Shown piece after piece: positions 1 to 64,000 of a stretch of DNA of 64,000 nt; position 1 is the first letter of the stretch, and every line of letters begins with the position of its first letter. Origin of the DNA: Octopus sinensis (lineage: Eukaryota). The notes under the pieces were generated by a model that was not told the DNA's origin, searched no databases, and saw only the letters and a program-made list of their open reading frames with translations. A program made the translations under genes and the position numbers. The DNA lies in the NCBI RefSeq assembly GCF_006345805.1, contig NC_043014.1:22010001-22074000 (forward strand), read 5' to 3'.

Positions 1-2364
1 CTTTTCGACTGATAGCAGTTTATGCTCCGTCCTTAACAGGCCGACCAGATTTCTTTCGACGTCTAGAGTCTTTCATGGGAACGTCTCGTCCTTTACTTTT
101 AGTGGGGGATTGGAATGCCACCCTGGACACGCATCTAGACTACGTGGGCAGAGATAGCAATAGAAGGGGATGCAAATGCCTCAAAGACCTGCTCAGACGT
201 TTCTAACTGTCTGACAGGTACCGACTGGACCACCCGAATGTGCCAATGTGGACATGGAGTAACCGCATCGGGTCGTCCAGATCATACTTAGATAGAGTAT
301 TCTGTAGGACAATAGATAAAAATAGTGTAGGTTGTCCACAATTTCATATAGTCAGTTACACAGATCACAAGTTTGTGACTTGTACACTTGACTTACATAA
401 GACACATAGGCAGGGTCCTGGTTACTGGAAACTGAACGCGTCTTTTACAGCACGACAGGTTTACAGCACATTAGTTAAGAGAGCTTTGACGGGTACCATC
501 ATCAACAACAGATGGTGGTATGCCCTAAAAAAAGCAATTAAAGCAGAATCAGTCAGATACAGTAGAGCCCTAGCATTAGACCGAAATAGAATAGAGGGAG
601 AATTAGTTAAGGTTTTAGAAGAGGCACTTAGAACTGGCATCGCGTCCAACGTGCTGGCGGCGAGATTGGCCCTCGACCAACACCTCAACGCCAAACACGA
701 GGGATGCGTTGTCAGAGCTAGGATGCGTGCTCTGAGGAACGAAGGAGTTGGAGCCGCCCAAGAGGCCCGAGTGGTGGAGACGCAACGAGGCAACAGAGCC
801 ACCATCAAGTCTCTTATAGATGAACAGGGGCGCGAATTGCTCGAGCCTAAAAGGATGTGTGGGGCTTTTCAACAACACTTCACCCAACTGTTGGGACAAG
901 TGGTGGGTCAGAACGCAGAGTGGACTTTAGTGCCTACCTGCATGCCTTGCCACGACTCTCAGCAAGAGAGGTGGAGTCTTGTGAAAGGCCTATCACAGCT
1001 GCGGACGTACAGGATGCGATGGTAGGCTGCGCGAGAGACAAGTCACCAGGCTTGGATGGTCTGCCCTACGAACTTTATTTTCATATGCCAGACTTGTTTG
1101 GAGGCGTCTTGGCAGCTGTCTACTGCAACTGGCAGCAAAACAGGAGTATTCCTGCTTTTGTAAAGCGAGGAGCAGTGGCACTGATTAAGAAAGACCCAAA
1201 CAAGGGGGACGTCATAGATAATTTCAGGCCCATCACTCTGCTCAACGCAGATTTGAAAACTGGAACGTATACTCTTCCGCTTCTTGTGGAAGGGAAACGT
1301 TCCGATGGTTAGGCGATCCATTTGCTGTCAACACCCGCAAAATGGAGGGCTGGGCATGCCGTGGTTGATGATGCGCAGACATGCGCTGAGACTGCGACAT
1401 CTCCGGCGCTTCATAGACAACGGTGAACAGGTGTGGTCGCCTTTTGTGCGGCGCGCTTTCCCGCAGCTCGTCTCCTTGGACGAACTACAGTCATGGATCA
1501 AGCAGAGACCGAGGCTAGGCGAATGGCACCGCGAGTGTCGCGTTGCTCTCAAGCAACTCTGCCGTCCGGGATCGAACTTGTGCGACTCCATCACAACAAA
1601 GGCATTCTATAGAGGATTAGAGGAGGGGAGGTGCGACGACGAACTCGGGCAGAGTCTGGTCGTCGACGAGGAACACCTGACCCACCAGTTCAGGACAACT
1701 TTCGGGCCGGGACCTATGAACAATCACCAAAGATCCCTGGCCTGGCAGTGCTATCGAGAAGCATTACCTGTTCGGGATAAGCTCTACAGACACGGTTCCA
1801 GACACACTGGACCGACTTGCCCGAGATGCGGTCAGAGCGAGGAAACCGTTCTGCACGCACTCGTGCAATGTCCAACCATTTCAGACCTGTGGGCTTATGC
1901 CGAACAGCTGCTGTCACGTGTGGGACGAATCCGCCTATCGGTCGAGTCTATCGTGAGAATTGCTCCGCCCCTTCCCTCAACCGGGAAGGCAAGGCAGTTT
2001 TCATCGTACTGGTGGCCATGGTGAAAGAATGTGTGTGGTGGACCCGAGCGAAAGGATTAGAGACAAACACTTATCTCTCTGGCCAATCGCTCATCAACTT
2101 TTTCAAGTACCACTTGAAAAGGAAGGTGAGAATGGAGAGGGAAGTTTTGTCTCGCGAAAGATTAAAAAAAAGATGGGTGAATGTTGCAAAGATGGTGCGT
2201 GCTAGAGACGAAACCATTTTGAGCATGATCCTGTAGATCGTAAAAAAAGAAAGAAAGAGAGCATTTTGATCTCATGTGGTTATTTCCTCCCTGACTGAGG
2301 TTCCCGTGGTCTTTTCTGTAGGCTTTTCTTCCCACGGATGAACCCAATCTTGTTATATCAATGT
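1..2364 (+). mobile_element. Tx1-clade non-LTR retrotransposon copy A (runs off window 5' end; internally deleted ORF2; 3' UTR cut short)
   Basis: Collinear with copy E ORF2: [58 protein letters not shown]. Jumps at ~1260 from the RT N-terminus to the post-RT region. ORF2 stop at 2236. Ends in a short TATCTATCTATCTA run at ~2365-2378. Confidence 0.93.
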
Positions 2365-2378
2365 TATCTATCTATCTA

Positions 2379-3300
2379 AATACCTGACCCGCCTGTTTGA
2401 AACGACTTTCGGGCCGGGACCTATGGACAACTTTCAGAGATCCCTGGCCTGGCAGTGCTACCGAGAAGCGCTACCCGTTCGGGATAAGCTCTATAGGCAT
2501 GGCTCGAGAAACACGGGGCCGACCTGCCCGAGATGCGGGCAGAGCGACGAAACCGCTCTGCACGCAATCGTGCAGTGTCCAACAATCTCCGACCTGTGGG
2601 CTTATGTCGAACGACTGCTGTCACGTGTGGGACGTGTCGGTTTATCAGCCGAGTCTATCGTTAATATCGTCACGCCTCCTTCCTTCAAACGGGAAGGAAG
2701 AGCTATTTTTATCATACTTGTGGCTATGGCGAAAGAATGTATCTGGTGGACGCGCCTGAAAGGATTAGAAACAAACACTTTCCTCTCTGGTCAATCTCTC
2801 ATCAACTTCTTATCACTTGAAGGGGAAAGTGAGAGTAGAGAGGCAAGTTTTGTCTAGTGAATCTTTTAAAAAAAGATGGGTGAATGTAGCAAGGATGGCA
2901 CGTATGGATGACGAAGCCACCTTGACTATGATTCTATGAACCGTAAAAATTAATACAGAGAGTTGCTTATTTGCAAAAAAAAAAAAAAAAATGAAATATA
3001 ACATGTGACTTCATTGACCGAGGTTACCGTGGTCTTTTCCGTAGGCTTTTCTTTCCACGGGTAAACCTCACCTGTCCTCCCCTTTACACTTCATATTGAC
3101 ATTTCTGTGATAACGATCCCTATTGATCCAATTTCCCCCCCTTTTTTTCTTTTATCCCCTCCTTTTTTGTTCTCTTTTTTTCCATTTAAGATCCCTTTTG
3201 ATCGAAAACCAAACCCCCTTCTTTTACCCCCAAAAGAAAAGCTCTACCTTGTAATTTTGTCCTGTCTGTGTGCAGCCCTGTGTGGCTAATAAAGAAACAT
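2379..3300 (+). mobile_element. Tx1 copy B, 5'-truncated (ORF2 C-terminus + 3' UTR)
   Basis: [25 protein letters not shown] segment; ends GCCCTGTGTGGCTAATAAAGAAACAT directly followed by (CTAT)n. Confidence 0.93.
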
Positions 3301-3325
3301 CTATCTATCTATCTATCTATCTATA

Positions 3326-3378
<53 letters not shown>

Positions 3379-3411
3379 GTCTGTCTGTCTGTCTGTCTAT
3401 CTGTCTGTCTA

Positions 3412-3470
<59 letters not shown>

Positions 3471-3504
3471 GTCTGTCTATCTGTCTATCTGTCTGTCAAT
3501 CTAC

Positions 3505-3567
<63 letters not shown>
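3301..3567. repeat. (TATC)n/(TGTC)n tetranucleotide microsatellite between Tx1 copies B and C
   Basis: Directly visible tandem repeat. Confidence 0.97.
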
Positions 3568-3570
<3 letters not shown>

Positions 3571-4759
3571 CAGGCTCTTCGTAGACGACGGTGAACAGGT
3601 GTGGTCGCCGTTTGTGAGGCACGCTTTCCCGCAGCTCGTCTCCATGACCGAACTACAGTCGTGGATCAAAAAGAGGCAGAGGAAGGGCGAATGGCACCGC
3701 GAGTGTCGCGTTGCTCTCAAGCAACTCTGCCGTCCTGGGTCAACCTTGAGTGACTTCCACACAACCAAAGCATTCTATAGGGAATTAGTGGAGGGGAGGT
3801 ACGACGACGAGCTCGGGGCGAACCTGGACGTCGACGAGGAGTACCTGACCCGCCTGTTCAGGACGACTTTCGGGCCAGGGCCCATGGACAACTTCCAGAG
3901 ATCCCTGGCCTGGCAGTGCTACCGAGAAGCGCTACCCGTTCGGGATAAGCTCTACAGACACGGCTCGAGAAACACGGGGCCGACCTGCCCGAGATGCGGT
4001 CAGAGAGACGAAACCGTTCTGCACGCACTCGTGCAGTGTCCAACAATTTCCGACCTGTGGGCTTATGTCGAACAACTGCTGTCACGTGTGGGACGAGTTG
4101 GTTTATCAACTGAGTCTATCGTCAATATTGTCACGCCTCCTTCCTTCAAACGGGAAGGAAGAGCTATTTTCATCATCCTTGTGGCTATGGCGAAAGAATG
4201 TATCTGGTGGACGCGTCTGAAAGGATTGGAGACAAACACTTTCCTCTCTGGTCAATCTCTCATCAACTTCTTCAAGTACCACTTGAAAAGGAAAGTGAGA
4301 GTAGAGAGGCAAGTTTTGTCTAGCGAATGTTTTAAAAAAAGATGGGTGAATGTAGCAAGGATGGCACGTATGAATGACGAAGCCACCTTGACTATGATTC
4401 TATGAACCATAAAAATTAATACAGAGAGTTGCTTATTTGCAAAAAAAAAAAGAAAAGAAATATAACATGTGACTTCATTGACCGAGGTTACCGTGGTCTT
4501 TTCCATAGGCTTTTCTTTCCACGGGTAAACCTCACCTGTCCTCCCCTTTACACTTCATATTGACATTTCTGTGATAACGATCCCTATTGATCAATTTTTT
4601 TTCCTCTCCCTTTTTAACCCCCCCTTTTTTTGTCCTCTTTCTCTCCTTTTACGATCCCTTTTGATCGAACCCCCCCCTTTTTTTTTACCTTCAAAAGAAA
4701 AGCTCTCCCTTGTAATTTGTTCTATCTGTGTGCAGCCCTGTGTGGCTAATAAAGAAACA

Positions 4760-4760
<1 letters not shown>
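3568..4760 (+). mobile_element. Tx1 copy C, 5'-truncated
   Basis: ORF 3599..4405 is the ORF2 C-terminus with the CCHC (zf-RVT-like) motif; same 3' terminus ..CTAATAAAGAAACAT + (ATCT)n. Confidence 0.94.
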
Positions 4761-4830
<70 letters not shown>

Positions 4831-4831
4831 A
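4761..4831. repeat. (ATCT)n microsatellite
   Basis: Directly visible. Confidence 0.97.
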
Positions 4832-4883
4832 TCCATGCAAATGCAGGCACATGTAAATCTGAAAGCGTATATATCTGCATGTG

Positions 4884-5784
4884 TCCAGAGATCCCTGGCC
4901 TGGCGGTGCTACCGAGAAGCGCTACCCGTTCGGGATAAGCTCTATAGGCATGGCTCGAGAAACACGGGCCCGACTTGCCCGAGTGCGGGCAGAGCGACGA
5001 AACTGCTCTGCACGCAATCGTGCAGTGTCCAGCAATTTCCGACCTGTGGGCTTATGTCGAACGACTGCTGTCACGTGTGGGACGTGTCGGTTTATCAGCC
5101 GAGTTTATCGTTAATATCGTCACGCCTCCTTCCTTCAAACAGGAAGGAAGAGCTATTTTTATCATACTTGTGGCTATGGCGAAAGAATGTATCTGGTGGA
5201 CGCGCCTGAAAGGATTAGAGACAAACACTTTCCTCTCTGGTCAATCTCTCATCAACTTCTTCAAGTATCACTTGAAGAGGAAAGTGAGAGTAGAGAGGCA
5301 AGTTTTGTCTAGTGAATGTTTTAAAAAAAGATGGGTGAATGTAGCAAGGATGGCACGTATGAATGACGAAGCCACCTTGACTATGATTCTATGAACCGTA
5401 AAAATTAATACAGAGAGTTGCTTATTTGCAAAAAAAAAAATAAAAGAAAGAAATATAACATGTGACTTCATTGACTGAGGTTACCGTGGTCTTTTCCGTA
5501 GGCTTTTCTTTCCAAGGGTAAACCTCACCTGTCCTCCCCTTTACACTTCATATTGACATTTCTGTGATTACGATCCCTATTGATCAACTTTTTTCCTCTC
5601 CCCTTTCCTTTTTTTCCCCTCTCCCCCCTTATTTTAAAAAATCCTCCCCTTTTTTGTCCTCTTTCTTTCCTTTTACGATCCCTTTTGATCGAAAACCAAC
5701 CCCCTTTTTTTACCCCCAAAAGAAAAGCTCTACCTTGTAATTTGTTCTGTCTGTGTGCAGCCCTGTGTGGCTAATAAAGAAACA

Positions 5785-5785
<1 letters not shown>
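4884..5785 (+). mobile_element. Tx1 copy D, 5'-truncated
   Basis: Near-identical to copy B. Begins at TCCAGAGATCCCTGG and ends ..CTAATAAAGAAACAT + (ATCT)n. Confidence 0.93.
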
Positions 5786-5850
<65 letters not shown>

Positions 5851-5866
5851 ACTATCTGTCTATCTG

Positions 5867-5938
<72 letters not shown>
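5786..5938. repeat. (ATCT)n microsatellite upstream of the full-length Tx1
   Basis: Directly visible. Confidence 0.97.
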
Positions 5939-6093
5939 CGGACGTGCTGTCACTTCGGCTCCGAAGGTAATCGTTTATTTTGACTATTTATAGCCCATAT
6001 TTTTGTACATTTTTGTAAATAAGGTGTGTAAGGCACTCAACTTTCGTTTGAGTGCTTTTCCAAGGGAGGCATTCGCCCCTAGGGGCAGTTTCA

Positions 6094-6147
6094 AACCTAG
6101 TTAATTTGTGTAACCTAGTTAAATTGTGTAACCTAGTTAAATTGTAT
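6094..6147 (+). repeat. Three tandem 18-bp units (AACCTAGTTAAATTGTGT) in the Tx1 5' UTR
   Basis: Units at 6094, 6112 and 6130; a role as internal promoter monomers is inference only. Confidence 0.8.
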
Positions 6148-6172
6148 TGTAGAACGCTGGTCGCGTTCTTTT

Positions 6173-7764
6173 ATGGACCAGCATTTTCCTAGTCTGGAAA
6201 CGCTAGGCGAAAAAAAGAACGTATGCACGCAAAGTGCAAACCTGAATGACGTGGTAGTGAACGCTGCAACCACTTGCGGTAACAGCCCTGTCGCCACCAC
6301 CACCACCACCACCACTAACAACAACAACAACGAGACTACTACTGCTACCACCACCACCACCACTACCACCACGACCAACATAAATGATAAAAATGAAACT
6401 CACGCGAATACTATTAAGAAAAACAACAACAAGAAGAACAACAATAAAAATGAACTATCTAATAGTGAAGATGTTAATATAAAAAAATCAACAACACCAG
6501 TAAATTTCACTGACACTCTTCGTCAGAAGAAAGAAATAGTAACATTTACAAATGAAGAGCTAATAGAAACGAGAGCTCTCTTTACAACCCGTGGGCAAGA
6601 TTTAGTGCTGCATACACCTCAACACATAAAGGAACAAATAGAAAATAAGACAATTATATATAAAATTATAAGAAAAAACAAAAAGCAAAATGAACAGATT
6701 ACAAAAACGGATATAGAAAAATGTCTAAAAAACATAATGAAAAAAAAGAATATATAAACTGGGGTCCCCAGTTTAACACAGTAGTGGGCCGCTTCCCTAA
6801 CCAGGAAGTGGCAAAAGCTCACTCTACCGAGTCTTTGGAAAATGATGATATCAAAATGGTACCTTATTTCAAAGGCCAGAGAGTGAGTAGAATTACTATT
6901 AAAAATGTACCCCCCGAGATCCCGAACAAATGGATAACAGGGGCAATCTGTTACCATTTGAAAAAGATCAATATTTTAGAAACCGCCGTGTACCTAAACG
7001 ACAATTGGGGTGGAAAAACAATAGTAGTGACCATCCAGATTGAGGGGGCCTCTATCGAGAGCCTACCCGATAGGATCCACCTAGAAAATGGGCAAAGCCT
7101 ATATGTTGTGGCAGAAGGCAAAACGCCTAGATGCTACAACTGTGGCAGCCCAGAGCATTTAATTGCCAAGTGCGCTCTAGCACAGAAAAAACAAGAAAGA
7201 ACAAATCAGAAAACAAATAAAAAACCCTTGTTGCCAACACCAACACCAACACACTCAATTATGGAACAATGCCAAGAAGAAAAACAACAAACCAGCAAAC
7301 AAACCCCAACAACATCACCAAGAAAAGAAACAGTACCAACAAAATCACCGTTGACGACGCAACCAGTTTATCATGCTGAACCAAAAGGTAGACCCACACC
7401 AACACCCAGGACGACAATTAAAAAGACAGAAAACAGTGACGAGAAGACAAATTCTACCCCTAACACCATAACAACACAAACACCGCACAAAACATCAACA
7501 ATTTCTACAAGCGTACATATTAACACAAATGCTTTGCCTTTACCCTCTTCTGATACGTCGGACGACGAAAGTTCGATGGAATGGCAAATAGCCACAGGGG
7601 GTAAAAGGAAAAAATCAAAAAAGCCCACCAAACAAGGAAGTAAAGCAGGGAGATATTTAACTCCGGACAGCATCCCACTAGACAATAAAAAAATCAATGA
7701 ACCCGCAAAACCACACACACAACTAACTGCAATAGACACAGACAATAAAAAATTAATGGATTAG
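6173..7764 (+). pseudogene. Tx1 ORF1 (gag-like nucleic-acid-binding protein), frameshifted
   Basis: ORFs 6173..6757 and 6721..7764 overlap at an A-run (~6740). CCHC zinc knuckle CYNCGSPEHLIAKC; ITIKNVPPEI RRM-like motif; low-complexity Thr/Asn N-terminus and Pro/Thr/Lys C-terminus. The stop at 7764 may be premature. Confidence 0.85.
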
Positions 7765-8075
7765 ATTGTATCCAACACGGACATCTGTGAAGATGACTTT
7801 AAGACAAACAATCATCCGCGCACCACACCACCGAAGCACATAAAAATTGTACACATAACACAAACACAACACCATACACTGAAAACAATATTTCCAAATG
7901 CGGTAGGCGGGTTTCAACGATACCTCTCCAAGAAACTATACAAACACCTCATCAAAGACACTACAAAAGAAGAAGAAAAAAAATGAAACTTTCGAAATGA
8001 GTAAGTGACCTTCCCTCTTGCCTCTTGTCTCTTCCAATGTTTGTGTGTGAAACACAACTTTCGTAAACGTCAATT

Positions 8076-11000
8076 ATGCTTAAATTAGGTTGTGTGAATG
8101 CGCGTGGCTTGGCGTCGGCTTGGAAGCAAGGTTACCTTCTAAACGACATCAAGTCACTGAACGTGGATATAGTAGCTATCAGTGAAACCAGACTCAGCAA
8201 GTCGCGGGCCCTCGCGTCCATGTTTGGCGATCAATTTGACATTTATTTTTCTCCCTGTCTGCCGAACATGGGTGGTGGAGGTACCGCGGTGCTTTTTCGA
8301 AAGAGTCTAAATGTAAAAGTAAGAACAATATTCCTAGACCCGGAGGGTAGGCTGGTTGTCTTGGACGTGGATGGCAGAAATGGGTGTGCATTCCGTCTGA
8401 TGGCAGTTTATGCACCGTCCTTAACGGGTCGGGCGGATTTCTTCAGACGTCTAGAGGTTTTCCTGGGTACGTCTAGACCTTTACTGTTAGTAGGGGATTG
8501 GAACGCTACCTTGGACACGCATCTAGATTATGTGGGAATGGATAGGAATAGAAGGGGGTGTAAGTGCCTCAAAGACCTACTCAGACGTTTCCATTTGTCT
8601 GACAGGTTCCGACTCGACCATCCGAACGTGCCAACGTGGACTTAGACAAACCGCGTCGGATCGTCGAGATCTTATCTAGATAGAATTCTATGCACGACAG
8701 CGGATAGGGATAGTGTAGGATGTCCACAATTTAAAATAGTCAGCTACACAGATCACAAATTTGTGACGTGTACGCTCGACTTAGATAAGACACATAGACA
8801 GGGTCCCGGTTACTGGAAACTGAACACGTCGCTCTTCGCGCGACAGGTTTACAGGAACCGGATTAGCGAGTTAATTAAGAGGGCGCTGACGGAAGCCGTC
8901 GTTAACAACCGCTGGTGGTTCGCCCTGAAAATGGCAATAAAATCGGAATCAATTAGGTTTAGCAAGGAATTAGCGATAGATCGAAACAGAGTAGAGGGAG
9001 ACCTAGTTAAGAAACTAGAAGAGGCACTTACCACTGGCAGCGCAACCAACGTGATGGCTGCGAGGATGGCGCTCGACCAACACCTCAACGCCAAGCACGA
9101 AGGTTGCGTCGTCAGAGCTAAAATGCGTGCCTTAAGGAATGAAGGGATCGAAGCTGCGCGAGAGGCCCGGGTAGCGGAGGCGCAGCGTGGCAACAGAGCC
9201 ACCATTCGGTCTCTAATAGATCAACAGGGATGCAGTTTACTCGAACCCGAAAGGATGTGTGAGGCCTTTCAACAGCACTTTGCTCGATTGTTTGGTGCGA
9301 GTGGTGGGTCGGAAGGCAGGATGGATTTCAGTGCCTACCTGACCAACCTGCCGCGGCTCTCGGCAAGAGAAGCGGAGTGTTGTGAAAGTCCCATCACAGC
9401 CGCTAACGTGCGGGCTGCGATGGCGGGCCGCGCGAGGGATAAGTCGTCTGGATTGGATGGTTTACCCTACGAGCTGTATTGTCATATGCCAGACTTGTTT
9501 GACGACCTCTTGGCATCAGTCTACTGCAACTGGCAACAAAACGGGAGAATTCCCGGTTTCGTGAGCCGAGGTGCAGTGACGTTGCTGAAGAAAGACCCAA
9601 ACAAGGGGAATTTTATAGATAATTTCAGGCCCATCACTCTGCTCAACGCAGATTTGAAAATTTTGGCCAAGGTAATAGCCGAGAGGTTGGCGCTTGTCAT
9701 TGGTAAACTGGTCGACAGGGCTCAAACATGCGCCGTGCCGGGCAGAACCATACATGACAACCTCCATCTGATGCGCTACATTGTGGACAGGGTAGTTAAG
9801 GATACTGGCATGGGTGGGGCGCTGATAAATTTGGATCAGTCTAAAGCATTCGATAGGGTCGACCATCGGTACTTGGCGGCCGTCCTCAGGGCGGCTGGCT
9901 TCGGTCCCGTCTTCTGCGGTTGGATCGCTGCCTTGTATAGCGGCATCCGATCGGTGATTCGGGTGAACGGTCACCTGTCGAAACCGTTTGACATCACGCG
10001 TTCGGTCCGTCAGGGGTGTCCCCTGTCGGCGCTTCTGTATGTATTGACTCTCGAGCCGCTACTGCGGAAGCTGGCGACACTGAGGGGCATCACACGGGAA
10101 CTGGGTTGCGGGACGAGTGTGTCGGCATATGCGGACGATGTCACCGTCATAGTGTCGAGCGACAAACACATCCAGATGATAGGCGAGACACTAAGAAAAT
10201 ACGAAACGGTGACGGGAGCGAAGATTAACCCGGAAAAGTCAGTGGGTTTGCTACTCGGCACCTGGAGAAGCAAGCCCATGCCGTCCGACTGCGGCTCAGT
10301 AGTGGGACGCTGGACGGACGGACCGGTTAAATTGCTCGGGGTCTGGTTCAGTCCGGACCTCCAAATGGATAAGAACTGGGACGAGATCACGTGTAGAGTG
10401 GTCGCTCTCAGCCAAACATGGGCCGAGAGAAAACTGTCTCTAAAAGGCCGGGCGGAGGTGGCGAACGCGTACATCGCATTCGTCATCGATTACCGCCTGA
10501 CCGTCGTGCCTTGTCCCGACGCCACCATCATCAAACTGGAACGCATACTCTTCCGCTTCCTGTGGAAGGGTGGCGTTCCGATGGTGAGGAAGTTCATTTG
10601 CTGTCAACATCCGTTGAATGGAGGACTGGGAATGCCGTGGTTGATGATGCGCAGGCATGCGCTGAGACTGCGGCATCTCTGGAACTTCATCGACGACGGT
10701 GAACAGGTGTGGGCGCCGTTTGTGAGGCGCGCCTTCCCGCAGCTCGTCTCACTGACCGAACTGCAAACGTGGATCAAAAAGAGACCGAAACTGGGCGATT
10801 GGCACCGAGAGTGTCGCCAAGTTCTACAGCAGCTCTGCCGACCGGAGTCAAACTTGTGCAACTTACAAACGACTAAAGCGTTCTATAGAGGACTAGTGGA
10901 GGGGAGGTCCGACGACACACTCGGGGCACACCTGGGCGTCGATGAGAAATTCCTAACCCGCCTGTTCAGGACGACGTTCGGGCCGGGGCCTATGGATAAC

Positions 11001-11527
11001 TTCCAGAAATCCCTGGCTTGGCAGTGCTATCGAGACGCACTACCTGTTCGAGAGAAGAGCTACAGACACGGTTCGAAAACCATCACCGGACCGACCTGCC
11101 CGAGATGCGGTCAGAGCGACGAAACCGTTCTGCACGCACTCGTGCAGTGTCCAGATATTTCAGAGCTGTGGACCTTCGTCCAGATATTTCAGAGCTGTGG
11201 ACGTTGTCACGTGTAGGTCGGGCCCGCCTATCGGCCGAGTCTTTCGTGAATATTGTTCCACCACCTTCCTTTAAACGGGAAGGGAAAACGGTTTTCATTA
11301 CACTGATGGCTATGGCGAAAGAATGTGTGTGGTGGACGCGTTTGAAAGGACTGCAAACAAACACCTTCCTCTCTGGTCAGTCTCTCATCAACTTTTTTAA
11401 GTACCACTTGAAAAGGATGAGAATAGAGAGGAAGGCTTTGTCGAACGAATGTTTTAATAAAAAGTGGGTAAAAGTGGCAAAAATAGTCAGTATGAAAGAC
11501 GACACTATTTTAAGCATAAATCTGTAA
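8076..11527 (+). pseudogene. Tx1 ORF2: APE endonuclease + reverse transcriptase + C-terminal CCHC
   Basis: EN motifs NARG, ISET, VYAP, GDWN, YLDR, TDH. RT motifs FRPITLLN, LDQSKAFDRV, VRQGCPLS, AYADD. C-terminal [15 protein letters not shown]. Lesions: TAG at 8643-8645 (TGG in copy A) and a 25-bp duplication (11149-11173/11178-11202) causing a frameshift. Confidence 0.95.
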
Positions 11528-11643
11528 CCAAAAGAGACAACGAGAAGTAAGGCGACTTACTCATGTGTTCTTTTTCGAATTGTCTGAGGTGACCTTGGTC
11601 TTTTTTGTAGGTTTTTCTTTCCAAGGCTACACCTAAACTGTGA

Positions 11644-11686
<43 letters not shown>

Positions 11687-11843
11687 CTTTTTTATACACC
11701 ACACAACCTACAGATCCCTATTGACCAAACGTTTTCTTTTTTTTTTTTGTGCCCCACCCATCCCACCTCGAAAAGAAAAAATTCTACATTGTATTTCGTC
11801 CATTTTTATTCTGTGTTTAGCCCTGTGTGGCTACAATAAAAAG

Positions 11844-11844
<1 letters not shown>

Positions 11845-11929
<85 letters not shown>

Positions 11930-11967
11930 GTCCGTCTGTCTGTCTGTTTGTCTCTATCTATCTATCA

Positions 11968-12034
<67 letters not shown>
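11845..12034. repeat. (TATC)n with variant block GTCCGTCTGTCTGTCTGTTTGTCTCT
   Basis: Directly visible; variant block at 11930-11955. Confidence 0.96.
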
Positions 12035-12036
<2 letters not shown>

Positions 12037-12397
12037 ATACAGAGAGATGCTTATTTGTAAAAAAAATATAACATGTAACTTCATTGACCGAGGTTACCGT
12101 GGTCTTTTCCGTAGGCTTTTCTTTCCACGGGTAAACCTCACCTGTCTTCTCTTTTACACTTTATATTGATATTTCTGTGATAACGATCCCTATTGATCGA
12201 TTTTTCTTTTTCTTTTTCTTTTTTTATTTATTTATTTATTTTATTTTTTTTTTGTTTTTTGCTTTCCTCTTTCTTTCCATTTAACGATCTCTTTTGATCG
12301 AAAACCAATCCACGTTTTTTTTTATCCCCCAAAAGAAAAGCTCTACCTTGTAATTTGTCCCGTCTGTGTGCAGCCCTATGTGGCTAATAAAGAAACA

Positions 12398-12398
<1 letters not shown>
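12035..12398 (+). mobile_element. Tx1 copy F, 3' UTR-only fragment (B/C/D subfamily)
   Basis: Matches the 3' UTR of copies B-D; ends GGCTAATAAAGAAACAT + (ATCT)n. Confidence 0.92.
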
Positions 12399-12470
<72 letters not shown>

Positions 12471-12493
12471 GTCCGTCTGTCTGTCTGTTTGTC

Positions 12494-12544
<51 letters not shown>

Positions 12545-12705
12545 CTATCTATCTATCTATCTATCTATTTATCTCTCTATCTATCTACCTTTCTGTCTGT
12601 CTACCTGTCTGCCTGTCTGTCTGCCTGCCTCTCTGTCTGCCTGTCTGCCTGTCTGTCTGTATGTCTGTCTGTCTCTATCTATCTATGTATCAATCAATCT
12701 ATCTA
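12399..12705. repeat. (ATCT)n/(GTCT)n/(GCCT)n compound microsatellite
   Basis: Directly visible; repeats the same variant block at 12471-12496. Confidence 0.95.
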
Positions 12706-13459
12706 TATACATATATAATCATTCATTTGTGAGGTTCGTATAGATTCCTGATACTCGTGGTGATGGTGCTGAGCTATTGAAAGACTGATATAACCCCATT
12801 GAAGTATATTTTCAACGAGTTTGTTCATAGAGTCAGTATAGATTTATCGTGAAGTCTGTAAGGTTCATTGAGTTCAAGCTTGGTTGCGAAAGAGTGATGA
12901 AGAGAATTATCTGTTGCAAATCTGCAGGAGTTCCGGGATGCGGCAGTACATAAGTAGTTGATGTATATGAGGAAGTGTTGGGATAAAACCGAATCTAAAG
13001 TAATACCAAAGGTACGCTGTGAAGGCGTGTTCTGACAAGAAGTTTTCAATTTAAAAGATAAAAAAAAAAGAACGCAAGCCGGATGGAGGCTATAGTTGGA
13101 CATATTGGGACAACGATACACGCGCGCGCACACATACGAACATCATGATGTCCCAGATTCATCGCAACGACCATTTCTCAACAAATCACCTACATATATA
13201 TATAGTTTGTCAAATTTTTATCATTAGGAATCGAAATTGTGGAACTACAAGCTATGATGAAAAAATAAGTGTGTGTGTATAGTCAAAATGGAGTGAGACG
13301 ACATGGAAGAAAACTATTGAAACTGTTAAGGAAACAGGACAAGAAGTATATCTCTCGTCTGCCATGGGAACAAGAATCAGCATAGTTTCAGTGCATTTAA
13401 GTCCATAGGCCTAATTGCGTAACGTTATTCTTATGGATGCGCCATCAAATCGCTGACAT

Positions 13460-13646
13460 CATAGATAGACAGACAGATAGACAGACAGATAGACAGATAG
13501 GTAGATAGATAAATAGACAGATAGATTGAGAGAGAGAGATGGATAGACAGACAGACAGATAGATATATACATATAAACATACATACATAATACACACACA
13601 TATATGTATATACATATAAATAAATATACATACGTATGTACATATG

Positions 13647-13682
<36 letters not shown>

Positions 13683-13778
13683 CGTGTGTGTACATATATA
13701 TATGCGTGGCGTTCAATTAAATAATAATATAATATATATACATGTATGTATGTATGTATGTATGTATGTATCTATCTA

Positions 13779-13809
<31 letters not shown>

Positions 13810-13824
13810 ATACATATATATATA

Positions 13825-13917
<93 letters not shown>

Positions 13918-13965
13918 ATATATATATTATATATTATATATATATATTATATATATACACACACA
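13460..13965. repeat. Compound microsatellites (GATA/GACA, TG, TATG, CT, TA)
   Basis: Directly visible. Confidence 0.9.
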
Positions 13966-14177
13966 ATAAAGATAGGCCAATAACTATCTAAAACAAATAA
14001 CTAATAACAAATTCTAACTAGAAAGAGGCTAAATAATCCATTATTAAACAGGTACACAATACAAATATACATACATATATCGTGTGCTTGTATATATCTT
14101 TTTCATCAAATGATTACAGTAGACAGGTAACAGAAACTATTGTTTTCTTCGATGGTGTCTTTCCATCATTGGTTGCA

Positions 14178-14383
14178 AATTTTGGCACAAGGCCACCAAT
14201 CTCGGCAAAGAGCAGTAAATCGATTTCATCGATCCCAGTGCTCAACTGGTGCTTATTTTATCGAACCCGAAAGGATGAAAGACAAAGTGGACCTCTGAGG
14301 AATTTGAACTCAGATCGTAAAGTCGAAGAAATGTTGCTAAGCATTTTACCCGGCGTCTTAACGATTTTGCCAACTGGCCGCCT
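14178..14383 (-). mobile_element. tRNA-derived SINE family A, diverged copy
   Basis: Reverse complement matches the full copies at 36731 and 52762 (GAGTTCAAATTCC B-box-like motif; TTTCATCCTTTCGGG core). Confidence 0.75.
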
Positions 14384-15156
14384 TGTGTCTTCCTATCATT
14401 GGAAACTATCGGCTATACACAGTCTTTTTCTTTGTCAGCCCCTTCTGATCTCACTACTCTTCTTGTCAACACAAAGTTTACATTGGGTACACAGTAAGGA
14501 ATTCCGACCTACTTCACTTTAACATATCAATCATGGTTGTTTCTCTGATGGCAGCAGGATCTTGTTCTCTTACTGTCTCGTTTGTAGACTTCCGTCTTAC
14601 TCGTTTCCTGCATGTTCACTTGGTTGGTCGGGGCTCTATTGACTGTTTGGTTTCCTGAGGTTTGTGTTGCACTTGAGTTGGTCAGAACTCCAGGAACCTT
14701 GATCACTCCTTCATTCCTCGTATTGTATCTTTAACAACCTCGTACATCCGACCAGCCATCATAGTGTTGTCCAACATGTCTATTAAAAGTAACACTCGTG
14801 GTAATGAAGCTGCCATCTTTTATTACAGAGGTAGCCTGTAAGAGGTTCTCATGGAAACAACCCTTTTGACTATACAACAGATTCCATTGTGCCTCATAGC
14901 AGAGATAAACGTTCCCATTGTTACCTATCCTTAGTTTAAGCTGACGTATTCTGCCTCTTTTCTCATCACCATTATTATTACTTTTATACTGGTTTATGTT
15001 AAAAGACATTATAGTCTTTAGTCACACTTATAAAATCTGATCAACTGCTAATTTATTTCGCTATACATACACATATGCACGCGCGCGTGCGTGCACACAT
15101 ATAATATTATACACACGCATATACACACACTCTCACTCACACACACATACATACAT

Positions 15157-15187
<31 letters not shown>

Positions 15188-15249
15188 TTACATACGCACA
15201 CGTATATATGTGAGTCAAACTGAGTGAGTGAGGGAGAGACAGAGTGAGT

Positions 15250-15291
<42 letters not shown>

Positions 15292-16249
15292 CAAAGAGTG
15301 ATGAATGAGTTGGGGGCGTGTATGCTTTTTATTGTCTTACGTGCCGTGATAATAAATTATTCAATACGCATTTGTAGGGAAACTGTATAGAGCACCCATC
15401 CATACACGCACGCACGCACACACACACACACACACACTCTCTCTCTCTCTCTGTGTCATGCACATGCACACACACATACACACACGCACACACACACATA
15501 CACGCTCACGCACGCACACTCACACATACACAAACATACAATCACACAGGTAGACACATATACACACATATGCACACATATACACACACACATATATGCA
15601 CATATACATGCACGTGTGTGAGTGTGTGTGTTTATATATGTATGTAGGCGTGTTTTTATAGTTTAGTGTCGATACCATTTGATACATACTATAATTTCAT
15701 GCTTGGCTTCATGTTCACTGGAGATTACCAACTCACGCTTGGCTGAAAATCTCCGTGGTATAGACTTAATGGTGTAGTTACACACGCACACGCGCATACT
15801 CACACATCCTTAACCACTCGCAGTTACATCCCTCTCTCATCATCTTCACCTTCATTATCATTATCAGTATTATCGTTTTATTATTATTATATTCATGGTT
15901 TGGGAGATACACTAAGAGCTTCCTTTATTACATCAAAAGAAATTAGATATATATTGGAAAACATGGATAAAAATGCTATTTTCTGGAATGTGCTTATAAC
16001 TGTCCTTATAAGTTAAACTGTAACTGTTTTCATAGAAGTCACTTTGTATCTTAACTGTTTAGAGCAATTTCAAACGGGAGGAGGGACACATTTCTTTACT
16101 ACCAAATTGTAAATAATTCAACAGCTAAGTCAGAGTTAATCCCTTGGCTTTTCAGCAGCACCATTCTGCATTTCTACGTAAATTATGAAGGCGCTATTTT
16201 CATTCTTATTGTATAAAATGATTAATTATAAAGGGTAACCGTTACTATA

Positions 16250-16418
16250 ATGCGTGACTGTCGCTTCCCAACCAGATGGTTTCAGATTCAATCCCACTGT
16301 GTGGCACCTCGGGTAAGTGTCTTCTACTATAGCTTCGAATCGACCAGAGCCTCGTGAGTGAATTTGGCTGACGGAAACTGAAAGAAGCTCGTCGTATATA
16401 TATATATACACACACACA

Positions 16419-16454
<36 letters not shown>

Positions 16455-16488
16455 TGTATGTATGTATGTATGTACGTATGTATGTATG

Positions 16489-16557
<69 letters not shown>

Positions 16558-16778
16558 TGTTTGCCTCTCGCCTCCGCTTGATAACCGATGTTGGTGTCTA
16601 CGTCCCCGTAGCTTAATGTTTTGGCCAAAGAGACAGATAGGATAAGTACCAGACTAAACACAAAAATAAATAAATAAATAAATAAAATAACTACTAGGAT
16701 CGATTCATTGAACTCAAAATTTCTTCAAGGCAGTACCCCAGCATGGCTGTAGTCAAATGACTGAAACAAGTAAAAGTT
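16250..16778 (+). mobile_element. tRNA-derived SINE family B with internal TA/TATG/TG microsatellite
   Basis: Homologous to 61711-62164 (GGCACCT..GGGCAAGTGTCTTCTACTA; GACGGAAACTGAAAGAAG; AGTCAAATGACTGAAACAAGTAAAAG). Confidence 0.85.
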
Positions 16779-17299
16779 ACAAGGTATGCTGACTGTTTGT
16801 CTATGTACATTTAAGTTTCATAATATTTTCACTGCAGTCGTGAATGGGTGGCAATCCTGGGAAAAAGAGCCGAACGAATTGTTTCGTAAGGAGACCTAGG
16901 GTGAGCGACGAATTGGTTGGATGCATCTCAATGAAAGGAAATAATTTAGAAGAATAAAAGCGGTTGTAGTTGCGATAGAAGAGGTAGAGAAAGAAAATAG
17001 TGTATCTGTGAGTTAGTAACTGCAGCGTATTCGGGACAGCATCATTACAACTTAGACAATGGTCTTGTTTAGGATATAATCAAGGAAACATGCCTGTGTG
17101 CCACAGCAACCGCACTGATCTACTCATGTGAACAGTATTCCAACGTAGACATTCCTTTAGTTTTGCAGTAGTTATATTGTTTCAGAGGAAAATGGCGCCT
17201 CATTCACAAAAAATATGCTACATAGGCACCATTTGGCATCTACGTTATCGGAGTTATTGATATTTCACTTAAAGTACCAGGTCAATTTCTCTATTGCAT

Positions 17300-18050
17300 A
17301 TGTTGTGACTTCCTCTATCATGTTCAGACTGGATCGCTTCAATGTACATCGCTGCTCGGTGATCAGATCACTATTAATATTTCGATAGAGTTCAGTTGTC
17401 GCTATCTAGCGCAGTCGGTTTCGCGCCTACTTTCAGAGGCTGGATCGGTATTTAGAATCATTTGCCACCTGCCGTTTCGATTCACAAGATCAATTCATCT
17501 TTCAGCTACAGCCAGCGCTGTTCAGTTTCAAGTATCTTCGCTTTCTTGCATGAATTGGCCATGTAGTTCTTTCTCTTTCAAGCTATTTGTCCTGTCGTTC
17601 TTTCTATTGTTGAAATCTGTCACTGTTTCAACTTCTTCGATATTTCTAGCCACAATTCTCTACATAGTTCCCCCCCCATATCTTAGAACCATTGTATCTT
17701 CTGCATTTAACAAACCTTTACTACTTTCCTTCTTGATAATTGGTGTCTGCCGATATTACTTTTAGGGTGTCGTGTGTTATACAACATTCCGAACAGCTTT
17801 CTACTTCTATCCAATTCCGGTGGTTCTGTCCTTGTCCGCTTTGTTCTTACAAGCAGAGTAATTCAACGCTGGTATAACCCTCCTACTGATTGCCTTCATA
17901 ATATTACCTTTATCTAGTTTTGCTTCAAGCACCTTCCTAATCTATTTCTCGTACTCTTTGATAACTTACAGTCTCATTTCCCTTCCTATTACTTTACCAT
18001 TTCTAGTGATAATTCCACTATTTTTTACTGTTATGATCTCAACTAGTGAG
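17300..18050 (-). mobile_element. Highly decayed R4/Dong-type non-LTR retrotransposon fragment
   Basis: Manual minus-strand translation gives HPKSNIGRHQLSRR..GLLNAED and HGQF, resembling R4-clade post-RT motifs; many stops. Confidence 0.5.
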
Positions 18051-18129
18051 ACTTTTATCCAACATTATTGTTGGTGTTATTTTACATCGTTATTATTTTA
18101 CATCTCAAAACTCGGTCTCATTTGATCTG

Positions 18130-18357
18130 GTTGATTCTGTGAGAGTGGACAGCAACCTGTTGTCAGAGGTCTTACAGAGTCTCTTTCGGCAAATTATAAG
18201 ACTTGGTACTTATATCGTGGAATATACTTAACACCTAATTACCAATCTCAAGATCCTAGCTGTTCCCAATAGAGCTTTTTGAGGCATGCTCTGCTGTCAT
18301 GCCAATTCTAATTTCTCCGACATATTTCTCGAACTTGATTGTTAGTGCTCCAAATAA

Positions 18358-18360
<3 letters not shown>
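18130..18360 (-). mobile_element. R4/Dong-type 3' end fragment abutting (ATT)n
   Basis: Minus-strand translation KALLGTARILR, the typical R4/Dong C-terminal motif. Confidence 0.6.

Positions 18361-18455
<95 letters not shown>
18361..18455. repeat. (ATT)n microsatellite
   Basis: Directly visible. Confidence 0.97.
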
Positions 18456-18457
18456 TT

Positions 18458-18600
18458 AAGTTCAAATTCCGCTGGGTTCGGTTTTGCCTTTCATCCTTTC
18501 GGAGTCGATTGAATAAGTACCAGTTATGCACTGGGGCTGATGTAATCTACTTAATCCCTCCCCCCAAATTCGAGGCCTTGCGCTTCCAGTAAAAAAGATT
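18458..18600 (+). mobile_element. SINE family A, 5'-truncated, tail type 2
   Basis: GTTCAAATTCCGC..TTGCCTTTCATCCTTTCGG core, then the CCCTCCCCCAAA..GGCCTTG tail; followed by (CTT)n. Confidence 0.8.
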
Positions 18601-18713
18601 CTTCTTCTTCTTCTTCTTCTTCTTCTTCTTCTTCTTCTTCTTCTTCTTCTTCTTCTTCTTCTTCTTCTTCTTCTTCTTCTTCTTCTTCTTCTTCTTCTTC
18701 TTCTTCTTCTTCT
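18601..18713. repeat. (CTT)n microsatellite
   Basis: Directly visible. Confidence 0.98.
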
Positions 18714-18729
18714 TTATAGACAAGATGAA

Positions 18730-18770
18730 GAACGATATTTCGACAGCAAGCCTGTCTTTGTCGAGTTCAA
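18730..18770 (-). ncRNA. Minimal hammerhead-like motif (variant core) in the inverted pLTR copy
   Basis: Reverse complement of the motif at 22128-22170, with stem I shortened. Confidence 0.5.
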
Positions 18771-19717
18771 AATGAAAAGTGATAAAAATTCAAAATTATA
18801 GAAATTCAAATCTAAAATACGAACGAGAGAAACCAGCGCCCACAATCTTCAAGTTACAACTGTATAACTGGCGAAAAGAAAAAGAAAAATAGAGAAAGAT
18901 TTTTCAAATGCCTACCAAAACCACAGAAGTTCCTCACTTTCTATCACCCACCCAGAAATATATTAGTCCTTGAATGACGGCTAAAAATTATGATTTCTCA
19001 CACGAACCTTCAGAACAATTTTTATCACCCAATAGGTTCCATGTTTTAATTGAAGATTTCGAGCAAAGCCCAAAAGGTAATCAGGAATCTCATGAGAGTA
19101 AGATTCTGAAAGCCACTTGCCCAAGAAAATCCTTCACACTAGAGAATAAGTCGGTCATAAATTTATCTAAACTAAAACTTTTACCCAACGATGCCTCTGT
19201 CTTGGAGCCTGGACTGAGTTTCTGCCCAAGCACTAAACATTTCGACAAAAATAAACTAGCTCAAGGGCTATTTCAGTTTGTCTCTCGTCACAAACTGAAG
19301 GAATATTTTTTTTGAAAAAACTGGTAACGAGGCTTCACAAAACTCTATGCTTACTGAATCTGGCATAATTGGATTGAAAAGAATCCCAATTGGTATCCAG
19401 AAAAAGTTCGGGATGGACATTCACAAGCGCTACTAGAATTTTTTGAATCTTGTCAGACAGGCATTCGTGAAAGCCTTAAAACAAGTGGAAAGAAGTCCTG
19501 AAATAGCCTCACAAATTCCCAACGTCACGTTCTCTGACGCATTGTTATTAAAATGGCGGATAAGGGAGGCGCTATGGACAAAAGTGAATATATTTCGGCT
19601 TGTGAAGATGTTTTAAGTGACAAAACTTCATATGAAGACCTACCTGTCGATCCAAACCCCAATTACAGAGAGGAACTTGACAAAATAATTCTGGAAATGG
19701 AGGAAAACAATTTCATT

Positions 19718-20077
19718 AACAAGAGCACTCAGAGAGCGCAAACCTCCGCCAAGGCAGTACCAATGTCCTATCAACGATTAGCCAGAGATAATTTTTTAAA
19801 TGAGAATATCTTAAATAAACTCGACTGCTCTCACAAACGAGAATACTAAAAATGAACCCGACTGCTCTCAAAAATCAAGTAAAAACCGGGAAAAATAATC
19901 CAGAATCCTCCTCCGGTACCGGATCGATCCTAAAATCTAATCAGTTCGTGCCAGTCAGGAGGCCAAACATCCCTGAAAGTTTCATCCGAATCCACCCTGC
20001 TGTTTTTGAGATATGTCCACAGACAAACACGCAAACAAGAATAAATAATACCTCTGCCTTCGCTAAGGCGGAAGTAA
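19718..20077. mobile_element. Non-autonomous Helentron-type (HINE-like) insertion inside the PLE
   Basis: Starts AACAAGAGCACTCAGAGAGCGCAAACCTCCGCCAAGGC. Ends in the hairpin TACCTCTGCCTTCGCTAAGGCGGAAGTA, with subterminal inverted repeat ACCTCCGCC/GGCGGAAGT. Interrupts PLE coding sequence; no TSD seen. Confidence 0.6.
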
Positions 20078-21812
20078 TAAGGCCGAATCCAGGATTTTAT
20101 GGTCAGAAAGAACACCTATATTTTTTGGTCTCCTTAAAATACACAAAAAGTTCGAAAGATTTCCTCCAATGCGCCGAATTTGCAGCGGATATGAATGTTG
20201 TACAGCCAAAATTTCGGAGTGGCTGTATGGCTTTCTACTCCATGTTTCAAAAAGATCAAGTTCCTATATTTGAGATACTTTTAATTTTGTGTCTCAAATC
20301 AACAACTTTTTTAAGCATTGAGGCCGTGGCAAGAATTATTTTTCGCTAACCATAGATGTTTTTTCCTTATATTCCAGTATTGACCGCGATGAAGGGGTAG
20401 AAGCATGCATGAATGCCTTCGAAAAACCAAAGTATTCCATCAAATTTTCTTTGTAGGGTATTGAGGTTTGGACAAAATATTTACCATCAGACGAGGGGTT
20501 GCCTCCATGGCAGTTAATTTCGATAATGTTTTCATGACGAAATTTGAGACACAGTTACTGAAGACATTCAAACCCCTGCAAATTCATGAATCAATACTCT
20601 GGTTACGGTCCACTGATAACGTCTTTTTTGTCTGGGAACGGTCACAGGATAGTTTAATTGACTTCTTGCATTTCTGTGACTGCTATGCTATGGCTTTAAG
20701 TCCAATATAAATTTTACGTCTAGTTTTTCAAAAACTAGCGTTGAATTTTTGACACAAAAGTTTAGTTTTCTGGAGGCAGAATAGTGACAGAGTTATTTCG
20801 AAACCCCATGTCACCCCACATTTACCTCCACCGCTGCTCCGATCATCCACATCATATGATTCGGTCAAATCTGAAATCCTAATTTTTGAGGATAAAACGG
20901 ATTTGTAGTGACATAGGGGAATACTGGAAATATGCACATGCTTTTGTACACTGTTAATGTCAAACACGGTTACAGTGAATCATGATTAAAGGAAATAGCA
21001 AATGACAGCTAAGATTAGCAAAGAAAGTCAAACTTTCACGCATAATTTTAGAAAACACAGAACAATATGTGACAGAACTTCTTTAGTGATTAACTGGCAC
21101 TGAAATTTCGCTAGCATTTCAAAAGTGTTGGATGAAAGTTACCAGCTTGTTACCGAAAAATATCCTTGTTTCGAACAAATATTTCTTCAACCGCCTATTG
21201 TAGCTTTTAGACGGAATAAAAATATAAGAGAACTATTAACCTCTACTTCTGACTCCAAGAAACTAACATTGGAGTATCTGCATGCTTTACCTTGAAAAAC
21301 AGCTGCAAGGAAGGTAAGAGCTGTTCATTGTGCAACAACAAGTGAATTTTGTCAGGAATCATAACACAAATGTTATGATTTATACAGAAGGTGGGACATG
21401 TAGAGATTCCCATTTGGTGTATGCAGCAGAATGCACGAAACACAACTTGATTTACGTTGGTTGTAAACAGAACAATTAAACAAAAGATTTAATGGGCACA
21501 AATATGACGTCGGGCATAATAACAGTAGTTCGACAGAACTTGCCGAACAGTTTGCATCAAACAGTTCCAATTTTGAAAAAGATTTGAAAGTTCATATTCT
21601 CAGAAAATATTCTGATCTGATACACTTTCAATACTCAAAATGCACGAGGAGAAATATGTTTGCAGGTTATTAACATCACGCCCTGGAGGAATTAATAAAA
21701 TAAAATGACTGGAGAACTTCATCAAATTTACACAAAAACTGTTTGATTAAATATTTTTCTGTTTCCTTTTCTTCTTTCTATTTCTTTATTTTTCTTTTCG
21801 CCAGTTCTAAAA

Positions 21813-22001
21813 TTCTTTTCTACTCTAGGTACAAGGCAAGAAACTTTTAGGGGAGGGGCAACTGGTACTTAATTTATCGACCCCGAAAGGATGAAAGGCA
21901 AAGTCGACCTCGGCGGAATTTAAACTCAGAACGTAGCGGCAGATGAAATACCGCTAAGCATTTCGCCCGTTGTGCTAACGTTTCTGCCAGCTCGCCGCCT
22001 T
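21813..22001 (-). mobile_element. SINE family A, tail type 2, inserted in the PLE 3' region
   Basis: Reverse complement of AAGGCGGCGAGCTGGCAGAAACGTTAGC.. head and core, with a CCTTGTACCTAGAGTAGAAAAG tail. Confidence 0.88.
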
Positions 22002-22127
22002 TTAACAGTTCTAACATTGAAACTTGAAGACTGATGATGTCATTCCATCAGCATGTGGACGCTGGTTGCTCTCTTTCATATTTTAGATTTAAATTTCTAT
22101 AATTCTGAATTTTTATCACTTTTCATT

Positions 22128-22170
22128 TTGAACTCGACAAAGACAGGTTTGCTGTCGAAATATCGTTCAA
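22128..22170 (+). ncRNA. Minimal type I hammerhead-like motif with U3-A8 variant core in the PLE 3' pLTR
   Basis: TTGAAC-TCGACAA-A-GACAG(GTTTG)CTGTC-GAAA-TA-TC-GTTCAA: 6-bp stem I, 5-bp stem II, GAAA, palindromic ATAT stem III. Confidence 0.55.
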
Positions 22171-22179
22171 CCAGTAAAA

Positions 22180-22866
22180 TATCTATTGCAATCGCACCAC
22201 GCTCTTCGTCTGGCTAGGGTCAAGCAACTGACAAGCAAATCTGTGGTATTGGGCAGAATATTTGCCCTTGTCCAATGACCGAGTATTGCTGACCTGTGGG
22301 TTTATGTCGAACACCTACTGTCGCGTATAGGATGGATCCGGCTATCAGCTGAATCCATTGTGAAGATTGCCCCGCCACCCTCTTTTGGCCAGGAGGGGTA
22401 GGCAATTTTTATTTGTCTAGTGGCTCTAGCGAAAGACGTAGCATCGTGGACCCGTTTAAAAAGGCTAAAGACAGACACTTTCCTCTTTGGCCAAGTCCTC
22501 ATCAACGTTTTCAAGTTTCACTTGAAAAGTTGAGGGTAGAGAGGGAAGTGTTGCTTTGTAACAAGTTTGTTGAAATGTGGGTGAATGTTGGAAGAATGGC
22601 CAGTGCAAATGGACCAATTCCGAGCGTGCGCCTGTAAAAGAATGGAGAAGGTATTTTGCCCTGTTGTTCAAGCACCCGTGGCTTTCGTGGGTGTTTCCAG
22701 GAGGACGTTAAAGCGCCTCCTCTATTGGGAGTTTTAATTTCTTTAATTTTTATTGTTATAATATTGTGTACACGCGAAAACCCATTGTATCGTCCTGGTT
22801 TTGTCTTTTATGTTGTATGTCAATTAATGTATTGTATGTGAGCCCTTGTGGCTAATAAAAGAATAC
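22180..22866 (+). mobile_element. Older, diverged Tx1 3' fragment ending in (ATT)n
   Basis: Homologous to the Tx1 ORF2 C-terminus (GACCTGTGGG..TATGTCGAAC; ACACTTTCCTCT; GTGGGTGAATGT); ends AGCCCTTGTGGCTAATAAAAGAATAC. Confidence 0.8.
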
Positions 22867-22867
22867 A

Positions 22868-23840
22868 TTATTATTATTATTGTTATTACTATTATTATTG
22901 ATTTATTTTTTACTTTTAATCTGCATGTTTGTTACAATCACTTGCCGAGACACATCCAGCGTCCTGGTGCGAGTGAAGGATGAGAGATGTTACAGTTTGA
23001 CTGAAAGGTTGGTGAGGGGAAGTGGAAGGGGCAGTGGCGAAATACCTTCATGTAATGCAACACAGACATTTAAATGGATGGGGTTTTTCACAGTATGTAG
23101 ACAGTACTTGTCAGCACAATATTTTGGATTATTCTGAAACATGGTTCTCCTGGGATCTTATCTAGATGTTTCTGACATCCTTTTTTTATCATACCTAGGG
23201 AACCTGCAATAACAGGAACAGATCTCGCTTTAAGATGCCGCATCTTTTGTATTTCAATTTCCAGGTACTTGTATTTATTTCATTTGTCAAATTCCTTTAC
23301 AGAGTGTTTTTTTCCCTGTCCTTGATAATTATGTCTGGTCGATTAGCCTGGATCGTTCCGTCAGTGTTGACTGGAAAATCCCAGATGATAGCGACATTTT
23401 TACCTTCAACAACTGGTTCGGGGTGATGTTTATACCAGCAAGCATGAGTACTGATTTTGGAGTGTTTACATATTTTCTAATGTAAATATCGTCCTATCCT
23501 ATCGTGGTGATATCTGTATTCGTTTGGTATCAGCACAGGACATTCCGTGACGAGATGGTCTATTGCTTCGTCAAATGTGTCGCAGAATCTGCATTTCGGT
23601 TCAGGACCGTTTTGAAGAACGTTAGCCTGGTATTTTTTGTAAGCAAGCTTTGATCTTGTGTCGCCAGTCAGTCTCTGCGTTCAGTCCTGAACTTCTCAGA
23701 CACTGATTGGTTGCTGCTTGGTGTGCATCAGCATTTCGACTTCGAAGTATATACTGTTCATGCAGAGGCTTCTGGCTCCACTGCTCCTCACTTTGTTTCT
23801 GCTTGATCTGTTTTGCAGTCTGCTTGATCTGTTTTGCTTG
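22868..23840 (-). mobile_element. R4/Dong-type non-LTR retrotransposon, 5'-truncated (CCHC + restriction-like endonuclease), (TAA)n tail
   Basis: Minus-strand translation: WSQKPLHEQY..CLRSSGLNAET, CRFCDTFDEAIDHLVTECP..YHHDRI, IWDFPVNTD..ANRPDIII; the 3' UTR ends in AATAATAAT repeats. Confidence 0.8.
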
Positions 23841-23844
23841 ACTT

Positions 23845-25715
23845 CTGTATACATTCAAAGTCCCAGTTTTGTTAATTATATGTTTTGGAATATCAAAGTT
23901 TTTGCAACATTTCCCATATCTTTTCAGACCATATTTTATAGACAGTATTGATCTAAGCATAGGAAGATGCATTTTGTTTTTCAATTTTGATTTGATTACA
24001 CCCATACTACTGAGCAACCGTTCAACTTCTGCATCTGAGTTTGGCAATGTCAATAGATTAATGGCAAAATTTGCAACATCTCTAAAAGGATTTCCTCCAG
24101 TAGCATCTTTATAGTTCAAGACTTCCAGCCAGAATGCCTCAGTATTAGACGTATTTGTCCATTTAACTAAATGAATGCTATTAAACTGAATATCATTTGA
24201 AGCAATTTTTTCTTCGTTTAAATGCATTGCTTCTAAGACAGGTAAAATTGGCTCTTTGAAATGCTTCAAAATATTCTCTACTGAAAAACATTCGATATTC
24301 CTCAGTATATTAATGTTTTCTGGCAAACGGTGCTTGAGCTCTTTATAAAGACAGTAAAAATTGTGCTCTTTTGCGAATATTATTTGCTTCGGTGGCTTCT
24401 TGATAATCATTTGTGCTATTTTTCTCTCGAACTTGTAGCTTAGATTTGGTTTAGGGTCCAGAAAATTTTCAATAGAAGCATCCGGATCAAGAGGATCAAT
24501 TCTACATGTTGACAACACTATCATATTAGCAACAGATTTGATCAAATTTGAAAGATCTTCAAGTAATTTTGTTTTGTGGACAGTATTGGATTCAAACAGT
24601 TTATTCACTTCCTGAACATGTTTTAAAATTGGATGCAAAAATAAAAGGTAAAGTTCATTCCTAGAATCACAAAACATTTCATGTAACGTTTGTGCTGTAA
24701 AGTATTTTTCTTTTGTGGTTGTAGTTTGGAAGAGAGTTTGCAATTCAAACCATTGGCTTAAAATTCTATTTACCGCTGGTTCTATTGACAGCCACCTAGT
24801 CGTACAAGAATTCATGATCTTCAAAGGCTCTTTATCATTGATAGCAAGGTAAAGTTGTTTGTAGGCACTTTGTCTTGTTGAAGAATGAGAGGACCATTTA
24901 TAGGTTTCGGATACTAAAAATTCTAAATTTATGGGTAAGCATTCAGCACAAGTGTGGGATACTGCCAACTGTAAAGAATGACATACACATCTAAATAGAA
25001 GCAATGATGGAACTTCATTTAATTTCTGGAAAACACCATTGTTGACTCCTATCATTACTCTAGCATTGTCGGTTCCTATTGCCAGTAAATTTTTTTTATA
25101 TCTAATTTCTTTTTCACTAATTCAGTTTTTAAGGCATCTACAATGTCATCTGCATCACATGTTTCTAAAGATACCATACTGAAATATGTATGTACCACTT
25201 TTTTGTGAGTGTCACTGTAATATATGATAACAATTCCTAACAACTTGCTCATTAATATATCATTGGATTCATCTAATAACAGGCTAAATTTTCTATCTCC
25301 TCTATCAGAAATCAAATCTCCATCAAAATATGGAGCTGGAACATTTCTCACAATATTTGCACATTTTGTACGATGCAACTTCACTTTTGATATAATACCA
25401 CTATCAGACATATAATTCTTACATAACTCTATTAAGTGATCACAGCTATTAAATGATGAATGGCAACAAATAAACATTGCTAAATTTGCTTCAAGCATAG
25501 ATGTCTTATCATTTTTGGTAAGCAGAATCATTTGATGTGGAGTTGATGCTTTGTTTCTTTGCTTCACAGCGGCTTACTAAAAGAGAATATTTTGCCAACA
25601 TATTACATCTACAATATCTGCAATGTGCTTTAGATTGGTCACTAGTAAACGCTGGCATCTTAAGCCATTCCTTTTGGAATTTTTGCTGGCACAACTTTGA
25701 TTTTTCTTTGCTCAT
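23845..25715 (-). pseudogene. Decayed hAT-superfamily transposase
   Basis: BED-like finger (FQKEWL..AHCRYC), FSLLLDES, CVCHSLQL, TRWLS and the hAT dimerisation motif LPNSDAEVERLLS; split across three ORFs by frameshifts. Termini not confidently found. Confidence 0.88.
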
Positions 25716-26313
25716 TATAATGTAGTGGGAAGCAAGAAAATAAATTGAATGATTGATAAAAATATAAAATTGAAAACACGACCTATCAGTTTGCCGCTAA
25801 CAATTCTTTCATTCGTCATTAACAATTCTTAAGTTTGCTGCTTACAAATTCTTGAGGTGAATAATACTGATTCAGGATGCAGGGTGGCCAACTTATAAAT
25901 AGAAAAGTAAAATCTGCAGGAATCCTAAAACTATGTTCTGATATAAACCTGGAAACATCATATTTCGCTTCCAATCTTACATTTAGTATCTATTGGTAAA
26001 ACCACAAATATAACTACAATAGTTGGTAAGTGACAGAAAATGAAAAAAAAAATGATATTTCCACAAAAAGAAAACAAATTTGATGGCAACAAGAATAACA
26101 AACTACAAGGTAAATATACAGTCTTGGTCAGTTCGGTGGAGAAAGAAAAACAAAATTTATTTAATTTCTCACATTTCATATTCACATCCTATTGGCTACC
26201 GAACATACTACACAACTTAAACGAAAAAAGAAATAACAAAACAACACCAAAATACAACTGAATGAACAAAAAAGAGAAAACGAACAGTTTAGTGAACAAT
26301 TAATAGATTATGA

Positions 26314-26460
26314 GCCGAGGTCGATTTTGCCTTTCATCCTTTCGGGGTCGATAAATTAGGTACCAGCTACACACTGGGGTTGATGTAATCGACTTAATCC
26401 CTTTGTCTGTCCTTGTTTGTCCCCTCAATATTTAGCCCCTTGTGGGCAATAGAGAAATAA
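26314..26460 (+). mobile_element. SINE family A, 5'-truncated, tail type 1 (Tx1-like)
   Basis: GCCGAGGTCGA..TTTCATCCTTTCGGGG core; ends TTTAGCCCCTTGTGGGCAATAGAGAAAT. Confidence 0.88.
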
Positions 26461-27899
26461 GATTATGAGCAAAAATATTTCTAACACTCAAGCAGTTTCA
26501 AAAATAGCCATAGTAATAACAGCAGCGGCGACTCTTGCACGGAGTCCTACACTATAATTGGTTGATACAGTAGTTGTGTCTTAGTGCATCTTTCCACAAC
26601 AGGAATTGAACAGAATATTTGGACTATTCACCGTCTCCTCATCGATAAAATTGTACTTGGGACTATTTTGTAAGATCTAATAACGTCTCTTTATCACATG
26701 AACTAATACAGGAGAGAACAAAGAAAAAATAAAATAAATGTGCTTCCGAAAGTACGGAAAAGGGCAAAATAAACCCTCATGGCAGAAAGTACAAGTGTTT
26801 TAGTACAACTCGGAAGAAACACTCGCGAGGGAAAAGGGAAAATATTACGGCACTGTTAACTGCACTCATAAAACTGGAAGCCCAACCAAAACATAAGTTG
26901 AAATTGACAGACATATCTCCGACTATACATTTGTGTTCCTGTACATGGACCAAAGAAATGCAAGAATAACAAATGGAGACATCGCAAACGATGTAGATCT
27001 GTAGTTAGTAGTCACTTTTGTATCGCAGTATGGTCGAGTGGTTTCAGCGAGGCCAACGAAAGGCAATATATGGTCAGAGGATGTTAAAATGCATTTGCAA
27101 GTCCAAATGATCCCCGAAGGTCACAAGACCATACCGGAACTGTACCAAGTGGAAGGCACCGAGACAAACGGCATAAGACTGATGGTACAAGGGTAAAAAG
27201 CTTAATTGCTATACTTGTAAGAATCACCTCAGTGTTGAGGGCTCTGACATAAGCTAGAGAGACTAAGCAAATAAAAGGAGAGAGATAAAGTCAGACAAAC
27301 AGAAAGAGAAGATAGATAGAGACAAAAATAAGAAAGATCACCAGCATAAAAATACAACAAACCTCAGTTTCCAAAGCAGCATCAACCAGAACTGTGAGGA
27401 AGGCAGGACGATCCCTGTTATGCCTTAATATTAGAAATAGATTAGCAAACAAGTCGCCCTCTGACAGTGGCAACCATCATAGTCGTGCGATGAGAAATAA
27501 ATGATAGCTGCAGATGAAAATCTACAAACTATCGAGAAAACACAAAAGCAAAGATTAAAATAAAAAAAAGACGCAACATAAAGCTACGAAAACGGCTGAG
27601 GCAGAACAATTTCCTTAAAATAATTATTTCAATTAAATATTTAGAGGAAGTGGTGGATTGGAAACGGCGGACTTTTACATCTACATTAATATCCTACAGT
27701 ATTTCTCATCAGAAGACGTGGATTGTTGCGAAAAGCCATTAAGCAGCAGAGATACGAAGGTGTTAACTAAGAGGCTTTGCGAAGGGAAAATTACCGAGTT
27801 CGGATGTTCAACCTGTTGAGCTTTACTGTACATTCCGGACATGTTTGATACGGTCGTGTCAAACGTCTATCCCAACTGGCAACAAATTGTTGGAGCCGG

Positions 27900-28910
27900 G
27901 AGTGCTATGGCGAGGAAGGACACAAACAAGGAAGATATCATCAATAACTTCTTTGATAAATGAATGATTAAATACTTTGATCAAAATAGCAATAAAGAAG
28001 TTGGCGCTTGTCCTCGGTAGTGCTGTCTGTGCCGTACAGACCTGTACAAATATATCCGAGAACAACATCTCATAAGATACATCAAGTTTGATTAATCTAA
28101 ATCTTTAAACAAGATCAACGATATCTATAGGAGTAACAAGAGGGAATACTTTCGGTCCTGTTTTCAGGGGCCAGACTGACTCTGTCAACAGCAGCATCTC
28201 GTAGATGGTCAGAATAAATGGCCATTTTGAACATCCTTGCACGGTCAAAAGTATTCCCTCTTGCTACTCCTATGGTCTTTGGCTTTGATCCTCTGTCACA
28301 GATGTCAGACGCATTGAGAGACATTCCGCTCAAACACAAGAACCGTGTCGGGGTACGATGACGTCACCATCTTAATGTGGGGCATCTCAGAAATCGAGAT
28401 GGTTGGCATCATACTGAAGGAAATCAAGATGGTAATTGGAGCACTCATTAAGCGAGATAAGTTGGTGAATTTGCAACTCGCCACTTAGAGAGGTAAATTC
28501 ACAAGGATAATGCCTGTCACTGTATCGACAATCCGGTTAAGGTGTTTGGACCTTGGCTGGGTCTAGACCTTGAGATGAATAGAAATGAGGTTAAAACTGG
28601 GTAAACAATCACACAGAAATATGTTGAGAAGAAGCTCTGAAAGGTTGGGCACCAATTATGAACTCGTACATCACCTTCGAAATATACTATGGTTTGGTTT
28701 CCATACATCACTCTTTTACTTCTTGTGGAATGGAAGTGTTCTGTTGGTCTAAAAGTCATCCCACTTGTTGCCAATACCATCACGTGGAGTGATCGGTATA
28801 CTGTGGTTGATGATACAGAGGTAAGGGCAGAGATTGCACCATCTACAGAGATTCCAGGGCGGTTGTCATGGTCTCCGTTTGTCAGGAACACCATTTCATA
28901 GCTCGTCGCA
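27900..28910 (+). mobile_element. Very old Tx1-like RT remnant
   Basis: Patches resemble copy E: GTGTCGGGGTACGATGACGTCACC (YADD region), GGGTCTAGACCTTGAGATG, GGTCTCCGTTTGTCAGG..AGCTCGTC. Boundaries approximate; may extend 5' to ~26.7 kb. Confidence 0.55.
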
Positions 28911-30140
28911 GACCAAGTGTGGGTGTCTAGTATCTGGAATATTAGTACACGCTCACGGTCCTTCACCAGTCTCATAATGCAGGTAGTGAAACATCAATAA
29001 TTGCATTCAATAGAAATTTAGAATCTGGTATGAGAAACGAAGTTCTGGGCACCAAGAAGGATGTAACTAAGAGGTGTATCCCCCACACAGGACAATTTCT
29101 ACAAATTTTCTCTCCAAAATGAAATTGCAGTCTCCTATTATGCGAACAACAAATTACGCGAAATTTTAGAAATGGTGTTCTCTTTTTGCAATTGAAATAC
29201 TCATGAACGCAACAGCTTTTTAAGAAGAAAATCTTCTATATGATTGACTGGTAGGATATGTGCAGGGAGATTTGCTGGACGGTGCAAATGTAATTGTAGG
29301 AGAATGCAAAATGGCGAAGATAATGACGTAGTTGAACAAACGAAAGGAAAAAAGAACCTAGAATTGATGTGCCACGAACTTTGGGTTTCAAGTAAAGTTC
29401 TGACTGTCAATAAACAATATGTTGATTCTCACGAATGGATCGCAGTTTTGTTATTTCCTATTTCAGCAGGTTTTCAATCTAAGTAAAATTGTATCAACTT
29501 ATGTACAATAGAAATACAAGAGCATTCCGTGAAAACGTTATTTCCATTTGCTTGCTCTGCTTTTTACTTTTATCATTTTACTCATATCTTAGTTCTACAA
29601 TTCTGAGGTTTGTAGACCGTTTCCTGTAGGAGTACCGCACATCCACCTTCTAAAAATGCATCACACTTCAAATCCTCTACCTATGTGACTATACAAATCT
29701 TCTGCTTGTGTCTCTACCATTCTCTGTCAATATTTGGATCAAATCCTTTACAAATTGTTTGTCTATGTTCCAGTGACTCTACAAAGGTTTCATATTCTCA
29801 GTCAATGTTTGGGACTCTACAAGTCCCCTGTCAATGTTTAGGTGACAAAACAAATCCGTTTTCAATATTTGCGTGACCCTACAAATCCTCTGTCAATGAC
29901 TAGAAGACACTACAAATGTTGTCGAATAAATACGAACCCATACAAACAAAATTACTTGCTTTCCATTTCCAATACATACCTTATCACTTTTACTTTGACC
30001 TCTCTTTCTCTCAAGCTATCTCTGTCTCTTATTTCTCACACACACAATCAGTGAGCATATCAACCCCCAAATTATATCGAGATCTTCCAATTTTCTCTCT
30101 ATTATTTACATTCTTCTCTTTCATTTTTCTTTTGAATACT

Positions 30141-30181
<41 letters not shown>

Positions 30182-30250
30182 CTTCTTCTTCTTCTTCTTC
30201 TTCTTCTTCTTCTTCTTCTTCTTCTTCTTCTTCTTCTTCTTCTTCTTTCT
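30141..30250. repeat. (TTG)n(TTC)n compound microsatellite
   Basis: Directly visible. Confidence 0.97.
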
Positions 30251-30920
30251 TTCTTTCTTTCCTTCTCTCAAATTTCCTCTTCTTTCTCTCTTTCTTCATT
30301 TCTACTTAGTATTTCTTATTTCCTCTTTTTCTCTACACCTACTAACTATCGTCTGTCATCTGATTTTCTGTTTATCTCCAGAACTGATTTCTGTTTATGT
30401 CTTTCTATCTGAATGTTTCTCATTTATACTACTGTCAATTCTATCTTTCTGTTTATTTGTTTGTCTATCTATTTGTCTACCTGTCCACCTGCCTACCCGT
30501 CAGTCTGTCTGTCTGTCTTTCTCTCTCTCTCCGTTCCTACTAAAGCTCTCTAATCCTCTGTTTCTCTGCTTTCTCTATTACTAAACCTACTTCACTCTTT
30601 CACTCAACAAATACAATGATTCTCACTCAAAAAACCGCCAGTGTTGCATCATAGGCCTCTGCCTATCACGCTTATAAACAGATGACTATATTTCCTTCAT
30701 TACGTTTATCTATCCACTCATCAATCCTCCTAAGAATCTCATTCACTATCTCTGTCTGACTGATTGTCTCTCACTCCATTCTCTCCCCGCTCTCTCTCTC
30801 TCACACACACTAATAATACCTGCAGTATATATACACATGTAATAAACTGCTAACACATGCACACATACCTAAACAATACATACATCTTTAAGACAATGTA
30901 TATTAAGTTCACATATCGGT

Positions 30921-30959
<39 letters not shown>

Positions 30960-31056
30960 AGAGAATTCACAAAAAGAAAAGACGAAGACAGGTGGTGTAG
31001 ACAACAGATGTATTAGTGTATATATATGTATATATTAGTATGTGTGTGTGTGTTAT

Positions 31057-31089
<33 letters not shown>

Positions 31090-31183
31090 TATTATTAAAG
31101 TTAAATTTTCTTATAAAGTATGTTTTTAAGTATTCTTCACAATATATGGACTGTATTAAGAAGTGTTCATTGTGAGTTAAATC

Positions 31184-31423
31184 GAAGGATAAGGGGAATT
31201 TTAGAAGGAACAAATCCAGACAATCAATAGAAATTCACAGCATAATTTTAAACACGCAACCAAATAAATATACCTATAAATTTATTGTTTATAAATCATT
31301 GTTTATTTTGTTCAATGATTTATAAATTTATATGTATATTCATTTGGTTGTGTATTTAAAATTATGTTGTGAATTTCTATTGATTACCTGGATTTGTTCC
31401 TTCTAAAATCTCCCTTATCCTTC
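31184..31423. repeat. Long imperfect inverted repeat (foldback/MITE-like), ~100-bp arms
   Basis: Left arm GAAGGATAAGGGGAATTTTAGAAGGAACAAATCCAG..; right arm ..CTGGATTTGTTCCTTCTAAAATCTCCCTTATCCTTC. Confidence 0.9.
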
Positions 31424-31431
31424 TTATATAT

Positions 31432-31519
<88 letters not shown>

Positions 31520-31649
31520 CCTACGCACAGAACAAACACATGCATATGTATGTATATGCACACACACACTTAAACATCTATGTATATTCATATATACATT
31601 TGTATATACATATACAAACGCATGCATTATATATATCTACATATATATA

Positions 31650-34600
31650 ATGTTCGTCCTTCGGTTCGAAGATGACCAACTGACATCAACTGATGGAACT
31701 GCCGCCATGAGACCGGAGGTGGCTGGTGAGGCCAATCCGGGCAAGGAAGCCCCTCCCACAGGTGGGGCAGAAGTGGGTAGGGGCAGTGCTACTGGTGCAG
31801 GCGGCTCTGACTTTACGCATCTGACGTTTCTGCTCCGCTGACCGAATCCGTCCCTCCTCGGCTGTCCCTGCTCCCACGGTGATTGCGCTGCGCCAGGATG
31901 AGCGGTTGGCAGCAAGTGTCTCCCAGGTCTCTGTTCCGATGGAGAGTCTTTGAGAGAGACCTTGAGACTATCCTTGTAGCGCTTTTTCTGCCCTCCGACT
32001 TTGCGCCTGCCCTGGCCGAGTTCACCGTAGAAGAGCTGTTTTGGGATGCGAGTGTCGGACATGCGGGAGACGTGGCCCGCCCATCTCAGCTGGGCCTTGC
32101 GCATGATTGTGATGGTGCTAGGGAGATCTGCCTGCTTCAGAACTTCCGTGTCTGGGACTTTGTCCTGCCAGCGGATGTGAAGGAGATTCCGAAGACACCT
32201 GAGATGGAAGTGGTTTATCTGGCGCTCGTGCCTTCGGTAAGCAGTCCACGTCTCGCAGCCGTATAGTAGAGTGGTAAGCACGACTGCCCGGTAGACTTTC
32301 AGCTTGGTGTTGAGGCTGATTCCTCTCCGCTCCCAGACTTTCTTTCGCAGTCTCCCAAATGCGCTGCTTGCCTTGGAGATTCTGTTGATGGTTTCAGCAT
32401 CTATGTTGGCATTGCAGGAGAGAGTGCTGCCCAGGTAGGTGAAGTTTTCCACCACTCGTAAGATCCGTCCGTTCACCCTTATCTGAGGCTCATGGTATTG
32501 TTTGCCGGGGGCTGGCTGAAACATCACTTCGGTTTTCTTGCACTGATGGTGAGACCGAAGTTGTCACAGGCTGATGAGAACCTGTCCATCTCGAGCTGCA
32601 TCTCCTGCTCATCGATTGCATTAAGGGCGCAGTCGTCAGCAAAGAGAAAGTCTCTGACGACTGTCTCCCTCACCTTTGTGACAGCCTGCAATCTCCTGGA
32701 GTTGAAAAGTTTCCCGTCTGTCCTGTACTTGATGTTGATACCGGACTTGCAGTCCCTAAAGGCGTCGGACATCATTGCCGAGAACATGATGCTGAACAGT
32801 GTTGGGGCCAGGACACAGCCCTGCCTGACTCCGTTGGTCACCTGGAAGGCTTCAGATGAGTCGCCGTCCTCAAGGATTCTGGCTGTCATTCCGTCGTGGA
32901 ACTGGCGGACAATTGCAATAAATTTGCTGGGGCAACCAAATTTTCCCATGACCTTCCATAGTCCCTCCCGACTGACTGTATCAAAGGCCTTGGTGAGGTC
33001 AACAAAGGTCATGCAGAGGTCAAGGTGCTGCTCCATGCATTTCTCCTGGAGCTGGCGGGCGGCGAATATCATGTCAGTGGTCCCTCGACCCGCACGGAAG
33101 CCACACTGGCTCTCAGGGAGAAGGCCTTGCTCCAAGTGTTCCAGAAGGCGGTCAAGCAGGACCCGGGCCAGGATCTTGCCTGCTATGGACAAGAGGGAAA
33201 TACCTCGGTGGTTGTCGCAGGACTGCCGATCTCCTTTCCGCTTATAAATGTGGACGATTGTTGCATCCCGGAATCTTGAGGGAGTTGTTCCCTGTCCCAC
33301 ATCGACTGGAACAGGTTGGTGAGCTGACTGATCATGGTGGGGCCTCCCGACTTGAACACCTCTGCAGGGATGGCGTCAGAGCCTGGAGCTTTGCCGGTGG
33401 ACATTTTTTTGATGGCTCTGCTCACTTCCCCGACTGCAGGGGGAACAGCCAACTCGTGGTTTGTCGGCACCTGGGGGAGTCGTGCGATGGCTTCCTCGTT
33501 GATCTGGGCTGGTCGGTTGAGCACGATGTTGAAGTGCTCCGCCCATCTCTCCAGGATCAGCCTCTTGTTAGTCAGGAGTGAGGTTCCATCTGAGCTGAGC
33601 AGGGGCGTTGATCCAAAGGAGAACTGCGGTCCATAGACAGCTTTCAGCGCCTCGTAGAATTTCTTGGTGTCGTGTTTGTCTGCGTATCCCTGAATCTCAT
33701 CCGCCTTGGCGCTTAACCATGCATCTTGCATGAGGCGGAGTTTAGCCTGGACTGTGCTGCGAATGTTGTTGAAAGCGGCCTTCTTTGCCGTGCAGGTGGT
33801 GTCATTTTGTGTGAGCCCGCAGCAGACGGCGTTTCTCTTCCAGGAGCTTTTGGATTTCCTGGTCGTTTTCGTCGAACCAGTCCTGGTGGTTCCTCGTAAT
33901 TTGGCCCAGAGTTTCAAGGGCGATGGAATGAACCGTGTCCCTGAATGATTCCCACTGCTCATCGATGCTGGACTGGTCACTCCGAATGTCCAACAGCTTA
34001 CTGTCCATACGTGACTGGAGATCTTGTGCAGTCAGCTGGTTCCCTAATTTCGTGATGTTAAGCTTCCTCGTCACTTTCTGACCCTGTGGTCTTCTCTTAG
34101 GTCGGATGTAGAAATCCATCCTGGAGATGATGAGGCGATGGTCCGTCCAGCAGTCAGCTCCGCACATGGCTTTGACCAGTCTCACGTCCCGCCTGTCTTT
34201 CGCCCTGACGATGACGTAATCTATCAGATGCCAGTGTTTGGAGCGTGGATGCATCCATGATGTCTTGTTGCGTGTTGGCAGACGGAACAAGGTGTTGGCG
34301 ATGGTAAGATCATGAGAGGCACACGCACGCAGGAGGAGTTGTCCGTGCTGTTGCACTTTCCGATTCCTTGCTTTCCCAGTACGCGATGCCAGGCTTGGTG
34401 GTCAGTCCCGACACGGGCGTTAAAATCCCCAAGGAGGATGAGCTTCCCAGGCTGGAGCTGACGTGATGAGAGAGTCGAGTTCCTCATAGAACCTGTCCTT
34501 AACTTCTTCAGGGTTGGTCATGGTGGGGGCGTAAGCACTGATGATGGTCGCACTAGTGTCTTGTTTCCAAGTGGGAGCTGCATCTTCATCAGCCGATCGT

Positions 34601-35590
34601 TGATACCCTCGGGGGGGCTTTCCAGTTTCCGCACGTGTACTGACTTAATGGCAAAACAACACCAGCCTCACGACGCTCTTCGCTGCTGCGACCACTCCAA
34701 AAGAAAGTGTAGCCGCCGCCTGTCTCTGTCAGCTGGCCTTTGTCCGCAAGGCGGGTCTCGCTCAGTGCTGCAATATCGACACTGTATCGGCTCAGTTCTC
34801 TGGCCACCAGGGCAGTTCGTCTCTCTGGTCTGTCCGCTTTGGTGTTGTCAAGCAGAGTTCTCACGTTCCAAGTTGCGAAAGTGAGCACCTTTTTGTTTTC
34901 TTCTTTCTTTGTTTCGACCGCTTGGAAAGGATCCCCGCCAGCCGCGGTTTGCTGACCAGGGTGAGGTGAGGCAGGCTATGTTTAGGGCAACCTTTTCTAG
35001 CCCCGTCCTCATGCTGGGGAGGCGAGCAGAGCGATCCTGAAGAGGGCTGCTCGGTCACTCAGGAGGCTGCCGGACTCCACTGCTGCCTCAGTTCAGTGAG
35101 GGGCGACCACATGTCCTGAGCCGCCTGTGTGTGGGTTCACGACTGCAGCTCCCAGTGTATCCTCACCTGCTACTTCGCCGTTTCCCCATCGCCACAGGAC
35201 TTTGGGATGGTGTCATGGCGTCATGATGTCGTGACATGCGCGTGACTTGGATTATAGTGAGGGTGACTTGCGCAGGATCAGCCTCACTCTCTCGTCCTGG
35301 TGCGCCGGATCCAGTGGCAAGACAAAGTCAAGACGACTGGGGGTAGACCAAGATGCAGGAGCTGCCGGAAGGTGGCACGCATGGCGCAATCCAACCGCCT
35401 TAGGGGCTCCACTCCGGATTTTGGATGGCCATTGACTCATGAGAGAGTTCCTCTGCCCTTTGACAGGTTTTGTTTTTAGTCCTGCTGGGTGTCCAAATCA
35501 CCCTCCTCACCAGGAAATCTTGGTGGGGTTGCCAGTTTAGTCGCCAACGACCCGACCATGTCAGGTCTCCGCTTGGAGCTACTGGTAACA
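31650..35590 (-). mobile_element. Near full-length RTE-clade LINE
   Basis: Single APE-RT ORF in frameshifted pieces: [79 protein letters not shown]-terminal CPTCGRGFLARIGLTSH. About 600 bp of 5' UTR; flanked by TA/CATA repeats. Confidence 0.95.
31686..34990 (-). pseudogene. RTE endonuclease/reverse transcriptase ORF with several frameshifts
   Basis: Consecutive ORFs 34589..34888, 34224..34487, 33802..34356, 33183..33980, 32524..33300, 31637..32527 and 31686..31877 reconstruct one protein. Start position approximate. Confidence 0.9.
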
Positions 35591-35726
35591 TGTAACCCAG
35601 TACAACCTGTTACATATTATACATACATACATAAATACATACATACCATACATACATACATACAGACATTACATACATACATACATACATACATAATACT
35701 TCATCCATATATATAATATGTATATA

Positions 35727-35808
<82 letters not shown>

Positions 35809-35869
35809 CAATACACTATACCAGCTATACTCGAATATGTTTACATAAGTATATATATACATATATATT

Positions 35870-36075
35870 TCCTTGTGTTGTATGTCCTGTACTCTATTTT
35901 TTCGTTGTTTAAGAAATATGTCCAGTTCTTTGGTTTTGTGTTTATGCTTTCGTTTCTCATTGTGTTCGACGTTTTTTTTGGTGTCCGTCCTGTACCCATA
36001 TATGCATGTATATATACATAGATGTAGGTACGTACATATATGTATGTTCTATATGTATGTGTTATTTATTAATTT
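35870..36075 (+). repeat. Fragment of the repeat family found at 42238/43103/44470
   Basis: Matches 44730-44945 (GTCCTGTACTCTATTTT..TGTCCAGTTC..GTAGGTACGTACATATATG). Confidence 0.8.
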
Positions 36076-36091
36076 GTTATTATATATATAT

Positions 36092-36133
<42 letters not shown>

Positions 36134-36178
36134 TTGCGTGCGTGTGCGTGCGTGCGCGTTGTGTGTGTGTGTGTGTGT

Positions 36179-36211
<33 letters not shown>

Positions 36212-36498
36212 TGCAAAGCATGAATGACATTCAGGTGACTGTGTAATGAATGACTTTCTGGCACACTGTCGCTGTGACAACAGATGGACACATTCGTCTG
36301 ACTCTCGTAGTATTTCGAAGACCAGCACACGCACACGCGCATGATGGTTAATAAATGATTTGTACATTATATATATGTAATGCTTAACAAATTAAATACA
36401 CACACACATGGTTATATGATTGTATGATTATATGTGTATGTGTGTATCTGTGCATGTGTGTGAATATATGCGTGTGTGTGTGCATGTTTGTCTGTCTG

Positions 36499-36554
<56 letters not shown>

Positions 36555-36574
36555 GGTGTAGGTGTATTGATGTG

Positions 36575-36693
<119 letters not shown>

Positions 36694-36730
36694 TTAATGT
36701 GGTTTTAAAGTCAAGACGAGCTGGCAGACA

Positions 36731-36964
36731 GAGGCGGCGAGCTGGCAGACACGTTAGCGCGCCGGGCGAACTGTTTAGCGGTATTTCGTCTGCCGTTACG
36801 TTCTGAGTTCAAATTCCGCCGAGGTCAACTTTGCCTTTCATCCTTTCGGGGTCGATTAAATAAAGTACCAGTTTCGCACTGGGGGTCGATGTAATCGACT
36901 TAATCCCTTTGTCTGTTCTTGTTTGTCCCCTCTATGTTTAGCCTCTTGTGGGCAATAGAGAAAT
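36731..36964 (+). mobile_element. SINE family A, full length, tail type 1 (Tx1-like), followed by TATC/TACC repeats
   Basis: GGCGGCGAGCTGGCAG head, GAGTTCAAATTCC B-box-like motif; ends GTTTAGCCTCTTGTGGGCAATAGAGAAAT. Confidence 0.9.
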
Positions 36965-37044
36965 GTTTCTATCTATCTATCTATCTATCTACCTACCTAC
37001 CTACCTACCTACCTACCTACCTACCTACCTATCTACCTATCTAT

Positions 37045-39048
<2,004 letters not shown>

Positions 39049-39217
39049 CCATGCAAATGTAGGCACATGTAAATCTGAAAGCGTATATATCTGCATGTGT
39101 CCAGTTTGGATAGGATACGTACGTGAATGTGATTGCGGAGGACGGTTAGAAATGTTAAATATTTTCTTTATTCATCAGCAAATAAATTACAATTGTTATA
39201 ATAATAGTAACAACCAT

Positions 39218-39404
39218 GATTTCAAATTTAGGTACAACGTCAGCAATTTCGGGGATGGGCTAAGTCAATGACATCGACCCCCTAGTGCTCATGTATTTAT
39301 TTTATCCCAAAAGGATGAAAGGCAAAGTGAACCTCGGCGGAATTTGAACGCAGAAACGTTAAGACAAGGGAAATGCAGCTAAGCATTTTACCAGCTCGCC
39401 ACCT

Positions 39405-39405
<1 letters not shown>
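39218..39405 (-). mobile_element. SINE family A, diverged
   Basis: AAGGATGAAAGGCAAAGT..CCTCGGCGGAATTTGAAC..CCAGCTCGCCACCTT. Confidence 0.75.
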
Positions 39406-39409
<4 letters not shown>

Positions 39410-39472
<63 letters not shown>

Positions 39473-39557
39473 GTAATAATGTTGATGATGATCGCGATTC
39501 AGAATTTTCCTTAGGATTCCAACATTTCGATTGAATGAGTTCGGCGATGTTGTGTTG

Positions 39558-39612
<55 letters not shown>

Positions 39613-39620
39613 AGGTAGTG

Positions 39621-39669
<49 letters not shown>

Positions 39670-39720
39670 AGGTAGTGGTAGTAGTAGTAGTAGTAGTAGT
39701 AGTTGTAGTAGTAGTAGTAG
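39410..39720. repeat. (TAA)n and (TAG)n microsatellites
   Basis: (TAA)n at ~39410-39480 and (TAG)n at ~39557-39720. Confidence 0.93.
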
Positions 39721-40344
39721 TTGTTGTCTAATCGTAAATTTCTTCCATGTTGCTCTTGCGGTTATAATAAATATAAAATACGGTTATAGTGGCATGGTTG
39801 TATTGGCAGTGGTTGATTTAATGCGTTAGTGATGTAATAGTAGATTATAACGTTAGTGGAGCAATCGTAATGGCGGTGATGGTAGTGGTGGTGGTGGTTG
39901 ATGTAGATTAGTGATTGTGATGATGTGGTGGTGTATTTGTAGTGGTGTAGCGTCTGTCTATGCTACAGTATTTGAGATAGTAGTGATGTGTAATATTGAT
40001 TATGGTGCTGTAGTGGTTGTGCTGATAGTGGTGAAGATGTTTGCGTTGTTGTTTCGTTATAGTTATTGGTTAATTGTTTAGCCATAGCTCGACACAAAAC
40101 CTCTTATCAAAGACTTTCCTTCTATGACTTATCCACATTTGTTTTCCAAATATATAGCAGTACACACACACACACGATACTGGATTTTTAGTAGTAAGCT
40201 TGTTATTTGAAGGGAAAGTAACTGCTGGGTGTATACATATAAACATGATGGTGTGCGTGTGTCGAGGTACATAGATATATGTACTCCCATACATACAAAT
40301 AGATATGTATACACATACATACATACATACATACATACATACAT

Positions 40345-40459
<115 letters not shown>

Positions 40460-40527
40460 ATGCTGCTATTAAGTTAGACATGGCCTGGACCAATCTGTGG
40501 TCGAAACATATCTAAGTTTTATCTAAG

Positions 40528-40570
<43 letters not shown>

Positions 40571-40881
40571 TGTATATATATATGTGTGTGTGTGTGTATG
40601 TATGTATGTGTGTATGTATGTATGTATGTATATATATATACGTACATACATACCCACAATCATTTATATATATATTTTTTTATACACAGACAGACTTATA
40701 CGCACATAAATAAAATGTAAATATAAACACAGAACTATTAACCTGTTCACATATACCTTATAACTACATATATCTATATACATACATATATGCAGACATA
40801 CATTTATGTATCTTATTCAAGCTTGTACTCATTCAACAAGCTGTTCCACTATAAAACAGCGCACACGCACATACATACACT

Positions 40882-40936
<55 letters not shown>

Positions 40937-41572
40937 TAATATATTAATATATATATATATATAGTCATTCAAACAAACTCAGACACGTGCCCATTTTACT
41001 ACACGCACACATGTGTACACACAGATACTGCGAAAATATGTATTACCATATATGGAAAGGAGAAGGTCGGGAGAGCCCACGTGTCAGTTGGCACGTGACC
41101 GTGCTTTGTCAGCGCGGTCTCAGCCTCAATAACAAATATAAAAATCAGATGTGCCTTCACGTAGTTTTCCTATTGCAAGATAGAACAGCAGGGTTCCCAG
41201 TTTGAATATTGACTGGAATCCATATAAAGTGTCTGTTCACTATTTGAACTGCTTGTTCATCCATCCATCTCTGTTTAATTCCCTGTCTGACTATGGTAGT
41301 TCTCTATGTCTCGGGTTTTGATTGTTTTTTTGTCCCGGTGTCTGACAGAACGTCTGTCTAACTATCTGTTTGGTTGACTGGTGCTACCTTCCGAATTGTC
41401 AGAGTATCTAATACACAGTTTCTATATCTGCCTGTCGGTCTGTCTGACTGTCTGCTTGCTATATGTCTGTTCGCTGTCTGTTTCAATGTCTTTCGGTCTG
41501 TTGGTTAAAATGAATGGCATTAGAAATGATAGATAAAGAAGCACATAGAGAAAGAGAGCAGATAAACAGAGA

Positions 41573-41638
<66 letters not shown>

Positions 41639-41944
41639 CAGAGACAGACAGACAGACAGAGAGACATATAGACATGTAGAAAAATGGGCAGAAATGTAGA
41701 AAGATAGATAGATAGATATTTTTGTTGTGACTGACATTTTACAGTCCTCTTTAGTACGCATACTCTGAACAGTTACATATTATTACCTACTCAACAACTT
41801 CAGCCCATCTTAATGTAATATAAATAGATATTATATGTATATTCACAGCTTACCTTTGTACTCTATCTATCCAATTGTTACCGAGAGAAGCATACTCCGC
41901 TTGTCTATCAATAGTTACCACATTTAAATTATACAACTATATAC

Positions 41945-42183
41945 TATCTATTTCTATCTATTTACACCCCCGCCCTCCCCCGCTCTCTGAATATATATAT
42001 ATATATATCGATTTTTTTCCTCCGTCTTCCCTTCTTTGGATCTTTCCTTTTCCTATGTTTCTGACGAAGAGCTCCGCTCGAAACGTTCTTCTCCTTCTTT
42101 CCTGAGCGTCCAATAATACTATACTTGTTCCACTCCCTCGCGTTGTTGTGTTTTCTCTTTGTGTTTTCATGTTTGGATTTAAG
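41945..42183 (+). mobile_element. Internally deleted copy of the hammerhead-bearing repeat at 44977-46775
   Basis: Shares CTATTTCTATCTATTTACACCCC and CGATTTTTTTCCTCCGTCTTC..GTTTGGATT with that element. Confidence 0.75.
42057..42087 (+). ncRNA. Minimal hammerhead core
   Basis: GTTT-CTGACGA-A-GAGC(TCC)GCTC-GAAA-CG-TT. The stem I 3' strand is missing here but present (AAAC) in the 46655 copy. Confidence 0.65.
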
Positions 42184-42207
42184 TATTATATATATATATA
42201 TTATATA

Positions 42208-42237
<30 letters not shown>

Positions 42238-42238
<1 letters not shown>

Positions 42239-43572
42239 ATACTTTTTTCGTCTGGCGTTAACAGCCCTTCTTATCTTGTTCTCCTTGTCTTGTCTCTCAC
42301 TGTTATATATTTATTTTTCCACTGTTTATATATATTTTTTACTGTTTATATGTTTGTACTGTCGTTACCGTCTTGCTTTTTTTTACCCCTCTGCGAAAAG
42401 ATCTCAGAATTTTAATTGATTTGCTTTTCGCGGGAAGGAAGTTTTCTTCGAAGTATACGTCTCGCTTTTATCCTTCGAAACGTTTAGTAGATGAACCTTA
42501 GCGACTGAAGAAGGGGATTTTTCGTTGTGCTTATTGTCCTGTATCTCTCTTTTTTTTGCTTGTCTTGTTCCTTGGTTTGTGTCTATGTGTTTCGTCTCTC
42601 TATGTGTTCGACGTCTTTTTGGTGTCCTGTACACATATATGCGTGTATTGTACATGTAGAGGTAGGTACGTACATATATGTTTATATATATGCATATGTT
42701 CTATTTTATTAACATATTATACGACTAAACGCACGCACCCTAATAAGTAAGATTGTTCTGTTATCAAGTTAGCCTTGATATTAACTCTCACGCGACTCTG
42801 CATCTTTCTTTCTTTCTCTCCCATTCCCTTTTTCGTCTTTTTTTTTTTCCCTCACTTACTTGTCTCTTCCTCTCTCTCTCTTCTTCATTCTCTCTCTCCC
42901 TTTCACCATTCTTCATGGTCTCCTCGCACCATTCCCCTTCTTCTCTCTCTTCCTCTTGCTCCTCCTCCCCCATTCCCTCGTCCATCTGCGACGATACTTC
43001 CGTCGTAACTGCTATCCTGTCTTTTCTCTTCTCGCCCGCCTTGTAAGGCTACTGGTCGACATATTTTCTCTCTCTCGTCGTCCACGATAATCCAGCGTTT
43101 GCAATACTTTTTCGTCTGGCGTTAACAGCCCTTCTTATCTTGTTCTCCTTGTCCTGTCTCTCACTGTTATATATTTATTTTCCACTGTTTATATATATAT
43201 TTTTTACTGTTTATATGTTTGTACTGTCGTTACCGTCTTGCTTTTTTTTACCCCTCTGCGAAAAGATCTCAGAATTTTAATTGATTTGCTTTTCGCGGGA
43301 AGGAAGTTTTCTTCGAAGTATACGTCTCGCTTTTATCCTTCGAAACGTTTAGTAGATGAAACCTTAGCGACTGAAGAAGGGGATTTTCGTTGTGCTTATT
43401 GTCTTGTATCTCTCTTTTTTTGCTTGTCTTGTTCCTTGGTTTGTCTATGTGTTTTCGTCTCTCTATGTGTTCGACGTCTTTTTGGTGTCCTGTACACATA
43501 TACGTGTATATGTACATGTAGAGGTAGGTACGTACATATATGTTTATATATATGCATATGTTCTATTTTATT

Positions 43573-43578
<6 letters not shown>
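42238..43578 (+). mobile_element. Insertion with ~475-bp direct terminal repeats (42238-42716; 43103-43578), PLE pseudo-LTR-like
   Basis: Near-identical direct repeats around a ~385-bp CT-rich spacer, flanked by (TA)n; no TG..CA ends, PBS or PPT seen. Confidence 0.7.
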
Positions 43579-43610
<32 letters not shown>

Positions 43611-43657
43611 TATATGTATCAATGAAATAAAATTAAAAACAGGACACAAAGGATGTC

Positions 43658-43750
43658 GCGGTACACATGTTTCGAGCTTTATAAAACAACTTATTCTTAT
43701 ATCAATGTATAATCGACATAACAGATAGTTTAAAAGCCCTCTTCAGTCGC
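43658..43750 (-). ncRNA. Type I hammerhead ribozyme motif
   Basis: Minus strand: GCGA-CTGAAGA-GGGCTTT..AAAGCTC-GAAA-C(ATGT)G-TA-CCGC; 7-bp stem II; stem I has one mismatch next to the core. Confidence 0.7.
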
Positions 43751-44049
43751 ATGCAATTGCTACACCAAAGACTTGTATCACATTATGAAAGGTTTGAGAA
43801 AGAACATTTAGTATTATTTATAATGTTAGGTAAACTGAGTATCACTGGGAAAGTATGTTTGTAAATCTTCATAATCAAATAGGCGTACAGGGTATTATTG
43901 AACTCTAAAATTCCGTCCATACCGTTTTCTCACTCAATATATATATGAATAAATAAATAAATGGAGTTGAATGAAGATGTTAATAAAATTCCTTTACTTT
44001 CGACATATGTTTCGAAGAAAATATTCGAAGACAACATTTCGAAGACAAC

Positions 44050-44165
44050 ATTCCAAAGGAATAAACGGTGTAAGATGCAATTATTATATTGTCTTGTTGT
44101 TGAGAGAGGCTCCCTTTCTTTCCCGATGAGAAGATTGCATCTTACACCGTTTATTCCTTTGGAAT
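44050..44165. repeat. Perfect 32-bp inverted repeat with a 52-bp spacer
   Basis: ATTCCAAAGGAATAAACGGTGTAAGATGCAAT (44050-44081) and its exact reverse complement (44134-44165). Confidence 0.95.
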
Positions 44166-44231
44166 AAAACCACCTACACCACCAAACGGTATATACAGGT
44201 GCTTACAATTATCAAGTACTCACCCTGAATT

Positions 44232-44321
<90 letters not shown>

Positions 44322-44469
44322 CATTCCCTTTTTTCTCTCCCTTTCTCTTGCTCCTCCTCCTCCTTCCCGTCGTTGACCCGCGACGGAGAGCTCTGCTACT
44401 GTCTTTCTGGCCTGACTTCCTTGAAGTGTGGACGGCATTTTCTGTTGCTCCTTCGCCGTTCTCAAAAAT

Positions 44470-44945
44470 AGCGTTCGTAATACTTTTTCTCGTTCGGCTT
44501 AACAGCCCTTCTTGTCTTGTTATTCTCCTTGTCCTGTCTTTTACTGTTTATATTTTGTACTGTCGTTACAGTCCTGTTTTTGTTACCATTTTTACCCCTC
44601 CGCAAAAAGATCTCAAATTTTATTTAATTTGCTTTTCGCGGGAAGGAAAGTTTCTATCGAGGATGCGTATCGCCTTCACCTTCGAAACGCAGAGTAGATG
44701 AAACCATGGCGACTGAAGAAGGGGAATTTTCCTTGTGTTATTTGTCCTGTACTCTATTTTAAAAATTTTGTTGTTGTTTAAGAAAAATGTCCAGTTCCTT
44801 GGTTTTGTGTTTATGTTTTCGTTTCTCATTGTGTTCAACGTTTTTTTTGGTGTCCTGTACCCATATATGCGTGTATATATATATATATGTAGAGGTAGGT
44901 ACGTACATATATGTATGTATATATGCATATGTTTTATTTATTAAT
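44470..44945 (+). mobile_element. Diverged third copy of the 42238/43103 repeat
   Basis: TAACAGCCCTTCTT, TTTGCTTTTCGCGGGAAGGAA, GCGACTGAAGAAGGGGA, GTAGAGGTAGGTACGTAC. Confidence 0.8.
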
Positions 44946-44976
44946 TTATATATATATATGTATATATATGTATATA

Positions 44977-46775
44977 TCTATTTCTATCTATTTACACCCC
45001 GCTCTCCCTCACGGACTTAACACAGCTCTCTCCTCTTAGTGACTGCCTCTACATCTCCCGCAACAAGCAAGTTTATTTCTTCTTTCTTCTCTTCTCTTTT
45101 TTTCATTTTCTTTCCTTACGTGCAATTACGTCTTTTATATTGGATCAACTTCCTTTCATTTTATTGTTTTTATAAATTATTGTTTTTATACACGAACACA
45201 TGCACACACATACTCACGTATCCACGAACACGCACATACCTCCCACACACCACACACATACAGTATACATACATGCACATATACGGACACATACTTCCAC
45301 ACACATACACGCATACATACACATATACACCCACCCAACTCCACGCACACAGACACACATACCTTTAGACATACACACATAAACGTATACACAACCACAT
45401 ACACGCACATACTCAAGCACACGCGCGTACACACAATAAAATGAACACAACCTGACACACATCTCCACATTCACACACACATATACACACGCACGCACAT
45501 ACACACATGCACACACGCACATACACATACACGCACATACATACGCACATAATACACGCACACACACATATACACACATACACCAGCACAGATGCCCACA
45601 TATACCTCCAACAAACAGTACTCATACAGATACGCACACAATTATACACACATGAGCACAGGCACACACGCACATACACGCACGTAAGCGCACGCACACA
45701 AGCACACGCATGCACATTACGCCTACACAACTCCAAACCCCCCACACACACACGCATACACAAATTCACATACACACCTATACATATACATACACACAAT
45801 ATATGCCTACACGCGCACACACACATACACATACGTATACACATATTGACACAGACACACACACACACGCACACAAAAACATGTGCACACATACGCACGC
45901 ACACGAATGCACACACCCAACACTCACAACCCCACGGATACACGTATATACACCCGCATACGCTTACACACACATACACACGCACACATACACGCACACA
46001 CAACTACACGCACGCACATACACACACACACACACACACACAAATGAACCCACACATACATCCCATACACACAGCACACAATTTTACATACACGCACACA
46101 ATTATATATACATGTGTACACACATACGTACGTACAAGCACACACGCACACATACACAAAGTAAAGCACAGTTATCCGCCACACACACAAACTCTACGCA
46201 TACACACACGAACACACACATACATACACACACACTACAAACAAAACACACACACAATACATATACATACACGCACACACATATACTTCAAACTAGCAGT
46301 ACCTCTCACTGACCATGGGCAGACACAAGAGCCACTCCTAATTCCTTCTCCCTTGACCTTAGACAGTACTAAGCACTACCACACACATAGATTAACAGCC
46401 ACAACCACACACACTCACGCACTCACACACACGTGTTATCATTGCACACATACACACATGCACACACACACACGCAGACATTCGCGCACGCACATATCCA
46501 CACTTACACACACATACCTCCTCTTGCACTCTTCTGTCTTTGAAAGAACTTTTCTTCACCCATTTCCTTCCGGTCATTCAAAATGTGACCGCGTGTGTAC
46601 CGTTGGCGATTTTTTTCCTCCGTCTTCTCTTCTCTGGATCTTTCCTTTTCCTATGTTTCTGACGAAGAGCTCCGCTTGAAAAGTTAAACCCTCCTTCCCT
46701 TCCTTCCTGAGCGTCCAATAGTACTATATTTGTTCCACGTCCTCGCGTTGTTGTGTTTTCATGTTTGGATTAACT
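44977..46775 (+). mobile_element. Non-coding repeat with a ~1.1-kb degenerate CA-rich interior and a 3' hammerhead motif (probable PLE-derived)
   Basis: Ends shared with 41945-42183; hammerhead-like motif at 46655-46689 (GTTT-CTGACGA-A-GAGC(TCC)GCTT-GAAA-AG-TT-AAAC). Confidence 0.6.
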
Positions 46776-47079
46776 TTATATATATATATTTATATATGCG
46801 TGGCTTTGTGGCTTCTCAACCACATGGTTCCGGGCTCAGTTTCACCCTTTATTATTGATAATTGTATTTCTTCCCAGTAAAAAACTGTAGCATCTTATTT
46901 TGGCAACACGCTGGCGGAAGGGGGACGGTGACCGACTTTCATTCACCCTTTGAATTTGGCTGTACTGGCAAGAATTACGCTCGCTCTGATACCATGAGTT
47001 GAGGTGATGTCTTCTAGTGCCTTCAAATTTAATACACAATTATTAATAATTGAGATGCAATTATTTATAATTGAAGAGT

Positions 47080-47170
47080 CCTACGCTGAGGAGGAAAATA
47101 GTCAGGTAAGACATAATTATTTAATTTTTATGCTCTGCAATGACTTAATTCCGAAACGTACGTCCGTAGG
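47080..47170 (+). ncRNA. Intact type I hammerhead ribozyme (predicted cleavage after GUC at 47164)
   Basis: CCTACG-CTGAGGA-GGAA..AGTCA....TGACT..TTCC-GAAA-C(GTAC)G-TC-CGTAGG: perfect 6-bp stem I, canonical core, extended stem II, palindromic short stem III. Confidence 0.9.
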
Positions 47171-48176
47171 TAACTTAATATAGAATTATTGTATAGAATT
47201 ATTGTATCATGTGCGTAAGTGGATTAAATTTATGGGGGAAGCATTCATGATATCAGCGGAGCGGCAAATATTTACAAGACAAGTGTCGTCTCCTGGATCT
47301 CTGATACATAGATATGTTCGCTTTCGTTATTCAAGAACAGGTGATTGTTAAATATTTGATCAATAAAAGAGACACATGACCACGCTGTGATAAAAAATAC
47401 TGATTTCCTCAAACCAGTAACCGCACCAAAATGTTCACAATGTACAACCTTCCCACGAAGCATGTCGTTATTGCCAAAACTATTCAAGATTCTGTACGTG
47501 GGAAGAATTGCCCTGACGACCATACCAAAAGCACACCAGAACCAGATTGTATACATACCTTTAAAAATGACGAATACTGATGGGATACTAAAAAACAAAA
47601 AAAAAAAACAAAACAGCAGTCTGGTGCGAACACAAAAGACCCGGTAGTGTTCATTGGGTCAGGGAGCAAAAGTCATGTGCTTTTGTAATAGTCAGTCGCC
47701 AAACAAATGTGAAAGCCTCATCTAAATTTACAGTAAAGAAGAACATTTATGGTGAACTCATGTAGAACTTACAGCTCTGGTGTCTTGGCTTTACAATTTC
47801 ACGTGTATTTGTTATCGTATATGTCCTGGACTTGTAATAACGCACATAAAAGTCTTGAAAATATTGGAAATTTTCAAGAAAGAAGAAAACGAACTGACTT
47901 GGATCCTCGGAATTTATTCGATTTGTGGTACAATGAAGATTTATAAACTGTTATAAAGAGTTTCCTAGAATGAACTTATACACTACATCACATATGCACA
48001 TACGTAAATACATACATACATACATACATACATATGCTTACACTTGCGTACTAATGCGACATGTACTTTCATGACTGCGCGTACATTCATACAAGAATTC
48101 ATACTTACATATTCAGAGATTTCTGGAACTGTGATCGGCTTGTATTCTGCAATTAAGAACTTAAATAAAATATCCA

Positions 48177-48505
48177 TAGGCGTGGTTGTGTGGTAAGAAG
48201 TTTGCTTCCCAACCACATGGTTCTGGATTCAGTCTTCTACTATAGCCTTGGGTTGACCAAAGCCTTGTGAGTGGATTTGGAAGACGGAAACTGAAAGAAG
48301 CACGTCCTATATGTGTGTGTGTCTTTGTGTCCGTGTTTGTCCTGCCTCACTATCACTTGACAACCGATGTTGGTGTGTTTATGCCCCCGTAATCTAGCAT
48401 TACGGCAAAAGCTCTGAGGTCGATTTCTTCGACTAAAACCCCTTTAAGGTGGTACTCCAGCATGGCCACAGTCAAATGATTGAAACGTGTAAAAGAATAA
48501 AAGAA
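48177..48505 (+). mobile_element. SINE family B, internally deleted
   Basis: Homologous to 61711-62164. Confidence 0.85.
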
Positions 48506-49185
48506 TACATTTATACGTGCATATATACTCTTATCTACAAATATATTTCTAACATATGCGTATTGACTCAGATTAACCGTTCAAACAAGTACTTACTTAG
48601 AGCACCCAAGAGCACCACGGAATTTCTCCAAAGTTGCAAATGATAAATAAGTTTTGGCTTTAGTGAATAATAAAAACAAAACAAAACGTTGAAAATTCTG
48701 TTTTACTTATTGTTTACTTCTATATTTTGTTAGATGAATGAAATCTTAAAATTTGTGGAGAGTGAAGTGCAGCTGGATATTTAATCACATTCTGTACATA
48801 TGTCTTAATGTATTGCCATTTCGACAATGAAAGGGTCAACCGCATCACCATTGTTGCATTGTACTCAGGGCAAGAGTTGGCCTTAATCCAGTCCCACATG
48901 CATGCATACATACATACATAGAAATGTAAACAAGTCTGATATAGTTGTACAGTCAGAGGGATCAGTTACCTTGCAGATGTGACCATCTAATGAGAAGGAA
49001 TATATTTATGGAGAGCTGCTTCAAAATCTGAAGCTTCTCGAACTTGATAATAAATTCACATTTATAACGATAAATATTGGTGCATTTGGGTATGTTAATA
49101 AATGTTTAAGGATCGAACTCGAAAAACGAGTTTTCTGGGTAAGAAAGTGACCAGCTAGCATGCAGTTTACAAATACAAATACTCA

Positions 49186-49805
49186 TCTCGCCCACACAAA
49201 CCCCCCTTTTCGGCTACGGGGAATGCGAAATTGCAAAAACAAAATTGGCAAAAATCGACATTTTTAAATTACCAGCCCCGCCCCATTTCCTTCATTTTAA
49301 ACTTTTTTCACAATTTTTTTTTAAATATGTGGGAAAATACAGAGATTATGATTCCGAAAAAAAGTTTCCAAAAGTCTTTGTAACATTTTTTTTAAGAATT
49401 TCTTTTTCCTAAATATGTGGAAAAATACGGGCATCATGATTCGACCAAATATTTCAAAATATTTCTGTACATACGGTTAGGGTTTTAGAGTTAGGGTTAG
49501 GGTTTTAGGGTTTTAGGGTTAGGGTTTTAGGGTTTTAGGGTTAGGGCTTTAGGGTTAGAGTTAGGGTTTTAGGGTTAGAGTTAGGGTTTAAGGGTTTAAG
49601 GGATAGGGTTAGGGTTAGGGCTTTAGGGTTAGCGTTGGGGAAAAAAGGCAAAATTGAAGAAGTGGTGGGAGAGTGGGGGGGATTTCACAATGCCGATTTT
49701 TGGCAATTTTCCGGAACCTCCGTGTCCGAAAACGGAGATTTTGGGCAAAAAAATTTACAAAAATAAACAAATTTGGGAGAAAATGGGGTGGAGGATGGGC
49801 GGAAG
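49186..49805. mobile_element. Non-autonomous DNA element with imperfect inverted ends and an internal telomere-like array
   Basis: AAAATTGGCAAAAATCGACATT (~49240) is inverted relative to AATGCCGATTTTTGGCAATTTT (~49690); degenerate TTAGGG/TTTTAGGG array at ~49474-49635. Confidence 0.55.
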
Positions 49806-51403
49806 TCTTTCCAATACATTTTGCAAGCAGAACGGCAAGATCTTTCTAAGCTCATCATGTAACACATGTCGCTTTTGTTATCCAAATTCTAGCGATGGCA
49901 CCTTCTGCATGCAGTTAGTTTTGTAGTACTTGATGATACCATAATATTTTTACATACTTATGAATAGCTCGACATGAACAGTTCGACTGAGCTATTCATG
50001 TTAGTGTGTAAAGGTGGTGTACTCAATTCCTTATACGTTGTCTTCTGTGTAAGGTTTGAGAATGTTGTAATGTGGTGTATGGTTTGACAGAAGACGACGA
50101 CGGTGATGATGATAAGTTGATTGGCTAGTTGGCTCTTTGGGTTTGCTAGCGTAGCGGTGGTTCGAAACTAAACCGCTAGGTAGCCGGTTAGACACACGAC
50201 CAAACCACAATTGTTTCACGTGATTGGTTTTTTAATGAGCATCAAACCATCGCATAATTCAATCTTTTTCTTGAACCCTATAAAAAGCCGCTTTGGCTCT
50301 AAACCTATTGCAGACTGTTGAGGCAGTCGAGTGACATGTGTCTCCATTCTTGCCACACCAGATGGTGCACTCAGACAGATGACCAAGAACCTCCGTCACC
50401 ACCAAGATTGTTTTTGTAAAGGCCAATGCTGTCTGTCTTTATGTGCGACAATAAATTCTGTTAAATGTTCGCGGGTGTTGTCCAGTTACTTCTTCACGCA
50501 GCCAAAAACATCCTTATTCACCAACTCAACAATTACAAGTCAAAAGCAACCCGACATTGCTAAGAAAAGATATGTTAAATTAGGTATGAGCTATTTGTAG
50601 TGTCTCGAACGCCTTAGCTTTTAGATAGTGGCTTTACTCTTAGAACTGAAAACGGATTCTAACTTAGAACTGAAAACGGATTCTAACTTAAAACATTATT
50701 TTCTCCACAAGGTAGAACGTAGATGTCAAAACATTAAGTCAGATAAATGTGTAATGATCACAATTTGAAAGTCGATCAAACGATGTGTGATGCTTAATGT
50801 GTGAGGTAGTATGTGGTGTGGTGATATAGTGGGTCTACATAATTTGAGCAGACTTATAGTCAAAAACGTTTCAACCATCACCATTTTGCTTATTTTTTTC
50901 TCAGACATTCTGTCTAGGACCGCGTTGTTTATTTCTTTCATTTTCAGATACTTGGCTGTTATAAGAGGCAGATTGAGTTGCAGTTTCTAGCAAACCGAAT
51001 GATTTTCCCTCGTTCTTTTATTGTATGTTATTGTTTAGCTTCAGGTTAATGATGATCAAAGGCATTCCAGCCATCCTGTTATTTCATGGGTATATAGTAT
51101 ATATTATCCAATGTGTCCTTTCCATATTTAAGACAGTGGGGGTGAGATTTGCCAATAATTTGTCACAGTTGAAGCGATCAGTAAGAGACCTTCGTCTTTG
51201 GCTCGTTATGTCGTGTGCAGCGTATAATATGGTATTTTTTCATATATGTTTCATGTATTTTTCTTGTAAATACCAAGTTTTAAACATCTCATATCCCAAA
51301 CAGTGTCAGAGTTAATCTCAGTACTTCATCTATATTTTGTATTTTCTTCATATTTGCCAGTTCGAACACACATACGATGAATGCACACACATACACATAT
51401 ATG

Positions 51404-51478
<75 letters not shown>

Positions 51479-51499
51479 GCTTAGTAAAATAAATTACTT

Positions 51500-51571
<72 letters not shown>

Positions 51572-52106
51572 TATTCTTACCTACATTTGGGTGATAGTAT
51601 CTATGTGTGTATATGCGATTATTTATGTATGTATGACTAAACATGCATCAGATGAATGAAGGCAGTAATAAGTGAGAAAGCGAGAGAAAGAGAAAAGGAA
51701 GGAGAGAGAGCAAGAGAAAGAGAAAGAGAAGGAAAGAGAGAGAGAAAGAGAAAGGGAAAGAGAAAGAAAGAGACAGAGCGATAGGGAGAGAGGAAGAAGA
51801 ATGTTGTCTGTTTCAGTGCAATGGCAGCCGACGCTTTAAACAACGGTTATTGTATAACAGCATTTGTTACACTTATCGCTGCAACATACACTATAATAAA
51901 ACTGTCACACTACAGTTCATGGATGCCAGCACATTTCTCAATGAATTTCTCAGCGACTTTTATATTTATCCAGCCCATTCATTGATATATCGATCATCAC
52001 CCCTCCAATCATATGATTGATTGGAAACTACGTATTTTACAATACACACACACACACGCACACACACACATACAAACATACATACATACATACATACATA
52101 CATACA

Positions 52107-52137
<31 letters not shown>

Positions 52138-52227
52138 GGTATATACATGTAACCAGATCATAACATTTTTTTACATTCATTTTCATGCATTGTTTACTAT
52201 TACCAACAAACATACATATTACACACA

Positions 52228-52262
<35 letters not shown>

Positions 52263-52761
52263 CCATACACACACACCCATACACACACACCCATACACAC
52301 ACACCCATACACACACACATATATATAATATATATTATATAATATATATACGTATATACATACACGCACACACACACACACACACACACACGCATATACA
52401 CACACACGTGCTGAAAACTGCACGTTTTTTCAAGATACCAATGGATCTTGCACCAGTTTCGACGATGATTGTTGTCGTTGTTGGTTCTTTGGAACTAGTT
52501 ACTCATTGAGTTAATTGAAAGTGCATGAGTATTCCGCAGCAGACACTTGTACGCTTAGCATAACTCTCAAGTAGAATGAGCATGAAATTGTAATGAAGTT
52601 GTTTTATTTTATTTTTAATTAGTTTTAATTGAATGAACGATCGTATTTCTGCTCACCCTACATTTCACACAAAGCTTGGATAGATATATGTTAGAAATAT
52701 TTTCTTAGGTACCGCGCAGCAGGGTGAAGCGAGGACCATATGATTGATTATACGGTATATT

Positions 52762-52994
52762 AAGGCGGCGAGCTGGCTGAAACGTTAGCACGCCAGGCGA
52801 AATGCGTAGCCGTATTTCGTCTGCCGTTACGTTCTGAGTTCAAATTCCGCCGAGGTCGACTTTGCCTTTCATCCTTTCGGGTTCGATAAATTAAGTACCA
52901 GTTACGCACCGGGGTCGATATAATCGACTTAATCCGTTTGTCTGTCCTTGTTTATCCTCTCTGTGTTTAGCCCCTTGTGGGTAGTAAAGAAACA
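52762..52994 (+). mobile_element. SINE family A, full length, tail type 1 (Tx1-like)
   Basis: Full head and core; ends CTCTGTGTTTAGCCCCTTGTGGGTAGTAAAGAAACA. Confidence 0.92.
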
Positions 52995-53022
52995 GGTATA
53001 TTCATACATACACCAACCTTCC

Positions 53023-53189
53023 TATGTATGTATGTATGTATGTATGTATGTATGTATGTATGTATGTATGTATGTATGTATGTATGTATGTATGTATGTA
53101 TGTATGTATGTATGTATGTATGTATGTATGTATTCATGTGTGATAGATAAACAGGAAGATCTCTCTCTCCCTGAAGATATGTGTATGTG

Positions 53190-53266
<77 letters not shown>

Positions 53267-53320
53267 GTCTATCTATCTCTGTCTGTTTGTATATCTGTCT
53301 GTCTCTCTATCTATCTACCT
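53023..53320. repeat. (TATG)n and (TATC)n microsatellites; the TATC array is unoccupied by Tx1
   Basis: Directly visible. Confidence 0.93.
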
Positions 53321-53931
53321 ATGTGTGTGTGTGTGTGTGTATGAATGTGTATATGTATACACACACACACACACATACACATACATACGTATGTATGTAT
53401 TTATATAATAATATGTGTGTTTGTGCGTGTGTGTGTGTGTGTGTATGTGTGAGTGTGTGTGTGTATTTGTGTGGAGCCGGGCGCTGGATATGTCACCACG
53501 GTTACCAGTGTTTGTGGGCGTCTGGTGTCATTGAAACACATCTCACAAATACTTATTTCCAAACACACACACACACACCACACACACACACACACACACC
53601 ACACACACACACACACTCACACACACACTCACACAATCATTTCGACAAACACATACACAAAACGGTAAGCCATGACTTTATATGGTTGTAAACCAAGCTA
53701 GCAGCATCTATAAGGGGCGTACATATAATTAATACAGATTAATATACACACACATATAGAAATATATACACACATGTATAATATAATATATACACACATG
53801 TATAATATAATATATACACACATATATAATACACACACACATACACACATACACCAGGGTACACACATACGTTGTTAAAAATGTTTCTATATGCATAAAA
53901 ACAACGAACATTCACTGATTATTATTATATT

Positions 53932-53979
53932 AATAGTGACTTCGAAGTTTCGCCGGGTATATGGCTTTTTCAGAGTATT
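53932..53979 (-). ncRNA. Degenerate minimal hammerhead motif
   Basis: Minus strand: AATACT-CTGAAAA-A-GCC(ATATACCC)GGC-GAAA-C(TTCGAA)G-TC-ACTATT; G8-to-A core change and one stem I mismatch. Confidence 0.5.
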
Positions 53980-54043
53980 TGAACATATGCTCCAATAGCT
54001 ACATATACACATCCTCATATATATATATATATATATATAATAT

Positions 54044-54097
<54 letters not shown>

Positions 54098-55966
54098 GTA
54101 TATGTACATTTACATCCACATACGCATATATACAAGCATATGTACATAGCTATACACACTCATACAAATATACAAAAGTATTCCTAGATAAAAACATAAA
54201 GTTACACACATACAAGTCCATGAAGACGTACGTACACTAAATCCCGTGTACAAGATATCAATGCATGGCTAAAAAATATTATCAGGTGGCTTTTGGTTTG
54301 CCAGAGCGTTATGCGGCGGGTGATGACGGAGGAACAGGCCCTATAATTTAACAACACACCCGTAATGTATTATCATTCGGTTGATAATAGAAAGGGGATG
54401 CGGTGTGGTTTTATCAATTTGGAAGTTTGAAATATTTTACAACGTAGTAGTCAGAGTTTTTTGTTTTAATCTACGCATAAATATTTAATTGCCTGTGTAT
54501 ATAAATGTACAAATATGTATTTTTGTATATGTATGCGTGCATGTATGTATGTATGTATGTATGTATGTATGTATGTATGTATGTATGTATGTATGTATGT
54601 ATGTATGTATGTATGTATGTATCTATCTGCGTACCAATATATATTTGCGTATGTGTGTGTGTGTGAGAGAGAGTATGCACATATCTCTATGCATATATCT
54701 ATCTATTCACACACACACACATACAAATACATATACATACCTGTGCGTGATGTGTGTGTGTTCATGATATCCCCTTTCATATATTTCTGAATGTAATGTC
54801 TGTTTACATAAAGTAGAATCCTTTTACATTTACGTGCAACAAATAAATGAATATACTCTACTACATGTACTGAATACTTTTTCTCTTGTTGGTACTGCCA
54901 AACACACACACATACATACACACATACACAAACAAATACACACTCAAAGACTCAGACACATATGCATCCCTCGACTGATATGCAATCATTGGTATCCTTT
55001 AATGGGGGATTAATCGCATCGAACGACCATATGAGTAACATACACCAACATACATATTCTTTTCTTTTACTGGTTTCAGCTAGGGACTGTGCCCGTGCTG
55101 GAGCACCAAGATACATACATACATACATACATACATACATACATACTTGGTCGCAGTCTAATGACTGAAAATGAAAGTAAAGGATAACGTACATACATAT
55201 ACACAAACACATATGTATGTGTGTGTGTATGCTATGCGCATTCAAATATTTTTTAATGTAATGTCTGTTTATATAAAACAGAAATATTTTACATTTACAT
55301 GCAACGAATAAATGAATACACTCTACTTCATGTAAAAGTGTGTGTGTGTATGTGTGTGTGTGTGCGCGCGCACGCGCGAGTGCGTGCGGATAAATGAATG
55401 AATGAATGAATGGATGGATGAATGAATGGTTATTTCTATCTTCATGGCTGAGGGTTGGGCGCCTCAGACGCAACTGCCCTGTTTTTCGCCACACACTGTC
55501 GGCCATTCGTCAGGTCTTTATCCTCCCTTCAAAATGGTCAGGGTTCGGTGGACCACGAATTCTTATCCGATCCCATTCGCTACAGGGCTTGATTCTGTTA
55601 GCGTTCGCCCCTTCTCTGTCACTTAAAACCCGGTGAGGATTTGTATGTTCGTGGCTGTCCTTTTTTGTCTGGCTGTCTTCCAAAGTTGCTGAGTACTCCT
55701 TCCCAACGAAATACCTCCAGCGTAGCTGTGGACACAATCTCACCGACGTATGCCTCATATCATTTGGTCTTTCAGCACGCCGAACACTAACCCGAAATCT
55801 CTAAATCCTCAATCCATTGTTAGACAGTCGTTAGACCCTATACTAGGATTATCCGTTCCTTTGAAGAATATATGTAGAAAGTGTCTATTATATAAACAGA
55901 TATATTTCATGTATATCTCTGAATGTGATGTGCGTAGCATAAAAGATTATTACACATGCACTCTCG

Positions 55967-56008
<42 letters not shown>

Positions 56009-56335
56009 GCATACACATACGCGCGCACACACACACGCAATTATATGTAGTTTTCGTCCTGTCGGGTTTCTAGAGACCATCACCACCTAGTAAACTTTTG
56101 GGGAGCCAGCTTAGTCGTGGACGATCAAACCATGCGACAGGTTTCACCGTGTTACATGTTCCAAGCAGCACAGGAATACATGTTTTGTGTGTGTGTGTAT
56201 GTATGTATGTATGTATGTATGTATGTATGTATGTATGTATGTATGTATGTATGTATGTATGTACGTATGTATGTATGTATGCGCATGTATATATATATAT
56301 ACATATGTATTTATGTATGTATTTATGTATATATG

Positions 56336-56367
<32 letters not shown>

Positions 56368-56495
56368 TAGATACATACACATGTATTTATGTATGTATGT
56401 ATATATATATATATATATTTATACATATACATATGTATTTATGCATGTATGTATATATGTATATATTTATACATATACATATGTATTTATGCATG

Positions 56496-56544
<49 letters not shown>

Positions 56545-56578
56545 GTATAGATACATATACATACGTATTATGTATGTA

Positions 56579-56623
<45 letters not shown>

Positions 56624-56649
56624 CATACGTATTTATGCATGTATGTGTA

Positions 56650-56683
<34 letters not shown>

Positions 56684-56757
56684 ATAGATACATATACATA
56701 TATATATATATATATGTATGTGTATAGATACATATACATATGTATTTATGTGTATAT

Positions 56758-56807
<50 letters not shown>

Positions 56808-57574
56808 CATTATGTATGTATATGTGAGTAAATACGTGTGTCGAATATCGGAAACACGAAACTCTAGGTAACAGTGAGATTTCCCCAAACAATAAATATG
56901 GCACTCCCCTCCCCGCCACAACAAAATAAAGAAATAAACAAAAGCGAAACCAGCCACAATGCGCATCGAGTAAATCTTTATGCTACAACCTACACATCAC
57001 GCGCGCGCGCACACACATCTAACACACGCGCGCGCATTCATGCATTTACTAATATTAACACGTGGACGATTCACAAACGTGAAACTGATTCTACAAAACA
57101 CCTGTAATTTGAACGGATTCGACTGTCTAGAATTTTCTACCTTTCCATCCATCATCCACCGTCAACACCACCACCACCACCACAAATTTCACCCCTACAA
57201 TTCAATACTTTCTCCCTCCTCTCTTTACTTCCCATGTGTGTGCGTATACATACATACATACATACAAACATATATATACATACACATATACACACATACA
57301 CACAGAGATATATTTATGTATGTGCGTTCGCGCGTGTGTTGTAGTTGTATTTGGAAACCATTCTGAACTAATTGTCTCTTCACACAGCTCCATTACATTG
57401 GATCACAGCCATGCTTCTTCCTCGTAACACAACCTCTCTCTCTTTCTGTCTCTGGCAACAAAAGATCCATTGAAGAAGATAGGCAACAAGTGAGAAGAGG
57501 GGAGAGACAGAGAGAAAAAAAGACAGAACGAAGTTATAGTCATTCATTCATATATATAATATATATATATATAT

Positions 57575-57631
<57 letters not shown>

Positions 57632-57636
57632 GATAT

Positions 57637-57687
<51 letters not shown>

Positions 57688-57873
57688 TTACATACATAAA
57701 CATTTCATACACATGCGTAAATACACACATATATTAGTTTATGAGTGTGTGAGTATATGTGTGTTGTTTCCCATTCAGATTTTCGATTGATTTATCATCA
57801 TCATTTGCCATTTCCAGCAAGCACACTCAGTCATACGCGCACGCGCACATACACAGACACTCACGCGCACGCA

Positions 57874-57913
<40 letters not shown>

Positions 57914-58238
57914 ACACACACACACAACACACACACAAACTGTTGATTTTTGTCTCCACAACGGATTCTTCTTTACATTCCTCATTCTTTCCGACTCATC
58001 CTCTCTTCCATCCTTCTTTCTATCAATCCAGCCATCAATGGCCACAAGGAACTGATGTTTGGCATCGAAATGATAAGTCTCCATTTAACCATTCAGTTGT
58101 CTATCAACTTGGTAATCACTCTCTCTCTCTCCCCCTCTCTTTTTCTATCTCCCTCTCTCTCTCTTTATTTCTCTCACTCGCTCTCTTTCCATATGTACTT
58201 AAAGACACACACATGGATTTATATATACATTTATACAA

Positions 58239-58319
<81 letters not shown>

Positions 58320-58641
58320 GCATATATATATACATTCATATACATATGTATTTGTATATATGTACATATATATTACATACCTCCACATACGTGTTCGTTT
58401 CTCTTTCTCTTTCTCTCTCTCTGTGGTATTGTAGAGGATACACACACACACACACATACACACACACATACAAACACAAACACACAAATACACACACATA
58501 TTACCATTAAGCTGAAATTTCCAGAACAATAGTTAATCTATCATACACCTACACACATCTGTAGAGATCTTTGTCAACAGACAACCCACACATATTTCTT
58601 TCATAGATCCATACTAACAAACTAAGGACGAGTCCATTCAC

Positions 58642-58760
58642 CTCAGTCTACTTCTCTTCTCGTCTTTTGCGTGTTTCATTTGCTGCACAGCGAAAACGGC
58701 TTTAATTCTTCTATAAATATTTCTCTTCAGAAAAACATTTTCGACGCCTAAATTTAGTAA
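58642..58760 (-). other. Candidate isolated host exon
   Basis: Minus strand TTTTAAAATTCAG|119 nt, open frame LLNLGVENVFLKRNIYRRIKAVFAVQQMKHAKDEKRSRL|GTGAAT; no recognised homology. Confidence 0.25.
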
Positions 58761-59500
58761 CTGAATTTTAAAACATGCACATACAACACAACACAACAAC
58801 AAGCAGCCAGGTATATAGACATGCAATTTCTTTTCACATGTTCGCGGTTTATAAGCAAATCCTAGAGTCGGGTGTAGATGTTGATTCATCGTTTGGTTAG
58901 ACAGATACAGTATATAGATTTCCACGAGATAGAGAAACAAGTGTGTAGCTGTTAACTGAATAGATAAACTCAGTATGAACATGTTCTCTTGAAAAATAGA
59001 CACAGTAATGTAGATAGACTTTCTGTACAATGTTGATTAAATACCTTGATAAAGAGTTTAAATTTTAACCGATTATTTGTAGATGTTGCTTTATGTGTAG
59101 GTTGTACATAGGTGTTGACTGTATGGTTAGACAGAGTGCGCAGATTGTCACTGGATACGGACCGTAGCTCTTAACATGTGTAGATGATAATTGGGGAGAT
59201 GATCGACATAGTGTGTTGTTGGTAACTGTATAAATTGACAGATCCAGTGTATAGCTGGCGAGTGGAAAAGGAGATACAGTGCGTAGTTATTGGCTGAAAA
59301 GATAGACACAATTTATAGATGTTGATTGTATCGAAAAACAAAGCCAGATCACAATTTTGTAGACTATTGGGCAAGAAGCAGTGTGAAGCAAGATGTGACT
59401 TTGTCTTTGAAGGCGCTTGTGTTAGCAGAGGCCCCGAGGCTCCAGCGCCTAAAGCCCATGCCTTAATCCAGCACAGGATAGACACAGTGTGTATGTAGAT

Positions 59501-59646
59501 CAGGCATGGGCAACCTTTTTCGAGAAGCAAACCAAATGAAACATGACTCATCATCAGGCGGACTGCACTACTAAAAGCATTCAAAGTAATTTTTCGTTAG
59601 GCATGCTAATCAGAAAGTCTCGCAGGCCGCATTTTGCCCATGACTG
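59501..59646. mobile_element. hAT (Charlie-like) MITE
   Basis: TIRs CAGGCATGGGCAA / TTGCCCATGACTG; degenerate 8-bp flanks ATGTAGAT / CTGTAAGT. Confidence 0.7.
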
Positions 59647-60269
59647 CTGTAAGTGTTGACTGTATACATAAGCAGAGTACACAAAGTGAGTAGGTATTGA
59701 TGTTATACAAAGTGCGTATATATTAAAAGTTTTGGGAGAAGATAGTTTCTGTTGTTTCTCATCCAAAATGACTTTGTCAGAATAAACCTATGATTCAAAG
59801 GCATTCAAGTGGTACAAATACCAAAAGAGGAAACGCAACATTTAGAATGCAGTTTTGGTACCAATTAACGTTTCTTGTAAATTAGTGCTTCTACTGGAGC
59901 CTTAGGTGTGTTTTATGACTTTATTTGTCGCAATGCTTAATGAAAAGGGAGAAAGAATTGTAGTATCCCAGAAGACCCACCTCAGTGGTGTAACGTGGGA
60001 TATGCTGTGTGTGCGGGGTTTGCAAAGTGTGTGAACCATACAAAGAACCCCTTTATATACATGTGTTTGCTTTATTCGAAGGAACATTACGTTTGAGTGG
60101 AGGTGGTCAATTTGATTACCTTATAAAGCGGCCAAATCTCATACTACGCCATTAATCCACCTCGTATCAACTTCACTGTTCGTTATATTACAAACTTCAG
60201 TCGGTAGATGTCGGTAGATGCTTTCATTCTGAGGGTTGCTGTGCATGAGCAGGACAGCATTGCTGTTGT

Positions 60270-60900
60270 AGCTAAGCCGCGAGCAGCTCAGTTCTGCTGT
60301 TAATAATACGTGATTTGTTCATACTAATGATGATGGCTTCTTTTATTCTTAAGTTCCCAATGTTTCGTTCTGTGGCGTCAATGGAAACCTGAATATCGGA
60401 AATGATATTTTCGTAGTGTTTTCTGATGGAACACACATTAGCGTTGAAGTGTTCTTTAACCCGTTTGTGTATTTATCTGACAGTACGGCCGATGTAAGAT
60501 TCATTACATTTACTATATGTTATTTTATAGGAGAGAAGGCCGGAAAGTGCCGGTCGCATATTCAGTCCCCATTCCACAGACTACACGGCAGATTGCAGCA
60601 GTTATTGTCTCGTTAAAATGTGACAGTTTAAAAAAACACGTTATTTTTTAATGTGGGGTTTTGTTAGGATGGTTAATGATTCCTGGTATTCTCAATAGAG
60701 GTTTATCGGAATTGCATGGTTTGGGTTTTTGCGTCATTTGCTTCGCTGCCTTTCGTGCGTATTCTATGGATCTCATATCTTATATAGGTCGTCTTAGTTC
60801 TGATGAATAGGGATGAATTATAATGCACAAATAGGCCCTTTAATGCCACTTTTCTGTGACAGTTAGTAGAGATAGACACCTTCTCTGTGGTTTTGTGTTC
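60270..60900 (-). mobile_element. Decayed Penelope-like element remnant
   Basis: Minus-strand translation: TNCHRKVALKGLFVHYNSS..TKTTYIRYEIHRI (thumb-like) and LRIKEAIII..IINSRTEL (GIY-YIG C-terminus). Confidence 0.6.
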
Positions 60901-61710
60901 AAAATGAAACAGACAAGGAACTGGTCTTACTGGGGCATTCCACTTCAAATGGATCACTAAAAAAGCAGGGTGCTGAATACCTGTCGTTGCAGCAGTTTTC
61001 CAGGTCTGTAGGTGACATCATTACATTAACAGTCTCCCGCGAGGAGGCCATTAAAACACACCATATATTCAATAACATTGATGAACACGTGAAATTTGGA
61101 GAGTGAGTGAGGTAATGCAGGTGGGGGTAGATTACAGGAATGGGAAGAGATTTCATGGTAGGGTTCAACGGTAGGAGGACAAAGAATAGTGAAAGTAAAG
61201 GTGGACAGATGCAAGTATTTCGAGAGATAGGGGAGAAAATGGTAGGAAGTGTTGTGAATAAAGTGAGAGGCTGACAGAAAAGTGTAGAAGAAATAAGGAG
61301 AGTATATAAATGGGGGATAGGAAGTTCAGGGTGTGGAGAGAGTAGGTCCCAGAGGAGTATAGAAGGTGGTGTATAGAATGGTGTATAAAGGAGGGTGGTG
61401 TATAGAACGAGAATGGGAGAGTTGTAGAAAATGGTGAGAGCGAGTGACAAAAGAGTGTTGGAAGAATGTCGAAGAGGGTGGTGTACAGAGACTGAGAGAA
61501 AGGTGAAGTAAATATAGAGAGAGAACACAAGAGAAGTATAGAAGAGAAGAGAGGTTGGTGTATGCTTAAAAAGAATAACAGAGGGAGATGAAATGTAGAA
61601 AGTGAATGGGCGCAAGAGCTTACGTTAAAGATTCCGGTGACCAAAATAGCTATGCAGACACTCTAAGGTGTGAATATTTTTACGTTCGAAAAATTTCAAT
61701 CATCAACTAC

Positions 61711-61877
61711 TAGGCGTAGGAGTGGCTGTGTGGCAAGTAGCTTGCTTATGAACCACATGGTTCCGGGATCAGTCCCACTGCGGGGCACCTTGGGCAAGTG
61801 TCTTCTACTACAGCCTCGGGCCGACCAAAGCCTTGTGTGTGGATTTGGTAGACGGAAACTGAAAGAAGCCCGTCGTA

Positions 61878-61949
<72 letters not shown>

Positions 61950-62164
61950 GTGTGTGTGTGTTTGTGTGTCTATGTTTGTTCCCCCAACTTCTCTTGACAA
62001 CCGATGCCGGTATTTTTACGTCCCCGTAACTTAGCGGCTCGGCAAAAGACACCCGACAGAATAAGTACTAGGCTTACAAAGAATAAGTCCTGGGGTCGAT
62101 TTGCTCGACTAAAAGGCGGTGCTCCACCATGGCCACAGTCAAATGACTGAAACAAGTAAAAGAG
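61711..62164 (+). mobile_element. SINE family B, full length
   Basis: A-box-like TGGCTGTGTGG, B-box-like GGATCAGTCCC, internal TA/TG microsatellite; tail ..GACTGAAACAAGTAAAAGAG. Confidence 0.9.
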
Positions 62165-62429
62165 TACTGTTGGTATTGCTATTGTTTCAATATAGGGCTG
62201 TTGTAGCTGTTTTGCTGTGTTGGTTAATAGTTATCTTTGTTATAATTGTCGCTACTTTCTGTTAGTTTTAACTGTAACATCAATATATATATATATATAT
62301 ATATATCATGTATGCATGCATGCATCCATCTACAAATATGTAAACTTTACAAGGCCATTATTTGAATTGTCTGATCCGGGAATTATTTTCCCTGACCTGA
62401 CCATGCTTCACCGAGGTGTTCTATTGGCT

Positions 62430-62630
62430 TCAAATTCTGGCACAAAGCCAGCAATTTCAAGGAAGTGGGTAAATCGATTTCATCACTCCCTGACAATTAT
62501 TTTATCGACTTCCGAAACGATGAAAAGTATAGTCGACCTTGGTTGAATTTGAACTCTGAACGTAAGGACGGGCAAAATGCCGCTAAGCATTCTGCCTGCC
62601 ATGTTAACGATTCTGCCTGTTCACCACCTT
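62430..62630 (-). mobile_element. SINE family A, diverged
   Basis: AGTCGACCTTGG..GAATTTGAACTCTGAACGTAA..CCGCTAAGCAT. Confidence 0.65.
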
Positions 62631-62709
62631 AAACCAAAGAGTTCTATTAAGATCAGAACATGTCTGAAGATCTCACCTTCGCTGCCAGCGATCAGACTCA
62701 TTCCCTCAT

Positions 62710-62868
62710 TTATTCTTTTATTCTTTTACTTGTTTTAGTCATTTGACTGTGGCCATGCTGGAGCACCGTCTTTAGTCGAGCAAATCGACCCCAGGACTTA
62801 TTCTTTGTAAGCCTATTACTTATTCTATCGAGTGTCTTTTGCCGAATCGCTAAGTTACGGGGACGTAA
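62710..62868 (-). mobile_element. SINE family B 3' half
   Basis: Reverse complement of ~62015-62164. Confidence 0.88.
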
Positions 62869-63319
62869 ACGTATATCTCCATTCAATTTTTCATGTGTCC
62901 TCTTCTTTTCCCCTTTGGAGAATAATTTCACTAATGCAAATGACGTTTTTCTCATTACGTTTATAATATCACTCAAAAATTATTTTCGTCTTCTTTAAGT
63001 GTTGCAGTCTGCATACAACAACAACAACAACAACAACAACAGCAGCAGCAGCAACAGCAGTACACACATACATATCAGAAAGAGATGGGGAAGAAACGGG
63101 CAGACTAGTTCAGCATAAGGCTTTCCCCACTCTTTCCCCACTTCACACATACACAGACTACATGTCAATGTCCCAAAGAGCATTGCCATTACATTTTCCA
63201 TGTATGACCGTCTTAAAAGTGTCTACAGACAGAGGAAGCCTGAATCAGACGCCTACCCAAATAGACCTAAGTCTTGGGTGGCCTGACCACTCTGAGCTAG
63301 TGAGATGGAACAACACTAG

Positions 63320-63500
63320 TGTTAGTAGCAGCAGCAGTAGTAGTAGTAATAGTAGTAGTAGTTGTAGTAGTAGTAGTAGCAGTAGTATTAGTAGTGGTGG
63401 TGATGGTAGTAGTAGTGGTCGTAGTGGTGATGATGGTGGCTGTAGTGATTGTGGTGGTAGTAATAGTAGTGGTGGTGGTGGTGGGGCAGCGGTGTAGTCA
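63320..63500. repeat. Degenerate (TAG/TGG/CAG)n trinucleotide tract
   Basis: Directly visible. Confidence 0.9.
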
Positions 63501-64000
63501 TGGTGCTAGTGAAGATAAAGAAGTTGGTAATGATGGACATGTGTGTAGGCATCATCAGGTTCGGGATGATGATGAAGTTGATTGTAGTTGCAGCGATGGT
63601 GTAAGTGGCATTTGTGTTTCTCAAGTTAAAAGCTGGACAAATAACCTCTTCAGTTACCTTTTCCTCTCCTCATTATCTTCATATCGTCAAATATGACACG
63701 GTATTCCTCACACCGGATTCTTTCCTCCTCGTTCTACCCCGCTAACTCTAACCATAATCCTAACTTTAATCCCCCCCACCCCCGACTCCACTCTCTTTCC
63801 CTTAACTCTCTCTCCTTTCACTTACCCCTCCCCTTCCTCTTACTCCACTCCCCTTTTCCCTAACCCACTCTCCTTCCGGTAACCCTAGCCACTTCCCTCT
63901 CACACCACCCTACTTCTACTTGATCCAAAATTCTGTCCCCATTCTCCTTCCGCCATCTTACGCTTCTTTCTTTACTCTTCTTACACCCCCACACTCCCCT

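Follow-up and report, generated by a model that had tools for sequence, protein, structure and literature searches.

A clade of L1/Tx1-type LINEs in the genome of Octopus sinensis, probably still active, appears with good likelihood to insert in phase and in one orientation into (TATC)n microsatellites, a preference that its own endonuclease would be the likely agent of. Copies number in the thousands, lie mostly inside GATA microsatellites and are stacked head to tail.

A Stack of LINEs in a GATA Microsatellite

The window, i.e., the whole stretch analysed, comprises 64,000 nt of contig NC_043014.1 (positions 22,010,001 to 22,074,000), and all features described here lie on its plus strand. 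The stack at its left edge consists of L1/Tx1-type LINEs of several subfamilies. The first copy, A (A-type, 1-2364), starts 2.8 kb upstream (window -2811) with a full-length 5′ end, carries an internal deletion of ~870 nt at 1257-1259 and is missing ~120-180 nt at the 3′ terminus, which means that its junction with TATC is not a clean insertion end. A short (TATC)3 (2365-2377) separates it from B (2381-3298), 5′-truncated and with a B/C-type 3′ UTR, after which come a (TATC/TGTC)n tract (3299-3569) and C (3567-4759), also 5′-truncated, 93.7% identical to an intact B/C-type copy and joined at its 5′ end through ATCT microhomology. Beyond a (TATC)n tract (4760-4830) lies a 56-nt piece (4833-4888), joined through TCCAG microhomology to D (4884-5784), a 5′-truncated B/C-type copy. 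Another (TATC)n tract (5785-5938) leads to E (5939-11844), a full-length E-type element of 5.9 kb whose 3′ end bears a stem-loop and AATAAA, with no poly(A). The stack closes with a (TATC)n tract (11845-12036), F (12032-12397), reduced to its 3′ UTR, and a terminal (TATC/TGTC)n tract (12398-12706).

Farther along, the 5′-truncated copy G (37045-38931), with an ORF2 near the B/C type and a 3′ UTR of its own, is placed between a (TATC/TACC)n tract (36969-37043) and (TATC)29 (38932-39048). A SINE (36732-36963) stands directly upstream of G's target tract, its final 40 nt similar to the 3′ end of the LINEs, and the unique flank beyond G (39049-39104) is the likely source of the 56-nt piece before D, which was probably copied by a template switch during D's insertion, judging from the joins. 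Two other accounts of this shared flank were discarded: as a repeat family common to C/D and G, it has only 2 matches genome-wide, and as a 3′ transduction from G, it meets with 3′ UTRs that differ between C and G.

The original prediction, made from the letters alone, placed copies A to G at these positions, all in the same orientation and each followed by (TATC)n, and this is confirmed, as is TATC directly before B, C, E, F and G. A TATC run of at least 10 nt, the threshold for scoring a 5′ junction as TATC, occurs in 14 of 16,806 control windows of 34 nt, a background of at most 0.15%. The head-to-tail stacking stood up, the count of six copies did not: the array reaches back to ~5.8 kb before the window, where a mariner-like insert breaks one copy and two further copies bring the total to eight. 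Likewise, none of the seven young copies lies in TAA repeats, but an older relative, H (22264-22864), belongs to the sister clade and is followed by (ATT)n at 22867-22899.

Coding Capacity and Affinities

ORF1 of E (6137-7764) is split by a frameshift and contains one CCHC knuckle, scored by the zf-CCHC profile at E=7.5e-4 and 19.9 bits against a curated cut-off of 20.8. A single CX2CX4HX4C knuckle is present in the E, A and ATT types; the CCHC zinc knuckle in ORF1 is a feature of the Tx1 clade. ORF2 of E (8076-11527) encodes an APE endonuclease, a reverse transcriptase and a zf-RVT motif; it is interrupted by a single in-frame stop within the endonuclease part and by a frameshift near 11200. 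The same domains are recognized in copy G (PF03372, E=2.4e-12; PF00078, E=3.2e-31; PF13966, E=4.5e-8), in the L1-group order of N-terminal APE endonuclease, reverse transcriptase and C-terminal zinc motif.

Among solved structures, the best match of ORF2 is L1 ORF2p (182 bits, with R2 at 72 bits). The human protein (PDB 8UW3, E=1e-52) has the same endonuclease-RT-zinc layout and aligned catalytic motifs; L1, however, uses poly(A) and TTTT/AA, whereas the TATC elements end in a stem-loop and have no poly(A). Protein P0001 reaches 318 bits against P0298, automatically named 'Transposon TX1 putative 149 kDa', versus 182 against human L1, while homolog searches, a cluster look-up and the ESM Atlas returned no curated Tx1 reference. 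A scan of metagenome contigs for relatives of protein P0118, aimed at their targets, gave 102 pattern matches, 0 of them confirmed. Intact copies exist that are 98-99% identical, and the clade is likely to be still active.

Repeat Flanks Across the Genome

An exact tail search of the whole genome, following up the proposal that tail ends be checked, found a dominant TATC flank: TATCT begins within 0-2 nt after 6,183 of 7,137 element 3′ tails and is absent after 954 (13%). It follows all 30 E-type copies and all 49 protein-selected copies. Among 127 distinct 3′ flank contexts, 107 are of the TATC class, 2 of TC and none of TTC; the pyrimidine-tract target of the Kibi/Koshi kind (TC, TTC, TTCC, TTTC) is thus not that of the TATC elements.

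At the 5′ side, TATC was scored in 40/46 protein-selected copies, in 23/26 of another sample and in 28/30 full-length copies. Unselected copies gave 13/22, with no TATC-like tract at all in 5/22. These shares lie far above the background given earlier. A SINE with a similar tail, used as a control, has TATC in 1/30. Only two E-type 5′ junctions were seen, and one (L087) is not TATC. A published definition of target specificity asks that a single sequence type make up over 20% of the flanks (PMC4494074); here, TATC accounts for 87% of 3′ ends and, depending on the sample, for 59-93% of 5′ junctions. The specificity for TATC is not absolute.

It had also been suggested that insertions help to seed GATA repeats. 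This contribution is at most minor, and large-scale seeding was rejected, because (TATC)5 runs start at 72,599 places in the genome, compared with 6,183 tails followed by TATCT.

A Sister Clade and the Choice of the Target

The same genome holds a sister clade, with intact near-identical copies, that sits in (ATT)n. Both groups are well supported (UFBoot 100 for the TATC clade, 97 for the ATT clade) and share 65-70% identity in the ORF2 C-terminus; a genome search with an Argonauta protein retrieved the ATT clade again and no new subfamily.

The domain content, the junctions, the short target duplications and the intact near-identical copies are direct observations, as are the arrays of mixed subfamilies and the sister clade in (ATT)n. 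The mechanism that best accommodates them would run as follows. The element's own endonuclease likely nicks the GATA strand, and reverse transcription would start there. The nick would fall at or just past 5′-GATA/GATA-3′ on the bottom strand, since 3′ junctions begin with TATCT. ORF2 would grip its RNA through the 3′ stem-loop, not poly(A), and truncated cDNA ends would anneal to the target through a few nucleotides of microhomology. The repeat left on both sides of the insert would then allow later copies to stack head to tail.

Which part of the protein would make the choice is a finer question. The hairpin loop, usually credited with it, was set aside as the switch because it shows no clade-specific change, and grafting of this loop in L1 failed to transfer specificity (PMC1950540, PMC8565326). 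Two other DNA-facing loops do differ; of the regions that diverge between the clades, one matches L1 Asn118, a major-groove contact in L1, and the other L1 Arg155, which touches the +2/+3 phosphates (PMC8565326). Furthermore, three TATC lineages have endonuclease changes in common that are absent from the ATT clade, though these were inherited together. We lean, somewhat beyond an even chance, towards a choice between GATA and AAT made mainly by the endonuclease (through the loop matching L1 117-120 and the region matching L1 R155), with a short target-like RNA leader assisting where the 5′ end is full length. Since the hairpin is unchanged, about 55 endonuclease positions outside it differ, and recognition by L1-EN depends mostly on the shape of the DNA (PMC8565326), the assignment to particular loops is a guess.

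Alternatively, the RNA itself could choose the target: an endonuclease nicking loosely at TA would leave completion to sites where the repeat at the RNA end and a 5′ leader pair with the DNA. The transcript would read through past AAAGAAAC-A/U into the repeat, and a master copy sitting in another microsatellite would suffice for the target to switch. Several observations suit this idea. The same leader variants appear at loci that are not linked (CCATCTA in 6/30, CTGTCTA in 4/30), in one case (L109) within pure (TC)n, and being inherited they indicate that the RNA supplies some of the junction repeat. The 3′ junctions of all groups start with TA or AT (TATCT, ATTATT, and TA in at least 56/58 for the SINE, for which no TA-targeting partner LINE was found). 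The hairpin loop is common to both clades, the 15 nearly invariant nucleotides at the ATT 3′ end resemble a carried tail, and one G-type copy (L350) landed in (ATT)n. Nevertheless, 5′-truncated copies lack the leader and yet mostly have TATC upstream, the near-invariant 3′ TATC spans only ~5 nt, too short for strong pairing, and the changes common to the three TATC lineages also speak for the protein. We consider RNA choice unlikely, if worth keeping in sight, and the same doubt applies to its evolutionary form, in which sister clades with nearly the same active face would have switched between (ATT)n and (TATC)n via the landing repeat at both transcript ends. If true, this would amount to RNA-templated target switching by an APE-type LINE, on display in two active clades that exist side by side. 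With its constant hairpin, the TATC/ATT pair directs attention to the RNA or to loops other than the hairpin.

Target or Tail

Under endonuclease targeting the repeat precedes the element. It could instead be a tail made by slippage, the upstream TATC being merely that of a neighbour. Arrays are indeed common, and in 7/26 junctions the 5′ tract is the 3′ tract of a neighbouring copy, a label that rests on a loose pattern; the sister clade looks partly of this kind, with 5′ ATT in only 5/17 truncated copies (old ATT-type junctions were left out of the counts, many copies having outrun the 614-nt reference). Against this, 17/19 solitary copies, with no element tail within 400 nt upstream, have TATC at the 5′ junction, and 3′ tracts sometimes give way, 5-7 nt in, to TC, TGTC or TATG. 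Moreover, target-site duplications of 8-18 nt reproduce locus-specific flaws of the repeat in 9/23 informative copies, versus 112/1,449 pairs when loci are matched with one another (P about 3e-5), and start with the base immediately following the element; in the other 14 no duplication extends to the first flaw. Variable 5′ truncation together with such duplications is an L1-group feature. Finally, the copy at L350 has TATC on neither side. The 5′ flanks, the flaw-copying duplications and L350 mark the TATC repeat, as read from these junctions, as very probably the insertion target and not an element-made tail, and a slippage origin is highly improbable. The prediction of oriented, independent, in-phase insertion into pre-existing (TATC)n, and of arrays that grow since the target remains on both sides of each insertion, is supported accordingly.

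No true empty site was seen. At L068, orthologous flanks exist in other organisms, but no contig bridges them and the repeats are masked; a single contig from a related organism appears to hold another subfamily there, its 3′ end 8 nt away from the junction in this genome. The flaw-copying duplications speak indirectly for a target already in place before insertion.

An origin of the array by tandem duplication or faulty assembly, a thought invited by the 56-nt piece copied from 34 kb away, can be dismissed, because neighbours are only 74-92% identical (best local identities), belong to different subfamilies, and differ in truncation points and 3′ UTRs, and similar stacks are present on other contigs.

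Relation to Known Elements

Microsatellites are also the targets of LINEs of other clades than that of the TATC elements: Dong has a restriction-like endonuclease, and Waldo and Mino belong to the R1 clade. Dong is TAA-specific (R4 clade), the same repeat class as that of the ATT sister clade, while Waldo inserts in (ACAY)n and Mino in (AC)n (PMC3812793). Kibi, in (TC)n, and Koshi, in (TTC)n, of the teleost Tx1 clade (Kojima and Fujiwara, 2004, via PMC4494074, PMC3812793), are likewise APE-type LINEs with microsatellite-specific insertion; here, in contrast, the target is not a pure pyrimidine tract and the host is an octopod. In crocodilians, Tx1 elements (Tx1-1_Crp, Tx1-1_Gav, Tx1-2_AMi and others) insert in the tetranucleotide repeats (TTCC)n and (TTTC)n (PMC4494074). 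The octopus clade, at 87% of 3′ ends, resembles them in this habit; it differs in the repeat, and its genome holds intact sister clades in different repeats.

The supposition that a GATA-specific lineage was undescribed is thus half sustained: no GATA-targeting Tx1 element was found in print (a comparison with Repbase and Dfam outside its scope), but tetranucleotide targets of Tx1 were already known, and the novelty is lower than first thought. For Octopus vulgaris, 80 L1-Tx1 families have been catalogued, 13 of them recently active, in a paper whose main text has no match to 'target' or 'GATA' (PMC13282606); some of these families may be the present elements.

(GATA)n thus joins the repeats targeted by Tx1-type LINEs, and the habit is extended to a cephalopod, for a process whose mechanism in APE-type elements is not well understood, according to a review (PMC3812793). 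In practice, GATA marker loci in this host could carry polymorphic or parallel insertions.

A (TATC)n-preferring clade of LINEs

The exact 24-nt tail of the B/C and G subfamilies occurs 7,137 times genome-wide (its reversed sequence, taken as control, 0 times) and TATCT follows within 0-2 nt after 6,183 of these tails (87%), which extends to the whole genome the predicted association of these 3′ ends with TATC repeats. TATC follows each of the 30 best E-type matches (copy E itself included), and the first five 3′ bases are TATCT in 51/53, 34/36, 24/24 and 13/14 distinct contexts for the four types at the loci compared, positions further out agreeing at about 65-95%. The target-preferring clade is real, and about 87% strict at its 3′ end.

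Microsatellite-targeting LINEs are already known, and a (TATC)n/GATA-preferring clade is an addition to them. In the excerpts available, Kibi and Koshi have been described, as have crocodilian families at (TTCC)n and (TTTC)n (PMC4494074), and Togen targets (TG)n (PMC4640811), while GATA is absent from the accessible part of a 2013 list of microsatellite targets (PMC3812793). For Octopus vulgaris 80 L1-Tx1 families have been reported, with no statement of their targets in the text available (PMC13282606); the accessible portions of PMC3747384 and PMC4758252 add nothing on octopus Tx1 tails. The papers searched yielded no GATA-specific LINE, though the crocodilian study (PMC4494074) may list further targets.

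The array and its growth

Six copies, A-F, split by (TATC)n tracts, occupy the first 12.7 kb of the window on the + strand, with copy G as the seventh further along (37045-38931). The head-to-tail arrangement with intervening (TATC)n stands as originally predicted; the number of copies does not, as the array runs upstream of the window (negative coordinates) with two more copies, making eight. It is split there by an insert at -4215 to -2932, placed at a TA six bases past the upstream copy U2, which on the basis of a motif we take to be mariner-like. Beyond the upstream end of the array there is also an old relative in reverse orientation (-7785 to -7149), which has diverged (68-71%).

Copy A is devoid of its 3′ end. 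Copy E (5939-11844) is full-length, with an ORF2 comprising APE endonuclease, RT and zf-RVT domains, interrupted by one in-frame stop and a frameshift late in the frame; human L1 ORF2p is its top-ranking relative of solved structure, and an Argonauta hians protein the nearest named one (67% across the RT region). In agreement with independent insertion rather than tandem duplication, the copies are non-identical (74-92% in best local alignments) and belong to several subfamilies, namely A type, E type and B/C/G types. Between the TATC tract and D, at 4833-4888, there is a 56-nt copy of the G flank (39049-39104), a sequence with two matches in the whole genome, about 34 kb apart; with TCCAG microhomology at its junction with D, it is likely to derive from a template switch of D's cDNA.

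Each insertion would cut a tract in two and duplicate a few nucleotides, leaving repeat for further copies, and this splitting with short duplication would be enough to explain the arrays. The suggestion that the elements also help to seed GATA repeats fares less well: perfect (TATC)5 runs start at 72,599 positions, and the 6,183 exact B/C/G tails with TATCT amount to about 8.5% of them; this figure leaves aside diverged tails as well as the A and E types. The majority of GATA runs do not seem to start at such a LINE tail.

Pre-existing target or element-made tail

If the repeat is a target, it should also be sought at 5′ junctions, here scored positive for a perfect TATC run of at least 10 nt. 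G-type best matches carry it in 23 of 26 visible cases (four of 30 extended beyond the locus), as do 17/19 G-type copies without an element tail in the 400 nt upstream. Selection by ORF2 protein alone gave 40 of 46 visible junctions in a set of 51 hand-picked from 150 rows (11 supplied loci, 20 mostly long-ORF and 20 short-ORF); the six misses comprise three with TATC past a 15-36 nt bridge, one TGTC/TATC mix, one inverted element piece and one foreign sequence. Full-length A/E 5′ ends have TATC in 28/30, almost all in the same phase, though L098 and L099 in this sample may be a single locus. A weaker result came from the sample with the least bias, which took the first 30 tails of contig C1: TATC in 26/30 on the 3′ side, and on the 5′ side in 13/22 strictly or 17/22 counting degenerate tracts by eye. 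Control windows near SINE and ATT-type loci held a TATC run in 4/5,278, 2/6,180 and 8/5,348 cases.

At one locus, L322, the 5′ junction passes into an inverted element piece, resembling L1 twin-priming inversions.

Target-site duplications bear on the same question. Both junctions are available for 64 copies, and in 23 of these the repeat has a flaw 5-17 nt past the 3′ end; an identical flawed string of 8-18 nt ends at the 5′ junction in nine of the 23, against 112/1,449 between-locus pairs (P ~3e-5; three junctions placed manually, element microhomology tolerated to a maximum of 6 nt), and is not found there in the other 14. A G-type copy (L350) lacks TATC: it lies within (ATT)n and shows a duplication of 10 nt. 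Together, the flawed duplications and this copy argue that the 3′ repeat is target DNA.

For the E-type insertion at L068, orthologous flanks about 5% divergent were recovered from organism B in two sequencing runs of separate studies (X3, X4), with no contig spanning the insertion site in either. In X4, a single contig of 63 nt connects the unique flank with a stretch of 15 letters that matches the G-type 3′ end and lies 8 nt away from the Octopus sinensis junction, and X3 has a 15-letter overhang, known by length only, at the same position. Thin as it is, this evidence suggests that the same short tract received two independent, parallel insertions.

The (ATT)n-dwelling sister clade

The 3′ end of copy H (22264-22864) runs into (ATT)n, and a protein search retrieved a young ATT clade whose open frames span 1,142-1,150 aa. 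ATT follows the element in 29/29 copies with a 3′ end (one of 30 lacks it), and this clade likewise builds arrays. Its full-length copies have 5′ ATT in 8/8, the tract being in four a neighbour's tail, its truncated copies in only 5/17, and the first 15 bases 3′ of the element are almost invariant. The scarcity of 5′ ATT in truncated copies and these near-fixed bases mark the clade as a looser targeter, which perhaps carries its own tail.

A tree built under LG+G4 from the final 330 aa of all 36 rows, with proteins P0020 and P0193 as the root, shows TATC copies as monophyletic (UFBoot 100) and ATT copies as a separate clade (UFBoot 97), which protein P0002 adjoins; the Argonauta sequence falls outside both. 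The presence of the two sister clades together in one genome constitutes the main gain of this analysis.

What selects the repeat

Every type has a small predicted 3′ stem-loop followed by AAUAAA, without poly(A), the loop reading CUGUGU in TATC types and CUUGU in ATT types and in an abundant SINE. The latter (36732-36963, 52763-52992, 26314-26458; L193-L222), with a LINE-like 3′ stem-loop and a AATAAAGAAA end, inserts at sites starting with TA, its duplications measuring some 10-19 nt by eye, and displays no GATA preference (1/30). A second SINE form has the same head and a different tail (14206-14383, 18459-18559, 39261-39388, 62497-62629), and heads of this kind are frequently found after ATT tracts (e.g., L037, L045, L187).

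Endonucleases were compared in 11 ATT, 22 A/E and six B/C copies. The hairpin WTW[TS]NR[IV]GSSRSYLDR is common to all, whereas the loop after YAP differs between clades (TGAGQ vs. [SP]LTGR), as does the position that matches L1 R155 in the alignment (R vs. Y, adjoining a 3-aa indel). According to the available excerpts, in L1 Asn118 of the corresponding loop contacts the major groove, R155 contacts the +2/+3 phosphates and recognition is mainly of DNA shape (PMC8565326); the target did not follow the Tx1L hairpin when this was grafted onto L1-EN (PMC1950540); and SART1Bm requires at least three target repeats (PMC7265360). The shared hairpin, the differing loops, the L1 contacts and the graft result favour an endonuclease-led choice, in which the repeat would be selected through the post-YAP loop and the R155-aligned region rather than the hairpin. 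Alternatively, the choice may be led by the RNA: leader variants (a leader being the short target-like stretch at the 5′ end of full-length copies) are common to unlinked full-length copies, which shows that the RNA bears a few target-like bases.

Activity, modules and other features

The 150 best matches to the end of the G ORF2 mostly tie on one score, several lying within open frames of 1,146-1,152 aa; retrieved copies show 97-99.5% identity over as much as 6.2 kb, ORF2 being 1,145-1,146 aa long in five of them. From such near-identical copies and intact frames we infer that TATC elements are active today.

A and E types (L091-L120, L123-L158) are near-identical over the first ~430 nt and ~79% identical beyond, which suggests a 5′ UTR swap. 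Comparison of C (3567-4759) with G reveals an ORF2 common to B/C and G types (95% aa in its C-terminus) and differing 3′ UTRs, likely another module exchange. Matches exceed 1.6 kb in 28/30 of the best E-type (L061-L090) vs. 4/30 G-type (L001-L030) loci, a contrast behind which there may be subfamily-dependent truncation or ascertainment. Full-length B/C copies (L285-L302) have a short variable leader ahead of TGGACG; the leader is present twice in L299.

Elsewhere in the window there are a degenerate interstitial (TTAGGG)n tract (49475-49640), several long open frames on the - strand (23622-25573 and 31637-34401), probably of other transposable elements, and a self-complementary stretch of 240 nt (31184-31423) with 83% identity to its own reverse complement.
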